NCBI GenBank assembly: GCA_949358305.1
Contig: OX442314.1
Coordinates: 28,768,001 to 28,832,000 of the forward strand
Direction of reading: 5' to 3'
Origin: Strigamia acuminata
Lineage: Eukaryota
DNA: 64,000 bases
Shown: positions 1 through 64,000 of the stretch, piece by piece
Layout of the letters: each line of letters begins with the position of its first letter
How positions within the stretch are numbered: the stretch's first letter is position 1
Notes under the pieces: generated by a model
What the model saw: the letters and a program-made list of their open reading frames with translations, nothing else
Told to the model about the DNA's origin: nothing
Database searches by the model: none
Position numbers and translations under genes: made by a program

Positions 1-338
1 AATGTCGAGGAAATGTGGACTACACTGGGTAGAATAAATTCAGACGACAGTACGTAAAAATATTCCATTTTATACTAGTACTTAAGCTTACATCAGTGTT
101 GAATTTGCGGCCATCATCGTGAGACACTTTAAAATCACTATAATTGAAATAATTTTCCCCATTTATCCCTGAGCTGGAAAACTTCACGTTGGGTCAGGAA
201 AATCATTTCGAAACCGATCATAACTGTCAGTTTAGAAAAATCATAGCGAATTGCAGGGCATTGAAACCTGTGTTACTAAAGAGTAATTCCGATTAGAGCG
301 TTTATGGAACCATTCATAAAAGTTAACTGCCCCACACC
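1..338 (+). pseudogene. Truncated DEG/ENaC paralog fragment (end of first large exon plus start of intron)
   Basis: Near-identical to ~5896-6240 (NVEEMWTTLGRINSDD, donor, intron) but lacks 8 nt (ttatgcgc) just before the donor. Homology stops abruptly at 338 and no downstream exons follow. Confidence 0.8.
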
Positions 339-581
339 GGGTCCGCCATTTTCCTTTTAAAGTCAGCTAGCAATAGTTTACATCAGAAGTGGGACAGACG
401 AATTTAATGCGACGATAGATGAATTTATGCGACTGAACGGATAGACGAATTCTATGCGACGATAAACGAATTCCAGTAGACGAAACGAATAGATGAAAAA
501 GTAGAAGGAAAAAGTTGAAGAAAAACGAGACGACGATTGTTTTTGTGACAGAAACGAAATTCGGGGACGACAAATAACTAC

Positions 582-1265
582 GTGGACGGTTCGGAAATCA
601 AAGAGAGACGATTTGCTGAGACAACACGTGTTACGAGAAGGTTTGACCGAATTGCGATGGCCGGAACAAAGGCAATTTTAGAGAAGATGCAACGAGGAGA
701 AATTCTTACAGTTAGCGAATGGATGGCAATTTTGAACCAGTGGATGCAAAAAGGGACGAAAGAAGTGAAGAACGCGCCAGAGTTACCACGTGTTACGAGT
801 AGGTTTAACCAAATTACAAACGAAAAGATGGTCGAATTGAAAGCAGTTGTAGAGAAGATATGACGCGGAAAAGTTCCAGAAGACAACGAATGGTTTAAGT
901 TGAGGATCCGAGAGATCAAACCATTGTTACAAGCTCGTAACATTTTACCGCCAAAACAAAAGCTCGACATGATGTATTTGTTGCGGCAAACGGTGCGTAC
1001 GGAGGCGGGAATCAAAGAAGAAGACGTAGATGAAGAAGAAGAAGACGAAAACGACGTAGAAGAAACGGGTCGTAACGAACATGTAATCGGGACAGGTCAA
1101 AATGGAGACGCAATCGAGACGAGTCGAGAGGAAATTGCGATTGGATCGGATCGAAACGAAGACGCGATCGAAACGAATCGAAATGAAGATGCGATTGCAA
1201 AGAAACCGGAAGAAGCTATCAGAGAGATGAACGAAGAATCGGGCGATAAATTAGACGGCAATGAT
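582..1265 (+). pseudogene. Degraded ORF of unknown, probably TE-derived origin
   Basis: ORFs 582-863 and 900-1373 are in the same frame, separated by a single TGA. They contain an internal repeat (EKMQRGEILTVSEW / EKI*RGKVPEDNEW) and acidic RNEDAI repeats. Confidence 0.4.
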
Positions 1266-1447
1266 GAATTGTTTGCAGAAATCCTTGTAGAAATTAGATG
1301 CGAATTGTGGCCCATTATCGGAAATCAAGTTCCGTGGGAACCCGAAGCGCTACTTCGTATAGGCATTGGATGATTTTTTGCTTCGTGGGTTTCTCCATCG
1401 GGAAGAGTTCGGGCCATCCAGTCGCAACGTCCATTATAACTAATATA
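1265..1447 (-). mobile_element. Antisense Gypsy integrase fragment of the element A family
   Basis: The minus strand encodes YILVIMDVATGWPELFPMEKPTKQKIIQCLYEVAL, then after a small deletion GFPRNLISDNGPQFASNFYKDFCKQF, closely matching A pol at ~22730-22920. Confidence 0.9.
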
Positions 1448-1570
1448 CAGGGTGAGTCAAAAATCTGGAAACACCTTTTTTTTCTTGAAAATGACCAAAG
1501 ATATATCAATTCTATTGATGTAGGCGTATAGGAAGTCAATGGTGTGCTATCCAGTGGTGACCTTAAATTT
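1448..1570. mobile_element. Possible Tc1/mariner-type terminus fragment
   Basis: TA followed by CAGGGTGAGTCAAAAATC, a typical mariner-type TIR start. No partner end was found. Confidence 0.35.
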
Positions 1571-2043
1571 CCAATATCCTCCCAAAGTTGTGGCGGTGCA
1601 TGAAAGTCAACCGCACCTCTCGGATCAATCAATCCATCGACCCAAGATGAGTTACACGACGAACCAGAAACCAGTGAAGCCGAATTCAGACGGCGAAGCC
1701 GACCCGAACCCGAGGACGCAGCCAGACCGGCCCCGATGACATCTTTGCCGGTCAAGCGGTACATTCAGACCGTTCCCAAACTCAGGACCCACGGACACGT
1801 AATGAATTATTTTAGGGCTATTCTCTAGCCAACTCATTTTATAATTTAGTAGTTCATTTAACTTGCCAAATGTCGGCATTAGGCTTATGTATAACTAAGT
1901 ATTGATTATATTGTTGATAACAATAAACTGTAGTGTTTTGATAACTTTTCTTGTCTTGTATTTATCTCGTATTGTATTCACTGTTTATTGCAATCTATAC
2001 CCGGTACCATTGTTAAATGGGAGTTGTGGTCGTCACCGTCATA
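1571..2043 (+). mobile_element. 3' portion of an LTR related to element C LTRs
   Basis: Clearly homologous to 8563-8990 (CCAATATCCTCCCAAAGTTGTGGCGGTG...GGGAGTTGTGGTCGTCACCGTCA). Ends in CATA instead of CACA. Confidence 0.85.
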
Positions 2044-2087
2044 CCCGGAACGCAGCACAAGTTACAGTAATAGAGAGGTTCTGCCAG

Positions 2088-2301
2088 TCGTAGGACGGGA
2101 ACGGCTGACGCATGGAAAGCCAAAACGTCATCACTATTTGTGCTGACGTCATGGGGCGGAGCTAAGTTTCAGGTTGCATGCGGGAGCTTTGTTGTTTGCA
2201 ACGTGTAATGGCGGGTCCAGACGTCGTTGGAGAACGTGTAAAAACAACGGCAACAGGTGGGCGGAGCTAACTCTACAAGTTGCCGTTCCCGTCCGACGCA
2301 T
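2088..2301. mobile_element. Small MITE-like element
   Basis: Inverted repeat GGACGGGAACGGC (~2093) / GCCGTTCCCGTCC (~2282), with internal GGCGGAGCTAA duplicated. Confidence 0.45.
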
Positions 2302-5300
2302 GGGAGCGCTGCCTTTGTTGGCAATTAATTGAGTTTAAATAATCCATATTTTGTATCAAATATTAATGTAATGATTTAGCAAACAAAACTTGTAAAAGAA
2401 CATGAAGAACAAAGCTTGTTACAAAATCCTATTTGGACAATAACTACATACGGCGCACAAATTACATAGTGCAACTAGCGATGAAAACATGAATTGACAT
2501 CGTTAATACTTTCTGCTGGTTTGAAGGCAAAGGTAATAACTACACGCAGCACACTAATAACATAGTGCGACTAGCCATACAAGTTTTTCAATATCATGTT
2601 ATACTCAAAACCACTCCAACATCGATCTAATTCAGCCGGTTTACGCCTAACTGTGTACTGTGTTCTACTACGTGGAAAAGTAGTTCTGTGTCAAAGCATC
2701 ACCTTTGTTGGTAATGTTGGTAATCGAGCACAATGTCTGGAGTTCGATTACAATTCTGGTGTTTTGGACTACTTTTTTGTGCCACTACACCAGTGAAATA
2801 GATCAACGTTGGGGTGGTTTTGAGTATACAAGTAGTTGAAATATTTATTTTGTTTTGACACTTTCTAGTGTGTGTCAAGCAGGCAGGAAGCAGCACAAGC
2901 ACGGCAAAATCTGCTCAGCAAAAACAATTTTAATATTCAGGTAGGAAATTTTTATGTTAACTTGCCAGTTCGGCAAAAGGTAGTGGTGAGCCCACATTCT
3001 TCAGGGAGAGACTCTAGACCGGGCGCCATCTATATCAGATGCTCAGTCTTCAGTATTATGGCGGATTAATACAACAAATTAAACACAGTGGTCGATAACC
3101 AGTAACCTTGGCGACTTTCCTTGGTTGAATCAATTACCAAAATGCACTTTTCTATGCTCAAAAGCATTAATTAGCATAAATGAACCAATAGCACGCAAAA
3201 ATGTATTACAAAATGCATTGCAATCCATATATCCAGAAAGTTCCTGCGTTTAAGTCCATCCAGGATCAATCTAATGCTTAATTCACACTTGAACCACTTT
3301 TCTACATACATATTTAGTGACCCTACTTCTAGAAGCTCTTGTGTTTAAATTTGTTCTAAGTTTTCTACAACTCCGAACAAAACTTGATGTCACAACTCTA
3401 AATCACACCTCCATTCTATTATGTGACTGGTCTTAGAGCAAATTTAAAACAAGATGGATTCCAATTGCCAATCCAACTTTTTAAGGCTGCTTTCAACATT
3501 AAAATAAATTAGGTACTTTTAAACGCTCGTTTTGGTAGAGAGTAAACAAGATTGCACTTTTTTCGGTGACTGCCAAAAAACATTAAAAATAACGTACTTT
3601 TCCTTCCAATATTAAAAAACAAAATATTTGTATACAAACTGATAGAGACTGGTTTCAGAATTTATAGAAACCTTTTTCATATGGAAAATAGCAGTTTTAG
3701 AGTTGGATCGGATAATTTGGCATCCATTATTGTTTTAGTGGTGCAGCACCACCTATACACCACCAAAACTGGTGCTACATAGGCCGGTCGTTGAAACAAA
3801 CCAACAAACAAACAAACAGTCATGTCAATCTAAATCATGAACTAAGGACACATATCTGTGTGTTATTTTTTTATTGATTCGGTGTTGTTTGCTGATTGGG
3901 TGACAGCAATCATGTGTCATGCATTGCTTGCCGACTAAGCAAGTTTGTTACTTGTTGTTATCCTAAAATACAGTGCAACTGATACAGTGTAACTGATATA
4001 CAAAAAGCATTGGCGGGTTGGAAGCGGTACAGGAACAATAGCGGAATTAATAGGCGGCAAATTTATAGGTGTTGATTGTTTTCAGCTCTTTTAACGTCAA
4101 TTCATGTCGTGTTTTTGCCGCAATTATTTCGTCCTGGAATTCTTCCGCCTTCGTTATATCGTTTCCACAGTGCTGGACTGGCCCGGCGGGCTAACGGGAG
4201 TTTCCCGGTGGCCCGTGGCCGCTGTGGTCTGTCGCGGCCTGCTGTGGCCTGTTCCGACTTCATTAATTGTGGCCCGGACACCCAGATTTCCCGGCAATAA
4301 ATTTGTTCCCAGTCCAGCCCTGCGTTTCCAACGTCTTCAATGTCGGTGATCCCATCGGCCACAAGTATGTCGAGTTTTTCAATTCTCGTCCATTTCAGAA
4401 TCAATTGTGCCTATTCACAAACTAATTTCACCTCGCTCCAGTATCTCAATTTCTACGTTTACATGCATGGAATATTTCGAGTGAGCCGAAATATTCCGTG
4501 TTCACAACTATCGTATAAACAGAGATGACAAGGATTATTCGAGTAGTGAATAATCCCTGGCAGAAGGTTGTGAACTCGAACTATTTTTATTGCGCATGCA
4601 CGCATGATTTGATTTTTTCACCAAAATGTTTGGTGCATGTAAACATACTAAAAGTGTTGAAGAGAGTTCGTACACTCGCTCTCGCTACTTCTGTTTGTGT
4701 TCTATTTTTTGCCAAATCAGCCATTGTACAGAATTTTTCTTAGTTCTTTTCAATATCTAAACCCCGGGTTTCAGCATCATATGTTGCGGATGAAATTCAA
4801 TTTTGTATTTGGAAATAGTCACGTGACCGTCTGGCCACCCACGGCGACCTACGTCACTCCACACACTGCTCGCTGGCCCTAAGGTCATCCCCCCTTGCGG
4901 GGTAGACCGGCCCAGATGGGAAGGAGGGAGCTGAGTGGTGTAGTGAGGAGAACCAGAGAGAAAGAGAGAGTTTGGACAGCACAGGGAGAAGATGTGTGCT
5001 TGTGAGGTCCCGTAGCCAGCCTGGGCAGCGGTGCCCAAGTTGACTCTGCTTTCCTTCCATTCACCACTGTGACGCTCAGTGACAGATGATGGAAAGAAGC
5101 ACACGCACACGTTGGTTTACATGAGAACAGTGATTTTATTATTCAAAAAACATGATATGCTAATTTACGATTTCCCCCTTTCACATCAAATAAACCTAAC
5201 CATTTACATTGTGGTTCGTCCAAGTGACCCCTGGCGACCAAACATGGCATTGCCTCCAATTCCCCCCTTCTTTTCGTCCTTTTTAAACGTTAGTTTTAAC

Positions 5301-5551
5301 ACATAAACGCTCCTAAACAAGCGGAACAGTGAAGTGGATACAATATCAATGCAGTTTCTGTTTTATAATTTTTACCATTTGCGATTTAGAAAAATATTTG
5401 ACACTTTTGTTTATCTGTCCTTGCTTTCAGCTGCTCTTTACACAATTGTGTGTTAACACACGGTTCGGTATACGACGTATTGTACAGAACTAATAATGCT
5501 GAAACGGAAACCGTTCCAGGCTAGCATTCATCGACCAATTGTAATCTGTAG

Positions 5552-5951
5552 ATGCAACAAGAAGAGAAAAATCAGACAAGTCAGACAAGAAAACCGAGCT
5601 GAGCAAACTGAGTTTTTGGGATTGAACAAGTTGTGTGATCGTTCACGCAGCTCATTTTTCAAATTGGTTTGGTTCCTACTTGTCGTGGCTTGCTCCACTG
5701 CTTGTTTGCTCCAAATTTACACGCGCGTGAGCGATTACCTTGATGGGCCAATTACGCAAGAAGTAGAATTCCGGCCACAAACATCTTTTTTATTTCCTTC
5801 GATCACTCTACAAGGCATCCATATTTATGACTTACTTACATATATCTCGGATGCAGAGAATGAAAGCAACAACACTTTTAACTTAGACGAAAGCAATGTC
5901 GAGGAAATGTGGACTACACTGGGTAGAATAAATTCAGACGACTTATGCGCA
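5552..5951 (+). CDS. DEG/ENaC disrupted copy, first large exon (N-terminus, TM1, FPS motif)
   Basis: Lies within ORF 5496-5987. Acceptor tgtag|atgcaac is conserved with the paralog; donor GCA|GTAAGT. Confidence 0.85.
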
Positions 5952-6776
5952 GTAAGTAAAAATAATCCATTTTATACCAGTACTTAAGCTTACATCAGTG
6001 TTGAATTTGCGATCATCATCATGAGACACTTTAAAATCACTATAACTGAAATAATTTGCCCCATTTGTCCTTGAGCTGGAAAACTTCACGTTGTGTCAGG
6101 AAAATCATTTAGAAACCGATCATAACTGTCAATTTAGAAAAATCATAGCAAATTGCAAGGCATTGAAACCTGTGTTACTAAAGAGTAATTCCGATTAGAG
6201 CGTTTATGGAACCTTTCATAAAAGTTAATTGCCCCACACCACGGCTCTGCCTGGAAACTTAACACACTTCTTTAAACAGTTTTTGTTGTTTACAGATTTC
6301 ATGTTGTTTGTAATAACTGGAGTGTTCAACTCCATTGGTCAGTTTGACCATTTTGTTATTTTATGACGCGCTGCTCCCAGCGCCACCTATTTTAACTTTT
6401 TAATATATTCAGTTATGTTAATTTCCTTTAACCAACATGGCTGTCTTTTCTTTTACTCCAACGCATCCGCAATAATCAACTCGAGAAACACAATAATAAC
6501 ATAATGATTTTTTTGAATAATGAGATAAATACGTCACTTTAAAAAAAAAAATTATATTATGCTTAAAATAAAGCCAATTAAGTATGCAAACATGCAGATA
6601 TTTGTAAAACCTTGAAACATTTGATGAACATGAAATATTGACTAAATCAGAGTATTCCGATATTTTGGCTTAGAAATGTAATAATAAACTGTCTTTTACT
6701 AGGAAGCAGGAAACGCTGGATCCTTTTGTGGAGAAGAACTTGATGAGATAATGACAGTAAACTATTTTAATACAGT

Positions 6777-7078
6777 TGTGGTGATTCAGCATCACCTGAA
6801 GAAGTAATTAGCGGTGATTATTGTGTTACTAATACTCGCCACTAGAGCGCGCTAGAAATACCGACTAGACTGACTAGTCGCGTGTTTCTGCGAACCTGCA
6901 TAATCAGAAGGATTTGCATATGACGTCATTTCCGGTTAATATATATAGCCAATGCTTGACCGGAAACGACACTACAGTTACCACATTTCAGCAAGAGCAC
7001 CATTTACCTCACCTTTCAGGCCGTTTCACGGATTGATCGAGGACCGGTGCCCGCTGACCATTTCAACTGTACAACAGC
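6777..7078 (+). repeat. Element A 5' LTR, first part
   Basis: Matches 27336-27637. Contains ATTTGCAT, TGACGTCA, TTCCGG and a TATATATA box. Confidence 0.95.
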
Positions 7079-8990
7079 TATGACGGTTTACAATGGCTAT
7101 AAATGCCTATTTTCTATCAAGAAAGCGCTGTTGCGCCAATATGATGGTATTTTTACAATATTCTGTGTAAAACTGATAAATGTCTAGAATAAAGTCATTT
7201 ATGATGTTTCAAATACAAAGATGTTCGTTTATTAAGAATAAACACTAATTTCCACATGATACTAAAGTATCACGGCATAATTACGAAGATTCGTCTGCTA
7301 AAACCCGCATTTGTCAATGCTCCATATTGCCACTAGATGGCGCGATCGCAATTAGCGATAAATTCGAATACGAACTTGAAAACCTCATGATTAAATATAA
7401 ACGTATATTTAATCAAGTGAATAAATTGTGTTAAATATTAATATAAATATATATTAAATATCTGACATTGTTAAATACAATGTAACTTCCATTTCTGCGG
7501 GACAGAATGTTTAGCGATCAATCGGTCAACCGATCAATCTGATTGGTGGAACCCATTTCCGGTCCTGGGTATCCAGTTCCGGTTGTAACAAGGATTAGCA
7601 TAATTTGCATAAATGCTCCTCCGTATCCACTTCCGGTGATACGGGATTGGAGGGATTCGTGGAACCCATGTTCCAATTGGATGACTGGATTAATCCTTAA
7701 ATCCAGTCAGGTTATATAAACCCAAACAACCGGCCATTCTGCAGCTCTGTTTGATTATTTCTGTTTGGTATTGTTACTTAAGAAGTATGATTCGTTGTTC
7801 ACGTAAAAAACCTTTTGGTTCTTTGTTGATTTATTCGCAAAGAACCGTTGCATGATTCTACAGAATCATGCCACCGCCGGCAATTGAAGTCGAAGTGCTG
7901 GGATTATTATGTTGCATAAATGTTACAGTCTACGGTTGCGACGCCGAAGGAGAACCCGCCGTTGTGCAATTCAGTATCCTCCGGACAGGACCAAGTTGTC
8001 TTTTTCGGTATGAACGTATTCCGTTACCACGAGTAGCATCGGTATTGTTGAGAATCGGTTCCTTCACCTGATGGTGCCAAAGCAGTCTGTTTTACAGTAA
8101 CCACGAGTAGCACCAAGTGTTTGGCAAGCTGATTCTCATGGTATTCGATGCCAAAGCAGTCGGTCTATTATTAGTACCGCGAGAGATAAAACTGCTGTGC
8201 GGAGCCGCGAGCTATCGACCCCTGTGTACGTGGTACCGTCAACCACTCGATGGACGACCGTGCTGCGACGCCGGGGACGCTTGATACCGTTCTGCATGGC
8301 AAGGCGTATATTCTAATCGATGGCAATTGTGTGTTGCGACGGGAAGCTTAATCTTCATTTTATTTATAACAGAAAAACTTAAACTCGACAACCAGTTGGA
8401 CCAAAATCAAGTCAGAAGACTTAATCTCATATTGAACTCAATATAACCGATAAGTTGACGACAACTTATTCCCGAAATATCTAAATAAGAATTCACAACG
8501 ATATGAATTAAATATAATTCATAAGTGGAATATTGATAAGTAAATGAATACATTTACTTACACCAATATCCTCCCAAAGTTGTGGCGGTGCAGACAAAGT
8601 CAACCGCAATGCTCAGATCATTCGATTTATCGACGTGCGATAGTTTACACAGCGAACCAAGGAAACCAGCGAAGCCGTATCGGACTCCAGGACACAGCCA
8701 TCCGGCTTAAGATGACATCTATAATCAGGTCGAGCGATGGGGAAACCGCTCCCATATTCCAGACCCGTAGTGATATTATTCTAGGGCCAGTTGGCCAATT
8801 CTTTGTATAGTTTAATAGCTGATTTAACTTGCCAAATGTCGGCATTAGTCCTATGTATAATTTAGCTCATCCATATTGTTTGCCAACAATAAACTGTCTT
8901 GTATTTATCTCGTATTGTATTCACTGTTTATTTATTGCGATCTCTTCCCGGTACCATTGTTAAATGGGAGTTGTGGTCGTCACCGTCACA
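7079..8990 (+). repeat. Element C 5' LTR
   Basis: Direct repeat of 14593-16504 (offset 7514; duplicated small ORFs confirm). Termini TATGACGGT...ACCGTCACA. Confidence 0.95.
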
Positions 8991-8992
8991 CG

Positions 8993-9010
8993 TGGAGGTC
9001 CCACCGAGAT
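8993..9010 (+). promoter_or_regulatory. Primer-binding site, tRNA-Gln (element C)
   Basis: TGGAGGTCCCACCGAGAT, 2 nt after the LTR, complementary to the metazoan tRNA-Gln 3' end (AUCUCGGUGGGACCUCCA). Confidence 0.9.
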
Positions 9011-12000
9011 TAGGTTGCAATTAAATTCGATTGAATTGCAACAGTGAATATTGGAGATAAATATTTAACTAAAAGATTTAAGTTAAAAATAGACAGATTA
9101 AATTTTCAGTTTATATTTCCATGTGAAGAAGTTAAACTGATGAAATAGAAATACGTAGTAGATTTTCCTTCATTATTTTCGTTTGAAGATTTTAGGGATT
9201 TCAAAGACTACCACCTAATCTCACACGTGGAGGTCCCACCGAGATTAGGTTGCAATTAAATTCGATAGAATTGTAAAAGTGAATTTTGAGATAAATATTT
9301 AACTAAAAGATTTAGTTAAAAAACAGACAAGTTTCAAACCATGTTTATTTTCTTGAGAAACACCAAAACAGTCCTTTAACTAGGAATTTCGGAAGTTATA
9401 GACCTATCACACGATCACTGAAATAGGTTGCAAATTAATTCGATCGAATTGCAAAAGCGAATCTTGAATCCGATATTAACTAAAAAATTTTAGTTAAAAC
9501 AGACAAATAGATTTTCAGTTTATATTTTCATGTGAAAAGTTAAACTGACGAAATGGAAACGTTTAGTGAACTCTCTTTACTATTTTCGTTCGACAATTTA
9601 AGGAATACGAAGTATTTTAAATAAGAAATCAAAAAGTTTCGAGTGAAATAAGAATACAGATATTTTTTTTCGAAGTTTGTTTTATTTCGAAAAGCTAAAA
9701 ACATACAAGTTTAGAAGGCGGACTTCTTACGAATTTATCTTTCCACCTGAAAAGTTAAAACGAAGAAAACACCGCAACTATTTGGAAATATTTACAAGAA
9801 ATTAAGTTTCTTGTAACTGTACGTCGACACCGATAGCCAGCGACCACGCGCCATAGCAATACGCGTCGATCTCCGTATCAAACGCAGCAGGGAAGCTACT
9901 CAAACCTTCAACGCAAGGTGCGAACGAATGCTTGGAAATTATGGCGGACAACAGATAAAAGACAGCGGAGAAATGTTACAGAAGGTTCGTAGAGATTTAT
10001 TTAAGTGTCGCGAACTAATTTTTCCACTGCCATCGGTACCAAAGATAATTTAGTTGTTGGAGAAAAACAACACACTCCATTTCGCAGAAAAGATTTGCAA
10101 ATCGAAATGAATATTACCTTTATTTGAAGGAATTAACTATTTTCACAAAAAGTACATTTTTTCCTTCGGGACAATGGAAATTAAGAAAATATAAAATGGC
10201 GGCGAATGAAGTTGCCGACCACATAGAATAGTATTTTTTACATTGAAAGTTACGAATCACGATAAACGCTTTCCCTCGGAAAAGTAAAAGGATTTCATTC
10301 AATCTTTCCTTTCGGAAATTTAACAGTGTTTTAAGTTTCCAACGATATTTGGGTCTCCCAAATTTTGAGAATTTCTAAATGAAATTTAGCTGTTTGAAAA
10401 ACAACGAATATTTTTAGTAATCTAATCGGACATTTTCCCACATGATTTCTTAAAACCGGAATAACAAATCCATTTGTGGCTATGAACTTTGCCACATGAA
10501 ATATTTACGGAGCGAATATTTTTTGATTGGATTGAAGCTTTAAAATCAGATAGCTGATTTAAACGAAGAAAATAAGTTTCAAAGTAATTATTTTTCTTTC
10601 GGAAAAATCAAATAAATCACCGCTGATGAAAAGTTGTATTTTTCCATTCGAAAAAACTAAGAATTGCACAAGATTTATCTTCTATTTTGAACATAGATTT
10701 TATTCGGAAAAGGAAAGATTCTAGATACATTATTTTTCTCTAAAAATTAAGAATTTAGTCAATTTTCCTAAAGGTTAATGGAATGTCATCATATATTTCG
10801 TTCGTAATTTACGTGTTAAAGTTTAATCAGAAAAACGATTGAATATGTTTTATTTGCGATAAGTAAAAGAAAGGTTCTTTAAAAATGGAATTTCGATGCA
10901 AATCCCACAGTAAAGGGAATGTTATGTGTGAGCAATTAACGAAAAGTTGGAATAACTTCATTTTATTTCATTCAAAAGTAGTTGTGAAAAATCAATTTCA
11001 AATATTTTTCAAAGAAAAATTATTTTTATCGGAAAAAAGTAATTTACATGTCCTCGCGCGGACCGAGTAGTAAACTGCTTAATTGTGACATCGATACTGT
11101 TATTGTGTCACGTGTTATACGGAATTCCAAACCAGTGAATTACGAATTTTGGCGCGATAGGAATAGAAGTTTGACAGTGAAAGTTCTCCAGATTTGTCTT
11201 TTCATTTGAAAAGTTCAAATTGAGGAAATGCTGCAGCAGATGAAGGTATTTACGACAATTGAGATTTAAATATTCTTTCATTCAAAAGATAAAAGATCTC
11301 TGCAAAAACATCTCGTTATTAGAGATAAGGGGGACGAAAATTATTAAAACGAATAATCAAAGACACGTCCTTCGTAAATATCGCAAAGGAATAACTAATT
11401 GTGAAAACAATTGTCCGCTCAGGAAAAGTGGAATTTAGCTAGATATTTTCTTTCGAAAAATCAAAGCAATTGTCATCAAAAAAGAAAGATTTGATGAATA
11501 ATTTTTACCCAAAAGTCTAAAGGATTGTCGAATAGTTTTCTCCCGAAAAACAAGTACACATTTGTACCAATAACTTTATCGTTTAAAGTAAAATTTCGAA
11601 TATTTTCTTTTGGAAGATTAGAGAATTAGATAATTTTTCTCGCAAAACAAATTTAAAGAATTTTAACGAATTTTTATTTGTTAAAAAAATTTGTTAAAAA
11701 AGGGGGAGATGGATGGTGAAAATTTATTTTTTCACACTCGAAAAATGGAATTTAAACCCGAAAAAGTAAAGACTTGGTCAAATTATTCTTCCTATTGGAA
11801 ATGAATACACAATGTTGGGAATCGAAAATAGATTTCAATTACAAAGGAATGATTATTTGAACGATAATTGAATAAGAATAAGAAAAATTGAGAGTTTGAG
11901 AAAACTTTATTAAAAGTTGTGGTTGTAACGATATCACACACTAACGGAATAATTAAAAGAAAAATATTTTTTGAAGAAAAGTTATTTAATTATTTGGATT

Positions 12001-12514
12001 GGTAAAAATCCCAAAGTTCAAGAAGATTGAAGTAAGTTTATTTTATTTTCATTTGAAAAATACAATATTTTACGAATGTCTTCCCGAAGGAATTTTATTT
12101 TATCGGTAAAATTGAATCTCGAAGGGAACGGACTTAGTAGAGAACTACTAAATAGATGTAACGTCCTTTATACCATTGGCCGACACTAACATCCGCCAAT
12201 CAGAAGTTGGGAGATCTAGGGATCCCCAGCCCCCTGCTATTAAAGGAGGACCAGATCAGATACTGATCATTCGCATCCAGACCAGACCAGAAGACGTGTT
12301 CCAGAGTCATCTTGACCACGCCGTCCCGATTTCAGTCACGATTCGAATTTTGTGTGCCGTGTAACCTGCAAAAGCTAACACGTGTCAAACAAACGCGAAG
12401 TTTAATTTTATTTTGTCAAAAGTAAAGTTTAGAAGTGTTTCTTGTTGAAAAGTGTATTATATTCGTCTTCTTTATAAATTAAAGAATTAAAATCGTCAGA
12501 TTTTGAATTTTTTT

Positions 12515-13997
12515 ATGGCTCAAAAACCATTGAATATGATCGATCCAAAAGGAAATAATAAGCAGACAAACTTAAAATTTAAGTTCTGTACCACTTGGCG
12601 ATCAAACAGAAAAGATTCCCGATCATTTTACTCTGTATTGTAATCGTCATGGACTGGATAAAACCAAGTTTAAAAATATAATCGAAGCTTCAGACTATGT
12701 AAAAGCTAGGAACTGGCGAGATCGTACCCAATCTCAATCTTCACATCAAGATCCAGTACGGAATCCACAAACATACAGCCGAAACTTAGTGAATCAAGAT
12801 TCTCATACTATGTTTCAAACATCCAGTAGGGGATCTAAGTTAGAAAAGTTTAAACCACCTAATTCGGTAGATAAGGGGGAAGAGAATTATAAACCTAATA
12901 ATTCTCGTCCAGAGAGTTCGTTAACTAACCAGTCGGTTGTTCAGAACAAATTAAAACTCGTTTACAATCGAGATCAGCTAATTTCAGTTCGATATGCTAA
13001 TCCAGCTGAAGCACAACGATATGTGGCTAGCCTTAATCTGTCGATTAACCTACCGCTATCAAAAGAATTGGGAACCGTAAACAAAAGTTTTGGGCCACCA
13101 ATATCAATGCAAAGGAAAGATATTCGGACTCCAAACAAACATTTGCAGTCAAATAACGTACAACAACGTGCCCGATCGCCGATCACAAACTCATGTTTGC
13201 GGACGTATGATTTGTCTACCAAGAAGAGTCCCCAGCCAAGACAATTCTACCTAACGCCCATTTCAAATCGAAAAAAGGTCAAGCAAACTTTTCCCTTGAA
13301 AAAGTATTACCAACACGATAATGAGAATGATTTTAAACCTAAAAAAGAAAGTTTTTTGACTAACCCACGGGAGATCCGGTATCAATTCGAACAGTATTGT
13401 AAACAATACCAGTTAAATTCAGCTGAATTTAAAAATATAAACGAAGCGCAACAATTCGTATTTCGAAATCAATACCGTAACCAACGACTAAAACCCGTCC
13501 CAGTCGTCAATCTGACGGAGATACAACAATTTGCGTCTGGAAAGCAACCCTGCAATATCCAGAATAATTCATCTCAACGAGAGGAATTAAGAACTTCAAA
13601 AAAGCGTTTTCGGTCACCAAGTCCAGCTGGTGATGAAGAAACTTCAAGTACAAACCAACATGTTCAAAAACTGACTGAAAACCCAGGTTTCCAATCATCA
13701 GTTCCACGACTTAGAGTCAAATATAGATCCCCTCGTTTGTTGCGGGATTTCACAATTCCAAATATGGGTCCTTTCCACGTATGGTTTTCCAATGAGGGTC
13801 CCATTCATGTATGGTTTTCCAGAGATGACCTAAAACAAAAAGTTGGGTCGTCACGGTCATTTACACTGCCAAGTCAGTACACTGTATGTAACTGCCCAAA
13901 GGAAAAACGTCGAAAGAAATCAGTACAGCAGGCTGAGAGATCTCGGAAATTCGCAAATATGCGAGCTCAATATTTAGCAAAGAATCATGTTGATTAA
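12515..13997 (+). CDS. Orphan basic, Gln/Asn/Ser-rich ORF carried by element C (probable frameshift near 12596)
   Basis: The 402-aa ORF 12789-13997 is open upstream to ~12576. The ATG at 12515 is in a different frame and joins it with one frameshift. No recognisable gag/pol domain. Confidence 0.55.
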
Positions 13998-14592
13998 CAT
14001 GATATGATACACAAAGATTCCCCGATTATAGTGTAAACAGAAAATCCTCTTCTAAAAATCATGACCTCTCTTCTAAAGAAAAGGGGGACAAAATATAAAG
14101 TTAAAATTAACAATTCTCGAAAAGTAATATTACAGTATTAAAAGACAACTAGTTTAAATTAAAATTAGTCAATTGTACAAAGAATACCAAGTGACTCCGG
14201 TCATGACAATTAAGGGGGACATTTTGATTCTTAAATTGTCAACTCTTATCATCTAAAAGCTATTTATTGTATATTTATAGCGATACATCTGACTAGGCAT
14301 ATGAAATAAATATTTTGTGATAACACAAATGATGATTTTATGTATGACGAAAGTTTCTTCAAAAAGAAGACTTGGAAATAAATTCTGGACTTGAATTTAG
14401 GCTATTAGAAAAGATTATTTCGGCAGAAATCCAGAACTTAGATAATTCAAGTTAGTTTATGTAAACTCAAATTCGAAATTGGAAGTCACGGTATCTCCAA
14501 GATACATCAAGTCCGAAAATAGCATTTATGCTAATTAGGAGAATAACGAAAACTCTATAAAATATTATATAGTTGTGTTATTAAGGGGGATG

Positions 14593-16504
14593 TATGACGG
14601 TTTACAATGGCTATAAATGCCTATTTTCTATCAAGAAAGCGCTGTTGCGCCAATATGATGGTATTTTTACAATATTCTGTGTAAAACTGATAAATGTCTA
14701 GAATAAAGTCATTTATGATGTTTCAAATACAAAGATGTTCGTTTATTAAGAATAAACACTAATTTCCACATGATACTAAAGTATCACGGCATAATTACGA
14801 AGATTCGTCTGCTAAAACCCGCATTTGTCAATGCTCCATATTGCCACTAGATGGCGCGATCGCAATTAGCGATAAATTCGAATACGAACTTGAAAACCTC
14901 ATGATTAAATATAAACGTATATTTAATCAAGTGAATAAATTGTGTTAAATATTAATATAAATATATATTAAATATCTGACATTGTTAAATACAATGTAAC
15001 TTCCATTTCTGCGGGACAGAATGTTTAGCGATCAATCGGTCAACCGATCAATCTGATTGGTGGAACCCATTTCCGGTCCTGGGTATCCAGTTCCGGTTGT
15101 AACAAGGATTAGCATAATTTGCATAAATGCTCCTCCGTATCCACTTCCGGTGATACGGGATTGGAGGGATTCGTGGAACCCATGTTCCAATTGGATGACT
15201 GGATTAATCCTTAAATCCAGTCAGGTTATATAAACCCAAACAACCGGCCATTCTGCAGCTCTGTTTGATTATTTCTGTTTGGTATTGTTACTTAAGAAGT
15301 ATGATTCGTTGTTCACGTAAAAAACCTTTTGGTTCTTTGTTGATTTATTCGCAAAGAACCGTTGCATGATTCTACAGAATCATGCCACCGCCGGCAATTG
15401 AAGTCGAAGTGCTGGGATTATTATGTTGCATAAATGTTACAGTCTACGGTTGCGACGCCGAAGGAGAACCCGCCGTTGTGCAATTCAGTATCCTCCGGAC
15501 AGGACCAAGTTGTCTTTTTCGGTATGAACGTATTCCGTTACCACGAGTAGCATCGGTATTGTTGAGAATCGGTTCCTTCACCTGATGGTGCCAAAGCAGT
15601 CTGTTTTACAGTAACCACGAGTAGCACCAAGTGTTTGGCAAGCTGATTCTCATGGTATTCGATGCCAAAGCAGTCGGTCTATTATTAGTACCGCGAGAGA
15701 TAAAACTGCTGTGCGGAGCCGCGAGCTATCGACCCCTGTGTACGTGGTACCGTCAACCACTCGATGGACGACCGTGCTGCGACGCCGGGGACGCTTGATA
15801 CCGTTCTGCATGGCAAGGCGTATATTCTAATCGATGGCAATTGTGTGTTGCGACGGGAAGCTTAATCTTCATTTTATTTATAACAGAAAAACTTAAACTC
15901 GACAACCAGTTGGACCAAAATCAAGTCAGAAGACTTAATCTCATATTGAACTCAATATAACCGATAAGTTGACGACAACTTATTCCCGAAATATCTAAAT
16001 AAGAATTCACAACGATATGAATTAAATATAATTCATAAGTGGAATATTGATAAGTAAATGAATACATTTACTTACACCAATATCCTCCCAAAGTTGTGGC
16101 GGTGCAGACAAAGTCAACCGCAATGCTCAGATCATTCGATTTATCGACGTGCGATAGTTTACACAGCGAACCAAGGAAACCAGCGAAGCCGTATCGGACT
16201 CCAGGACACAGCCATCCGGCTTAAGATGACATCTATAATCAGGTCGAGCGATGGGGAAACCGCTCCCATATTCCAGACCCGTAGTGATATTATTCTAGGG
16301 CCAGTTGGCCAATTCTTTGTATAGTTTAATAGCTGATTTAACTTGCCAAATGTCGGCATTAGTCCTATGTATAATTTAGCTCATCCATATTGTTTGCCAA
16401 CAATAAACTGTCTTGTATTTATCTCGTATTGTATTCACTGTTTATTTATTGCGATCTCTTCCCGGTACCATTGTTAAATGGGAGTTGTGGTCGTCACCGT
16501 CACA
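14593..16504 (+). repeat. Element C 3' LTR
   Basis: Direct repeat of 7079-8990, preceded by a PPT and followed by TSD CAGC. Confidence 0.95.
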
Positions 16505-16508
16505 CAGC

Positions 16509-16837
16509 CACATTTATTTAGCGTAGCCAATCTACGCTAGAATAAATATTCGAACGATATTCGTTTAATTCGCACGAGAAAGCGAATTCTCGCGTGTTCA
16601 TAATAACACGTGGAAATACCCTAGACAACAAACATAGACCACGCGTAGGACTAAACAATTGGATCCGCCATTGTTTAGCGGCAACTCGTATTCGCAGCCG
16701 AATCCGAGGACCAACACAGGAAACATCTTGACTTATATTTGTATTAGTAAGCGTGTTTTAATAAAGCAGTATTTGAAATATATTGTATTCCCGAGTGTAT
16801 TATTTATTATCTTTAACCACAAAGTCGAATCACGACA
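16509..16837 (+). repeat. Element A 5' LTR, second part
   Basis: Matches 27638-27966; 302+329 = 631 bp, equal to the 3' LTR. Confidence 0.95.
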
Positions 16838-16839
16838 CG

Positions 16840-16857
16840 TGGGGGCCTGTCCGGGAT
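16840..16857 (+). promoter_or_regulatory. Primer-binding site, tRNA-Pro-like (element A)
   Basis: TGGGGGCCTGTCCGGGAT versus the tRNA-Pro complement TGGGGGCTCGTCCGGGAT (2 mismatches). Confidence 0.8.
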
Positions 16858-16929
16858 AGATTTGCTAACCTTAAGACAATACTTTAAATAATAACCGGGA
16901 TCTTTCGATCGATCATTATATCGTAAGAA

Positions 16930-19774
16930 ATGACAAAAACTACCGCAGAAGATAGAAAAAGGCGTAACGACGAAAAGGATAGAAAAGAAGCCGAAGAAAT
17001 CGAACGCCAAAAAGCGGAAGAAGCGAACCACGTGGAACCAGAAGTCGAGACTAACTCGACTAAAGTTTCAACGGAATCATCAAGTGAAAGCCTTCCCCTT
17101 GCAAGACAACTTCCGTTTACGGGAGGCGAATTCGAAGGATCAGGAAGCTCTCACGAAGAAAACGGACTAAATAAATCGTTCGAAAACCCTCGATTCGGAT
17201 TGAAAAGCCCAAGACCAGTCGAAAAGGATCCCAGTGAAATGGATCTAATGACTCTTCTAAATAAAGCGGCAAACACAAGTGCCGCAATTATCAACGAGGC
17301 TGCCCGCGCAGACCAAGCAAGAACAGTCGCGTTAGAGAAGAAGAAAAACGAATTGATGGAAGATTTAGCCAGAGAGCATCGCGAGAAATTAGCTGCCATG
17401 GAACAGAGCTTGGCACAAGAACACCAAGCTAAACAAATGGCACTGGAGCGCGAGCTGGCTCGAGAATTGCTCGCGAAGCAGAAAATAATCGAACGAGAAA
17501 TGGCAAAGGACTGCCAGATCCGGCCGCCAAGCAACGGGTTAAGCCAGCATTCGGAGCCAAACTCCGTACAGAGCTCCCCAGAACGGTCTCACACAGCTAA
17601 GGAGCTGGTAGCCAAAGCAATAGAAGTAACTCGGGTAGCTTGCGCACACGGCATCGAGATCGACCAGGACAAGGATCCCTACGCAGAGCTAAGCCGAGTA
17701 ATCGACCTAGTAAATCAGAGGACTGAAAAACGATCGGCAGATAACACGGCCAGACGCGGAGAGAAACGACGTCGGGTCGGAGCAGATCGACAACAGTCCG
17801 AGACAGGCGGCGAAGCAACGTCAGACAGCGAAAGTATCGACTCTCAAGCATCTCACGGCAGTATCCGAGTCAACGGACTAGATAGCATCTTGAACGAATC
17901 GGACGAAGTCAAAGGAGAACTGTACGAGGCGTTTATACAGGATAGGAGGAATAATCAGGGCGCACAATCATGGGCAGTAAAAAACTCATTCGCAATGAAA
18001 ACTGGCCAAACCAGTAATAACAACCCAGGCGACCCTAACGCAGAACTAATCAGATGTATAAATCAGAAGAATCAAATACGCAACGAAGTAGGTCAAAATA
18101 AACTGGCCATGCCGACGCTCGAGGAGATTAACGCAGTTAAAAATCACCTCGAAAAGAAACACGCCGCCGAAGCGTATGCTGGGAGAGATTCCTACGTTTT
18201 TATCAAAAAAACGAACGAAGGCCTCACGGGGACCCGACTGGACGATCTGATACCGCCCGGAACAAAGTTGAGCCAAACCTCCGCTCCAGAGAAAGCGAAC
18301 CCAGATAACTCAACCATAGCGCAAGACCTCACGAATAACCCGAACACCGCGGGATCATCAGGGAAAACGTCGTTCCAACACAATCAGTTCGGACTGACGG
18401 GCAACGGTACGCATTACCCAAGCCTCCCTTCCGACAATCCACGATCATCACCGCTGCTTAGTGAGACTGACTCGCTAAGCAACCAACTACGGACGATGAA
18501 AGACGAACTCCTTCAGGCCATGGACCAAAAACTTCAACAAAGCCGTGGCCAAGAGACCGAGGAGGACGATCGAAGCGAAGGATTGTTGAAACGTTACTCC
18601 GCAGACCGATGGCTGTATTCTCGCAAGGATAACAACATCAAGTGGACGACCCTGAGACTAATTAAGTTCGACGGATCCTGGAACGCCGGCAACTTGTTTT
18701 TGGACGAAGTCGCCCTGACGATTAATCGCTTAGGAGCGGAACCCGACGAAATGGTTGCACGCGGAATACCAGAAATGCTGATCAACCGGGCCCGAAACTG
18801 GTACGCTGATGTCCAACCCCGAAACTGGGAAGATTTCGTCATAAAGTTCCACAATCAATATGGCGAGACGAGCCAAGAAATCCAGAAAAGAGTAAGCTCT
18901 ATGAAGCAAGCTCCCGGGGAAACTCTGAGGGAATACGTACAACGAGCCGACAGCCTGTTCCGTGAAATGGACAAACCATTTGACCAACACGCTCAGAAAG
19001 CTCTCTTCGAACAAGGACTAAACGAAACCGCAACCAAAGTCCTACGAGAAATGAACGCTCCTAAAGGGGATAATTTCAAAGCCATCCTAGCTTTCGTCGA
19101 GAAGAAACACACCGAAGTAAATGCTCGGTATAACGAAAATCTGACAAAAGAAGAGCGAGCTCTAGGAGTGGCCCGACAGCAACGAATACAGGAGCGCAGC
19201 ATAGACTCCACTAAGCTGCTCCAATCGCGAAATTATCTAAACGGAAGTATAGAGCCACTCCCCTCAAAGAAAAACCAACAAGCTTCTAACCCTTTACCAC
19301 CTCCGAATAAGGCCTATCGCACGCAAACTAACGCCGCCGAGGAAAAGTCGGAAGACGAAGTAAGCGAAGACTGAGCAATTCTCGGAAAGCGATGAGGCTG
19401 ACGAAGGTATCAACGATGTGGTACACGCAAACATGGGGAAGGAACTGGCGCCCAGCTACCGACCTCAGATGAAGTCCAGAAAATCGGAACACCACAACCC
19501 GAAAACAGAGGCGACTTCCGAGAAGAAGGACTACCCCAAAAAACCTTTTGAGCGGGAGGGAAAGAAGAAAAGCCCTTGTAATTTCTGTAACGAAGACGGC
19601 CACTGGCGTCAGGCCTGCCCAAAACTGGCAAAGAAAAAAGCCGACGACAAGGCCGCAGAGCGTGAGGAGCTAGTGAAATTGCTCGCGAAGGAACAAGAAA
19701 AAATCTTGAAGGAACTCACCGCCAAATTCGACAGTATGACAAAAAACTGGAACTCGCGGGCGGAACAAAAGTGA
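16930..19774 (+). CDS. gag: Gag of element A (split by a +1 frame break at ~19364-19374)
   Basis: 814-aa ORF with a capsid-like region (LINRARNWY...WEDFVIKF...KQAPGETLREYVQR), plus a downstream frame with the CCHC knuckle CNFCNEDGHWRQAC. Colinear with B gag. Confidence 0.9.
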
Positions 19775-19792
19775 TTCCACATCCGCTCGCGA
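19741..19792 (+). promoter_or_regulatory. -1 ribosomal frameshift signal (element A)
   Basis: A AAA AAC in the gag frame at 19741-19747, 6-nt spacer, stem TCGCGGGCGGA / TCCGCTCGCGA. pol is in the -1 frame. Confidence 0.8.
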
Positions 19793-22700
19793 TAACTTCG
19801 AAAACGATGGACCTTACACTGGTGGAAAAACAAATTAAAGAAATGAAAAAATTGTTGGAATTCTTCGAGGAAGCTGCCAACGAGGAAGTCACAACTCCAA
19901 CCAAAAAACGGAAATTCGAAATTAGAGACGAAGACGGTATAGCCAACGCTTTCATGACTTTGCCGCTTGACCAAGGGGCCAATCCTCTTAAAAAGCGAAT
20001 ACTTCGTTGCAACCTATCAACAGAAGCGAAGAGCGTACTGGCTAAAATACCAGTCTCTTTCGGCAAAAAGGTGTTAATGGGACTACTCGACTCGGGAGCG
20101 GATCAGTCGTTTATCTCCACCGACTTATTCGAATCACTCGAAGAAAAAATACAGAAAAAATTACGGGGAATGAACGAGAATATTCGAGTTCTTACAGCAG
20201 CGGGAGAAGTTAGAGCAGTGGGGACGTTATCAACCGATTTTGTATGGGAAGGAGGCACGATTAAGCATTTCTTCATCGTGTTACCAACCCGAGACACAAT
20301 CCTGCTGATAGGAATGGATTTGATGGAACGGATGAACATCCAGCCCAACCCAGTCACACGTTCGTGGAATTACATCGACAACCACGAGGACCCACGACTA
20401 CCCATAATACCTCCGGAACTCCTAGACAAAGCTAAGGACGACGAGGAATGGGGAGGAGGCGAAATTAAGAAGTTCATCCAAGACTATAATTTTAAGTCGT
20501 TTAATACTATCCTCCAAGAGGAGAATTTAATACATAATCTGGCCATGGACGCCAATCTTGGAGAAGAACAAACGAAACTCCTCGAGGAAATGCTCAAGAA
20601 GCACTCGAAGAACTTAAATAAAGATCCAGGAAAGACTAGTTACGTAATGCACGAGATCGAATTGGTTACGGGAAAACCGGTGCGAGTACCTTTTAAAACT
20701 ATGAATCCCCAAAAGAGACATATCGTAAGAACGATGTGCAACGAGTTGCTCGAAAAAGGGATCGTGTCGCACGCCATCGGAGAATATGGAATGAGGATTG
20801 TCCTCGTCATGCGACCAGGCTCCGAACCGCGCCTCTGCATCGATTATAGACCTTTAAACGCCATAACCGTCATCGACCCCATCCAAATGCCGTCAATAGA
20901 AGCGATTCTACGGGAGCTCGCCCCATTTAACTGGGTCACGACCATGGACTTGTCCAAGGGTTACTGGCAGGTTGAATTGCGGGAAGAGGATAAAGAGAAA
21001 ACAGCTTTTTGGGCACCACAGGGTCGACTGATGTTTAATGTAATGCCCTTCGGGTTAGTAAACGCACCCGCCACCTTTCAAAAACTAATAGAAAAAGTTC
21101 TCGGCGATGCCTTACACAAATACGCATGGGCTTACCTCGATGATATAGTCATAGTCTCCCAAACTTTTGAAGATCACCTGATACACGTGAATGACGTCAT
21201 GGAGCGACTCACAAAAGCCGGTCTAAACATTCATCCAGGGAAAAGTAAATTTTGCCGCAAAGAATTGGCATTCCTGGGTTACACAGTCGGAACAGGTGGC
21301 CTATCCATCGACCCGAAAAAGACCCAGGCGATTAGCCAGTTCCCCGCCCCGGAAGATGTAAAAGGAGTCCAACGTTTCATGGGCATGGTGAATTTCTTCA
21401 ATCGATTGCTCCCAAATTTGGCAGACGTCGCGGCGCCCATCACAGATCTGTTACGCAACGATAAAGATTTCGAGTGGACTGACCACTGCGAAACATCGTT
21501 TAACAAAATAAAACAAATGCTGATCGATGTAAAACGAATTCCCCTACCAGATCTTAATCGAGAATTCACTCTTCACACCGACGCCAGTCGAATTGGCCTA
21601 GGTGCTGCGTTGCTTCAAAAGCATGACATCGACGGAGTAGTGTTAGAGGTCCCGACGATGTTCATCAGCCGGAAATTACAAGCAGCCGAAAAGAATTATA
21701 ATGCGACAGAGTTAGAATGTCTAGCCGTCGTCTGGGCAATCCGAAAATTCAGACCATACCTGGAATTTACCAAGTTCAACGTACAAACTGACCACGAAGC
21801 ACTAAAGTGGTTAATGGCGTTGAAGGAACCGTCCGGAAGAATGGCTCGCTGGCAGCTAGAATTAATGGCTTGTGACTTAATCATTGAATACCGACCCGGA
21901 AAATTCAACGTCGTAGCAGACGCCCTCTCACGAGCCCCAGCTTCAGACCCCGAAGACGAGACCGACTGCGGAGAGGACGACTCACGCCTCTTCTACTGTC
22001 CGAACCCCGTCCGAAAATGGGAATTTAAAAAGCTAAACGAATTACCCAAGGAGAAACTCGAGTCAGGAGACCAGAATTATTACAGTTATTGGCTCCGAGC
22101 GTACCAGTCGGTCAAGGACGCTCACCCAAATTATGAGCTAACAATAGAACCTCGAATCTCCGACAAGTACGTTCGAGCATTCGTCGCCCACGTAAGCAAG
22201 GGGACGAATAGCAAACCGCCCACCAGGGACGAATTAATAGCCGCCCAGATGGCAGACGACTTCTGTAAAACTTATCGAGACTTCATCACAGATAAAATAT
22301 TTCCCGACGAGAATTTCGACGAAATCCAACGTGAAGAATTCGAAAGAGAAGCCTCCACGTACTTAATCGAGGATGGACTTCTACTAAAACACCACCCGAA
22401 TTTCCGCGATGATCTGACGGAGACAGGAACTTCGATGAAAGTCGTTATACCCAGGAGTCTGCTGACAAGGTTTCTGTGGATGGTCCACGGACACCCGCTC
22501 GCCGGACATTCTGGAGTGGCCAGAACGATCTACCGAGCAAATCAACTTTATTTCTGGCCAAAAATGACCCGAGATATTGTTCGTTTTATTCATCACTGCC
22601 CCAGATGCCAAGCGTGCAAGCCGAGGACGCCCAAGAACTACGAGAGAATCTCACTTGGCCCTTTCGCACCCTTCGATTGCTGGAGCGTGGATTTAATGGG

Positions 22701-23853
22701 CCCAAAACCCACGTCATCCAATAAAAACAAATATATATTAGTAATCATGGATGTCGCGACTGGATGGCCCGAACTCTTTCCAATGGAGAGACCAACTAAG
22801 CAAAAAATCATTCGATGTTTGTACGAAGTGGCGCTTCATTTTGGATTCCCTCGAAAATTAATCTCCGATAATGGACCACAATTCGCGTCAAATTTGTATA
22901 AAGACTTCTGTAAAAAATTCGACATCGAGACATCATATACATCAACCTATAATCCACGGGCCAATCCCGTCGAAAGGTTAAATCGCGATATAAAATATGC
23001 ACTAGCAATTTTCACCGATGTTCACTCCAGCTGGGACGAATATCTTCGTGAAATTGCCTTCAGCATCCGCACAACGATCTCAAGGAACCGCAAATTTTCT
23101 CCCGCGTTTCTAAACTTCGCTCGGGAACTCAGAGTACCCTGGGACCCACGAATACCGGAGGAAATACTGGAAATTGATCCTGAGAAGCCTCATATTTATG
23201 TCGACAGACTGGAGCAAATAATTTCGGCCACTTATCAGCACATGATGTCACACATATTCGACATGAGAGATCGTATTAGCATTGCTGGAAAGGATCGGCC
23301 CTTCTGCAATTTTAAAGTCAATGACCTCGTCTGGAAAGACACACATATTCAGTCCAGCGCCGATAAGGGGATCCACGCAGGCTTAGCAGACAAACGCGAC
23401 GGCCCGTACGTCATACTCGAAGCCCACGGCGGAAACGCTTTCAAGCTAAAAAGATTGGCAGATAACGTTAATTTTAGATCGATCCACGCCCGAGAATTAA
23501 CTCCATACTTACCTGAGTTTCCTCAAGAGGCTTGGACGGAATATCAGACGAAACCAGCGAAAAATCCAATTATTCGCGACATGTTTTTAGATGAACAAAC
23601 TGGCCCAACCAATTTAGTTCAAGATGAGTTACTCGAAGTGGCCGACGCCCCGGATGAGATTTCGGGGAGGGAGGAAATAGTCGCAGAATCTCCTAAAAAA
23701 GGAAAGCAATCAAACAAAAAGAAGACTACAGGAATCCCCAAACCTGATAAAATATACGGTATGCGCCGACACAAGCCAAACCCGTTCATAAAAGACGGGA
23801 AACTCGTCGGAAAACAAAAAGCGACTCCGGCCATTGTCTCAAACAATCGATAA
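19771..23853 (+). CDS. pol: Pol polyprotein of element A (protease, RT, RNase H, integrase)
   Basis: LLDSGA, LCIDYRPLN, DLSKGYWQ, YLDD, TDAS, ELECLAVVWA, HHCC zinc finger, SDNGPQF, VERLNR, GPY motif; uninterrupted 1360 aa. Confidence 0.97.
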   Translation: MIPHPLAITSKTMDLTLVEKQIKEMKKLLEFFEEAANEEVTTPTKKRKFEIRDEDGIANAFMTLPLDQGANPLKKRILRCNLSTEAKSVLAKIPVSFGKKVLMGLLDSGADQSFISTDLFESLEEKIQKKLRGMNENIRVLTAAGEVRAVGTLSTDFVWEGGTIKHFFIVLPTRDTILLIGMDLMERMNIQPNPVTRSWNYIDNHEDPRLPIIPPELLDKAKDDEEWGGGEIKKFIQDYNFKSFNTILQEENLIHNLAMDANLGEEQTKLLEEMLKKHSKNLNKDPGKTSYVMHEIELVTGKPVRVPFKTMNPQKRHIVRTMCNELLEKGIVSHAIGEYGMRIVLVMRPGSEPRLCIDYRPLNAITVIDPIQMPSIEAILRELAPFNWVTTMDLSKGYWQVELREEDKEKTAFWAPQGRLMFNVMPFGLVNAPATFQKLIEKVLGDALHKYAWAYLDDIVIVSQTFEDHLIHVNDVMERLTKAGLNIHPGKSKFCRKELAFLGYTVGTGGLSIDPKKTQAISQFPAPEDVKGVQRFMGMVNFFNRLLPNLADVAAPITDLLRNDKDFEWTDHCETSFNKIKQMLIDVKRIPLPDLNREFTLHTDASRIGLGAALLQKHDIDGVVLEVPTMFISRKLQAAEKNYNATELECLAVVWAIRKFRPYLEFTKFNVQTDHEALKWLMALKEPSGRMARWQLELMACDLIIEYRPGKFNVVADALSRAPASDPEDETDCGEDDSRLFYCPNPVRKWEFKKLNELPKEKLESGDQNYYSYWLRAYQSVKDAHPNYELTIEPRISDKYVRAFVAHVSKGTNSKPPTRDELIAAQMADDFCKTYRDFITDKIFPDENFDEIQREEFEREASTYLIEDGLLLKHHPNFRDDLTETGTSMKVVIPRSLLTRFLWMVHGHPLAGHSGVARTIYRANQLYFWPKMTRDIVRFIHHCPRCQACKPRTPKNYERISLGPFAPFDCWSVDLMGPKPTSSNKNKYILVIMDVATGWPELFPMERPTKQKIIRCLYEVALHFGFPRKLISDNGPQFASNLYKDFCKKFDIETSYTSTYNPRANPVERLNRDIKYALAIFTDVHSSWDEYLREIAFSIRTTISRNRKFSPAFLNFARELRVPWDPRIPEEILEIDPEKPHIYVDRLEQIISATYQHMMSHIFDMRDRISIAGKDRPFCNFKVNDLVWKDTHIQSSADKGIHAGLADKRDGPYVILEAHGGNAFKLKRLADNVNFRSIHARELTPYLPEFPQEAWTEYQTKPAKNPIIRDMFLDEQTGPTNLVQDELLEVADAPDEISGREEIVAESPKKGKQSNKKKTTGIPKPDKIYGMRRHKPNPFIKDGKLVGKQKATPAIVSNNR

Positions 23854-24031
23854 AAACAACCACAGGGGGGACACCTGTTACGTCCCACAATGCGTCTTAA
23901 TTGGCCAAACCAATCAAAGATGACATGAGACTAATAGTTAACCTCTAACCCGACCCACACTTATCACTGTCATCTCCGACTAAGCAACGATCACCTCGAG
24001 ACAGCCGTGAAATCAAATTAGTTTCCGAAAA

Positions 24032-27000
24032 ATGAGAAATGATTGGAAGAAAGAAATTGAACGGGCCGTAAACAACGCTTCCGAGGATGACGATGAAGAT
24101 CAAGTGGATTTGTTACAAATCATTGTAAACAACGAAGAGGGAAATTGGGACGAACCCAATGAACCCGATGTCCAACCCGACGTAAGTAAAAAATAGAAAA
24201 AATTCAATTATCGATAATCAAAAATACGAAATAAGTTCGTGGACTGACCACAAACGAAGAAATAATTTAACTTTAAGTGACAAATTATCAAAATTAATCA
24301 AATACCGAAAGAAAAATTAACTTCAAGACACGTGGTCGAAAAGCACATGGCCGACCATGACGCCATCTTGTGTTAGACGAAAGAATCTCTACAAAAATAT
24401 GACAAATTAATCAACGATCCTAATATATTTATTAATATTCTAATATTTAGGACGGATATCGCACTACGTGGGGGCAAATCGACCCGAAAAGAGTTTCCGC
24501 AGGCAGCTTATGGCGCGAAGTAATCCCCATACTGTTCCGACAAGCGCTCGAAGAAGCGGTCGACTTTGAACCATGGAAAATTCGCCTTTTATTGTCCCGT
24601 GCGATCAGCCGCTACTGGTCCAGCCAGCAAACGTTGATCCACTACATGCCGCGCCAATATCAAGCAGCTTTACGGGCAGTTATCTCGAGAAATATGGACC
24701 CGCCAGCGCCAATCCCGAATCCACTAATCCGAGCCGCCTTTCCTGACGACCAGCGAGGATGGGACGTTTACGAACAATGGCGCGACGCCGAAACAGATGA
24801 AGAAAAACACCAGATTCATATGGCATATTACGAAGAAGTAAGGCGGACCGCACATGACGAGGTTTTCAATTATCTACAGCCGGACGGTTACTCGACCGAG
24901 GAAATCAGGTTTTGGCTCCTTCAGATCCGCGAAGACCGGCCCGACCGCCCAGATTGGAGACCGAGACACGGTTTCATCACCTCGCAACGAGCAATGCATC
25001 AATTGCATTTTTTGGGCTTCTTTGGTCGCAAACGCCAGAAGGCCGAGAAACGTCTCTCCAACGAGCACGACGAAGCAGGCTGCTCAGCGAAGAAACCATG
25101 CCTGGACAAGCCAAGCACTTCCAGCAGCGCGCAGAATAAGAAACCCGCGACAGAGAAACGCCTGGCCAAACCAAGCGCTCTCTCTCGCCTGGGAAAGACG
25201 GAGATCCCACAAACATCGCGATTTCAATCCAGGGATGCCCCGTCAACCAGCCGAAGAAGAGAAAATGTACGCGAACGCCCCGACCGCCGAGAAGATCAAC
25301 GCCGACGCGATAGGAACCAAGAAAATTGGGACGATTATCGTAGAAATTACTTCCGACGGCGGGAAGAAAACAAGGAATCCTGGAATAGACACCGAGAGGA
25401 GTTCCTGCGCGAACGTGATGAAAGAGCCCGACGTGAACGAGAGAACCTCCGTCTACAAGACGAACGAAGAAGGAGAGGATCGGAGAGTCGCGCACGTTCA
25501 TGGAAAGCGTATCGTGAAGAAGAAATTCGACAGCGAGATAGGAGGCGCTGCGAAGATACACGATCAATTCGGGACAGTCCCGAACCAATGAAGATCGACG
25601 ATGAGGTAATTATCGACGAGGTCCCCGAGCAAAAGAAGATGTATACTCAGGCGGACCTCCTCGCGGTAGTTATGCAATACCAACAAATGCAGCCGAAACC
25701 AGTCTACCGCCCGACTCCCTCGACCGCCTCGAGTCTAGAGACGGCGCCAAGTGCTTTCATCAAGCCGGAACTCTCGCAGACGAGAAGCGTAACATCCAGC
25801 GTCAGCCTCCCAAGCGCCTTTCGCAAGAAAGTGATAATCGGCGCACCGACACTGAGTTCTGAAGAACAACTCAGACATCGAGAAGCTCGCTTTGGACCGG
25901 CCAAAGTCGAACCTCTCCCAACTATCCCCGAAGCCTCAACTTCAACGAGAACTCCAATCGTTTGGGACAAGCCCGAACCGGAAAAATCAAGACGTCTGGT
26001 CAGATCTGTGCCTCAGCCAACGACATCCACGGGACCCAATCCGATGTTGCCAGCCCCAGCAGTCATCCAAGCCTCGACTCCAATCAACCCTTCGGAGGTA
26101 ACGTTGCAACAGTTTCTGGAGGTAACGACCGTGGAGCAAGCTAGAGCGCTTTTGTGCGAGATGGACTCCTACCAACAAAACGTGATCCAAAACGTCATCA
26201 CGAACCTTCAGCGGATCTCGATTGAATATACGCAGAACAAAAATCGGGATCATCCAAATTGGAATACGAGGATCGTGGTTGCCATTACCGACTTGATGTC
26301 GATTTTGCTGGCCGCCGCCACCTTCCGAAACGCACGTGTTGCTGTGGCAGCCTGGATCGTGGTGGCCCACGAGGGTTTCCAAGTCCCGCCGGCTCTCGTA
26401 GACAGCTGGACCCGCCTAGTGCCCTCTGCGGCAGTAATTCGAGCCCAAATGGTGGCCCAGGACCCGGATCCAGAGACCTCCTATCAGAACGTTCGAGCGA
26501 TCATCCAACACCCACGCCCGTCGTCTTCAGTGACCACACCCGTCGTGGAAACTCCGGCTCCCAGGGATCCGACGCCTCCTCCTCCGCCTCCGCCGAAGGA
26601 AAATAGACCTTCCGAACCACTGGCCGAACCAGTCTCGCTCAAAAAGAAGGAAACAAAAGGAAAATTGCTCCGCCCAAAATCGAGCATGAAAGCTTCAAAG
26701 ACGGCCGAACCTCAGATCGCCGCCAGACTCCGGATGTACTTCCCGGGGTTGTCCTTGACGAAGGATACTGAAACAAAATTACTCCAAACCCCAGACCGTG
26801 GCTATTCTCTTTATGTCTGGATGAAGAACGCTATCGAAGCTGGAGCCGGAGGCGATCGCTTCATCCAGCATCAACGACTACTCCGAGCCCATCGCGCGCC
26901 AACCAGCATTGCCGAGGCCCAAAGAATCCATCACACCAATCAGGGAATGTCGCCCTTTTTGCCGCCAATTTGGGCCCACGAACGAACGGGGAATCCGCTG

Positions 27001-27141
27001 GAAGCGCCAGGTCACTTACGTTTCTACTTGAACGAGAGCGAAGACCCCTCGGACTACTCTTCAAAATTGACCACATCTCCCAACCTGGACGAACCAAGTT
27101 CGGAAGATAAGCCAAGTTACGCCGATAACTTGAAGAAATAA
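24032..27141 (+). CDS. Spliced ORF3 of element A, unknown function (join 24032-24181, 24451-27141; ~946 aa)
   Basis: An ATG exon of exactly 50 codons ends at GAC|GTAAGT. Acceptor ttctaatatttag|GAC at 24450 opens the same frame as ORF 24592-27141 with no stop. Homologous blocks with B ORF3. Confidence 0.8.
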
Positions 27142-27335
27142 TTAATTACATATTCATAACGAGAAGACTGTCTTCTCTAAAAAACCCTGAAATTATTTAT
27201 GTATCAATTTCAAGAATGTAAAATATTTTGTTCATCATTCATCATTATTTAATAAAAAGATTATTTATGATTAAAGATACTGCTCCACCTTTATTTAAAG
27301 GGGGGGCCCCGATGATTTATTCTCGGGGAGGGACG

Positions 27336-27966
27336 TGTGGTGATTCAGCATCACCTGAAGAAGTAATTAGCGGTGATTATTGTGTTACTAATACTCGCCA
27401 CTAGAGCGCGCTAGAAATACCGACTAGACTGACTAGTCGCGTGTTTCTGCGAACCTGCATAATCAGAAGGATTTGCATATGACGTCATTTCCGGTTAATA
27501 TATATAGCCAATGCTTGACCGGAAACGACACTACAGTTACCACATTTCAGCAAGAGCACCATTTACCTCACCTTTCAGGCCGTTTCACGGATTGATCGAG
27601 GACCGGTGCCCGCTGACCATTTCAACTGTACAACAGCCACATTTATTTAGCGTAGCCAATCTACGCTAGAATAAATATTCGAACGATATTCGTTTAATTC
27701 GCACGAGAAAGCGAATTCTCGCGTGTTCATAATAACACGTGGAAATACCCTAGACAACAAACATAGACCACGCGTAGGACTAAACAATTGGATCCGCCAT
27801 TGTTTAGCGGCAACTCGTATTCGCAGCCGAATCCGAGGACCAACACAGGAAACATCTTGACTTATATTTGTATTAGTAAGCGTGTTTTAATAAAGCAGTA
27901 TTTGAAATATATTGTATTCCCGAGTGTATTATTTATTATCTTTAACCACAAAGTCGAATCACGACA
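27336..27966 (+). repeat. Element A 3' LTR
   Basis: 631 bp, TG...CA, preceded by GGGGAGGGACG and followed by TSD CAGT. Confidence 0.96.
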
Positions 27967-28347
27967 CAGTAGCTGGAAATTGTATGATGCTTACTATGAG
28001 TAATACAATGATTAAATAACATTCTTAAGAATGTGATTGTGACATAGTTTCTACAGGCTTCTAGATTGAGTGCAAAATTACAGAGTTTACTCCATGAAAA
28101 AGAGTTAGTTGAACCTTGCAAAAACTGAAATAAAAGCATTTGCAAATTGAATTAAAGAAAAATGAAGGACGCGAAGCGTAACTTCCGTCGATCCATAAAT
28201 AAGCCAAGTTTTAGGTGAGGGTTCGGAAACTGTAAAATTTGGAATAAGTGCCATGTGATGGGCGAAACTCAAAGTAAACAATACAGAAATGTGTTGCGAT
28301 ATTAAATAAATGATCGTTTATTTATATTAGCGATACACATTTTGTAT

Positions 28348-28762
28348 CTATACTCTTTCCACACTCAAGAGTGACCCTGGAAGCTTGGCTTTCATTGGCC
28401 GAGCCATTTCACTTGTGTAGTGATACATAAAACAAGACCGAAAACACCAGACTCAATACAAAATTCAAATAACATGTGCTTTCTAAACAAAGCAAGCACT
28501 AAAATTAAAAACAATTCGTTTAAAAACAATTCGTTTTTAATTATAAACACCATAAAACTATTTTTCAAAGATGGAAAACATGTTTTATTAGGTAATAACA
28601 TTAAATGTACATAATTTAAAGCATTATTATTCAGGAATAGACTAAAAAGCATAGGGAACTACTTTTCCTCGTAGCAGTAGTTCCATTGCAGTTCTGAGTA
28701 ATTGGACTAGGCCAATGGGAGCCGAGCTTCCAGGGTCACTCTTGAGTGTGGAAAAAGAATAG
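28348..28762. mobile_element. MITE in intron of the disrupted DEG/ENaC gene
   Basis: ~55-bp terminal inverted repeats (TTCCACACTCAAGAGTGACCCTGGAAGCT...) around an AT-rich core; absent from the paralog intron. Confidence 0.8.
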
Positions 28763-30449
28763 TGAATTGCTCTTTGAGATCTAATTGTAGAATCCATTTT
28801 GGATACTGAATTGCATTGGATTAGCTTTGTTTTAAGTTAGGTCAAAGTTAATCCTTAAACATCCTTAACATGGAAAAAAGCAACAATTTTTTTGGCTGGT
28901 ATTGTACACTACGTACATACCAGAGTGTGGTACATACTGTTACATTTCCCAGGCCATGTTGTCTGCCTGAAACTCTGCGCATTGGAAAATTATACCTCTC
29001 TGAAACTGGTAGTTGCAATGTAAAGTACAGCCGTGGTCATAAAAATCGTCCCAGTCCAGCTTGAAACACACTTGCAGAATGAGCGATTTCAGCTGTATCC
29101 ACCAGGTATTGCAAAAACTCACTAATATGTTGTGACAAATTTATTAAATTTAAATGATTTCACTCAATCATCTAAACACATGATGTGAAGGTGAGTAACA
29201 TCATTTGAATGTCAATTTGTCACTATACTCTTGTTGCACTCAAAAAGGGCCCTCAGTCCCATTCGTCGAGACATTTTACTGGAGTAGTGATCCGAAAAAA
29301 TAGATCCAAACACCAGAATTGCAATTCATGTACAGACATTGTAATCGATTGCCTAGGTAAGGGCCACCATTTCAACAATAACAAACATGAGTTTTACATT
29401 TATATGTGCATTAAACTTGATTTCATAAATCAATGTATAATGTTGATGCCATACCGTACTAGTTTACAACGAGGCCCTTCTTATTTGTACAACCGTCCGT
29501 ATATCCAGTCTATCCAAATAGTTTCACTTTGCATAAAGTGGTCTTACGAAGTGACAGTATTTATCACTCTACAAAAGGAGCATTACCAAATAGACATCGT
29601 CGTAGGTGAACATAATTTTTCCCACTAGAACACAACTCTGATCAACGATCAGTTTCTTGTAGAAACTTGTTTACAATAACGTTTGTAATCACAAATTTTC
29701 CGATTGATCAACAATTACATAATTGTAGATACAAAAATGGAATACGAAGGCCCATTCACTTATGTTGATTTGGAATGGAGTACTGCACCAGCTCCCTATT
29801 CAACAGATAGTCTATTTGTAAGGTTTAATGAGAAACCAAGGAAAAAATAATGAAATATAAAATGTTACTTTAAACTTGCAGTTCGCTCTTCACGGTGATT
29901 CATTCCGGCATGTGTACGACGGCCTTGTAGTATCTGAACACGCAAAACCCAATTTTATTACAGAATACCGAATACTTGAAAAAGAGGTACAGTTAAACGA
30001 TTTAAAATTATAAATAAACGTTTTACAATACAAAAATAATGTCACCGTTATTTCAAAAATTGTATGCAAGATAATAAAACTTGTAAAAAAATCAAATATT
30101 AGTTTGGGATGGGCGGGAGACTCAAGGTTGATTGGAAATATTGGAATGGAATTGGGCACAGTATTCAATAGCAAAACCGTGAATCAAAATTTCAGTTTCA
30201 GAATTTAAATTTACCTCGCAATCCTTGTGCACCGGCAGAAGAAGTCATAACCTGCATAACCAAATGCTTGGACAAATTATTAGAAAAGAATTTAACTTGC
30301 AGGTAAGATTGCAATGTATTCATCCAGTTCCAGACGTGTAGATGATCTCTCTCACTTTCTTTGCTAGATTACCATTTTTCAATTCTACACTACCTTGGTG
30401 CGCCAGTCTTGATGAAATTAAAGATGGATTTTTTTTTGGTTGGCAAGTA

Positions 30450-31514
30450 TGTGGTGACCTCAAATATTCCTATTTGAGTGCGCACCATATTTCCAAATTG
30501 TCTTATAAACATATTCAACAAGCTTATATGTTTTGTTTCAATGTAAATTGAAATAAAATATATATTAATCAAATATAAAACAAGACACAATATTACCCAA
30601 ATAATATTGTGTTTTGCAGCAAGTTTTGGCCCAGCAACAGCGTCAACCAATCGCGCTGCAGCGTGCATTGCTTTGATGATGCTGCTAGGCGTGTGCCTGG
30701 GCGGAGCATCCCTTCCCCTCGCGCGTGCCCGGCTCAATTGTTGCACACGACCCGAAGGCGGCCGTGTGTGATCTTTGTGCAACTCGTCATCTGCGCAGCT
30801 TTTCTGAGCAGATTCAGGAGTAAGCCAAACGGTTTTGGCCCACTCTTCCCGCATTCTTGATTCTGCTTCCAAACCATTCACATCTGTGTCAAACTTATGC
30901 CAACCATTGCTAAGTGTGATCTGTGATATCTGGAAGAGTTGAGATTCATTGCTGGTCCGTGCCAACTGTACGGAATAGCGCCCTTCTGCTTGAATTACTA
31001 CGCGTAATTTAAGCCATTTCTGTGTGGGAATTGACATTGAGCTTGCTCTGTCAATTTGAAGGCTTTGTGTCGAGTTTAACTCCACAAAGCAATTTGTGTA
31101 AAGACCGATTGTTACGTCGAGCTTGCTCCGTAATAATCGAATCGCTGTGTGCAAGACGTATTCTCGTGTCGAGCGTGCTCCACGAGGATTTTTAGTATAT
31201 TCAGCAACGTATTTTAGCGTCGAGTTTACTCCGCTAAAATCCCGCGCTCACACGACGCCGTCGACGCCATCTTGGAGCCAACGGTCAACTGTGAGTGTAT
31301 ATTTGAAGAAGAAGCCAGATCGACCCCAAACATTTTGAATAATACCTCCTTTGTATTTTGAACAATTAAAGCTATCTAATTTTTCCTTTACTCTGTGTAA
31401 AATCATTCCCCTAGACAAACATTTGGCCACAGAGTAGAAGTCCTGTACGGCATCTCTACGACGATTACTTGATAAGTCTCCTCGATTTATTAAGTAAAAA
31501 CCCGGATCGCCGCA
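30450..31514 (+). repeat. Element B 5' LTR
   Basis: Direct repeat of 42188-43252; TGTGGTGACC...GATCGCCGCA. Confidence 0.96.
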
Positions 31515-31516
31515 CT

Positions 31517-31534
31517 TGGGGGCCCAGCCGGGAT
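31517..31534 (+). promoter_or_regulatory. Primer-binding site, tRNA-Pro-like (element B)
   Basis: TGGGGGCCCAGCCGGGAT, 2 nt after the LTR; imperfect tRNA-Pro complement. Confidence 0.75.
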
Positions 31535-31606
31535 TGTTTTGATTGTTAAAATCCGATTTTTGCGAAAAGATCCTTTATTTCCATTGTTCTTTTTCAATTT
31601 GACAAA

Positions 31607-34504
31607 ATGGCGACGCCAATGCAAATTGTAAAACGACAGCGAGGTCGACCAAGCACTCAGAAACGAGCAGCGACGGTTTTGCCGGCTCTCGAGCCTGAAA
31701 TGCTTGTGGAGAAAATTATTTCCGAGGAAATAACACCAATTCCAGATCCGAAACAACTTAAGGATGCTGAAAATGAAGTTGCTCGAGCCCTGAGCGCATC
31801 GAGTGCGAGTTCTCACGAACAAGAACTCCCGCCACTTCCACTGGAGGAAGTGGAAAATACGTTACGTGAAATGGAAAGTGAATCGTCTCACGAATCACCT
31901 CCTCGCATGACCATGCTGGATGCTTTGAGAAATCAAGCACGCCAGGATGGCGCCCAAATAACGGACGACATGACGGTGGAAGAGATTCATCGCGCCATGA
32001 TACGACTTCACACTGACCGAGCCGTTTCAGATTTAAAATTTGAAGTGGAACGGAAAGAAGCAGAGCTTCAACAACAAAAAGCGGAGGTTGAGCTCCAACA
32101 CATGGAACTCAATCGACAAAATGAGGAATTTCTAGCCCAAAAAGCTAGAGAATACAGATTAAAAGGTGAAGTGGAAAATCTTTCTAAAATGAATGTTAGA
32201 AATGAACTTTCAATTCGCTCACACCAAGAGGCGCGAAAACAGCTCGAGCTTACCAAAAGTAAGCTGGAGCAGAAAAATAAAGAACTGATTGATTTGGCAG
32301 ACCACTACCAACGCAATCATAATCAACTAGTGAGATATGCTGCTGAATTAGACACACGTGCTAAAACACAGCGTACTCGCGAAAGTAATATAGCTAAGCG
32401 TGAAGACGAGATTTTCCACTCGCTGGATCAACCCAGTACGAGCGGACAAGTCAAGTCTAGCGGCCCTGCTAAGCGATCACAACCAGAAGAATCGCAAAAT
32501 CAAATAAATGAGAATGAAATTCTCCGAGCTGATTTGTTGCGCGCTCAAGAAGAGCTTGCAGAAATGAAAGATCGTTTGCAAGCAAGAAATTATACTGACC
32601 AATTGGTGCAACCAGAAATGGCTGCGCCAACTGTCCCTATTTTGACTCCCGAAACAATAACAATTTCTGTTGTTTCAGAGTTAAGTAGCCAATCTGGATT
32701 ATCAAGTGATGACGACCAACGTTCGCGTCGTCGCCATCGCTCAAAAAGAAAACGTCCTTCAGATTCTGAGGAACGGAGAGCTGATCGCAATCCGCTCCCT
32801 GGTAATCGAAACCCTATTTTTCACAATAGTGACCGACTGTTGGGAATGGTAGACGATCGAAACAGACGACATGAAACAGGTATTCACGTTGCCCGAACGA
32901 TACCACTGGCTCAGCAGCAAGATTCGTCGAAAAGAAGTCGACGAGACACCAATCCAGCACGCGAACCGCCGGACGGACATGAAAGCCCGCCAGGTGGGGG
33001 TCAGTATAGAAGAAATCCACCAGATGGAGGAAATCCAGATGGACACGGAGATGGACCACCTGGAGGTGGACGCCGACCGCCAGACGATGGTGACGGCGAC
33101 CCACCCGACCCACCTGAAACGCCACATTTCAACACGCCTTCAAATTCACAATCTGATTCAAGGTCGGATTCTGATGTGAATGCGCAACAAGAACGCGATA
33201 ATCGACATCGATCTCATCGACGTCGACATCGAGGCCACTCTTCTCGGCGTAATACTCATTATTACACTGCTGAGGAAATAGATCGATTATTAGCTGATCG
33301 TCGATCTTCTGATCGATCTGACGCTACTGCCGATAATGCTGACATTGCATTACGACAGAAAATTGCACAATACACTGCCAACAACTGGACTCACGATCTA
33401 GTTGATGAAAGAAATATCAGATGGGATCACATTAAACCCGCTTTATTCGATGGAGAATGGGAAGCTGGATCCACTCTTTTAGATGAAGTTTTACGAATTT
33501 CAAGGTTGAATGGCATTGCATGTCACACTGCTTTGAAAAGAGTAGTACCAAAAGCTCTTATAGACCGAGCTGAGAAATGGTTTTATTCTAAACAATTTCA
33601 AAATTGGAACCACTTTGTAGAAGAATTCATGACTGAGTATGGAGAGTCAAGTGAAGACTTACTACAAATGTGGGATAATCTTTCTCAAAATAAAGGCGAA
33701 AGTCTTCGCTCTTATTTAAGAAGGACTGAGGATTTATTGGTCACTCTCCCTTATACGATGGGAGACGCAGCCATTGATCGTCAATTCCGTCGTGGATTGA
33801 CAGATTATTCAAAAAATGTTCTGCTTTCAGTACGAGCACCTTATCCGGGTGGTTTCGCTGAATTAGCCAAATTTATGCGAGCTAACCAGATAAGAATTGA
33901 TGAGAATTATAAAGCTTATCTACCAGCTGATGAAAAAGTTGCGTACGCTAAGCGACAGCAACGGAGAAAGGAGTTGGCTAAAGACACCCGTTTTGCTAAC
34001 ACCCCTCTTTTGCAACCCCCAAAACGAGGAGATTTTTTGGCAGAGACTGCCAAGGAATCGAAAAAGGGATCGGATGGAAATAATCCTCATCCAACCCCTA
34101 AAGCTCACTTAGCTGAAGTGACAGAAATGGAAACTGCTTCTGAACCAGAGAAATCTGACTCGGAACCAGAAAGTGAGGCAGCAGCTGCATTATTAGCCCG
34201 TAATAACGCAGTAGCAAGAAAATTTGGACCAAAAATGGCACCTAAAAACGTTACTTTTGGTTCACCAAAGACAGACGCGCTCAGTAGATCGAAGTCGCCG
34301 ACCCCTAAAAAGGACGAAGCCAAACGTTCGAGTTCGCCTTCGCCAAAAGTCGCGAAATCGCCTGCTACTGACCCGTGTAATATTTGTAAAAAATTGGGAC
34401 ATTGGGCTAAAGAATGTCCTGACAGAAAATCGAGCAAAGACAAGATTATAGAAGAGTTCGAGAAATCGATGAAATCAATCGGCGAACTTCTAAAAAACTT
34501 GTAA
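31607..34504 (+). CDS. gag: Gag of element B
   Basis: 965 aa with a coiled coil, capsid-like LIDRAEKWF...WNHFVEEF...QNKGESLRSYLRR, and the CCHC knuckle CNICKKLGHWAKEC. Confidence 0.95.
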   Translation: MATPMQIVKRQRGRPSTQKRAATVLPALEPEMLVEKIISEEITPIPDPKQLKDAENEVARALSASSASSHEQELPPLPLEEVENTLREMESESSHESPPRMTMLDALRNQARQDGAQITDDMTVEEIHRAMIRLHTDRAVSDLKFEVERKEAELQQQKAEVELQHMELNRQNEEFLAQKAREYRLKGEVENLSKMNVRNELSIRSHQEARKQLELTKSKLEQKNKELIDLADHYQRNHNQLVRYAAELDTRAKTQRTRESNIAKREDEIFHSLDQPSTSGQVKSSGPAKRSQPEESQNQINENEILRADLLRAQEELAEMKDRLQARNYTDQLVQPEMAAPTVPILTPETITISVVSELSSQSGLSSDDDQRSRRRHRSKRKRPSDSEERRADRNPLPGNRNPIFHNSDRLLGMVDDRNRRHETGIHVARTIPLAQQQDSSKRSRRDTNPAREPPDGHESPPGGGQYRRNPPDGGNPDGHGDGPPGGGRRPPDDGDGDPPDPPETPHFNTPSNSQSDSRSDSDVNAQQERDNRHRSHRRRHRGHSSRRNTHYYTAEEIDRLLADRRSSDRSDATADNADIALRQKIAQYTANNWTHDLVDERNIRWDHIKPALFDGEWEAGSTLLDEVLRISRLNGIACHTALKRVVPKALIDRAEKWFYSKQFQNWNHFVEEFMTEYGESSEDLLQMWDNLSQNKGESLRSYLRRTEDLLVTLPYTMGDAAIDRQFRRGLTDYSKNVLLSVRAPYPGGFAELAKFMRANQIRIDENYKAYLPADEKVAYAKRQQRRKELAKDTRFANTPLLQPPKRGDFLAETAKESKKGSDGNNPHPTPKAHLAEVTEMETASEPEKSDSEPESEAAAALLARNNAVARKFGPKMAPKNVTFGSPKTDALSRSKSPTPKKDEAKRSSSPSPKVAKSPATDPCNICKKLGHWAKECPDRKSSKDKIIEEFEKSMKSIGELLKNL

Positions 34505-34537
34505 GCGCGCATCCAGACGGTCTAGTGGATGCGACGC
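34492..34537 (+). promoter_or_regulatory. -1 ribosomal frameshift signal (element B)
   Basis: A AAA AAC in the gag frame at 34492-34498, then stem CGCATCCA / TGGATGCG after a short spacer. pol is in the -1 frame. Confidence 0.8.
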
Positions 34538-37500
34538 CTACCGCCTCGGAAAATGAACTAACACCATCTCAAATTTTAGATGAATTTTTAAATACACAGA
34601 TTAAATTAGAATTAGAAAATAATTTAATATTTCCAAAAATTGATGTTTCCAGTTTAAGGCTCGTGCTGCAAAATGAAAACATCACTGAAGAATTTTTTAA
34701 AGAAAAAGTTCAACAAATAAAAGTTGATTGGGAATCTAAAATAAAAGATGCTGTTATTTTACTAGATGAAAAAGCTAGGCCAACACCTGAAATTACTGAT
34801 AGATCAGATAAAATTGATTTACCTGGTCTTGACGAATGCATTGAAAAATTAATGGCTACAACGCTAGTCACTAATGATTTATTGGACGAATTACCATTGG
34901 ATCCGCCGATAGAAATTAAGCCACCGCGACGTTTTAAATGCAAGTACGCGGACATACCAAACAGCAATGATTTGCCGACGATTCGATTGCAGACGGCAAA
35001 CGGTATGATAACAGGGATGTTAGACTCTGGAGCTAATCGAAGCTTCATGGCCTACTCCGTAGTAATTTCGCTGAAACTGGAAGATGAAATTCGACCAATT
35101 GGACCGGATGTGAGAGTTACGACTGCTTCAGAAGATGTAGTCCCTGAAGGAACTCTCCTACTTTCTTTTGCGTGGACACACGGGATGTTAAGTCATCCAT
35201 TCATAATTTTAAGAAATAAATATCCTATTATTTTATTAGGATGTGATTTCATGAATCGACTCAATATTCAATCGAATCCTAAGACCATGTCTTGGAATTT
35301 TGTCAAGTCTTTGAAAAAAGATTTACCTTTTGTTCCTCAAGCGATTCTTGATCGTTATCAAGAGTTCCTTGATCCACCCGAAGAAATCATGAAACGCGAC
35401 TTTATTAAAGCAAATCACATGAAAGCTGGTTCCGCCACTGCATGTCAAGCTAAAGTTGCCGATGAAGAAAATATAGTACAAAGACTTGTTAGCGACGCTA
35501 ATTTCTCAATGGAAAATAATTTAATGCTTGAAAAAGTATTAAAGAAACATGAAAAGATTTTATCACGCCGACCAGGTAGAACACACCTCGTTAGGCATGA
35601 AATTAAACTGGACACTAAAGTTCCAATTAGAGTTCCGTTTAAAAGCGTAAATCCACAGAAACGTGAAATTATCCGTCAAATCTGTCAAGATATGTTGGAT
35701 AATGGGTACGTCGAACAAGCCACTGGAGACTATGGAATGCGAATAGTTCTAGTGATGCGTCCGGATTGTGATCCGAGACTCTGCATTGATTTTAGACCAC
35801 TCAATGCACATACATTATACGACCCTCCTCAAATGCCCAGCATTGAGGAAATCTTGCGAGAACTCGGAAGATTTGAATGGGTCACAACGATAGATTTGTC
35901 AAAAGGCTATTGGCAAATAGAGGTTCATCCGAACGACCGTGCTAAAACTGCGTTTTGGAGTCCTTTGGGTCGACTACAGTTTCGAGTCATGCCCTTTGGC
36001 CTCATAAATGCGCCGTCAACTTTTCAAAAGTTGATAGAAAAAATTTTGGGGGATGCCTATCGAAAATTCGCATGGGCATACCTCGATGATATAATTATTA
36101 TATCAAAAAATTTTGAAGAACACATGAGTCATCTAGAAGAAATTCTGAGTAAACTTGAAAATGCAAATCTTCATGTTCATCCAGAAAAATCGAAATTTGG
36201 CAGAAAAGAATTAACTTTCCTTGGTTACAAGTTAAGTGTTCAAGGAGTTAGTGTCGACCCTAAAAAAGTCGCCGCCATTAAAGAAATGCCAGCTCCTTCA
36301 AATTTGAAAGAGTTGCAAAGATTTTTGGGAATGGTGAACTTTTTTCACCGATTACTCAAGAATCTGGCAGTCATGACAGAACCTCTACGTCCTTTACTCA
36401 AAAAGGATGTGGAATTTATTTGGTCAGAAATCCATCAAGAAGCTTTTGATCAAATAAAAGATGCTTTAACGAATGCAGAAACAATGGCCATGCCTGATTT
36501 GACAGAACCATTTATTGTGCATACCGACGCCAGCAGAAAAGGACTAGGCGCCGCGCTTATGCAAATGAGGGAAATTGATGATCAAAATATCGAAGTGCCT
36601 TGTGTTTATGCCAGCAGAAGTTTGCAACCTGCTGAGATAAATTACAGCGCCACAGAATTAGAATGCCTTGCGGTAATCTGGGCATTACGCAAATTCCGAC
36701 ATTACTTGGAATTTACAACATTCATAGTAAGGACTGACCATCAAGCATTAAAATGGTTGATGCAGTTAGACGAACCTGCCGGAAGGCTAGCGCGTTGGCA
36801 AATGGAGCTAATGCGCTACTCTTTCGAAATACAATATATTAAAGGTCCACTAAATGTTTTAGCGGATGCTTTATCCAGATCACCGATTGACAAACCGGAA
36901 AATCCTGAAGATGATGGAGATAATGATGAATTATTATCTTACTGTCCATCACCGCAACGAAATTGGAAAATGGGAAAATTTCATGAACTTCCTGTCTCCA
37001 CGCTGGAGGAAAAGGAAGATCACGAATTCGTCAACTACTGGACTAAAATTTATGACCCCTCTGAGGAATCAGATGACGTCATAAAAGCGCAAATTTCAAG
37101 GAAATTTCAAGTTCCTTCGTCAAATGTTTTAATAAAAGCATTTGTCGCCAAAATTGTAGAACGTCTTGATTGTGAACCTCCCACAAGGGAAGACATAATT
37201 AAGGCCCAAAAAGAAGATAAAGTTTGCCAATTAATGCGTAATTTTTTAAATTGTAATCAATTTCCGCCTGACGTCACAACGCGACTCCAGAGGAAACAAT
37301 ACAGAAAACACGCAACCACCTTCTTAATTGAAGATGACTTATTAATGCAATTTCATCCCACAATGTCTGATGAATTGGGGGAGGATGGGAGAGCACTCAA
37401 AGTTTTTGTACCTCAGTCATTGAAGTATAAAATTATTTGGCTAATGCATGGCCACCCACTTTCTGGCCACCCAGGAATTGCAAGGACTCTTTATCGAGCA

Positions 37501-38973
37501 CGCCGAATTTATACCTGGAAAGGCATGAAATCGGACATTACGAGATTCATTCGACATTGCGAGCGTTGTCAAGCTTGCAAACCTCGAACGAAAGGACAAA
37601 TTGAAGCAGCGCAAATGGGTCCTTACAGCCCATTTGACTGTCTAAGTGTTGATTTGACCGGCCCGAAACCTCGGACGCGCAAAAACAACACACATATTTT
37701 AGTCATACTTGACGTGGCAACTCATTGGCCAGAATTATATCCAATGTGTAACCCCACTGCTGGAAAAGTAGCAAATTGCATTTATCACCTTTCCATGAGC
37801 ATGGGATTCCCTCGTAAAATTATTTCTGACAACGGCCCGCAATTTCGTGCCCAAGTCTTTAAAAAATTTTGTGAAAAGTTCAAGATGGTTCCAACACCAA
37901 CTTCAACGTATCACCCACAAGCTAACCCGGTTGAAAGGGTTAACCGTGACATCAAATATTTGGTTGCAATTTATTCATCTGTTCATTCCAAATGGGACGA
38001 ATATTTGCGTGAATTTGCATTTAGTTTGAGAACTACGGTGACGAGAGGAAGAGACTTCTCTCCCGCATTTCTTAACTTTTTTCGCGAACTCAGAGTACCT
38101 TGGGATCCAAGAATACCTGAAGGAATTTTGGTCGTAGATCCAAAAAACCCACATTTATACGTGCAAAAATTAGAAGCCGTTATCGCCGAAACATATCAGC
38201 ACATGATGTCACACGTGTTAGATTTGCGTAGACGAGTTAATCTTAAAAAAGAAGGTGAGAAGTTCTCCAATTTTAAATTAAACGATTTAGTTTGGAGAGA
38301 TTCTCATGTTTTGTCGAGCGCTGCCCGCGGCATTGCAGCTGGCATCGCTGATAAAAGAACAGGACCTTATGTAATAACCAAAGTATTACAGGGAGGATCG
38401 GTGGAATTGAGAAAGCTGGTAAACAACGAAATATTTCCAGCTGTCCATTCGTCTGAATTAACTCCGTATTTCCCGAGTTTCGATCAGGAAGTATGGTTAG
38501 AAGGCGAGGAAGTCGGTCAAAAGACTGAAAATATAATTAACACGTTAGATGACGATGAATTAAAGAAAATACCTGTCGATAATTCATCCAAACCACAAAT
38601 GGAGTCAGACCTTGTGAATAACGACGTTGAACTTCGTGACAGTTTCAAAAAGCTTGAAATTGCTAAAAAATTAAATAAAAAGGTGTTTTTAGAAAAGAAA
38701 CAAAAAACATCTGAAATAAAAGACTCATCTGACTCAGTCTCCGATGACAATGAAGACGGCGATTTAAATACAATAAATCCCTCGCCGACAAAGAGATATA
38801 ATCTTTGGACTCGTAAACCGAGAGGAAAAAACAACATGTGTCTTCTCCCCTCGATAACCTCGAGATCCAGGGATCAGCCGTATGACGTAAGGAGCAATTC
38901 CCCAAGCCATACGCAAACCAATCAAACAATAAGATTGGATGACGTCACTAACCGCGACGTTACCCAAACGTAA
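34525..38973 (+). CDS. pol: Pol polyprotein of element B (protease, RT, RNase H, integrase)
   Basis: MLDSGA, LCIDFRPLN, YLDD, TDAS, HHCC, SDNGPQF, VERVNR, GPY; uninterrupted 1482 aa. Confidence 0.97.
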   Translation: MDATPTASENELTPSQILDEFLNTQIKLELENNLIFPKIDVSSLRLVLQNENITEEFFKEKVQQIKVDWESKIKDAVILLDEKARPTPEITDRSDKIDLPGLDECIEKLMATTLVTNDLLDELPLDPPIEIKPPRRFKCKYADIPNSNDLPTIRLQTANGMITGMLDSGANRSFMAYSVVISLKLEDEIRPIGPDVRVTTASEDVVPEGTLLLSFAWTHGMLSHPFIILRNKYPIILLGCDFMNRLNIQSNPKTMSWNFVKSLKKDLPFVPQAILDRYQEFLDPPEEIMKRDFIKANHMKAGSATACQAKVADEENIVQRLVSDANFSMENNLMLEKVLKKHEKILSRRPGRTHLVRHEIKLDTKVPIRVPFKSVNPQKREIIRQICQDMLDNGYVEQATGDYGMRIVLVMRPDCDPRLCIDFRPLNAHTLYDPPQMPSIEEILRELGRFEWVTTIDLSKGYWQIEVHPNDRAKTAFWSPLGRLQFRVMPFGLINAPSTFQKLIEKILGDAYRKFAWAYLDDIIIISKNFEEHMSHLEEILSKLENANLHVHPEKSKFGRKELTFLGYKLSVQGVSVDPKKVAAIKEMPAPSNLKELQRFLGMVNFFHRLLKNLAVMTEPLRPLLKKDVEFIWSEIHQEAFDQIKDALTNAETMAMPDLTEPFIVHTDASRKGLGAALMQMREIDDQNIEVPCVYASRSLQPAEINYSATELECLAVIWALRKFRHYLEFTTFIVRTDHQALKWLMQLDEPAGRLARWQMELMRYSFEIQYIKGPLNVLADALSRSPIDKPENPEDDGDNDELLSYCPSPQRNWKMGKFHELPVSTLEEKEDHEFVNYWTKIYDPSEESDDVIKAQISRKFQVPSSNVLIKAFVAKIVERLDCEPPTREDIIKAQKEDKVCQLMRNFLNCNQFPPDVTTRLQRKQYRKHATTFLIEDDLLMQFHPTMSDELGEDGRALKVFVPQSLKYKIIWLMHGHPLSGHPGIARTLYRARRIYTWKGMKSDITRFIRHCERCQACKPRTKGQIEAAQMGPYSPFDCLSVDLTGPKPRTRKNNTHILVILDVATHWPELYPMCNPTAGKVANCIYHLSMSMGFPRKIISDNGPQFRAQVFKKFCEKFKMVPTPTSTYHPQANPVERVNRDIKYLVAIYSSVHSKWDEYLREFAFSLRTTVTRGRDFSPAFLNFFRELRVPWDPRIPEGILVVDPKNPHLYVQKLEAVIAETYQHMMSHVLDLRRRVNLKKEGEKFSNFKLNDLVWRDSHVLSSAARGIAAGIADKRTGPYVITKVLQGGSVELRKLVNNEIFPAVHSSELTPYFPSFDQEVWLEGEEVGQKTENIINTLDDDELKKIPVDNSSKPQMESDLVNNDVELRDSFKKLEIAKKLNKKVFLEKKQKTSEIKDSSDSVSDDNEDGDLNTINPSPTKRYNLWTRKPRGKNNMCLLPSITSRSRDQPYDVRSNSPSHTQTNQTIRLDDVTNRDVTQT

Positions 38974-39183
38974 CTTCCGGTATTTGAACTGATCACTTCG
39001 CGTCTGAGTTCACTTCGATCTCACACGTGTGCTAAGTGCTCATCCCCAAAAAACCAAAAGCGAAACAACTGGATTATTTCAACGGGATTCTTCAATTGTA
39101 AGTAGTTTTTTCTTTGGAATTTTCCAAGGAAAAACTAATAAATTAATTTTCGTTTTTCTTTTCCATTTGGATTAGTCGTTCAA

Positions 39184-42015
39184 ATGGAAGGAGAGGAACC
39201 GAAAGAAGGAAGCGAAGCCGGCGCCAACAGCCTCGAATTAGAAACAAATTCGACGCTGCTTGGTTCCGCAAATACTTCGACATCCGTGGATGTCACCGAA
39301 GAGTCCGCCGAAGCGTCCGCTGAAGCTCAAGCCGCTCTGGCCGACGCTGCTGCCCGTTTGCCAGTCACGCCGCCCCAGCCCCGACTACGAGGAGGCCTAT
39401 TCGCCGATCCAAACGGCGAAACTCGTGCACAGAGACACGACCGGGTAAATAATTTAAAATAAAATTACCTTTCAGTCATGAAAAGTAATTAAAAGTGCAT
39501 TTTCACTCAGAAAAAGCAAAAAGTTCGTTGGTAACGCCTTCGCAAGAAGGCGCCGCCATTATTATCATCAGATGGCGCTGTGTCTCGTTTTTGAGGCGTT
39601 GCTACGGTAACGCTCCAACATTGAAACATGGCCGTCGGAAACAACGTTTTTCACGATTTTTCAAATATTTTGAAAAATTTAACGAATCTAAACCGTCGAA
39701 TGAAATCTCACCCGTGATTTTATTCACTGAAAATTCGGAAATAATTATTTTACACGAAAAAATGGATTTTAATTATTTCTTTGAATATTTTACAGATCAT
39801 CCAGCTTCGGGAGACGCATCTCGAACTGCACCCCGATGTTCCGACAGCTCCTGGTGTCTGGCGACACGCTTTGCCACCGGAGATCATAAAGTCTAAAGGA
39901 CGATTGACGTTTTGGGCGGCCCGCCACAAATTCTCCAAAGCCTTAAACAAGCGATGGGGAACGAAGTTTTGGATCGCCTATTTAATCGATGGATTTGGTC
40001 ATCGCGACGCCCTCGAATGGGCAATAAAGCGCGACACCTTCGGACCACTACGAAACGTGTTGCTCGACTTCGCCTTCGTAGTGATCGCTCAAGAAACGCG
40101 AGACCATCGCCGTTACTTCAACGCTCCTGCGTGGGAGCGTCGACAGATTCTAGAGGACATTTTCCAACGCTTGGACCAAACCAAAGCCGAGGTTGTGCGC
40201 CTCTACCACGAATCTTTCCGTGTAACCACAGACGGAAAGAAACGTTGGGTGCCGACATGCCAGTCGGAAATGCATCAACTAGCCATGGGCGGATGTTTCC
40301 ATGCTGATTTCGTGCCAAACCCGTATCCAGAGCCTGAGCCCCGGGTACAGGTCGCTTCCACCATCCACGTGGTGCCACCGCGCTCCACGTCGAGGTCACG
40401 ATCATCGAGGTCGCCCTACAGTGGCCGTCGCTCCTCCCCAACACAGTCGTCGGGGGAAGGCGCCATTGGAGGGTTACCTCCACTCCAGAAGGCTCGTCAT
40501 CGCTCACATCACCGACGCGAGTCGACGCCGCCAAAAAGACATTCAAAGTCCGTTTCGAGACACTCGTCCCGAAGCCGACCTCGAGTGCAATCGCGCCAAT
40601 CTTCCACGAGGAGTTCACTCTCGTCGCGTGAAGAACGATCCAACGCTTCACAGCTTAACGCTTCCTCCTCCGGTCGGATTGACTGGTCGGACGAGATAGC
40701 GAAAGAAGATCAACGCATCGCCGCATTGCAAGCCGGTCAAGGAGACGTCAACACCTCTTTGCCGTTCGCTTGCCGTCCAGTCACCAGCGACATGCGACCA
40801 GACCTATCAGTGCCCGTGCCACAAGTGACATCGGTCATCCGTTTTGAGGGATACGTCTCTCAAGAACCATTTCCCGCACAGGAGTGCGCTGATCTCTGGA
40901 GGCGATTCTCATCGTTTCCCCAGACAGCCCAAGCAATGTACCTCGCACATCTGGACGAATACCAACTCGCTCAGATCCGCGAAGGTGAGAAGGAGTGGCA
41001 ATGGCTTGCGCGACAGCTTGCGTCGTGCAAGTTTGACAAGCAACTGCAACGGACGCTGCAGAAGATGAACAGGAAGTTGTCGGAGGGACTTCTTCGAATC
41101 CTGTTCCAAGGAGTCTTTCCCGACCCACAGATTGCTCTGGTGGCCGCCACTCGATTGTGGACCGTGCCGTTAGGGCTTCCACGAGCCTTGCTGGACGATT
41201 GGGAGTCAGTTCGCCCCGATCCTCCAACGATGCTCGCCGAATTGACGCAACAAGCCGAGGCGACTGGCGAAACTCCGGCTGGATCCGCCATTCGACTACG
41301 GCAGGAATGGGCTACACTGAAGCAGCAGCGCGCAACGGAACGAGCCACCGCCCGTCCCGCTGGCGCACCACCGTCATCCGCAGCTCCACTCCACGCTGCC
41401 ATCACGGCAACGTCGAGTGTTTCCTGTGCAACCGAGGCACCGAGTTGCAACATCTCGTCTCCGATGGAGTGGCTCGACAGCGACGATCGCGAGTTCGTCG
41501 TGCCTGTGGCCAGCGGTGCCAGACCAAAGACGCGCACCCCGGCTTCGCGCAGATCCAGATCCCTCTCGATCTGCAAAAAGTCGCCGCCACCACCGCCACC
41601 GCCAAAGGATTCGCCACCGAGAGATAGGGGATCAAAGATGGCCACCTACCTCACCGCCTATCAACGTTTGCGCTCATTATACGCCTTTTGCTACATAACG
41701 AGCGCGACGAAAACGATTCTCCAGAACAGCGAGGATTTATGCAACCGAGTCCTCGCGTGGCTGGAAAACCACATCAAGGAACAACAGCCGTGGATCCTAC
41801 ATCAACGCCTGGTGTTCGCCCGAATTACGCCTCAAGACCTGCAGGAGTATTTCGAGATGGGTTTTGGACGAAGGGATGGTGTGGACCGCATAAAGCAAGT
41901 GTGGCTCCACATCAACCCTGGTTTCCGGTCAGGACCAAACGCCGGCCGATCTTTGTGCACCGTCACAGAGCACAAAGATCCAAACGATCATTCAACGGAC
42001 ATGTTGCCTAAATAA
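39184..42015 (+). CDS. Spliced ORF3 of element B, unknown function (join 39184-39444, 39796-42015; ~826 aa)
   Basis: An ATG exon of 87 codons ends at CGG|GTAAAT. Acceptor atattttacag|ATC at 39795 is in frame with ORF 39781-42015. A further 5'UTR intron candidate lies at 39098-39175 (GTAAGT...pyrimidine tract...TTAG). Confidence 0.8.
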
Positions 42016-42187
42016 TTAGGGAACATGCCCATTCATTGAAAATAATTCCTTTTTTATTTTTTTTTACTGTAATAAAAAAGAATAAATATCCTGTTCCATT
42101 TCTACTTTGAAACCTTGTGTATTTATTCCTATACTTACCTGTCTCTTTTTGGAAAAGAATAAGATTCTTTCTTAAAAGGGGGGGAAG

Positions 42188-43252
42188 TGTGGTGACCTCA
42201 AATATTCCTATTTGAGTGCGCACCATATTTCCAAATTGTCTTATAAACATATTCAACAAGCTTATATGTTTTGTTTCAATGTAAATTGAAATAAAATATA
42301 TATTAATCAAATATAAAACAAGACACAATATTACCCAAATAATATTGTGTTTTGCAGCAAGTTTTGGCCCAGCAACAGCGTCAACCAATCGCGCTGCAGC
42401 GTGCATTGCTTTGATGATGCTGCTAGGCGTGTGCCTGGGCGGAGCATCCCTTCCCCTCGCGCGTGCCCGGCTCAATTGTTGCACACGACCCGAAGGCGGC
42501 CGTGTGTGATCTTTGTGCAACTCGTCATCTGCGCAGCTTTTCTGAGCAGATTCAGGAGTGAGCCAAACGGTTTTGGCCCACTCTTCCCGCATTCTTGATT
42601 CTGCTTCCAAACCATTCACATCTGTGTCAAACTTATGCCAACCATTGCTAAGTGTGATCTGTGATATCTGGAAGAGTTGAGATTCATTGCTGGTCCGTGC
42701 CAACTGTACGGAATAGCGCCCTTCTGCTTGAATTACTACGCGTAATTTAAGCCATTTCTGTGTGGGAATTGACATTGAGCTTGCTCTGTCAATTTGAAGG
42801 CTTTGTGTCGAGTTTAACTCCACAAAGCAATTTGTGTAAAGACCGATTGTTACGTCGAGCTTGCTCCGTAATAATCGAATCGCTGTGTGCAAGACGTATT
42901 CTCGTGTCGAGCGTGCTCCACGAGGATTTTTAGTATATTCAGCAACGTATTTTAGCGTCGAGTTTACTCCGCTAAAATCCCGCGCTCACACGACGCCGTC
43001 GACGCCATCTTGGAGCCAACGGTCAACTGTGAGTGTATATTTGAAGAAGAAGCCAGATCGACCCCAAACATTTTGAATAATACCTCCTTTGTATTTTGAA
43101 CAATTAAAGCTATCTAATTTTTCCTTTACTCTGTGTAAAATCATTCCCCTAGACAAACATTTGGCCACAGAGTAGAAGTCCTGTACGGCATCTCTACGAC
43201 GATTACTTGATAAGTCTCCTCGATTTATTAAGTAAAAACCCGGATCGCCGCA
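42188..43252 (+). repeat. Element B 3' LTR
   Basis: Direct repeat of 30450-31514, followed by TSD AGTA. Confidence 0.96.
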
Positions 43253-43256
43253 AGTA

Positions 43257-43565
43257 GCAATCGAAATGTTCGAAAATGTTAAACCTTGCCACTGTAAACG
43301 TAAATGTAACGAGATCAAATACACATTGAATAAGGAAACGGAAGCAAAAAATTATAACCTAAACAAAACGGGGTTGAATTTCCTTTTTGCAGCTAAAACA
43401 CACGAAACGATTATAGAGCGACAAATGTTCTCGCTTTCAGCTTTGTTCAGTGAAATTGGTGGAACCCTCGGTCTATACCTTGGCATCAGCATTTTCACAA
43501 TTGTTGATCTCATTAGCTTTCTCGTCCGACTTTCATTTTCCAAGTTTAAAGACTTTATAAAATAA
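43257..43565 (+). CDS. DEG/ENaC disrupted copy, distal part of last exon (Cys-rich region end, TM2)
   Basis: PCHCKRKCNEIKY...LFSEIGGTLGLYLGIS. Rejoins 30368-30449 in frame (GWQVAIEMFE) when B and one TSD copy are removed. Confidence 0.88.
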   Translation, partial: AIEMFENVKPCHCKRKCNEIKYTLNKETEAKNYNLNKTGLNFLFAAKTHETIIERQMFSLSALFSEIGGTLGLYLGISIFTIVDLISFLVRLSFSKFKDFIK

Positions 43566-43845
43566 TGAAAACCACTTTAGTTAAAGTTTGAGAAGTCAAT
43601 CGCTGCTCTTAAAGGTCATGGGAAGAAAAAAATAAAAATTGAGGAGAAGATTATTTATGTCATTATTAGACCAAATCCATTGTTTATACGTGTTCAATTG
43701 TTTCGAGATTGTTATATCGTTCGTTTAAACGTTGGAAAATTCTCAAATGTCCTCCATTTTTAGTTTTCGAAAGTTTCCAAAAGTTGCCGTTGGTGGCGCT
43801 TCTTATGACGTCATTGGCGACAAATAAGCAGCTTTTTAGCATGAG

Positions 43846-44010
43846 CTTGGCTTCATTTAAGAGCTACGAAATTTTTTTTCCAAATTTGACAATACTGTTA
43901 CGTTATTGGGATTTTAATATTCAGTAAATATTCCAATTTGCTATTTGGTGCGTGTGTATAGGTTCAAAAGAACTAATAATAAATTTTCGTAGCTCTTAAA
44001 TGAAGCCAAG
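43846..44010. mobile_element. Small MITE
   Basis: TIR CTTGGCTTCATTTAAGAGCTACGAAA / TTTCGTAGCTCTTAAATGAAGCCAAG. Confidence 0.65.
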
Positions 44011-44045
44011 TAAACATCTGTAATGCAGGGAAGCATTACATATAA

Positions 44046-44346
44046 AGGCTCGTTTATATTGTTGCGAAATTTAGCACGCAAAATGGTCGCACCCAAAAAT
44101 TCACACGAAAAAATTTGCTTCTCATGTTCTCAATGAAGCAAAGAGAAGTGATAAAGTTGGTTACGACATATGCTATCTCATCTGTCATTGGCCAACGCGT
44201 GCAAACTTTCCAAGCAAATCAAAAAAGTAGACTTCAAGTCTACTCTGAAATTTCGCGTGCGCAGGGTTGCCACACAAACTTTCACGCGCGAAATTGTGGC
44301 GTTCGCATCAATTCGAACGCAATTTCGCAACAATGTAAACGAACCT
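44046..44346. mobile_element. PIF/Harbinger-like MITE
   Basis: TIR AGGCTCGTTTATATTGTTGCGAAATT / AATTTCGCAACAATGTAAACGAACCT with TAA/TTA flanks. Confidence 0.65.
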
Positions 44347-44622
44347 TTAGACTTCTAAACCCTGTCCCTCTGTCCGATTGAAATTCTCTGAAAATATCTT
44401 TAATTTCAATTTTTTTTTCTAAAGAATTTATATGGAAATTATAAATGTCTCCAGAGAATTTCTGGGGAAATATCTGTAATTTCCTTAGAAATAACATAGA
44501 AATTTCCAGAGATTTTCTCTGAAGATGACCACATGTTTAATTTTTTTATTTAATTTTTTTTTTTTTTAATTTTTTTTTTTTAATTTTTTTTTTTAATTTT
44601 TTTTTTTTAATTTTTTTTTTTT

Positions 44623-44985
44623 TATAAGTTTCCGTTTTCCGGGATTTAACTCGTCGCAAATGCGCGATGTAGAGGTCACGCAGAAAGTCTGTCTGCCCCA
44701 AGTATATTCCATGAAAATTACGGAAATGGCGTCATGATGACGTTATTTCCGTAATTTTCATGAAATAAAACGGCTAAAACTGCACTAAAACCGGTTTATT
44801 AATTCAACCGGAGGTCGGAGAAATCTGATTACACCTTAAGTTACTAATATAGGTATGGTGAATTTAATGCCGTTGTCCGTTTGGCTCTAGCGGCTATAGT
44901 TTTTGCGGAATCGTTGACGACGAACGGACAGACGGACAGACAGAGCCGTTTCATGAGACTTTCTAAACATAAAGTTTAGAAGTTT
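44623..44985. mobile_element. Possible Helentron-associated (DINE-1/HINE-like) repeat
   Basis: Starts in a T-run, has a GACGGACA microsatellite at ~44924-44943 and a terminal hairpin TTCTAAAC-ATAAA-GTTTAGAA. Confidence 0.35.
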
Positions 44986-45760
44986 AAAAGCTGTTTGTTT
45001 GTAGTCGATGACGTCATAAAAAGCGCCACCAACGGCAACTTTTGGAAACTTTCGAAAACTAAAAATGGAGGACATTTGAGAATTTTCCAACGTTTAAACG
45101 AACGATATAACAATCTCGAAACAATTGAACACGTATAAACAATGGATTTGGTCTAATAATGACATAAATAATCTTCTCCTCAATTTTTATTTTTCTTTTC
45201 CCATGACTTTTAAGAAACGAAAAGCTCCATTTGAAAGTGTAAAGTCTTAGGCCAATTATTTTAGAAATATCTGAAGTTAATATGTTGTACCTAATACAGT
45301 AAGTTGCACTGTGGTAACGTGTATCGTATATACTGCAAAACGTCATCTGACACGAGGAATAACCTAGCTCAAAATGTCTACTGACAAGGAAATCAATGCA
45401 ACTTATCCACTCTGTGTTTAGAATTGATGTACTTTCAGCAGATATGTTCACAGGGTGCCTTGCTCATTACTGTGTAGAGTGTATACACCCAAAGTACAGT
45501 ACTTATACTGTATATTCTTATGTTGTTGTAGTGTGTATAACCATATACTGTATTGATCAATTTTTTGAAACTGATTGTCGTACATGATTTTTTGCATTTT
45601 TTCCCATTTGGGCAGACTTCACTGCATTTTGCTCATTTCTTAAAACGCCAATTAGAAATTTCTTAATATATTGGTAGTATACTTGTACGTTAAAAATTTT
45701 ATGCTTTTTTGTTCAACTAGTCCTTTTCATTGAATATTCTCAAATTTTATCTCTTTGTAT

Positions 45761-48253
45761 TGTGACGGTTATAAAACCGTATTTTCCCAGATTTAACACC
45801 AGATGGCGCTATTTTGACTAAAAGCGCGCATTTTCGAATGAATTGCGAGAATTATAATTAATTGTTGGAATGACGTGAATAAATATAAATTATTTATTAA
45901 ACATGATAAAAGTATTATTTACTTGAATATTGATTCTACCGAATCAATATTATATTTTATATTTACGTGTTGAAGAGAACCAATCGGACTCTTTCGGACC
46001 CAGTCTATATTAGGTCCAGACAAGTGACCCACGAATCCGCGGATTCTGACGTCTGATTGGCTAACGCTAATCCTTCTGTTCTAAAGAACTATATAAGCTC
46101 TGGTTTTCCACCAGACCTTCGGCTTGTTTTCTGTATGTTTGTATGTATTGTTGGTTATCGTTTGATTTCTCTCTTTCTTATCGACACATCAGGCCCCCTC
46201 GTTGTCTCAGTCAATATGTATTCATTACTATTGTGCTATTCTTCGTTGTAGCGTCATTTCGGGAAGACTAACTCCGGTAACCAAATAGTCCCGTAGCGCT
46301 AGCCAGCTGTTCTAAGGAGCAGTAGGATTTCGTACGATGGCTTACCCAGGTAAAAAAAATCTGCAGAATTCTGCAGAAAGTTTGCCAGCAGAAAAAATTC
46401 TGCAGAAAATCAATTCCAACAGAGGTAAAAAAAAAAGTAAAAGATTTAAAAGTAAAAGATTCTGCAGAATTCTGCAGAAAAAATGACATCCGAAAAAATT
46501 TGCCAGAAAATCTTTTTTCTCTGCAGAATTGTGCAGAATAATTGTACGCCAAACGAAAGGGTAGCCAATGCTGGAAATCTCGTACGGGCAAAGATTTTGG
46601 ATTTCAAAATCCTTGAAATCTCATGAAATCTTGGAAATCCTGGAAATCTTTAAAATTTCATGAAATCCTGGAAATCTTAGAAATCCTGAAAATCCTGGAA
46701 ATTCTGGAAATCTTATAAATTGTCTTGCTATTTGGTGTAAATTAAACTTTATTTATTTAAACTTTTTATTTAAATCTGAGACTATTTGAAAATTTAAAAA
46801 CATTTCGGAAAAAGTAACTATATAAGAGAAGTTATGCATTCAAATAGTATAAGCTATACAAGCCTAGTGGATAGAGCACTGGTCTTTAGAACAATGGATC
46901 CCGGGTTCAATTCCAACAGAGGTAAAAAAAAAGTAAAAGATTTAAATAAAGATAAATAAAAATGTCAATAAAACATGCAATTTGTGTTAATAACAATGAA
47001 AACTAATTGTTGAATATGGGTTGTAAAAGAAACTAAATGGCTGTATATGGTAAAAAAAAAATTTGAGTTAGTGTAAAACATTTACAATGTATTACAAGTA
47101 TGTAAATCTGTTTTTTTTTTCTGCAGAATTCTGCAGAATTTGATACTTTTTTCTGCAGAAAATGCTTTCTGCAGAAAATATTCTGCAGAAAAGGTTAACA
47201 TTTTTCTGAAGAATTCTGCAGAATTTGGTAAGTTTTTCTGAAGAAAATTTTTCTGCACAACATGCAGAATTCTGCAGAACCTTTTTCTCCTGGGTAGTAT
47301 ATCGCTCATGCACGGGATTGATTAACACCGTTAAACAAATATCAAATTATATGATCGGTGATAGTCGCATCTATCTGCGCGATTCTCCGATCATAGGTCA
47401 GATGCTCTGCCAGAGCACATATACGGGAAGTCAAACCCGTCAAACAAATGCGGGCAAACCGTTTTCCCAGGGTTCCGATGCAGTGCATTGGCCCTTCCGT
47501 TAAGTAGGCAAGACTTGCCTGAGGTCGGTAAAAGCCTTATTCACAGGCGACGCACCGGGTTGGTGGCCCGTGAGCAATTGCATTCATACCTTGCGCTAAA
47601 CAAACACTCGGGTATTGGTAATGCCGATCTGGTAGTCCCCCAGGAACTGTTTACCCAGTGGTTGGTACCACTGAAAGTGACTCGTCGCAGAAAACAAATA
47701 CCCGGCGCCTGATCACGAGATCTTGTCGTCGTAAGGCATGCTGGCGGATGGAGTCTCAACAACTCCCGCGATGGTCCCCTCGACTGTCGTGACTGTCCCC
47801 GCCCATAGAATAACAATATAACAATTCATTTGTTATATTACACTAATATTGTTTATTGATTTGAATACGGAATATTCTAATGAATATTCCCGACTAAATA
47901 CGAAGGACTCTTCGTATTAATAGATATCCGAGCTGCGGGACCGAATACGTCTCCGTAGCGCTAATTGTGACGATGCCGCAAAGTCAGCCGCACCACTCGA
48001 ACAGCATCGCCCGGATCCTCAACCAGTGTAGCCGCCGTTACACTTATCCAGAACCCCAACCCAGTTGTAATGTTAATAAACATGTAATTATATCGCGCAA
48101 AACCGTAAGTTGTATTATTTCGTTGTATTTCCATTTGACACATGAATTCGTAGCTTATCTCGGTTAGGTTGTTACTAGGTGTAGTGACGTCTTGTTTAAA
48201 CCGATTTATCTCTTATAATGGCTAATTATTCAGCCAAAAGTAGAATCGTCACA
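45761..48253 (+). repeat. Element D 5' LTR (MITE-interrupted)
   Basis: 2493 bp = 1541 + 950 insertion + 2-bp TSD. Confidence 0.93.
46345..47294. mobile_element. Non-autonomous DNA transposon (CCCAG termini, TA TSD; CMC/EnSpm-like) in the D 5' LTR
   Basis: CCCAGG...CCTGGG with duplicated TA; the empty site is visible in the 3' LTR. Many palindromic TTCTGCAGAA subterminal repeats and a GAAATCCTG-type tandem array. Confidence 0.88.
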
Positions 48254-48255
48254 AG

Positions 48256-48273
48256 TGGAGGTTCTACCGAGAT
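48256..48273 (+). promoter_or_regulatory. Primer-binding site, tRNA-Gln (element D)
   Basis: TGGAGGTTCTACCGAGAT, 2 nt after the LTR. Confidence 0.85.
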
Positions 48274-51200
48274 AAGGCTGCAAAATTCGAGTGAATTTTG
48301 GGAATTGTACGCGTGTTTATGAGAATTCGAATAGTGTAACTTTTACGGTGATTTTTGTGTGTAAAATAAGTTTCGAACGAAATTTATTTTCGTGTCTAAT
48401 ATATTTTATTCTGTTTTAAGCTTTTACAAGATAATAATTGTAATTCATTTGCATTTCCGATTTTCCGTCGAAGAAATTGTATGTTTTAACAAACTAATAA
48501 TTTCCCACCGCGTGGTCAGGCCTAATGATCAGACCACGAGAATTGGAAAATCTTGCCCGAACTTGTCGTTGTTACGTCCGCCCGTGAAACGTCGATTCGC
48601 CGTCGTCGATTCGAGAAACCACGTGGTTGGGCCTAATACGAAAAGTTCAAAGTTTCATAAGGAATTCTAATTCCATCATGTATCCGTAGTCTGTTTATTT
48701 AAATAACTGTATATTACTTGAGACTTCGAGTAAAACTAATTTTATTTGCCCGAATAAAATGAAAAGGAAAATTCACATTTTCCGAAGGAAACTCAAATAT
48801 GAATTCTATTTTATCGGTTGTTTTAATTAAACAACCAAACGTTTAATTCTACTTGAGATTTCAAGTTAAACCTAATTTTATTCGCGTGAATGAAATACAG
48901 AAATTAAAATTTATATTTTATTTCAAAACTGGTTATTCTACTTACAAACCCGATATACATTGAAATGTTTGGTCCAAGTCATGATTTTAAGTCGTTAAAA
49001 TCCAAATCTACGAATGGAATGCCGTTTGATTTTAGTGAAGACATTTTCGCTACCGAGTTGCCTAGCGACCAGAAGCACGGTGTTCCGCCGAGAAGCCACC
49101 GAGAACCAAACGTTTCAGTGCGCTTTCATCGGGAGGTTTATAATTAATCTTTCCGTGGAAATAAGTTTTAATCGAAATGTATTTCTATCTGAATGTGTTT
49201 ATTTTTGTTCCTGTGATTAAAATCACAAAAGAAGGTATTTTCTTTTATCTTTATTTGTAATTTTCCGTTGAAAATTCGAATTCGTCGTAAAATGATTATT
49301 TTACCACGTGGCGAGGCCTAAAAAATCTCACCACGGAATGTTTGAGTTCTAATCCGAACTTATCGTTGTTTTGTCCGTTCACGAAACGTCTAAATTGTCG
49401 CCGTTACGATCGAATACGTAATCAGACTTAAAACGAGAAAGTTTAAGTTTCCCAAAAGAATTCGAGTTCGAATTTAAAGTAAGTTTCGTACGAAGTTTAT
49501 TTATTTCTAAAGTATTCAATTTTGTTCTTGTGATTGAAATCGTAAGAACGAGGAGTGTATTCACTTTTAAATGTATTTTCGGTAGAAAATTCGAACGATG
49601 GTGTAAAATAATTATTTTACCATGTGGTAAGGCCTAAAAATCCTATCACGGGAATTGGAGAATTCAATCCGAATTCGACGTTGTTTTCTCCGTCTGGACA
49701 ACGATGATTTGCCGTCGTAGTTACAAAGAAACACGCGGTCAGAAGAAGATTTAACGCCGAAGGAATTCGAAGCCTAATTCCAAGTTTATCGATTGTTTTT
49801 AAGTAAAAATAACCTAAACCACTAAATTCCGTTGGGAATTTCAAATTAAGTTAAAAAGATTATCAATAATTTTAAAACTAATTTTATTTTGAAAAATAAA
49901 AAACAAGACAAGTTGGTAAAGTTGAAAGAATAGGTTTATTCGTGTTAAAATTTTATTTACAAAATAGACACATACCTGATTATCTTTACATTTTGTGATT
50001 GTATAATCAAACTGTGATTTTAAAATGTTGAAATCCGAATTTTAAGAGAATGGAAAATCGTTCGAATGTCGATTCCGACGAAGCCATCTCGCAGCTGTGT
50101 TGCCTAGCAACCAGAAAAGCGCAGTGTTTTGCTGGGAAGCCGACAAGAATCCAAGCGCTTTCCTAAATTGTTGCCTAACAATTCAATCGACGTGAATTTG
50201 GTTTATATAAATAGATCTGGATTTAACCTAAAAGAGTAAATAAGTATGTTTTTAATAAAACTTTATTTATTTCGGTTTATTAAAATAAATCGAAGGATAC
50301 ATTAACTGAAAAAATTTCAGTTGAAAGAACGTTGCATTTTTTTAATTCTAATTTTCTAAGAGAAAAAATGGTAAAATTTGCGAATTGCAAAATCGAACGA
50401 TTTTGGTGTGGAAAAGGAATAAAACCTTATTCTTCATTCTCGAAATAACTGAGCGGAAATTTCAAGATACTTACAAAGTAAATAAGGAATTTTCCATTAC
50501 AACTATTTTTCATTGGAAAGAATGGATTTTACGAAGAAATGGTAAATCTAACACTTGGTAAGATTTTACCACCGGGGGATGAAGATGAGGCAAACGTTGA
50601 TTCACTCATGTCTGCCTACAGTACGTCGATTCAATCGAACACATAGAAAAACGACTTGGCGACCTTCGAAAGAATTCGTAGGCAACGTCAAAACGATTGG
50701 TTAGATATAAATACCTAATCTATCTAATTCTTGTTTGAATAAACAAGAAAGCATATAAATATTTATGCTTAATAATGTCAGAATATTTAAATAATGTTCG
50801 AATCCGGTTTTTCAGAAGATTCTAAAAGAATATTCTGAAGAAACGGAGGGGGAGGAGATACAAGAAACCTTGTATAATACAGTAAGAATCGCAAAATATG
50901 ATTATTTTTAGAAATTGATGGAATTACGATCGAAATTCCCATCAAAATCGTTCATAAATAAAATATTTATAAGATATAGTTTAAACTTAGTTAAAACTCG
51001 GTTAAAACTGAAATCGATTATTCAAAGTGATTTTGTGAACAACTTTCATAAAATAATTATTAGTTTTAATTAAAACTTTATTTCGGTTTATGAAAATAAA
51101 TTTGAAGAGAAATTCACAAAGTGAACAAATTCACCATTCTTAGCAAAGATTTGTGATATTTTGAAATGGAAAAGTGTCCATTTTGTTTTTGTGACTACGT

Positions 51201-51399
51201 CACAATACTGAAATCTGACGAGATTAAGGTTCCACGAAAATGGTGAAATCCATCAATCACAAACGAGATTAAAATTTCGTAAGACTAACGTTTGAAGTTT
51301 GGCCAATCAGAGAGGTTTACCGAAGTATATCTACTTCAATTTGAACCAGTGTAACCATTGCTTCGTTTGCAACCCCCCCTGAACGCTTGTGACTTCTTC

Positions 51400-52686
51400 G
51401 GGGTGCCGTCCGAACGGCGAATCGCCTAAGGGCGAATTTCGCCATTGTGATTAATGGCGAAAAAATTTATTTTTTCGCCAAAAACATTTCCAATGGCGAA
51501 TTTGCACACATTCGCCATTGGAACTGACCAAATAGGTTTCTAATGGCGAATCGGTGTAAAATGAAACCGATTCGCCATTGGAACTGACCAAATAGGTTTC
51601 TAATGGCGAATCGGTGTAAAATGAAACCGATTCGCCATTGGAACTGACCAAATAGGTTTCTAATGGCGAATCGGTGTAAAATGAAACCGATTCGCCATTG
51701 GAACTGACCAAATAGGTTTCTAATGGCGAATCGGTGCCGTTCCAATAGTGCAACAATGGCGAACAAGACAATAATGCCAATAATACGTGCTAGCGGTACG
51801 ATAACGAAGAAGAAATTGAAGCGAGTATGGGTAAACCGTTAGTTTTTCAGGACCAAACACCGCACATGGAGGACTTGGACACATGGACATAGGTGATTGA
51901 TTGGCTGCGGGTGGATTGGACAGGGACACAACATGACACGAACAACCGATTTGTGTTAATTTTTTTTTATTTATGCATACTTAAAACATAGGAATAAATA
52001 AATAAAAATGGAAAATATTAATTTTAACCTGTTTGTCTGCTTTATTTAATGATTTAATGCTTTTAGTTTAGTTGCATTCAGATTCTTTATGAAGTGATTA
52101 AATTATGTCTACTCCGCCGCATCATCACATTTGTTTTGCATAAACGAATGTGATACGTTTAAGAAATGACACGATTCGGCAACGTCGCCGTATATATCCA
52201 CGTATATATAAACATTCGCCATCGTCGTCGCTGTTCGCCTACTGCTATATTCGCCGTCGACGTCGTCTACTAGTTCATTTGCCATCGCCGTCGCCTAATT
52301 GTCAAACATGCAAGCCGTTGTCACCGAAGGATTTAGAAAGAATTCCAAACTTTATTTGATAGCTGGATTACTTTATCGCCGCGAGTCAACGCGAGTCAAC
52401 ACAGCGTACCTGTCTTGTAACAACCGATCGTGCAGCGGGCGGGCGGTTTTGAACACCGTAACGAATCTTGCTCGAATTTCGGTAGAACATAGTTCAGAGC
52501 ATTTGGATGCTGATGAGGCTGTTGCAAACAGGAGGTTTGCGGTTGAAGTCAAGAGGCGGGCTGAACTAGAGCCCTCGGTCAGCTTGCGTACAATTTTCGA
52601 TGGCACGACGCTTGAGATTCCGCAGGCTACAACATCGTTCAGATCAGCAGAGTCAGGGATGGCTAAGAGACGGAGGTTAAACTTTC
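51400..52686 (+). mobile_element. One-ended Mutator-like (MULE) fragment inside element D
   Basis: GGGGTGCCGTCCGAACGGCGAA terminus, palindromic TTCGCCATT/AATGGCGAA subterminal repeats, then a FLYWCH-type zinc-finger coding segment. No right TIR or DDE domain. Confidence 0.7.
51511..51736. repeat. 60-bp tandem repeat (~3.8 copies), MULE subterminal array
   Basis: Unit TTCGCCATTGGAACTGACCAAATAGGTTTCTAATGGCGAATCGGTGTAAAATGAAACCGA. Confidence 0.95.
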
Positions 52687-54131
52687 GTTATATCTTGGAC
52701 TTCGGAACTTTTAAGATGAATAGTAACCAGCATTCAATGAATACCCGTGGTAAGGAAAAAATGACTTGTTTGACCGGTGGAATAAATTTAACCGGACTTG
52801 TAACAATTCCTAATGGAACTGTACCAAATCCCCCTGAGGAAGAAAATCATCCATGGGATGGATCACATTTAGGTACGGTAGGATTATTATTTTGTACTGA
52901 TCATGGTTTGAATCCAAACAAATTCCGATCAATTGTCGAAGTATTTGATTTTGTTAATACAAATCAAATACCTTTTAAAGGATCCAGATATAGATCTCGT
53001 TCTCCCGCTAATTATGGACCTAACGATTCACGATTAGGTTCGATTCTTTCGACACCAATCAGTCGGTATCAAAGGAGAGCCGTAGTGCAAGACCCTCGTC
53101 AGGCACCAAAGAATTTTATGCATAGACCAATAAATTGGACCATGGGCGGAAACAATTCCTTGCCCATCAATCCTAATGCCCGTGTTACAAGTTACTTAAG
53201 TAACCAAACACAAATTAGACTTAGGAATCAAGGAAGTTTGAATAATCATTCGAACTCAGATCAAGGTGGTCCGAATAATGATATACCTATGTTTTCCGGT
53301 AAAACAGAAGAAAGCAAACGCTTTCTCGCTATTATAAAGAACGTTGCATTTTTAAGAAAAATATCGCTAGACGAAATGGTTCACGAATGTATTCCACACT
53401 ATTTAATAAATTCCGCCCAGAATTGGTTTAATGGAAATCAGGCTAAATTTCTCAATTGGGAAATATTCGAACATTTGTTTCGTAAAAGATTTATGACGAC
53501 GGGATTAAATCACACAATACAGTTGATCACAACTAGACAACAAGACTCAGAGAGTTTATATGCGTTTATACACCGATTCTATAAAATATGGAAATCGCAA
53601 AACAATATTTCTTCTATAGCTGCGGTTGCACTATTGTTTAACAATCTCACTAGAAATAGTGTCCGTTTGTTACACCAACAAGGAGTGACAGATCTTTGTT
53701 TAGGTGAAATTTATAAAGTAATCCGTGAAAATGGAGCTTTATTTGGTGAATCTAAAGATGAACCTATAAAAGGAATCTCTAAAGAGTGTAACACCAATTG
53801 TGGGTTTAATGGAAGCTTAGAAGCCATTACTGTTGTAGAAGACATAGACGTTTTCAACGAAACTGTCCATTTATTGAAACCTTGTTCGAATAATAATTCG
53901 AAAAAGTCTCGAAAGAGACCAAATACAGAAACGGCAACTGGTGTTCCATTTGCTAAACGTTCGAAACCCAATTGGGTAACAACAGAAGTGTTAAATTCTA
54001 CACTTGATGCTAAATTTAGTAAATTTGAGAACAAATTACAAAACAGTCTTGAGAGTTTCCTAGCTGAAATTCTTAAGAAAGTGGATAAACCTGAAACAAA
54101 CGTTTCTAATGTGTCTGAAGCAAAATGCTAG
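52308..54131 (+). CDS. Chimeric FLYWCH zinc finger - Gag (capsid-like) ORF
   Basis: N-terminal LIAGLLY...YLSC-x4-C...H-x3-H. From ATG 52716, a gag-like region (PMFSG...LINSAQNWF...WEIFEHLFRKRF...QQDSESLYAFIHRF) aligns with the A/B capsid segments. Confidence 0.75.
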   Translation: MQAVVTEGFRKNSKLYLIAGLLYRRESTRVNTAYLSCNNRSCSGRAVLNTVTNLARISVEHSSEHLDADEAVANRRFAVEVKRRAELEPSVSLRTIFDGTTLEIPQATTSFRSAESGMAKRRRLNFRYILDFGTFKMNSNQHSMNTRGKEKMTCLTGGINLTGLVTIPNGTVPNPPEEENHPWDGSHLGTVGLLFCTDHGLNPNKFRSIVEVFDFVNTNQIPFKGSRYRSRSPANYGPNDSRLGSILSTPISRYQRRAVVQDPRQAPKNFMHRPINWTMGGNNSLPINPNARVTSYLSNQTQIRLRNQGSLNNHSNSDQGGPNNDIPMFSGKTEESKRFLAIIKNVAFLRKISLDEMVHECIPHYLINSAQNWFNGNQAKFLNWEIFEHLFRKRFMTTGLNHTIQLITTRQQDSESLYAFIHRFYKIWKSQNNISSIAAVALLFNNLTRNSVRLLHQQGVTDLCLGEIYKVIRENGALFGESKDEPIKGISKECNTNCGFNGSLEAITVVEDIDVFNETVHLLKPCSNNNSKKSRKRPNTETATGVPFAKRSKPNWVTTEVLNSTLDAKFSKFENKLQNSLESFLAEILKKVDKPETNVSNVSEAKC

Positions 54132-54959
54132 ATCCGGGGGATAAAAGATTATCCCTCCAAAGTCAAAAGATTTTTAAATAAATCTCGATCACCGGAACTT
54201 TAAATAAAGTTTCGGTTAATAAGAGTTGAATTTATTCAATAGAATAAGAGGTTTTTAATAAAAACTTGTGTGGTATTTGGATAAATATCTTAGCGGTGTA
54301 GTGATTAATAAATCACACCACCGGGGGATAGAATTCTAGAATTCTGGAAAGCATGATAAAATAAAAGAAGTTTTATTTCGGAACAAATATATTTTATGCT
54401 CGTAGAATAAATTGGTATTGTTTTCTAGAAGAAAATAAATTACCAGTTAGGTTACTTGTCTACGAATAAATATTTGTAGTAATTAGACAATAGTCTAGTT
54501 ACTTGTGTTAAAAAGGTCCCCAGTTAGAATGAAATTCAAGTCGCGGTCGAGGCTTGGGATATTAAGCAGCGAGAGAATTATGTTTTGATTTTTATTAAAG
54601 TCAAAATTCGTATGAGCTGTTACAGATCTTAGAGTAAATATATTTATATTTGAATTAGATCGGTAGAGTAAGATTTCAATTGAAATCGAGCGGTTGACGA
54701 ACATGAATGACATGATCCGAAGGTTCCATTCTGTTGCTTAGCCACCAGGAGAAGTGTCGTACAGGAAAACCAATTAGTCAATTGTGTTATGAGTTTCTGA
54801 AAGAAATTGGTGTGATTAATTTTGAATAAAATTAATAGAGCACGTATTGGATTAAAATAATTCAATAAAAATCTGGGTGAACATCTTAAGTTTAAGAAGT
54901 AACTCTTGTCGATGACAAATATAGAGTTAGTAAGCTCTTATGTTTGTCACCGGGGGATA

Positions 54960-56500
54960 TGTGACGGTTATAAAACCGTATTTTCCCAGATTTAACACCA
55001 GATGGCGCTATTTTGACTAAAAGCGCGCATTTTCGAATGAATTGCGAGAATTATAATTAATTGTTGGAATGACGTGAATAAATATAAATTATTTATTAAA
55101 CATGATAAAAGTATTATTTACTTGAATATTGATTCTACCGAATCAATATTATATTTTATATTTACGTGTTGAAGAGAACCAATCGGACTCTTTCGGACCC
55201 AGTCTATATTAGGTCCAGACAAGTGACCCACGAATCCGCGGATTCTGACGTCTGATTGGCTAACGCTAATCCTTCTGTGCTAAAGAACTATATAAGCTCT
55301 GGTTTTCCACTAGACCTTCGGCTTGTTTTCTGTATGTTTGTATGTATTGTTGGTTATCGTTTGATTTCTCTCTTTCTTATCGACACATCAGGCCCCCTCG
55401 TTGTCTCAGTCAATATGTATTCATTACTATTGTGCTATTCTTCGTTGTAGCGTCATTTCGGGAAGACTAACTCCGGTAACCAAATAGTCCCGTAGCGCTA
55501 GCCAGCTGTTCTAAGGAGCAGTAGGATTTCGTACGGTGGCTTAGTATATCGCTCATGCACGGGATTGATTAACACCGTTAAACAAATATCAAATTATATG
55601 ATCGGTGATAGTCGCATCTATCTGCGCGATTCTCCGATCATAGGTCAGATGCTCTGCCAGAGCACATATACGGGAAGTCAAACCCGTCAAACAAATGCGG
55701 GCAAACCGTTTTCCCAGGGTTCCGATGCAGTGCATTGGCCCTTCCGTTAAGTAGGCAAGACTTGCCTGAGGTCGGTAAAAGCCTTATTCACAGGCGACGC
55801 ACCGGGTTGGTGGCCCGTGAGCAATTGCATTCATACCTTGCGCTAAACAAACACTCGGGTATTGGTAATGCCGATCTGGTAGTCCCCCAGGAACTGTTTA
55901 CCCAGTGGTTGGTACCACTGAAAGTGACTCGTCGCAGAAAACAAATACCCGGCGCCTGATCACGAGATCTTGTCGTCGTAAGGCATGCTGGCGGATGGAG
56001 TCTCAACAACTCCCGCGATGGTCCCCTTGACTGTCGTGACTGTCCCCGCCCATAGAATAACAATATAACAATTCATTTGTTATATTACACTAATATTGTT
56101 TATTGATTTGAATACGGAATATTCTAATGAATATTCCCGACTAAATACGAAGGACTCTTCGTATTAATAGATATCCGAGCTGCGGGACCGAATACGTCTC
56201 CGTAGCGCTAATTGTGACGATGCCGCAAAGTCAGCCGCACCACTCGAACAGCATCGCCCGGATCCTCAACCAGTGTAGCCGCCGTTACACTTATCCAGAA
56301 CCCCAACCCAGTTGTAATGTTAATAAACATGTAATTATATCGCGCAAAACCGTAAGTTGTATTATTTCGTTGTATTTCCATTTGACACATGAATTCGTAG
56401 CTTATCTCGGTTAGGTTGTTACTAGGTGTAGTGACGTCTTGTTTAAACCGATTTATCTCTTATAATGGCTAATTATTCAGCCAAAAGTAGAATCGTCACA
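54960..56500 (+). repeat. Element D 3' LTR
   Basis: Direct repeat of the 5' LTR minus the MITE, followed by TSD GTAT. Confidence 0.95.
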
Positions 56501-58676
56501 GTATGTATTTTTCTTCGCAATAAAATCTAGGAAATAAAGTAATAGACACTTACCTGGTAGAAAATTGTTAAAAACAACCTGATAAAAAATTGTTAAAAAC
56601 AATTTTGAGATACAAATACGACGTCACGCTCCGATTGGTTCAATCAGTCAGTGAACTCATCGATGAACAAACCTGTGGAAGTATAACCAAAAATGAGAAA
56701 TGAGCAAAACTCCAAAAGTTCCTACCGACTATGATGTCTACTGCTGGCAGCCATTATTACACCAAGGCATAGAGCAAGGGTGAACGAGTTATTACTGTAG
56801 GTTTGGCCACTTGGCCAAAATGCCCAAAATGGCGTCATTTCCTTAAGTCGAAGAGGCGGAGCTATTCCAAACAAGGGGTAAGGGGCGCCTGAGTTTTTCA
56901 AGCCCAGGGCGCTGAAAAGTGTTAAAACGACCCTTAATGCTGGCGCGAAATGAATAAGAGCGGAAAACTATATTTCTAAGAACGTCTAACAAGGGGGACT
57001 AGCAAACCTAACCTTACCAGTGCTTTTTAAACAAATGCCAGTATTGAAATTTGTATTCCATTTTAAAATTCCGCAGTTAATCAGTAACCGATTTTTAAAT
57101 TCCGCGGTTATTCATTAATTTATGTTGTCCGGAATTTGAATATGTCATTTATTTCCGCGGTTATTTTATTACGTAACTTTTTCTTGGATAAAAAAAATGA
57201 AAGGCGAAAACGTAACCAAATCGTTTTGCAGGGCAGCAGATATCAAAACAAGATCTATAGTTGTGTTCATGGATTTTTAACGATATGTAATGTAAAAAAT
57301 AGAGATAGAATCGCTACAATAGCGATAGCAATTGCGTGTTAACGAGCCCAACAGTCTGTTAAATAGACAGAACATTAAAACGTCCAGTAACCAATACGTA
57401 GTCTAGGTTTGTGTTGTCGATTTAATTATTTATTATTCGCTATTTACGCAATGCTCATGTCTATAGTCTGTCCCAACTGTTACGCTTTGTGTAATGTAAA
57501 GTGGTCTTGCGAAGTAACGGTTCCTATCTATCTAAATCAGGGTCGATACCAAATCGACATCGTCACGCTTATCTCGAAGCACAATCAATTTTACAAAGAA
57601 ATACGGAGTAATAAAATATTTATTTGAATTTGTATCAATACTTTCTTTCATAGTCAACCTACCCGACAGAATATCAATATTCCACGTGTCTGCATTGGTT
57701 AGGTAAGAGTGTTTTTTACTCCTTGTTCTCTAGAAGTTGCACATTCACAACTTTCCATCTTATTACCTACTGTATCTGGCTTGACGGCTACTTTCGAATT
57801 TCAGAAGAATTTACATACCAATAGCACGGTGATACGAAATATCATCTAGACTCAACAATGACTGGTCGAATTTGGAACTCGGCTCAAATCCGCAACGCAC
57901 AAAGAGCGAAAATGTAAGTATCAGCACATAATTAGTGACTGATTCGAATAGAGACATACCAGAATAGCTGTTCAGTAAGAGACTTGGAGCACGTCTTACT
58001 ACATGGGTGGCTTTATTCGGACTAAAGGTAAAAAGCTGTGAATGGGAAAGACAGTGTTACATGACACTACAACGAATCTTTGCGATTTACGAATAAAGTG
58101 AAAGGGCGATGGTTAAAATTACATTACAAACTTTGCTTCTTTTGTGGTTAAAAGCAATACGCGTGGCGAGCACGGTGATTTTCATAAAGTTAGTGAATAT
58201 TTGGGGTCCACACCACATTATAAAATAATACACAATACATCTTTTTATTTTTAAAAATGAATAATTTCTAATTATTTTAAGTGATCATTTAGCTTAAACT
58301 AAAAACAACAGTGAATTCTAATTTACTGTATAATTGCTATTACAAAAAAGGGCATTAATTCTAGAAAAATAACTAATTATACGCGATTAAAATTAATAGG
58401 GAAATAAGTTACTAAGACTAGCTGTTACTGTATATTAATAAATTTCGTTGTATATTTGTCATGTGATACACTAATGATTACAATGGACAGATTACTTATT
58501 GGACCTACAGTAGCACAAATTTATGACACATTTTATTGCACATCATCTTCCGCTTGCTCTCAATTTTGCATCTAATTTTTTAATTTATCATTTGTTGACA
58601 CAACTGAAAATATTTGCCAGTATGTTTGCAACTAAAATGGTTTCATTATCGAAAACTATTTATTCGCAGATGCAAC

Positions 58677-60636
58677 ATGAGAAGACAAGTCAAACCCAGA
58701 CGAGTCACATATGAAAAACAACCTGTTAAAAAACTTCAAAATGAATTTTTGGGATTGAACAAATTGTGTGAGCAATCACACAGCGTATTTTTCAAATTGG
58801 TTTGGTTCCTACTTGTCGTGGCTTGCTTCACTGCTTGTTTGTTCCAAATTTACACCCGTGTGAGCGTTTTTTTAGATGGGGCAATTACACAGGAAGTAGA
58901 ATTCCGCCCACAAACAAATTTTTTTTTTCCTTCGGTCACTATATGCAATTTGCATATTTATTATCTCATGAATTATATACAAAATAACCAAAACACTATG
59001 GAAAATCAGACACGTAACTTAATCAACAACGATGTCGACGAATTATGGAATACATTGGGTAGAATAAATCCCGAACACTTATGCGCAGTAAGTAAAAATA
59101 AAGTTCATTTAAACTTTTATTAGTGTTGGCATTGCGATTGTTAGCATTGGACACATTGAAATCAGTACGGTAACCGTTACGATCACTTTTCTGCACATCG
59201 CCCTTATACGTATTGAACATAAAAATGTTTTTCCTGGCCAAATGCAAAGTTTTCCACTGAAGTGCATTGCAGAGCAGTACAATATATCGTATATCAAAAA
59301 CAAGCTCACTGTGTTCTAAATTTTTAATGTAATTGATAAACAAATGCACAATTAGTTTAAGCTAAATTATATTTTTAACAGAGAACATCAACAATGAAAA
59401 GACGCTGTGGAAATCAACCTTTTGAGAAAATAACGGCAAACTCCGTTAATACAGCAATTGGAAATTGTGTGATGCTTACTATGCGTAATACGTAGAATAT
59501 ATCAGATTATTGAGAACGTTATTGTGCAAAAGTTTCTACGGGCTTGTATATTTCATATGTATTGCCATGAATAACCGCCACAGAGGTTACATCCACTCTT
59601 GAATGCTACCAAATCAAAATCGTCCCAATTTTCCTGTTTTCAGCCTATCTCTGGGCGACGATCAGTTTCCTTTAGAAATCTGTTTGCAATAACGTTTACA
59701 CAGTATGTCGAAAATCGATTGAATCGCAATTATACAATTACAGATGAAAAAATGATGTACAAAGGTCCATTCACTTTTTTTAATTTGGGCTGGAACACTG
59801 TCGAGGCTCCCTATGATGTACCAAGTCTATTTGTAAGGTTATATGTATGAGGAAAACAAGAAAAGGAAAAAGCGTATAAAATGCTACGGTTTCTTTTAGT
59901 TTTCTGTCCACAGTGATACTTTCCGGCATGTATACGACGGCCTTGTAGTATCTGAAGAAACCAATACCGATTTTTCTACATACTACCGAATATTTGAAAA
60001 AGAGGTGCAGTAACACAATTTTAAAAAGAAATGAATGCTTTCCAATATGAATTCAAATTTTAGTTTAAGAATTTGAATTTACCTCGCAATCCCTGTGCAC
60101 CGGCAGAAGAAGTTACAACCTGCATAAATAATTGCTTAGACAAATTATTAGAAAAGAAGTTAACTTGCAGGTAAGATTTCTAATGCGTGTTGGTTTAAAC
60201 TGTTTCACCCGGATGTGTATGTAATCTTCTCACTTTGTTTGTCAGATTACCATTTTTCAATTCTACACTACCATGCTGCACGAGGTTTAATGAAATGAAG
60301 AAAGGATTTTGGGTTGGCTGGAATGCAGCAACCAACATGGTCGAAAATGTTGAACCTTGTCAGTGTAAACGTAAATGTAACGAGATCAAATACACATTGA
60401 ATAAGGAAACTGAAACAAAAAATGTTAACTCACACACAACAAGGTTGAATTTCCTTTTTTCAGCGGAAACACACGAAACGATTACAGAGCGACAAATGTT
60501 CTCGCTTTCAGCTTTGTTCAGTGAAATTGGTGGAACCCTCGGTTTGTACCTCGGCATAAGCGTTTTCACAATTGCTGATCTTATTATCTTTCTTGCCCGA
60601 CTTTCAATTTCCAAGTTTAAACGCTTTCTAAAATAA
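58677..60636 (+). CDS. DEG/ENaC (pickpocket/ASIC-like) amiloride-sensitive channel subunit, apparently intact, ~401 aa
   Basis: Exons 58677-59087, 59382-59484, 59744-59832, 59900-60004, 60064-60170, 60246-60636 sum to 1206 nt with consistent phases. TM1, FPSVTICN, TAIGNC, Cys-rich CxCxxxC, TM2 EIGGTLGLYLGIS. A possible extra upstream exon at 57858-57913 (phase-compatible with the acceptor at 58669) is less certain. Confidence 0.9.
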
Positions 60637-61809
60637 TTAATTCCGCTTCAGTAAGCCACATCAAATGTACAATACAAATAGATCAATTTTTGCACCTTTA
60701 GGAATGATAAAAATAAATTCTCCAGCAGTGTTTAAAAAATAATAAGGTTTGAATGAAAGGGCGGAATTGAAGGTGGCGCCATGTTTGGCCACCAGAGAAT
60801 CACTTCGGTGACACAATGTACCGTAAATGGATCGAGTCAATTGAGTGTTAAAAGGGAGGGAATACTATTTGCATATTTGCATATTTGCATATTTCAATTC
60901 GCATTCATCAGTCATCACCATCTGACTTCTAAAGTAATTTAATCGACTTTCCACATTACTTGGAATTGTTGGAAACAACACATTAAAGCGTACCTACTGT
61001 CAATTAATGTAATTGTATTGTGTATAATTCATTATGTGTACAGTAATCATATATACCGTAATCAATTTTCTGAAACTTTCATTTACTGTACATGTTATTT
61101 TTCCACATTATTTTCATAATCAGGCAGTTTAGTGAATTTTGCTTAACTAGAGCAGAGAATCATTTTGGTAGATATCTGGACAGATATCCACTCATACAAG
61201 AATCTTAGCAATTTCTTAAACCCAATTTGAATAAATTTCCTACAGTACGGGCAGTTGTACATTTGAAATTTTCTGCTTTTTTACTTTCAACTTCTTGTAC
61301 TTTTAATCAGTTTAATATTCTCAAATTGTATCTCTTCGTCTGTATATTTCTGCACCAAACAATGTATAGCAATAAACAGTACTTATATGCAGCAAATTGT
61401 TTGAAAACATTTCTGGATGCACATCAGACTATATAAAAGAAACTCAGAACACATCAAATTGGGGTTTGATTTTTTACCATTATTTTCATTTGGTCATTTA
61501 GAGGTCAGTGTCCATAATGTATACTTTCCATTGCATAAGGTGCTCACAAAAATATTATCACGGTGATAAAATTTCCCCAATTGTTGTGTTGACAATGATA
61601 ATGACTAGAAATTACAATGAAATCATATTTATTATTAAATAATATTTCCATTTACACTGCTACGCAGTAATATTTTACGTAAATTCTAATATTTCTGGCA
61701 TTTGTAAATTTTTACTTGCATAAAATTATTATCACTCATTGTAAAAATTGCAGATTTATACATTTTCAATATCCTGTGAAACCTCCCTTAATTAGTCTAT
61801 AAATTCAAT

Positions 61810-62872
61810 CTGTCATCTCATCAATTAGTTTTGAAAGAACCATTTGATCAATTTCTTTCCACCAATGTTGCCTTGAATACATGGATGGGAACATTACCTG
61901 TTGAAAGATGGCCTTTTGTCCAGCAATTCTTATCATCCAGGGCTTTAAATGGGAATTAAACACATCTTAATACTTATCGGAATACATCCTACCAGAAATA
62001 AAGGTAAAGATGGTCTTTCCCTTATAGCTGAATGCACCCCAAACCTTAACATTTCCACCACCTCCAAAGATCACCAAACATAGGATGCTGAATGGCACCA
62101 AATTATATTTTCTGGTGAAAAAAAGTTCAAAATGGACAGATCTGATGGTTGCCAACATTACTGGCATGATTTGGTAAGGAACATGAAAGTGTTTTCAAAA
62201 CGAGTTGGAGGCGATGGAAGTGTTATGGTTTGGGGTGCATTCCGCTATAAGGAAAAGACCACCTTTGCCTTTATTTCTGGTTGGATGTGTTTAATTCCCA
62301 TAAGTATTCAGATGTGTTTAATTCCCATAAGTATTCAGATGTGTTTAATTCCCATAAGTATTCAGATGTGTTTAATTCCCATAAGTATTCAGATGTGTTT
62401 AATTCCCATAAGTATTCAGATGTGTTTAATTCTCATAAGTATTCAGATGTGTTTAATTCCCATAAGTATTCAGATGTGTTTAATTTCCATAAGTATTCAG
62501 ATGTGTTTAATTCCCATAAGTATTCAGATGTGTTTAATTCCCATAAGTATTCAGATGTGTTTAATTCCCATAAGTATTCAGATGTGTTTAATTCCCATAA
62601 GTATTCAGATGTGTTTAATTCCCATAAGTATTCAGATGTTTAATTCTCATAAGTATTCAGATGTGTTTAATTCCCATAAGTATTCAGATGTGTTTAATTC
62701 CCATAAGTATTCAGATGTGTTTAATTCCCATTTAAATCCCTGGATGATAAGAATTGCTGGACAAAAGGCCATCTTTCAACAGGTAATGCTCCCATCCATG
62801 TATTCAAGGCAACATTGTTGGGAAGAAATTAATCAAATGGTTCTTCAAAAACTAATTGATGGGATGAAAGAT
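61810..62872. mobile_element. Two inverted, degraded Tc1-like transposase fragments
   Basis: GGDGSVMVWGAF on + (~62205) and GGGGNVKVWGAF on - (~62065). 61810-62067 is the reverse complement of 62206-62872 once the minisatellite is collapsed. Confidence 0.85.
62284..62731. repeat. 27-bp minisatellite (~16.5 copies)
   Basis: Unit GATGTGTTTAATTCCCATAAGTATTCA, head-to-tail with no spacers. Confidence 0.97.
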
Positions 62873-63062
62873 TTGCTTTGATGCACACTGTCTTAGAAGT
62901 TAGGACCAACGGCTTCTCGCGACTGTACGCAATATGGACCACAGCTGACCCAATTCTGACTGTGCTGCGTTTTCGGGATTCTACAAACAAATTTAAATCA
63001 AATAAAGTTCCGGAATTCAACGTGGAACGTAGTTGAATGCCATTTGTACAAGTAGGTCATCT

Positions 63063-63322
63063 GGGGCGTGTCATCTAGCGCAACAAAATCTTACCCCGAC
63101 ACAATCCACCGCGACTTTTGAAACTGCGACTACGTTTTTCTTTGTCTAATTCCTAGGAAGGGCTAACAAGGGGGGGCTGCGCCCCCTTGTTGCCACCCCT
63201 TGTTAGCCCTTCCGCGAACCTAACCTTACTGTTTTTTTTTTATGCAAAAACCATTTTTTAGGGACGGACTGTCGCGGTAGATCGTGTCACGGTAGATTGT
63301 GTCGCGCTAGATGTGGAGCCCC
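63063..63322. mobile_element. MITE with 8-bp TSD (Mutator/hAT-type)
   Basis: GGGGC...CATCTAGCGC / GCGCTAGATG...GCCCC termini; TSD GGTCATCT at 63055-63062 and 63323-63330. Confidence 0.85.
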
Positions 63323-64000
63323 GGTCATCTATCTTAGTTACCGCCATTATCAGAATCACACAGGATGTAGCCCCTATGAATTTCATGGAAAGCATGAGAA
63401 AAGCAATTTACAGGAAATGCTACATCCTGTTAGCATGAAAAGAATCCTCAGTTTGAATTCAGTCTGAACCTAAAACTTGAACTTGAAACATCTCCTGAAA
63501 ACACACTTGAAACTATTGAAAATTCTTGTTTGTTTGGAGAACCTCAATTCAACTTTAGACTCATTGCTTGGAGTAACAGCCAGTTTTTCCCAGCCACCTT
63601 TAAGTTAATATCTTTGCTATAAAAGATAACGTGTGTTTAAGTCCGTCTACGATGTCGACGCTCGTTTGCAGTCGCAGCAGCCAGCGAACTGAAGGACGGA
63701 AACGCAACGATGCTGCCACATTCAGACGTAAACATTTCTTGGGAATTCCCGATTGATTTAATGGAAATCCGTTTGAATTGTGTTTCTGCTCCTACGATTG
63801 GAACAATTTCCCTTCACACCATTCCGGAGGATCCCGACCTAATCGCCGATATCCCTGACATCTCCACCGCCGAGACGAGAACTATTGTGAAGACCGAGGC
63901 TCGCGTAAATTTCTGTGTAGCCGCGGAATTGTCATCAAGAGCTCAGGCCAAGCTCTTACCGCGATTAGACAGTTTTGCACCGAGGCCATTTTATTTGTTT

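Follow-up and report, generated by a model that had tools for sequence, protein, structure and literature searches.

The window, by which we mean the whole 64,000-nucleotide stretch analysed, is animal DNA with nested LTR elements, in which Pfam recognises DEG/ENaC channel exons. Two of these elements, here termed A and B, carry a third gene, ORF3, behind pol. Their main parts are as follows.

6777..27966, + strand: element A, a Gypsy LTR retrotransposon, its 5' LTR interrupted by the nested element C
6777..7078, + strand: element A 5' LTR, part 1, 100% identical to 27336-27637; the flank closes with a 4-bp target duplication
16505..16837, + strand: element A 5' LTR, part 2, 100% identical to the second half of the 3' LTR
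16840..16857, + strand: element A primer-binding site, directly 3' of the LTR, which we take to be tRNA-Pro-like
16930..19374, + strand: element A gag (Retrotrans_gag, E 1.8e-10)
19666..23853, + strand: element A pol, with protease, RT, RNase H plus integrase (Pfam)
27336..27966, + strand: element A 3' LTR, preceded by a polypurine tract
30450..31514, + strand: element B 5' LTR, 99.9% identical to 42188-43252, with a 4-bp target duplication
31607..38973, + strand: gag and pol of element B, whose frames overlap
42188..43252, + strand: element B 3' LTR, 99.9% identical to the 5' LTR

Both are Ty3/Gypsy elements, having the pol order protease-RT-RNase H-integrase and a Ty3-like RT, along with paired LTRs, a primer site, a polypurine tract and 4-bp target duplications. 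The closest solved relative of the element A pol is Ty3 Gag-Pol (E 1.8e-80). The gag frame of A is broken near 19370 in the window copy, with the zinc knuckle lying in another frame (three-frame read). Because the LTR pairs are 100% (A) and 99.9% (B) identical, both insertions are recent. The two elements are well separated from each other, with RT-to-integrase regions that are 56% identical. In a quick integrase tree of 36 rows, from which P0035-P0037 were excluded by a length filter, they form sister lineages (99% SH-aLRT) far from the 34 database relatives, and the 37 closest integrase regions show only 28–35% identity to them. No relatives of pol were found among viral contigs. Metagenome contigs yielded 12 loci with a pol identity of 28–35%, none of which carries a match to ORF3 at E 0.5. 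The 473-aa ORF of element C is unrelated to ORF3.

The predicted parts of ORF3 are listed below, beginning with element A; P0038 is a homologue from outside the window that is described further on.

24032..24181, + strand: ORF3 exon 1 of A, starting with ATG, 150 nt, 50 acidic codons (34% Asp/Glu)
24182..24450, + strand: predicted GT-AG intron of A, 269 nt, phase 0, GC 0.28
24451..27141, + strand: ORF3 exon 2 of A, 896 codons
24460..25023, + strand: N domain (A), predicted helical, conserved in A, B and P0038
25252..25575, + strand: Arg-rich mixed-charge tract (A), 39 Arg and 29 Asp/Glu within 108 aa, a single long helix in the model
26104..26466, + strand: middle domain (A), predicted helical (z 9.1 for A vs P0038, z 3.9 for A vs B)
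26572..26601, + strand: polyproline run (A), common to B, absent from P0038
26725..27069, + strand: C domain (A), common to B, absent from P0038
39098..39175, + strand: short additional intron predicted for the 5' UTR of B ORF3, 78 nt, with a GTAAGT donor, a branch-like motif, a pyrimidine tract and a TAG 9 nt before the ATG
39184..39444, + strand: ORF3 exon 1 of B, starting with ATG, 87 codons
39445..39795, + strand: predicted GT-AG intron of B, 351 nt, AT-rich, phase 0, with a strong fold (z -7.75)
39796..42015, + strand: ORF3 exon 2 of B, 739 codons, its first in-frame Met being residue 159

The initial annotation had described for element A a 50-codon acidic ATG exon joined in phase 0 to a long ORF of about 946 aa in all, and this layout, along with the exon-1 peptide as quoted, is borne out in the sequence, the splice itself being a prediction. 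The donor reads GAC/GTAAGT (at 24182) and the acceptor TTTAG (last base 24450). Read through unspliced, the exon-1 frame meets a stop 4 codons inside the intron; across exon 2, the remaining five frames contain 21–32 stops each. Joining of the exons would give 50+896 = 946 aa. Element B had been said to share this architecture, and an ATG exon, a phase-0 intron and a long ORF are indeed present after its pol, with the donor CGG/GTAAAT at 39445, the acceptor TTTTACAG (last base 39795) and a spliced length of ~826 aa.

We consider it very probable, judging from the sequence, that the intron is spliced to give the ~946 aa (A) and 826 aa (B) proteins. By a simple T-rich, G-poor measure devised for this analysis, the acceptor ranks first of 253 YAG sites in A and second of 236 in B, and by a generic matrix the donor ranks fourth of 367 GT sites in A and sixth of 506 in B. 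The window contains three copies of the 11-mer at the donor of A, two of which close host DEG/ENaC exons. Homology between A and B starts at exon-2 residues 4 and 5, just past the acceptor. The first in-frame Met of exon 2 is residue 66 in A and only residue 159 in B, so that the N domain of B needs an upstream exon. An ATG frame of at least 40 codons that ends at a phase-0 consensus donor arose in 0.8% (A) and 1.3% (B) of 5000 spacer shuffles, by a criterion that was fixed after the data had been seen. The intron is kept at the corresponding place in two lineages that are only 56% identical in pol, and its loss would leave the ORF3 reading frame whole. The predicted junction is absent among the 15 listed of 33 joints, which come from two runs, RNA or otherwise, of a single study, possibly that from which the window derives. 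AATAAA signals in the stretch from ORF3 to the 3' LTR do not exceed chance, being matched in 24% and 16% of shuffles.

The ORF3 proteins of the two elements are related. Their N domains (z 9.9) and C domains (z 10.4) align with scores reached by none of 2000 shuffles in either case, and the middle domains align more weakly (z 3.9, 8 of 2000 shuffles); six cross-domain controls gave z values between -1.4 and 2.7. A whole-length BLASTP detects the C domain only (24% over 139 aa, E 5e-4). Identity between the two proteins is ~25%, compared to 56% in pol, and gag is 31% identical over its best 270 aa. The first exons are dissimilar in sequence (z -1.0). Six motif pairs that had been quoted in support of the relationship were all found and are colinear. 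The earlier statement on composition needs qualifying: a polyproline run occupies the corresponding position in A and B, but the Arg/Glu-rich tract of the linker is confined to A, and a Ser/Arg tract stands at the corresponding place in B.

A single homologue was found outside the window. A search of 1.84 billion representatives with a profile of A and B returned one match, P0038 (E 9e-5, profile probability 95.6), a 525-aa JGI/IMG protein from a contig of 2,921 bases, which may be of DNA or RNA origin and may or may not belong to a retrotransposon. Its N domain aligns with those of A (z 15.0) and B (z 7.4), and its middle domain with that of A (z 9.1), the score against B not being significant. 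It has no C domain and no polyproline run, and its linker is Lys-rich, not Arg-rich. In P0038 the leader and the N domain lie in one frame, which matches the splice prediction. Exon 1 of A and the P0038 leader form a weak colinear alignment near the predicted spacing (13–14 of 5000 shuffles), a match that is modest when set against the whole protein (144 of 5000 shuffles); its score of 42 is reached by 7 of 1388 control windows, and a non-coding spacer frame scores 40. Viral contigs contain no relatives of P0038. Word-indexed protein searches with A ORF3 gave no match at near length (7991 candidates) and, with residues 545-870, none among shorter proteins (3967 candidates), and the ESM Atlas gave no usable match for A ORF3 or for the N domain of B.

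ORF3 resembles no named protein family. Pfam, Env profiles included, returned no family at E 0.1 for the proteins of A and B, and none at E 1 for P0038. Judged by hydropathy there is no N-terminal signal peptide, the exon-1 peptides being acidic with best 11-residue values of 0.68 and 1.02. No furin site with a hydrophobic fusion peptide behind it was seen, as the three R-x-K/R-R motifs of A all lie within the charged tract and B has none. A C-terminal TM anchor and conserved ectodomain cysteines are also absent; cysteines are few (4 in A), and none is invariant across the alignments of the N, middle and C domains. We thus rule out that ORF3 is an errantiviral or retroviral Env. The claim that signal peptide, furin-fusion arrangement and TM anchor are all lacking is correct as far as Env features go, but A does have one internal hydrophobic 19-mer (residues 607-626, mean Kyte-Doolittle 1.84) within the predicted helical middle domain; with lower maxima in B (1.22) and P0038 (1.33), this stretch is not conserved as such.

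Other candidates were rejected as well. A fusogen of the sORF2 or FAST type does not fit a protein of 826–946 aa with neither a myristoylation start nor a matching TM segment, and for the GDSL or DEDDy enzymes of rotifer elements Pfam gives no domain match in ORF3. A reading of three tryptophans as MADF/Myb fails, as the spacing differs and Pfam finds no such domain. What the proteins do possess is an acidic N-terminal leader (18–34% Asp/Glu in A, B and P0038), an N domain with a conserved Trp/basic helix and, in A and P0038, basic NLS-like motifs; the K-K/R-x-K/R motif is missing in B.

Structure models, made for full-length ORF3 and for the N domain alone, are all-helical and of low confidence (pLDDT 45.6 for full-length A, 49.4 for the N domain), too low for a fold to be named. 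A viral Foldseek search gave TM-scores of at most 0.15, PDB profile searches a best E of 0.11, and the best PDB structure match had Z 5.9 over 54 residues (rmsd 2.5); across Pfam, PDB profiles and viral Foldseek no named fold or family was matched. The initial annotation had looked to fold and profile comparison of the conserved blocks, which, run on models with such low pLDDT, brought up no known fold and no Env. With regard to a candidate RNA target, the intron folds strongly in B (z -7.75) and hardly in A (z -1.1), while in element B structure extends along the whole element (63 of 291 windows have z <=-3); Rfam gave no match at E 0.5.

Thousands of variant contigs map to element A and cover ORF3 as well as pol. 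We used the 40 best-supported of 639 variant rows, of which 5 non-coding ones were excluded, 13 fall in ORF3 and 21 in pol. Among these, 10 of the 13 ORF3 variants are synonymous, against an expected fraction of 0.28 (p 4e-4), as are 13 of the 21 in pol. A single cluster of 37 nt accounts for seven of these ORF3 variants; with it removed, 4 of 6 are synonymous (p 0.058). Of the 12 listed of 38 length variants, exon 2 contains none and exon 1 a single one, of three bases. ORF3 is apparently under purifying selection. It had been proposed that a selected accessory gene family is present here, and part of this stands: there is a real non-Env third gene, probably spliced, in two diverged Gypsy families, and with apparent purifying selection. 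The three functions proposed for it are, however, not separable.

In an element with an RNA copying step, each reverse transcription of a spliced full-length RNA removes the intron. We tentatively favour, by analogy and on the basis of composition, a process in which ORF3 would be a nuclear accessory protein, similar in action to Rev or to the CERV protein discussed below, that guards or exports unspliced genomic RNA. There would be two RNAs, a short spliced ORF3 message and a genomic RNA that is kept unspliced. On balance, the ORF3 message would begin close to where pol ends, at an internal promoter, and, lacking the primer site, would not be copied back; survival of the intron would be explained if the spliced message lacks the primer site and escapes reverse transcription. 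The protein is probably nuclear. The genomic RNA would have to carry strong splice sites unspliced, and the protein might serve as the switch, binding RNA or splicing factors via the Arg-rich linker and the conserved helical domains.

Arg mixed-charge and Ser/Arg tracts are of types that, in the accessible part of the source, are tied to nuclear speckles and mRNA export (10.1101/771592). The make-up of ORF3, with its basic motifs and its Arg mixed-charge or Ser/Arg tracts, is likely that expected of a nuclear RNA-processing factor. Points against an export role are the Lys-rich linker of P0038, the want of a classic NLS in B, and a structured RNA target that is seen in the intron of B only. 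Many simple retroelements export unspliced RNA by cis elements alone, as stated in the available text of PMC10309623, so that a protein for export is not obligatory. A bolder version of the export reading, which we regard as doubtful, would see ORF3 as a stand-alone host-style gene in an unsampled animal Gypsy lineage, equipped with a promoter and introns of its own and encoding a new three-domain family that, independently of Rev, Rex and CERV, controls splicing versus export; in that case the intron would be a feedback sensor, retained because only protein-protected unspliced RNA is packaged.

Activator and anti-silencing roles are close rivals that fit almost as well. The spliced ORF3 gene may encode a nuclear transcriptional activator, or a chromatin anti-silencing factor, that acts on the LTR and is made first from the internal promoter, for which foamy-virus Tas and HTLV Tax would be the models. 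We rate this as rather unlikely. It would suit the acidic leader (18–34% Asp/Glu in three proteins) and the conserved Trp/basic helix of the N domain, the CRE-like and ETS-like motifs in the LTR of A and just 5' of the first exon of B, a YY1-like 8-mer common to both introns, and the internal promoters documented for Tor elements. Short motifs of this kind, however, abound in the window, with 29 CRE-like and 39 ETS-like matches over the two strands, no known DNA-binding family is matched, and RNA processing is the more natural setting for the Arg/Glu and Ser/Arg tracts. That ORF3 suppresses piRNA/RNAi silencing or another host defence post-transcriptionally, as a disordered scaffold binding RNA or host proteins, is in our view unlikely. 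Its fast divergence (~25% identity vs 56% in pol) is of the kind seen in conflict, both elements are recent, and ORF3, like pol, is covered by very many variant contigs. Because gag diverges fast too (31% over the best 270 aa), however, this speed is not specific to ORF3, and no likeness to a known suppressor was found.

It is quite unlikely that ORF3 is a cytoplasmic capsid partner for trafficking or Env-free spread, with the polyproline run recruiting host adaptors. This run does stand at the corresponding place in A and B, and Env-free spread is known for Drosophila sORF2 elements, according to the part of 10.1101/2025.03.14.642691 available; but sORF2 is a short membrane protein, ORF3 has no conserved TM segment or myristoylation start, and P0038 is without the polyproline run. 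A different gene model, which keeps the acceptor but pairs it with an LTR or gag donor, giving a CERV-like fusion with the short exon 1 as an incidental frame, is highly improbable. Several in-phase donors exist in the gag of A, the best of which (at 19360) scores 7.2 vs 7.1 for the exon-1 donor, and Cer1 has such a layout. Against this, none of the six best gag donors of B is in phase, each element independently has next to its intron an ATG exon that ends in a phase-0 donor, and the P0038 leader resembles exon 1 of A. Finally, we find it extremely unlikely that ORF3 is a captured host or viral gene carried as a passenger without function. The GC3 of B exon 2 (0.59, vs 0.32–0.33 in B gag and pol) hints at a separate origin, but capture may account for the origin of the gene and not for its upkeep: frames of 896 and 739 codons are open, domains are conserved at ~25% identity, and there is an excess of synonymous changes.

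Third genes that do not encode Env have been described in several groups of LTR elements. The bdelloid rotifer elements carry varied non-Env ORF3s in the env slot, which in the text available to us are a GDSL esterase, a DEDDy exonuclease or small TM proteins (PMC5408684), whereas ORF3 of A and B has no Pfam match. Plant Grande and Retand elements bear an accessory gene in the interval from pol to the 3' LTR, that of Grande encoding a nuclear protein with its own promoter; those genes differ in being antisense and in having a TRP28 domain, and the accessible text mentions no intron (PMC11963269). In Oikopleura, the third gene of Tor3b/4b is driven by an internal promoter that lies in pol or the spacer behind it, but the gene encodes a membrane Env glycoprotein and, as far as the available description goes, its message is made without splicing (PMC4402516), while for ORF3 such a promoter is only inferred. 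With errantivirus Env, ORF3 shares just the position after pol (position from the portion available of PMC13524379, Env features from section 3.2 of PMC5408684), being without signal peptide, fusion peptide, conserved cysteines and C-terminal anchor.

The nearest parallel is CERV of the C. elegans element Cer1, a spliced, non-Env nuclear export factor encoded in the env slot and needed for export of the genomic RNA. In the accessible text it is a protein of 517 aa with invariant cysteines, including a Cys loop in a multimerising domain, and with a G-protein-like domain, and its first four exons derive from the gag region (PMC10309623, PMC3315495). ORF3, in contrast, has both predicted coding exons after pol and no invariant cysteine, which sets it apart from CERV as described; its all-helical models are too low in confidence to judge a G-protein-like domain by, and N-terminal exons shared with gag in the manner of CERV would find in-phase donors in A, but not among the best donors of B. 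We therefore do not class ORF3 as CERV, since there is no indication of exons in common with gag and no cysteine is invariant. Our literature search, which covered mostly openly readable papers, found no description of the ORF3 family or of a Gypsy element whose third gene has its two exons behind pol. Non-Env third ORFs are thus known and recurring, and what is new within the literature searched is the ORF3 protein family and its arrangement, retained by two families, in which the two coding exons follow pol. Complex regulation by accessory proteins has long been a mark of retroviruses, and CERV is the sole worked-out export factor among the Gypsy literature found. If the export reading is true, ORF3 would be a second, unrelated family with another layout, implying that retrotransposons invent such regulators repeatedly, and the question of how a canonical intron survives in a genome copied through RNA becomes testable.

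Directly 3' of the pol stop codon of element A, one of the two Gypsy LTR retrotransposons that carry the non-Env gene ORF3 downstream of pol, a purine run is followed by a 7-mer resembling an LTR start (23862-23880). Run and 7-mer may be the relic of an older 3' end, which would point to addition of the ORF3 cassette downstream of that end. In element B, the second of these retrotransposons, GC3 is 0.59 in ORF3 (39796-42015) as compared with 0.32-0.33 in gag and pol, while the corresponding gap in element A is small (0.56 vs 0.49-0.50). One contig of run X2, in which positions 19259 and 27308 are joined, represents a deletion form of element A devoid of pol and ORF3.

Further repeats and the host gene sequences are located as follows:

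7079-16504, element C, nested inside the 5' LTR of element A
12576-13997, single ORF of element C (473 aa)
45761-56500, element D, an LTR element
62203-62826, tandem array of a 27-nt unit within a transposase-like frame
1-50, 5457-5951 and 58608-59087, related DEG/ENaC (ASC family) gene pieces, at least three

Element C, which has identical LTRs of 1,913 bp and lacks pol, is likely a recent non-autonomous element. Its ORF has no Pfam match, and contains two copies of a motif similar to a stretch near the start of the gag-like ORF of element D (tblastn E 0.001). That ORF (52299-54131) is the only coding content of element D. An insertion of 950 bp that has inverted ends splits the 5' LTR of this element. 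The DEG/ENaC pieces are a tandem cluster that has been split up by the elements.

Residues 1-19 of P0038, an ORF3 homologue from outside the window, precede its first Met and may stem from translation through the end of an intron; if so, the gene would have an intron closer to its start than elements A and B do. The putative intron B (39445-39795) is predicted to fold with its two ends paired together and with hairpins over both the branch region and a donor-acceptor pair inside the intron. This modelled structure could regulate splicing; no counterpart to these features was seen in intron A. Both introns are AT-rich overall with a GC-richer core, and the two cores have in common a YY1-like 9-mer (24345-24353 in A, 39626-39634 in B).

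What the first reader, a model, noticed from the sequence alone, without database searches (positions are those of the whole stretch)
39098..42015. Element B ORF3 has two introns and a matching phase-0 acidic leader exon
Seen: a 5'UTR intron at 39098-39175 (GTAAGT, pyrimidine tract, TTAG), ATG at 39184, an 87-codon acidic/Ala-rich exon, an intron at 39445-39795 (GTAAAT...TTTTACAG), then 739 codons including a long Arg/Ser-rich region (SRSRSSRSPYSGRRSS...). The long ORF has no early ATG of its own, so splicing explains how it is initiated. B has intact gag/pol and near-identical LTRs, so the introns survived a recent reverse transcription. Inference: RS-like (B) and RE-like (A) tracts at the same position suggest a nuclear RNA-processing factor, conceptually like Rev/Rex.
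Basis: partly seen in the sequence, partly recalled or inferred. Interest (0 to 1): 0.82.

Follow-up and report, generated by a model that had tools for sequence, protein, structure and literature searches.

The report
Retrotransposon extra gene keeps old intron
A young LTR retrotransposon carries a third gene of no known family, split by a likely intron at the same place as in a distant sister element, and the gene likely encodes a nuclear helper for the element's own RNA, though that role is untested.

Summary
The anatomy is as described. Element B (30450-43252) is a young Ty3/gypsy element (LTRs 1064/1065 identical). After pol lie ATG 39184, an 87-codon exon, a 351-nt GT-AG gap and a 739-codon exon whose first Met is residue 159.

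Intron 2 (39445-39795) is very likely real:
- A's and B's ORF3 are homologous from residue 4-5 after the acceptor (z 9.4), and A has the same phase-0 intron.
- One contig in a public run skips exactly these 351 nt.
- A third relative (P0150) has Met, leader and the same domain in one ORF.

Intron 1 rests on motifs only, and A lacks it. No RNA data were available.

A shared CCAAT 13-mer upstream and AATAAA before the polypurine tract suggest ORF3 is a self-contained transcription unit.

The SR-factor/Rev reading is weak. The tract is Arg/Ser-rich in B, Arg/Glu-rich in A and Lys-rich in P0150, so only basic charge is shared; there is no Pfam or fold match. Keeping introns through reverse transcription is normal for retroelements that make spliced mRNAs.

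Verdict: a new variant of a known kind, with a new accessory-protein family; a CERV/Rev-like role is about 30% likely.

The parts
30450..31514 (+). 5' LTR of element B (TG...CA), preceded by target-site duplication AGTA
   Evidence: 1064 of 1065 nt identical to the 3' LTR
31517..31534 (+). primer-binding site (resembles a tRNA-Pro PBS; assignment recalled, not tested)
31607..34504 (+). gag (Retrotrans_gag, CCHC knuckle)
34423..38973 (+). pol in the -1 frame relative to gag (RT, RNase H, integrase last)
38914..38981 (+). candidate internal promoter: CCAAT box inside a 13-mer shared with element A, inverted CCAAT, CRE-type palindrome, ETS-type motif (motif names recalled); overlaps the last codons of the pol frame
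   Evidence: inferred, no start site mapped
39098..39175 (+). predicted 5'UTR intron 1 (78 nt); its acceptor could also serve a long splice from the LTR
   Evidence: motifs only
39184..39444 (+). ORF3 leader exon, 87 codons, acidic and Ala-rich
   Evidence: the two indel rows shown in it are 3-nt
39445..39795 (+). intron 2, 351 nt, phase 0
   Evidence: exact skip in one contig of run X1; same place in element A
39796..42015 (+). ORF3 main exon, 739 codons: N domain (about residues 5-170), basic Arg/Ser linker (about 195-285), middle domain (about 360-495), poly-Pro, C domain (about 620-736)
42071..42086 (+). two AATAAA signals upstream of the polypurine tract; candidate ORF3-specific poly(A) signal
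   Evidence: inferred
42174..42187 (+). polypurine tract
42188..43252 (+). 3' LTR of element B, followed by AGTA
23906..23928 (+). element A: same CCAAT 13-mer plus a CRE-like motif upstream of its ORF3
24032..24181 (+). element A ORF3 leader exon, 50 codons, 17 D/E
24182..24450 (+). element A intron, 269 nt, GTAAGT...TTAG, phase 0; only GTRAGT in A's interior
24451..27141 (+). element A ORF3 main exon, 896 codons, homologous to B's

Best explanation
ORF3 is an old accessory gene of this small Ty3/gypsy lineage, split by a likely spliceosomal intron, likely transcribed from its own internal promoter, and it likely encodes a soluble basic nuclear protein that would help the element put out full-length, unspliced RNA, as CERV does for Cer1. 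Steps: (1) a short mRNA starts near the end of pol, loses intron 2 (and probably intron 1) and joins the acidic leader to the 739-codon exon; it may end at AATAAA before the polypurine tract, so it lacks the primer site and the R repeat and is not itself copied (intron: strongly supported; promoter and poly(A): inferred). (2) The LTR-driven genomic RNA crosses the same strong splice sites but is mostly packaged unspliced, so most DNA copies keep the intron and a small leak gives intron-less DNA (supported by one contig). (3) The ORF3 protein, three helical domains joined by a basic low-complexity linker, would bind the element's RNA or chromatin and favour the unspliced form (inferred by analogy only). 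My odds: intron 2 real 0.9; intron 1 real 0.65; internal promoter 0.6; role in RNA export or splicing control 0.3.
For: A and B ORF3 are homologous: N domain z 9.4, C domain z 12.3 (0 of 2000 shuffles each), middle z 3.3 (21 of 2000); three mismatched-domain controls z 0.3, -0.9, -1.3. Homology starts at residue 5 (B) and 4 (A) after the acceptor, far before the first Met (159 and 66), so that part is translated. A and B are about 0.96 changes per site apart in RT-RNase H and form a clade at support 100 among 122 rows, so the intron position is old. One X1 contig skips 351 nt with GT..AG ends exactly at intron 2, depth 506 against 19,600-67,800 summed depth at intron positions. P0150 has Met20, a 47-residue leader and the same N domain in one ORF (N domain z 7.9 to B, 16.2 to A). 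Of 12 indel rows shown (of 19), the two in coding sequence are 3-nt and the other ten lie in UTRs or introns. A 13-mer with a CCAAT box is shared upstream of both ORF3s (1 of 300 shuffles as long), and A's LTR carries the same motif types as B's internal region (sequence printed). No hydrophobic stretch in B (max 19-residue Kyte-Doolittle 1.2). Precedents: CERV (PMC10309623), internal promoter of Tor env (PMC4402516), foamy virus internal promoter with spliced bet (PMC3798896).
Against: No RNA evidence for any junction, start or end. The skipping contig is single, has 28 letters on its short side, is marked 'between: not known', was laid at 80% likeness, was not listed for X2 or X3, and X1's kind is not on record. 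The linker is not a conserved RS domain (RS/SR dipeptides 17 in B, 7-10 in A, 1 in P0150). B has no match to my simple NLS or leucine-rich NES patterns, though A and P0150 have both. No shared cis-element was found in the two introns (11 shared 8-mers against 7.2 in shuffles, 53 of 300 as many); B's intron folds well (z -5.2) but all of B does, on both strands (mean z -2.45 sense, -2.07 antisense), and A's intron does not (z -1.4). The promoter 13-mer was found by eye first and one of four region pairs tested; its parts are common (CCAATCA 18 times in the window). P0150's DNA context is unknown, so it is not shown to lie in an LTR element, and B-P0150 middle-domain similarity is not significant pairwise (z 0.8). 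An intron-less relative suggests the intron is dispensable.
Confidence: 0.35

Rival explanations
1. Same gene structure, but the protein counters host silencing or another host defence (piRNA, chromatin), in the way foamy virus Bet counters APOBEC3; the introns are kept because they help the short mRNA be expressed.
For: Fast divergence of ORF3 (about 25% identity A-B) against pol (56%); no relatives outside three sequences; spliced accessory genes from an internal promoter include a defence antagonist in foamy viruses (PMC3185757 passages).
Against: No likeness to any known suppressor; nothing tested it directly.
Confidence: 0.22
2. The protein is a Tas-like transactivator: made early from the internal promoter, it switches on the LTR promoter.
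For: Acidic leader plus basic region; candidate internal promoter with the same motif types as A's LTR; foamy virus layout (PMC3798896 passages, PMC13220597 abstract).
Against: No DNA-binding family or fold found; no long sequence shared between B's LTR and its internal region (none in the self-comparison, which listed only matches of 60 nt or more).
Confidence: 0.15
3. ORF3 is expressed like env of errantiviruses, by a long splice from a donor in or near the 5' LTR to the acceptor at 39175, with intron 2 as a second splice; the 39098 donor and the promoter-like motifs are incidental. This rival concerns expression only and is compatible with any function.
For: A GTGAGT donor lies in the LTR at 31291; this is the usual route for third ORFs (PMC12992720 and PMC5408684 passages); A has TTAG ten bases before its ATG.
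Against: A's LTR has no GTRAGT and the sequence before its TTAG is not pyrimidine-rich; the CCAAT 13-mer is shared by A and B; the only GTRAGT in B's interior sits 78 nt before the acceptor.
Confidence: 0.35
4. The protein acts later in the cycle (particle assembly, nuclear entry, integration targeting or cell-to-cell passage) or is an envelope substitute.
For: It sits in the env position; a basic disordered linker can bind nucleic acid or chromatin.
Against: No transmembrane-like stretch in B (max 1.2; A reaches 1.8 inside the middle domain); the leader is acidic, unlike a signal peptide; no env family match.
Confidence: 0.15
5. The introns are chance motifs or decayed spacer DNA and ORF3 starts at an internal Met or a non-AUG codon.
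For: No RNA evidence; the single skipping contig is short on one side.
Against: Conserved protein begins 150 residues before the first Met; same phase-0 intron in A; exact GT-AG skip; contiguous leader in P0150.
Confidence: 0.05

Closest known systems
Cer1 CERV (C. elegans Ty3/gypsy element; PMC10309623, abstract and two sections read)
   Same: LTR retrotransposon with a large (517 aa) non-env protein from a spliced mRNA, three predicted domains joined by linkers, no homology outside its lineage; genomic RNA keeps working splice sites.
   Different: cerv exons overlap gag and share its start; here ORF3 lies after pol with its own ATG and a dedicated non-coding intron. No Cys-rich loop is conserved (no invariant Cys among the three proteins). 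Export function is shown for CERV and untested here; sequence homology to CERV was not tested directly.
Foamy virus internal promoter with tas/bet (PMC3798896, PMC3185757 passages; PMC13220597 abstract)
   Same: 3' accessory gene(s) from an internal promoter, with an intron inside the accessory coding region.
   Different: Retroviridae with env; two products by alternative splicing. Here a Ty3/gypsy element without env, unspliced leader frame stops at once, promoter only predicted. That foamy viruses also make intron-less DNA genomes is recalled, and one search did not retrieve it.
Tor3b/4b elements of Oikopleura (PMC4402516 passages)
   Same: LTR element whose third gene is transcribed from a promoter in or just after pol.
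   Different: That gene is a transmembrane env and its mRNA is unspliced; ORF3 here is soluble-looking and split by an intron.
Errantivirus env (ZAM, gypsy, Idefix; PMC12992720 passages)
   Same: Third ORF after pol whose main exon needs an upstream exon for its start codon.
   Different: The env intron is the gag-pol region itself; Env-F has signal peptide, furin site and transmembrane helix, none apparent here.
Bdelloid LTR elements with captured ORF3s (PMC5408684 passages)
   Same: Non-env additional ORF in the env position.
   Different: Those ORFs include recognisable enzymes (DEDDy exonuclease, GDSL esterase); the word 'intron' does not occur in that paper's main text.

Membership tests
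Ty3/gypsy LTR retrotransposon (Metaviridae) | LTRs with TG...CA, target duplication, PBS, PPT | tested here: met
Ty3/gypsy LTR retrotransposon (Metaviridae) | gag, then RT, RNase H, integrase last | tested here: met
Named Ty3/gypsy clade (Osvaldo, Mag, Gmr1, Cer1 ...) | RT phylogeny with named references | tested here: inconclusive
   A and B form their own long-stemmed clade; the 120 database rows are almost all unnamed and no reference clades were in the tree; integrase-last order differs from the Gmr1 order (recalled)
Errantivirus-type env | transmembrane helix and N-terminal signal peptide | tested here: not met
   max 19-residue hydropathy 1.2 in B's main exon; leader exon acidic; no env Pfam match. 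Simple hydropathy scan only
SR / SR-like splicing factors | RRM or other RNA-binding domain | tested here: not met
   no Pfam family at E 0.01 or, for the N domain, at E 1
SR / SR-like splicing factors | RS-dipeptide domain conserved in relatives | tested here: not met
   17 in B, 7-10 in A, 1 in P0150
Rev/Rex/CERV-type export factor | made from a spliced mRNA of the element | tested here: inconclusive
   strong indirect support; no RNA run available
Rev/Rex/CERV-type export factor | basic RNA-binding/NLS region plus leucine-rich NES | tested here: inconclusive
   basic linker in all three proteins; pattern matches for NLS and NES in A and P0150, none in B; patterns are loose
Rev/Rex/CERV-type export factor | structured response element in the retained intron | tested here: inconclusive
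   B intron folds but no more than other parts of B, and A's does not; no Rfam match near a gathering score
Rev/Rex/CERV-type export factor | required for cytoplasmic unspliced RNA | not testable with these tools
   needs knock-down and fractionation
Internal-promoter accessory gene (foamy IP, Tor Penv) | capped 5' end downstream of the LTR | not testable with these tools
   only motif evidence

The most novel reading that the evidence does not exclude
This lineage carries a complete cellular-style gene inside an LTR retrotransposon, with its own promoter, 5'UTR intron, coding intron and poly(A) signal, held across about one substitution per site of RT divergence, and its product, a new protein family, is a Rev/CERV-like switch that lets the genomic RNA pass strong splice and poly(A) sites unprocessed: an independent origin of complex-retrovirus regulation in a Ty3/gypsy element.
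Probability: 0.2. Interest if true: 0.8.

Novelty: new variant of a known kind. Interest (0 to 1): 0.55.

Why it matters
How LTR retrotransposons get unspliced RNA out of the nucleus is known for few elements (CERV is one). Here the intron codes for nothing else and an intron-less relative exists, yet the intron persists in two diverged families and, by rough contig depth, in nearly all copies. That makes the pair a natural test of what keeps an intron in an RNA that must be reverse-transcribed. ORF3 also defines a small protein family with three conserved domains and no match in the libraries searched. If the function is ordinary, the finding is still a clean case of an intron-split accessory gene in an animal Ty3/gypsy element.

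Tried and rejected
No RNA holder listed for 38900-42180; this says nothing on expression. No genome is held for the window, so no direct copy census. Element A's junction and any long splice from B's LTR were not examined in read data.

Homology searches with no hit: B ORF3; 0 of 7994 candidates; A+B alignment; 0 of 7993; Atlas; solved structures, best E 0.15; metagenomes, 0 of 60 stretches; viral contigs, 0 of 63 and 0 of 36; 77 loci with related pol, no ORF3 match; best E 0.6. Plain BLASTP of A against B missed the homology (E 0.06); it showed only domain by domain, with domain limits chosen by eye.

Structure: both AlphaFold2 models are low-confidence (pLDDT 39 and 41); fold searches gave nothing usable (best Z 4.7).

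An RRE-like conserved element in intron 2 was considered and not supported. A second GT..AG joint (39007-39314, one X2 contig) has no splice-site context and was set aside as a diverged copy. Of the 25 displayed variant sites in the main exon (40 of 204 sites were displayed), 12 are synonymous and 13 not: too selected a sample to measure constraint. The Gag comparison line was read in the wrong frame and is not used. Earlier-findings look-ups returned nothing.

Literature: searches; (gypsy + internal promoter + downstream of pol + intron) found 0 papers and one search found 1 on Dictyostelium, not read. The library lacks most subscription journals and Repbase-type reports, so absence from print is not established. 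No supplements were read.

Full report
OBSERVATION. Every coordinate in the finding checks. Element B runs from 30450 to 43252. Its LTRs differ at 1 of 1065 nt, with TG...CA ends, a 4-bp target duplication, a primer site and a polypurine tract. Gag and pol are open and carry Retrotrans_gag, CCHC, RT, RNase H and integrase domains in Ty3/gypsy order. After pol come a 78-nt GT-AG segment (39098-39175), ATG 39184, an 87-codon exon, a 351-nt GT-AG segment (39445-39795) and 739 codons whose first Met is residue 159. Unspliced, the leader frame stops five codons past the donor. GTRAGT occurs once in the interior of B, at 39098. With a crude score written after seeing the sites, the acceptors rank 1 and 2 of 631 AGs and the donors are in the top 4 of 436 GTs.

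INTRON 2 IS VERY LIKELY REAL. First, element A (6777-27967, interrupted by element C) has ATG 24032, a 50-codon acidic exon, a 269-nt phase-0 intron and an 896-codon exon. BLASTP missed the link (E 0.06), but domain by domain the two main exons are homologous: N domain z 9.4, C domain z 12.3, middle z 3.3, mismatched controls z 0.3 or lower. Homology begins at residue 5 of B and 4 of A after the acceptor, long before the first Met in either. A and B pol are 56% identical and about 0.96 changes per site apart in RT-RNase H, forming their own clade. Second, among 15 joints shown (of 24) when contigs of four public runs were laid on 38300-42400, one contig of run X1 skips exactly 351 nt with GT..AG ends at intron 2. 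Its depth is 506 against 19,600-67,800 summed at intron positions. X1's kind is not on record; I read it as DNA because introns are covered like exons, 12 contigs give different flanks before the LTR, and diverged contigs have even depths that scale between runs (about 230-300 in X1, 120 in X2). If so, a small share of DNA lacks the intron, which is what reverse transcription of a spliced RNA gives. The caveats are real: one contig, 28 letters on the short side, 'between: not known', not listed in X2 or X3, and depth is no copy number. Third, an HMM of A+B found 1 relative among 1.84 billion representatives, P0150 (E 9e-5). It has Met20, a 47-residue leader and then the same N domain in one ORF, and a middle domain like A's (z 9.1; B pairwise z 0.8). 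Fourth, of 12 indel rows shown (of 19), the two in coding sequence are 3-nt and the rest lie in UTRs or introns.

INTRON 1 IS LESS SURE. It has strong motifs and low GC, and one diverged X2 contig keeps the 12 letters leading into its donor while differing just upstream (loose ends). It is not among the joints shown, removes no upstream ATG, and A has no equivalent. Its acceptor could instead receive a long splice from the LTR donor at 31291.

A LIKELY SELF-CONTAINED UNIT. A 13-mer holding a CCAAT box lies upstream of both ORF3s (38914, 23906); its 12-nt core occurs nowhere else in the window and 1 of 300 shuffles gave a match as long. In B it is followed by an inverted CCAAT, a CRE-type palindrome and an ETS-type motif, the motif types also seen in A's LTR (names recalled). 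Both elements have AATAAA between the ORF3 stop and the polypurine tract (B 42071 and 42081, A 27251), though the 3'UTRs are not alike beyond chance. I put an internal promoter at 0.6. The 13-mer was first seen by eye and no start site is mapped.

WHAT THE PROTEIN DOES. It has three conserved, predicted-helical blocks joined by low-complexity linkers (models low-confidence), no Pfam family, no usable fold match and no transmembrane-like stretch in B, so it is not an env. I looked for an RRE-like element in intron 2: B's intron folds (z -5.2), but so does all of B on both strands, A's intron does not, and the two introns share no sequence beyond chance. I still take control of the element's own unspliced RNA as the single likeliest role (0.3), because the genomic RNA must cross strong splice sites and a possible early poly(A) signal, and because CERV shows that a Ty3/gypsy element can solve this with a large orphan protein from a spliced mRNA (PMC10309623, abstract and sections 9 and 15). 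Anti-silencing (0.22), transactivation (0.15) and late-cycle roles (0.15) are close rivals that nothing here excludes.

COMPARISON. Keeping introns through reverse transcription is the rule for retroelements with spliced mRNAs (PMC10309623 abstract; PMC12992720 passages). What differs here is a dedicated non-coding intron inside the third gene, conserved between diverged families, probably under a separate promoter. Tor elements have an internal promoter but an unspliced env (PMC4402516 passages); foamy viruses have an internal promoter with spliced bet but are retroviruses (PMC3798896 and PMC3185757 passages, PMC13220597 abstract); bdelloid elements have captured ORF3s (PMC5408684 passages); PMC13524379 (passages) gave nothing closer. 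Searches found no report of this combination, within a library that lacks most subscription journals. The element is a Ty3/gypsy member; no named clade could be assigned.

VERDICT. Observation confirmed and strengthened; functional inference open. New variant of a known kind, interest 0.55. If ORF3 proves to be a Rev/CERV-like switch in a full cellular-style gene (probability 0.2), interest 0.8.

Noticed in passing
window 30342-30449 and 43253-43400: Element B sits in sense orientation inside a coding exon of a DEG/ENaC-type channel gene copy; the uninterrupted paralogous exon at 60199-60633 matches Pfam ASC. Further ASC exons lie at 5457-5984 and 58608-59120.
   Followed up: partly
window 7079-16505: Element C: 1913-bp LTRs, 100% identical, inserted into A's 5' LTR; AT-rich 5.6-kb interior with no gag or pol ORF, a duplicated primer-site region (8986-9053, 9221-9288) and one 473-codon ORF (12576-13997) with no Pfam match and no likeness to ORF3. 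Likely non-autonomous.
   Followed up: partly
window 45761-56500: Element D: about 1.5-kb LTRs, the 5' one interrupted by about 950 bp; interior has a weak gag-like ORF (52299-54131) and no pol ORF.
   Followed up: no
window 30450-43252: Element B folds better than dinucleotide shuffles along its whole length and on both strands (mean z -2.45 over 149 sense windows, -2.07 over 50 antisense), unlike A (-0.87) and host DNA (-0.3 to -1.0); D's interior is similar (-1.96). Unexplained.
   Followed up: partly
window 31291-31415 (and 43029 in the 3' LTR): A GTGAGT donor and a downstream pyrimidine-rich AG inside B's LTR could define a further short intron; the 10-mer around that AG is shared with A's LTR, but not beyond chance (24 of 60 shuffles).
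   Followed up: no
window 6777-27967: Element A has identical 632-bp LTRs once C is removed; its gag (16927-19374) and pol (19666-23853) ORFs are separated by stops, with a gag-like piece at about 19457-19621.
   Followed up: no
   Followed up: no
window 1266-2044: A reversed integrase fragment 81% like A's lies next to a relic 71% like C's LTR.
   Followed up: no
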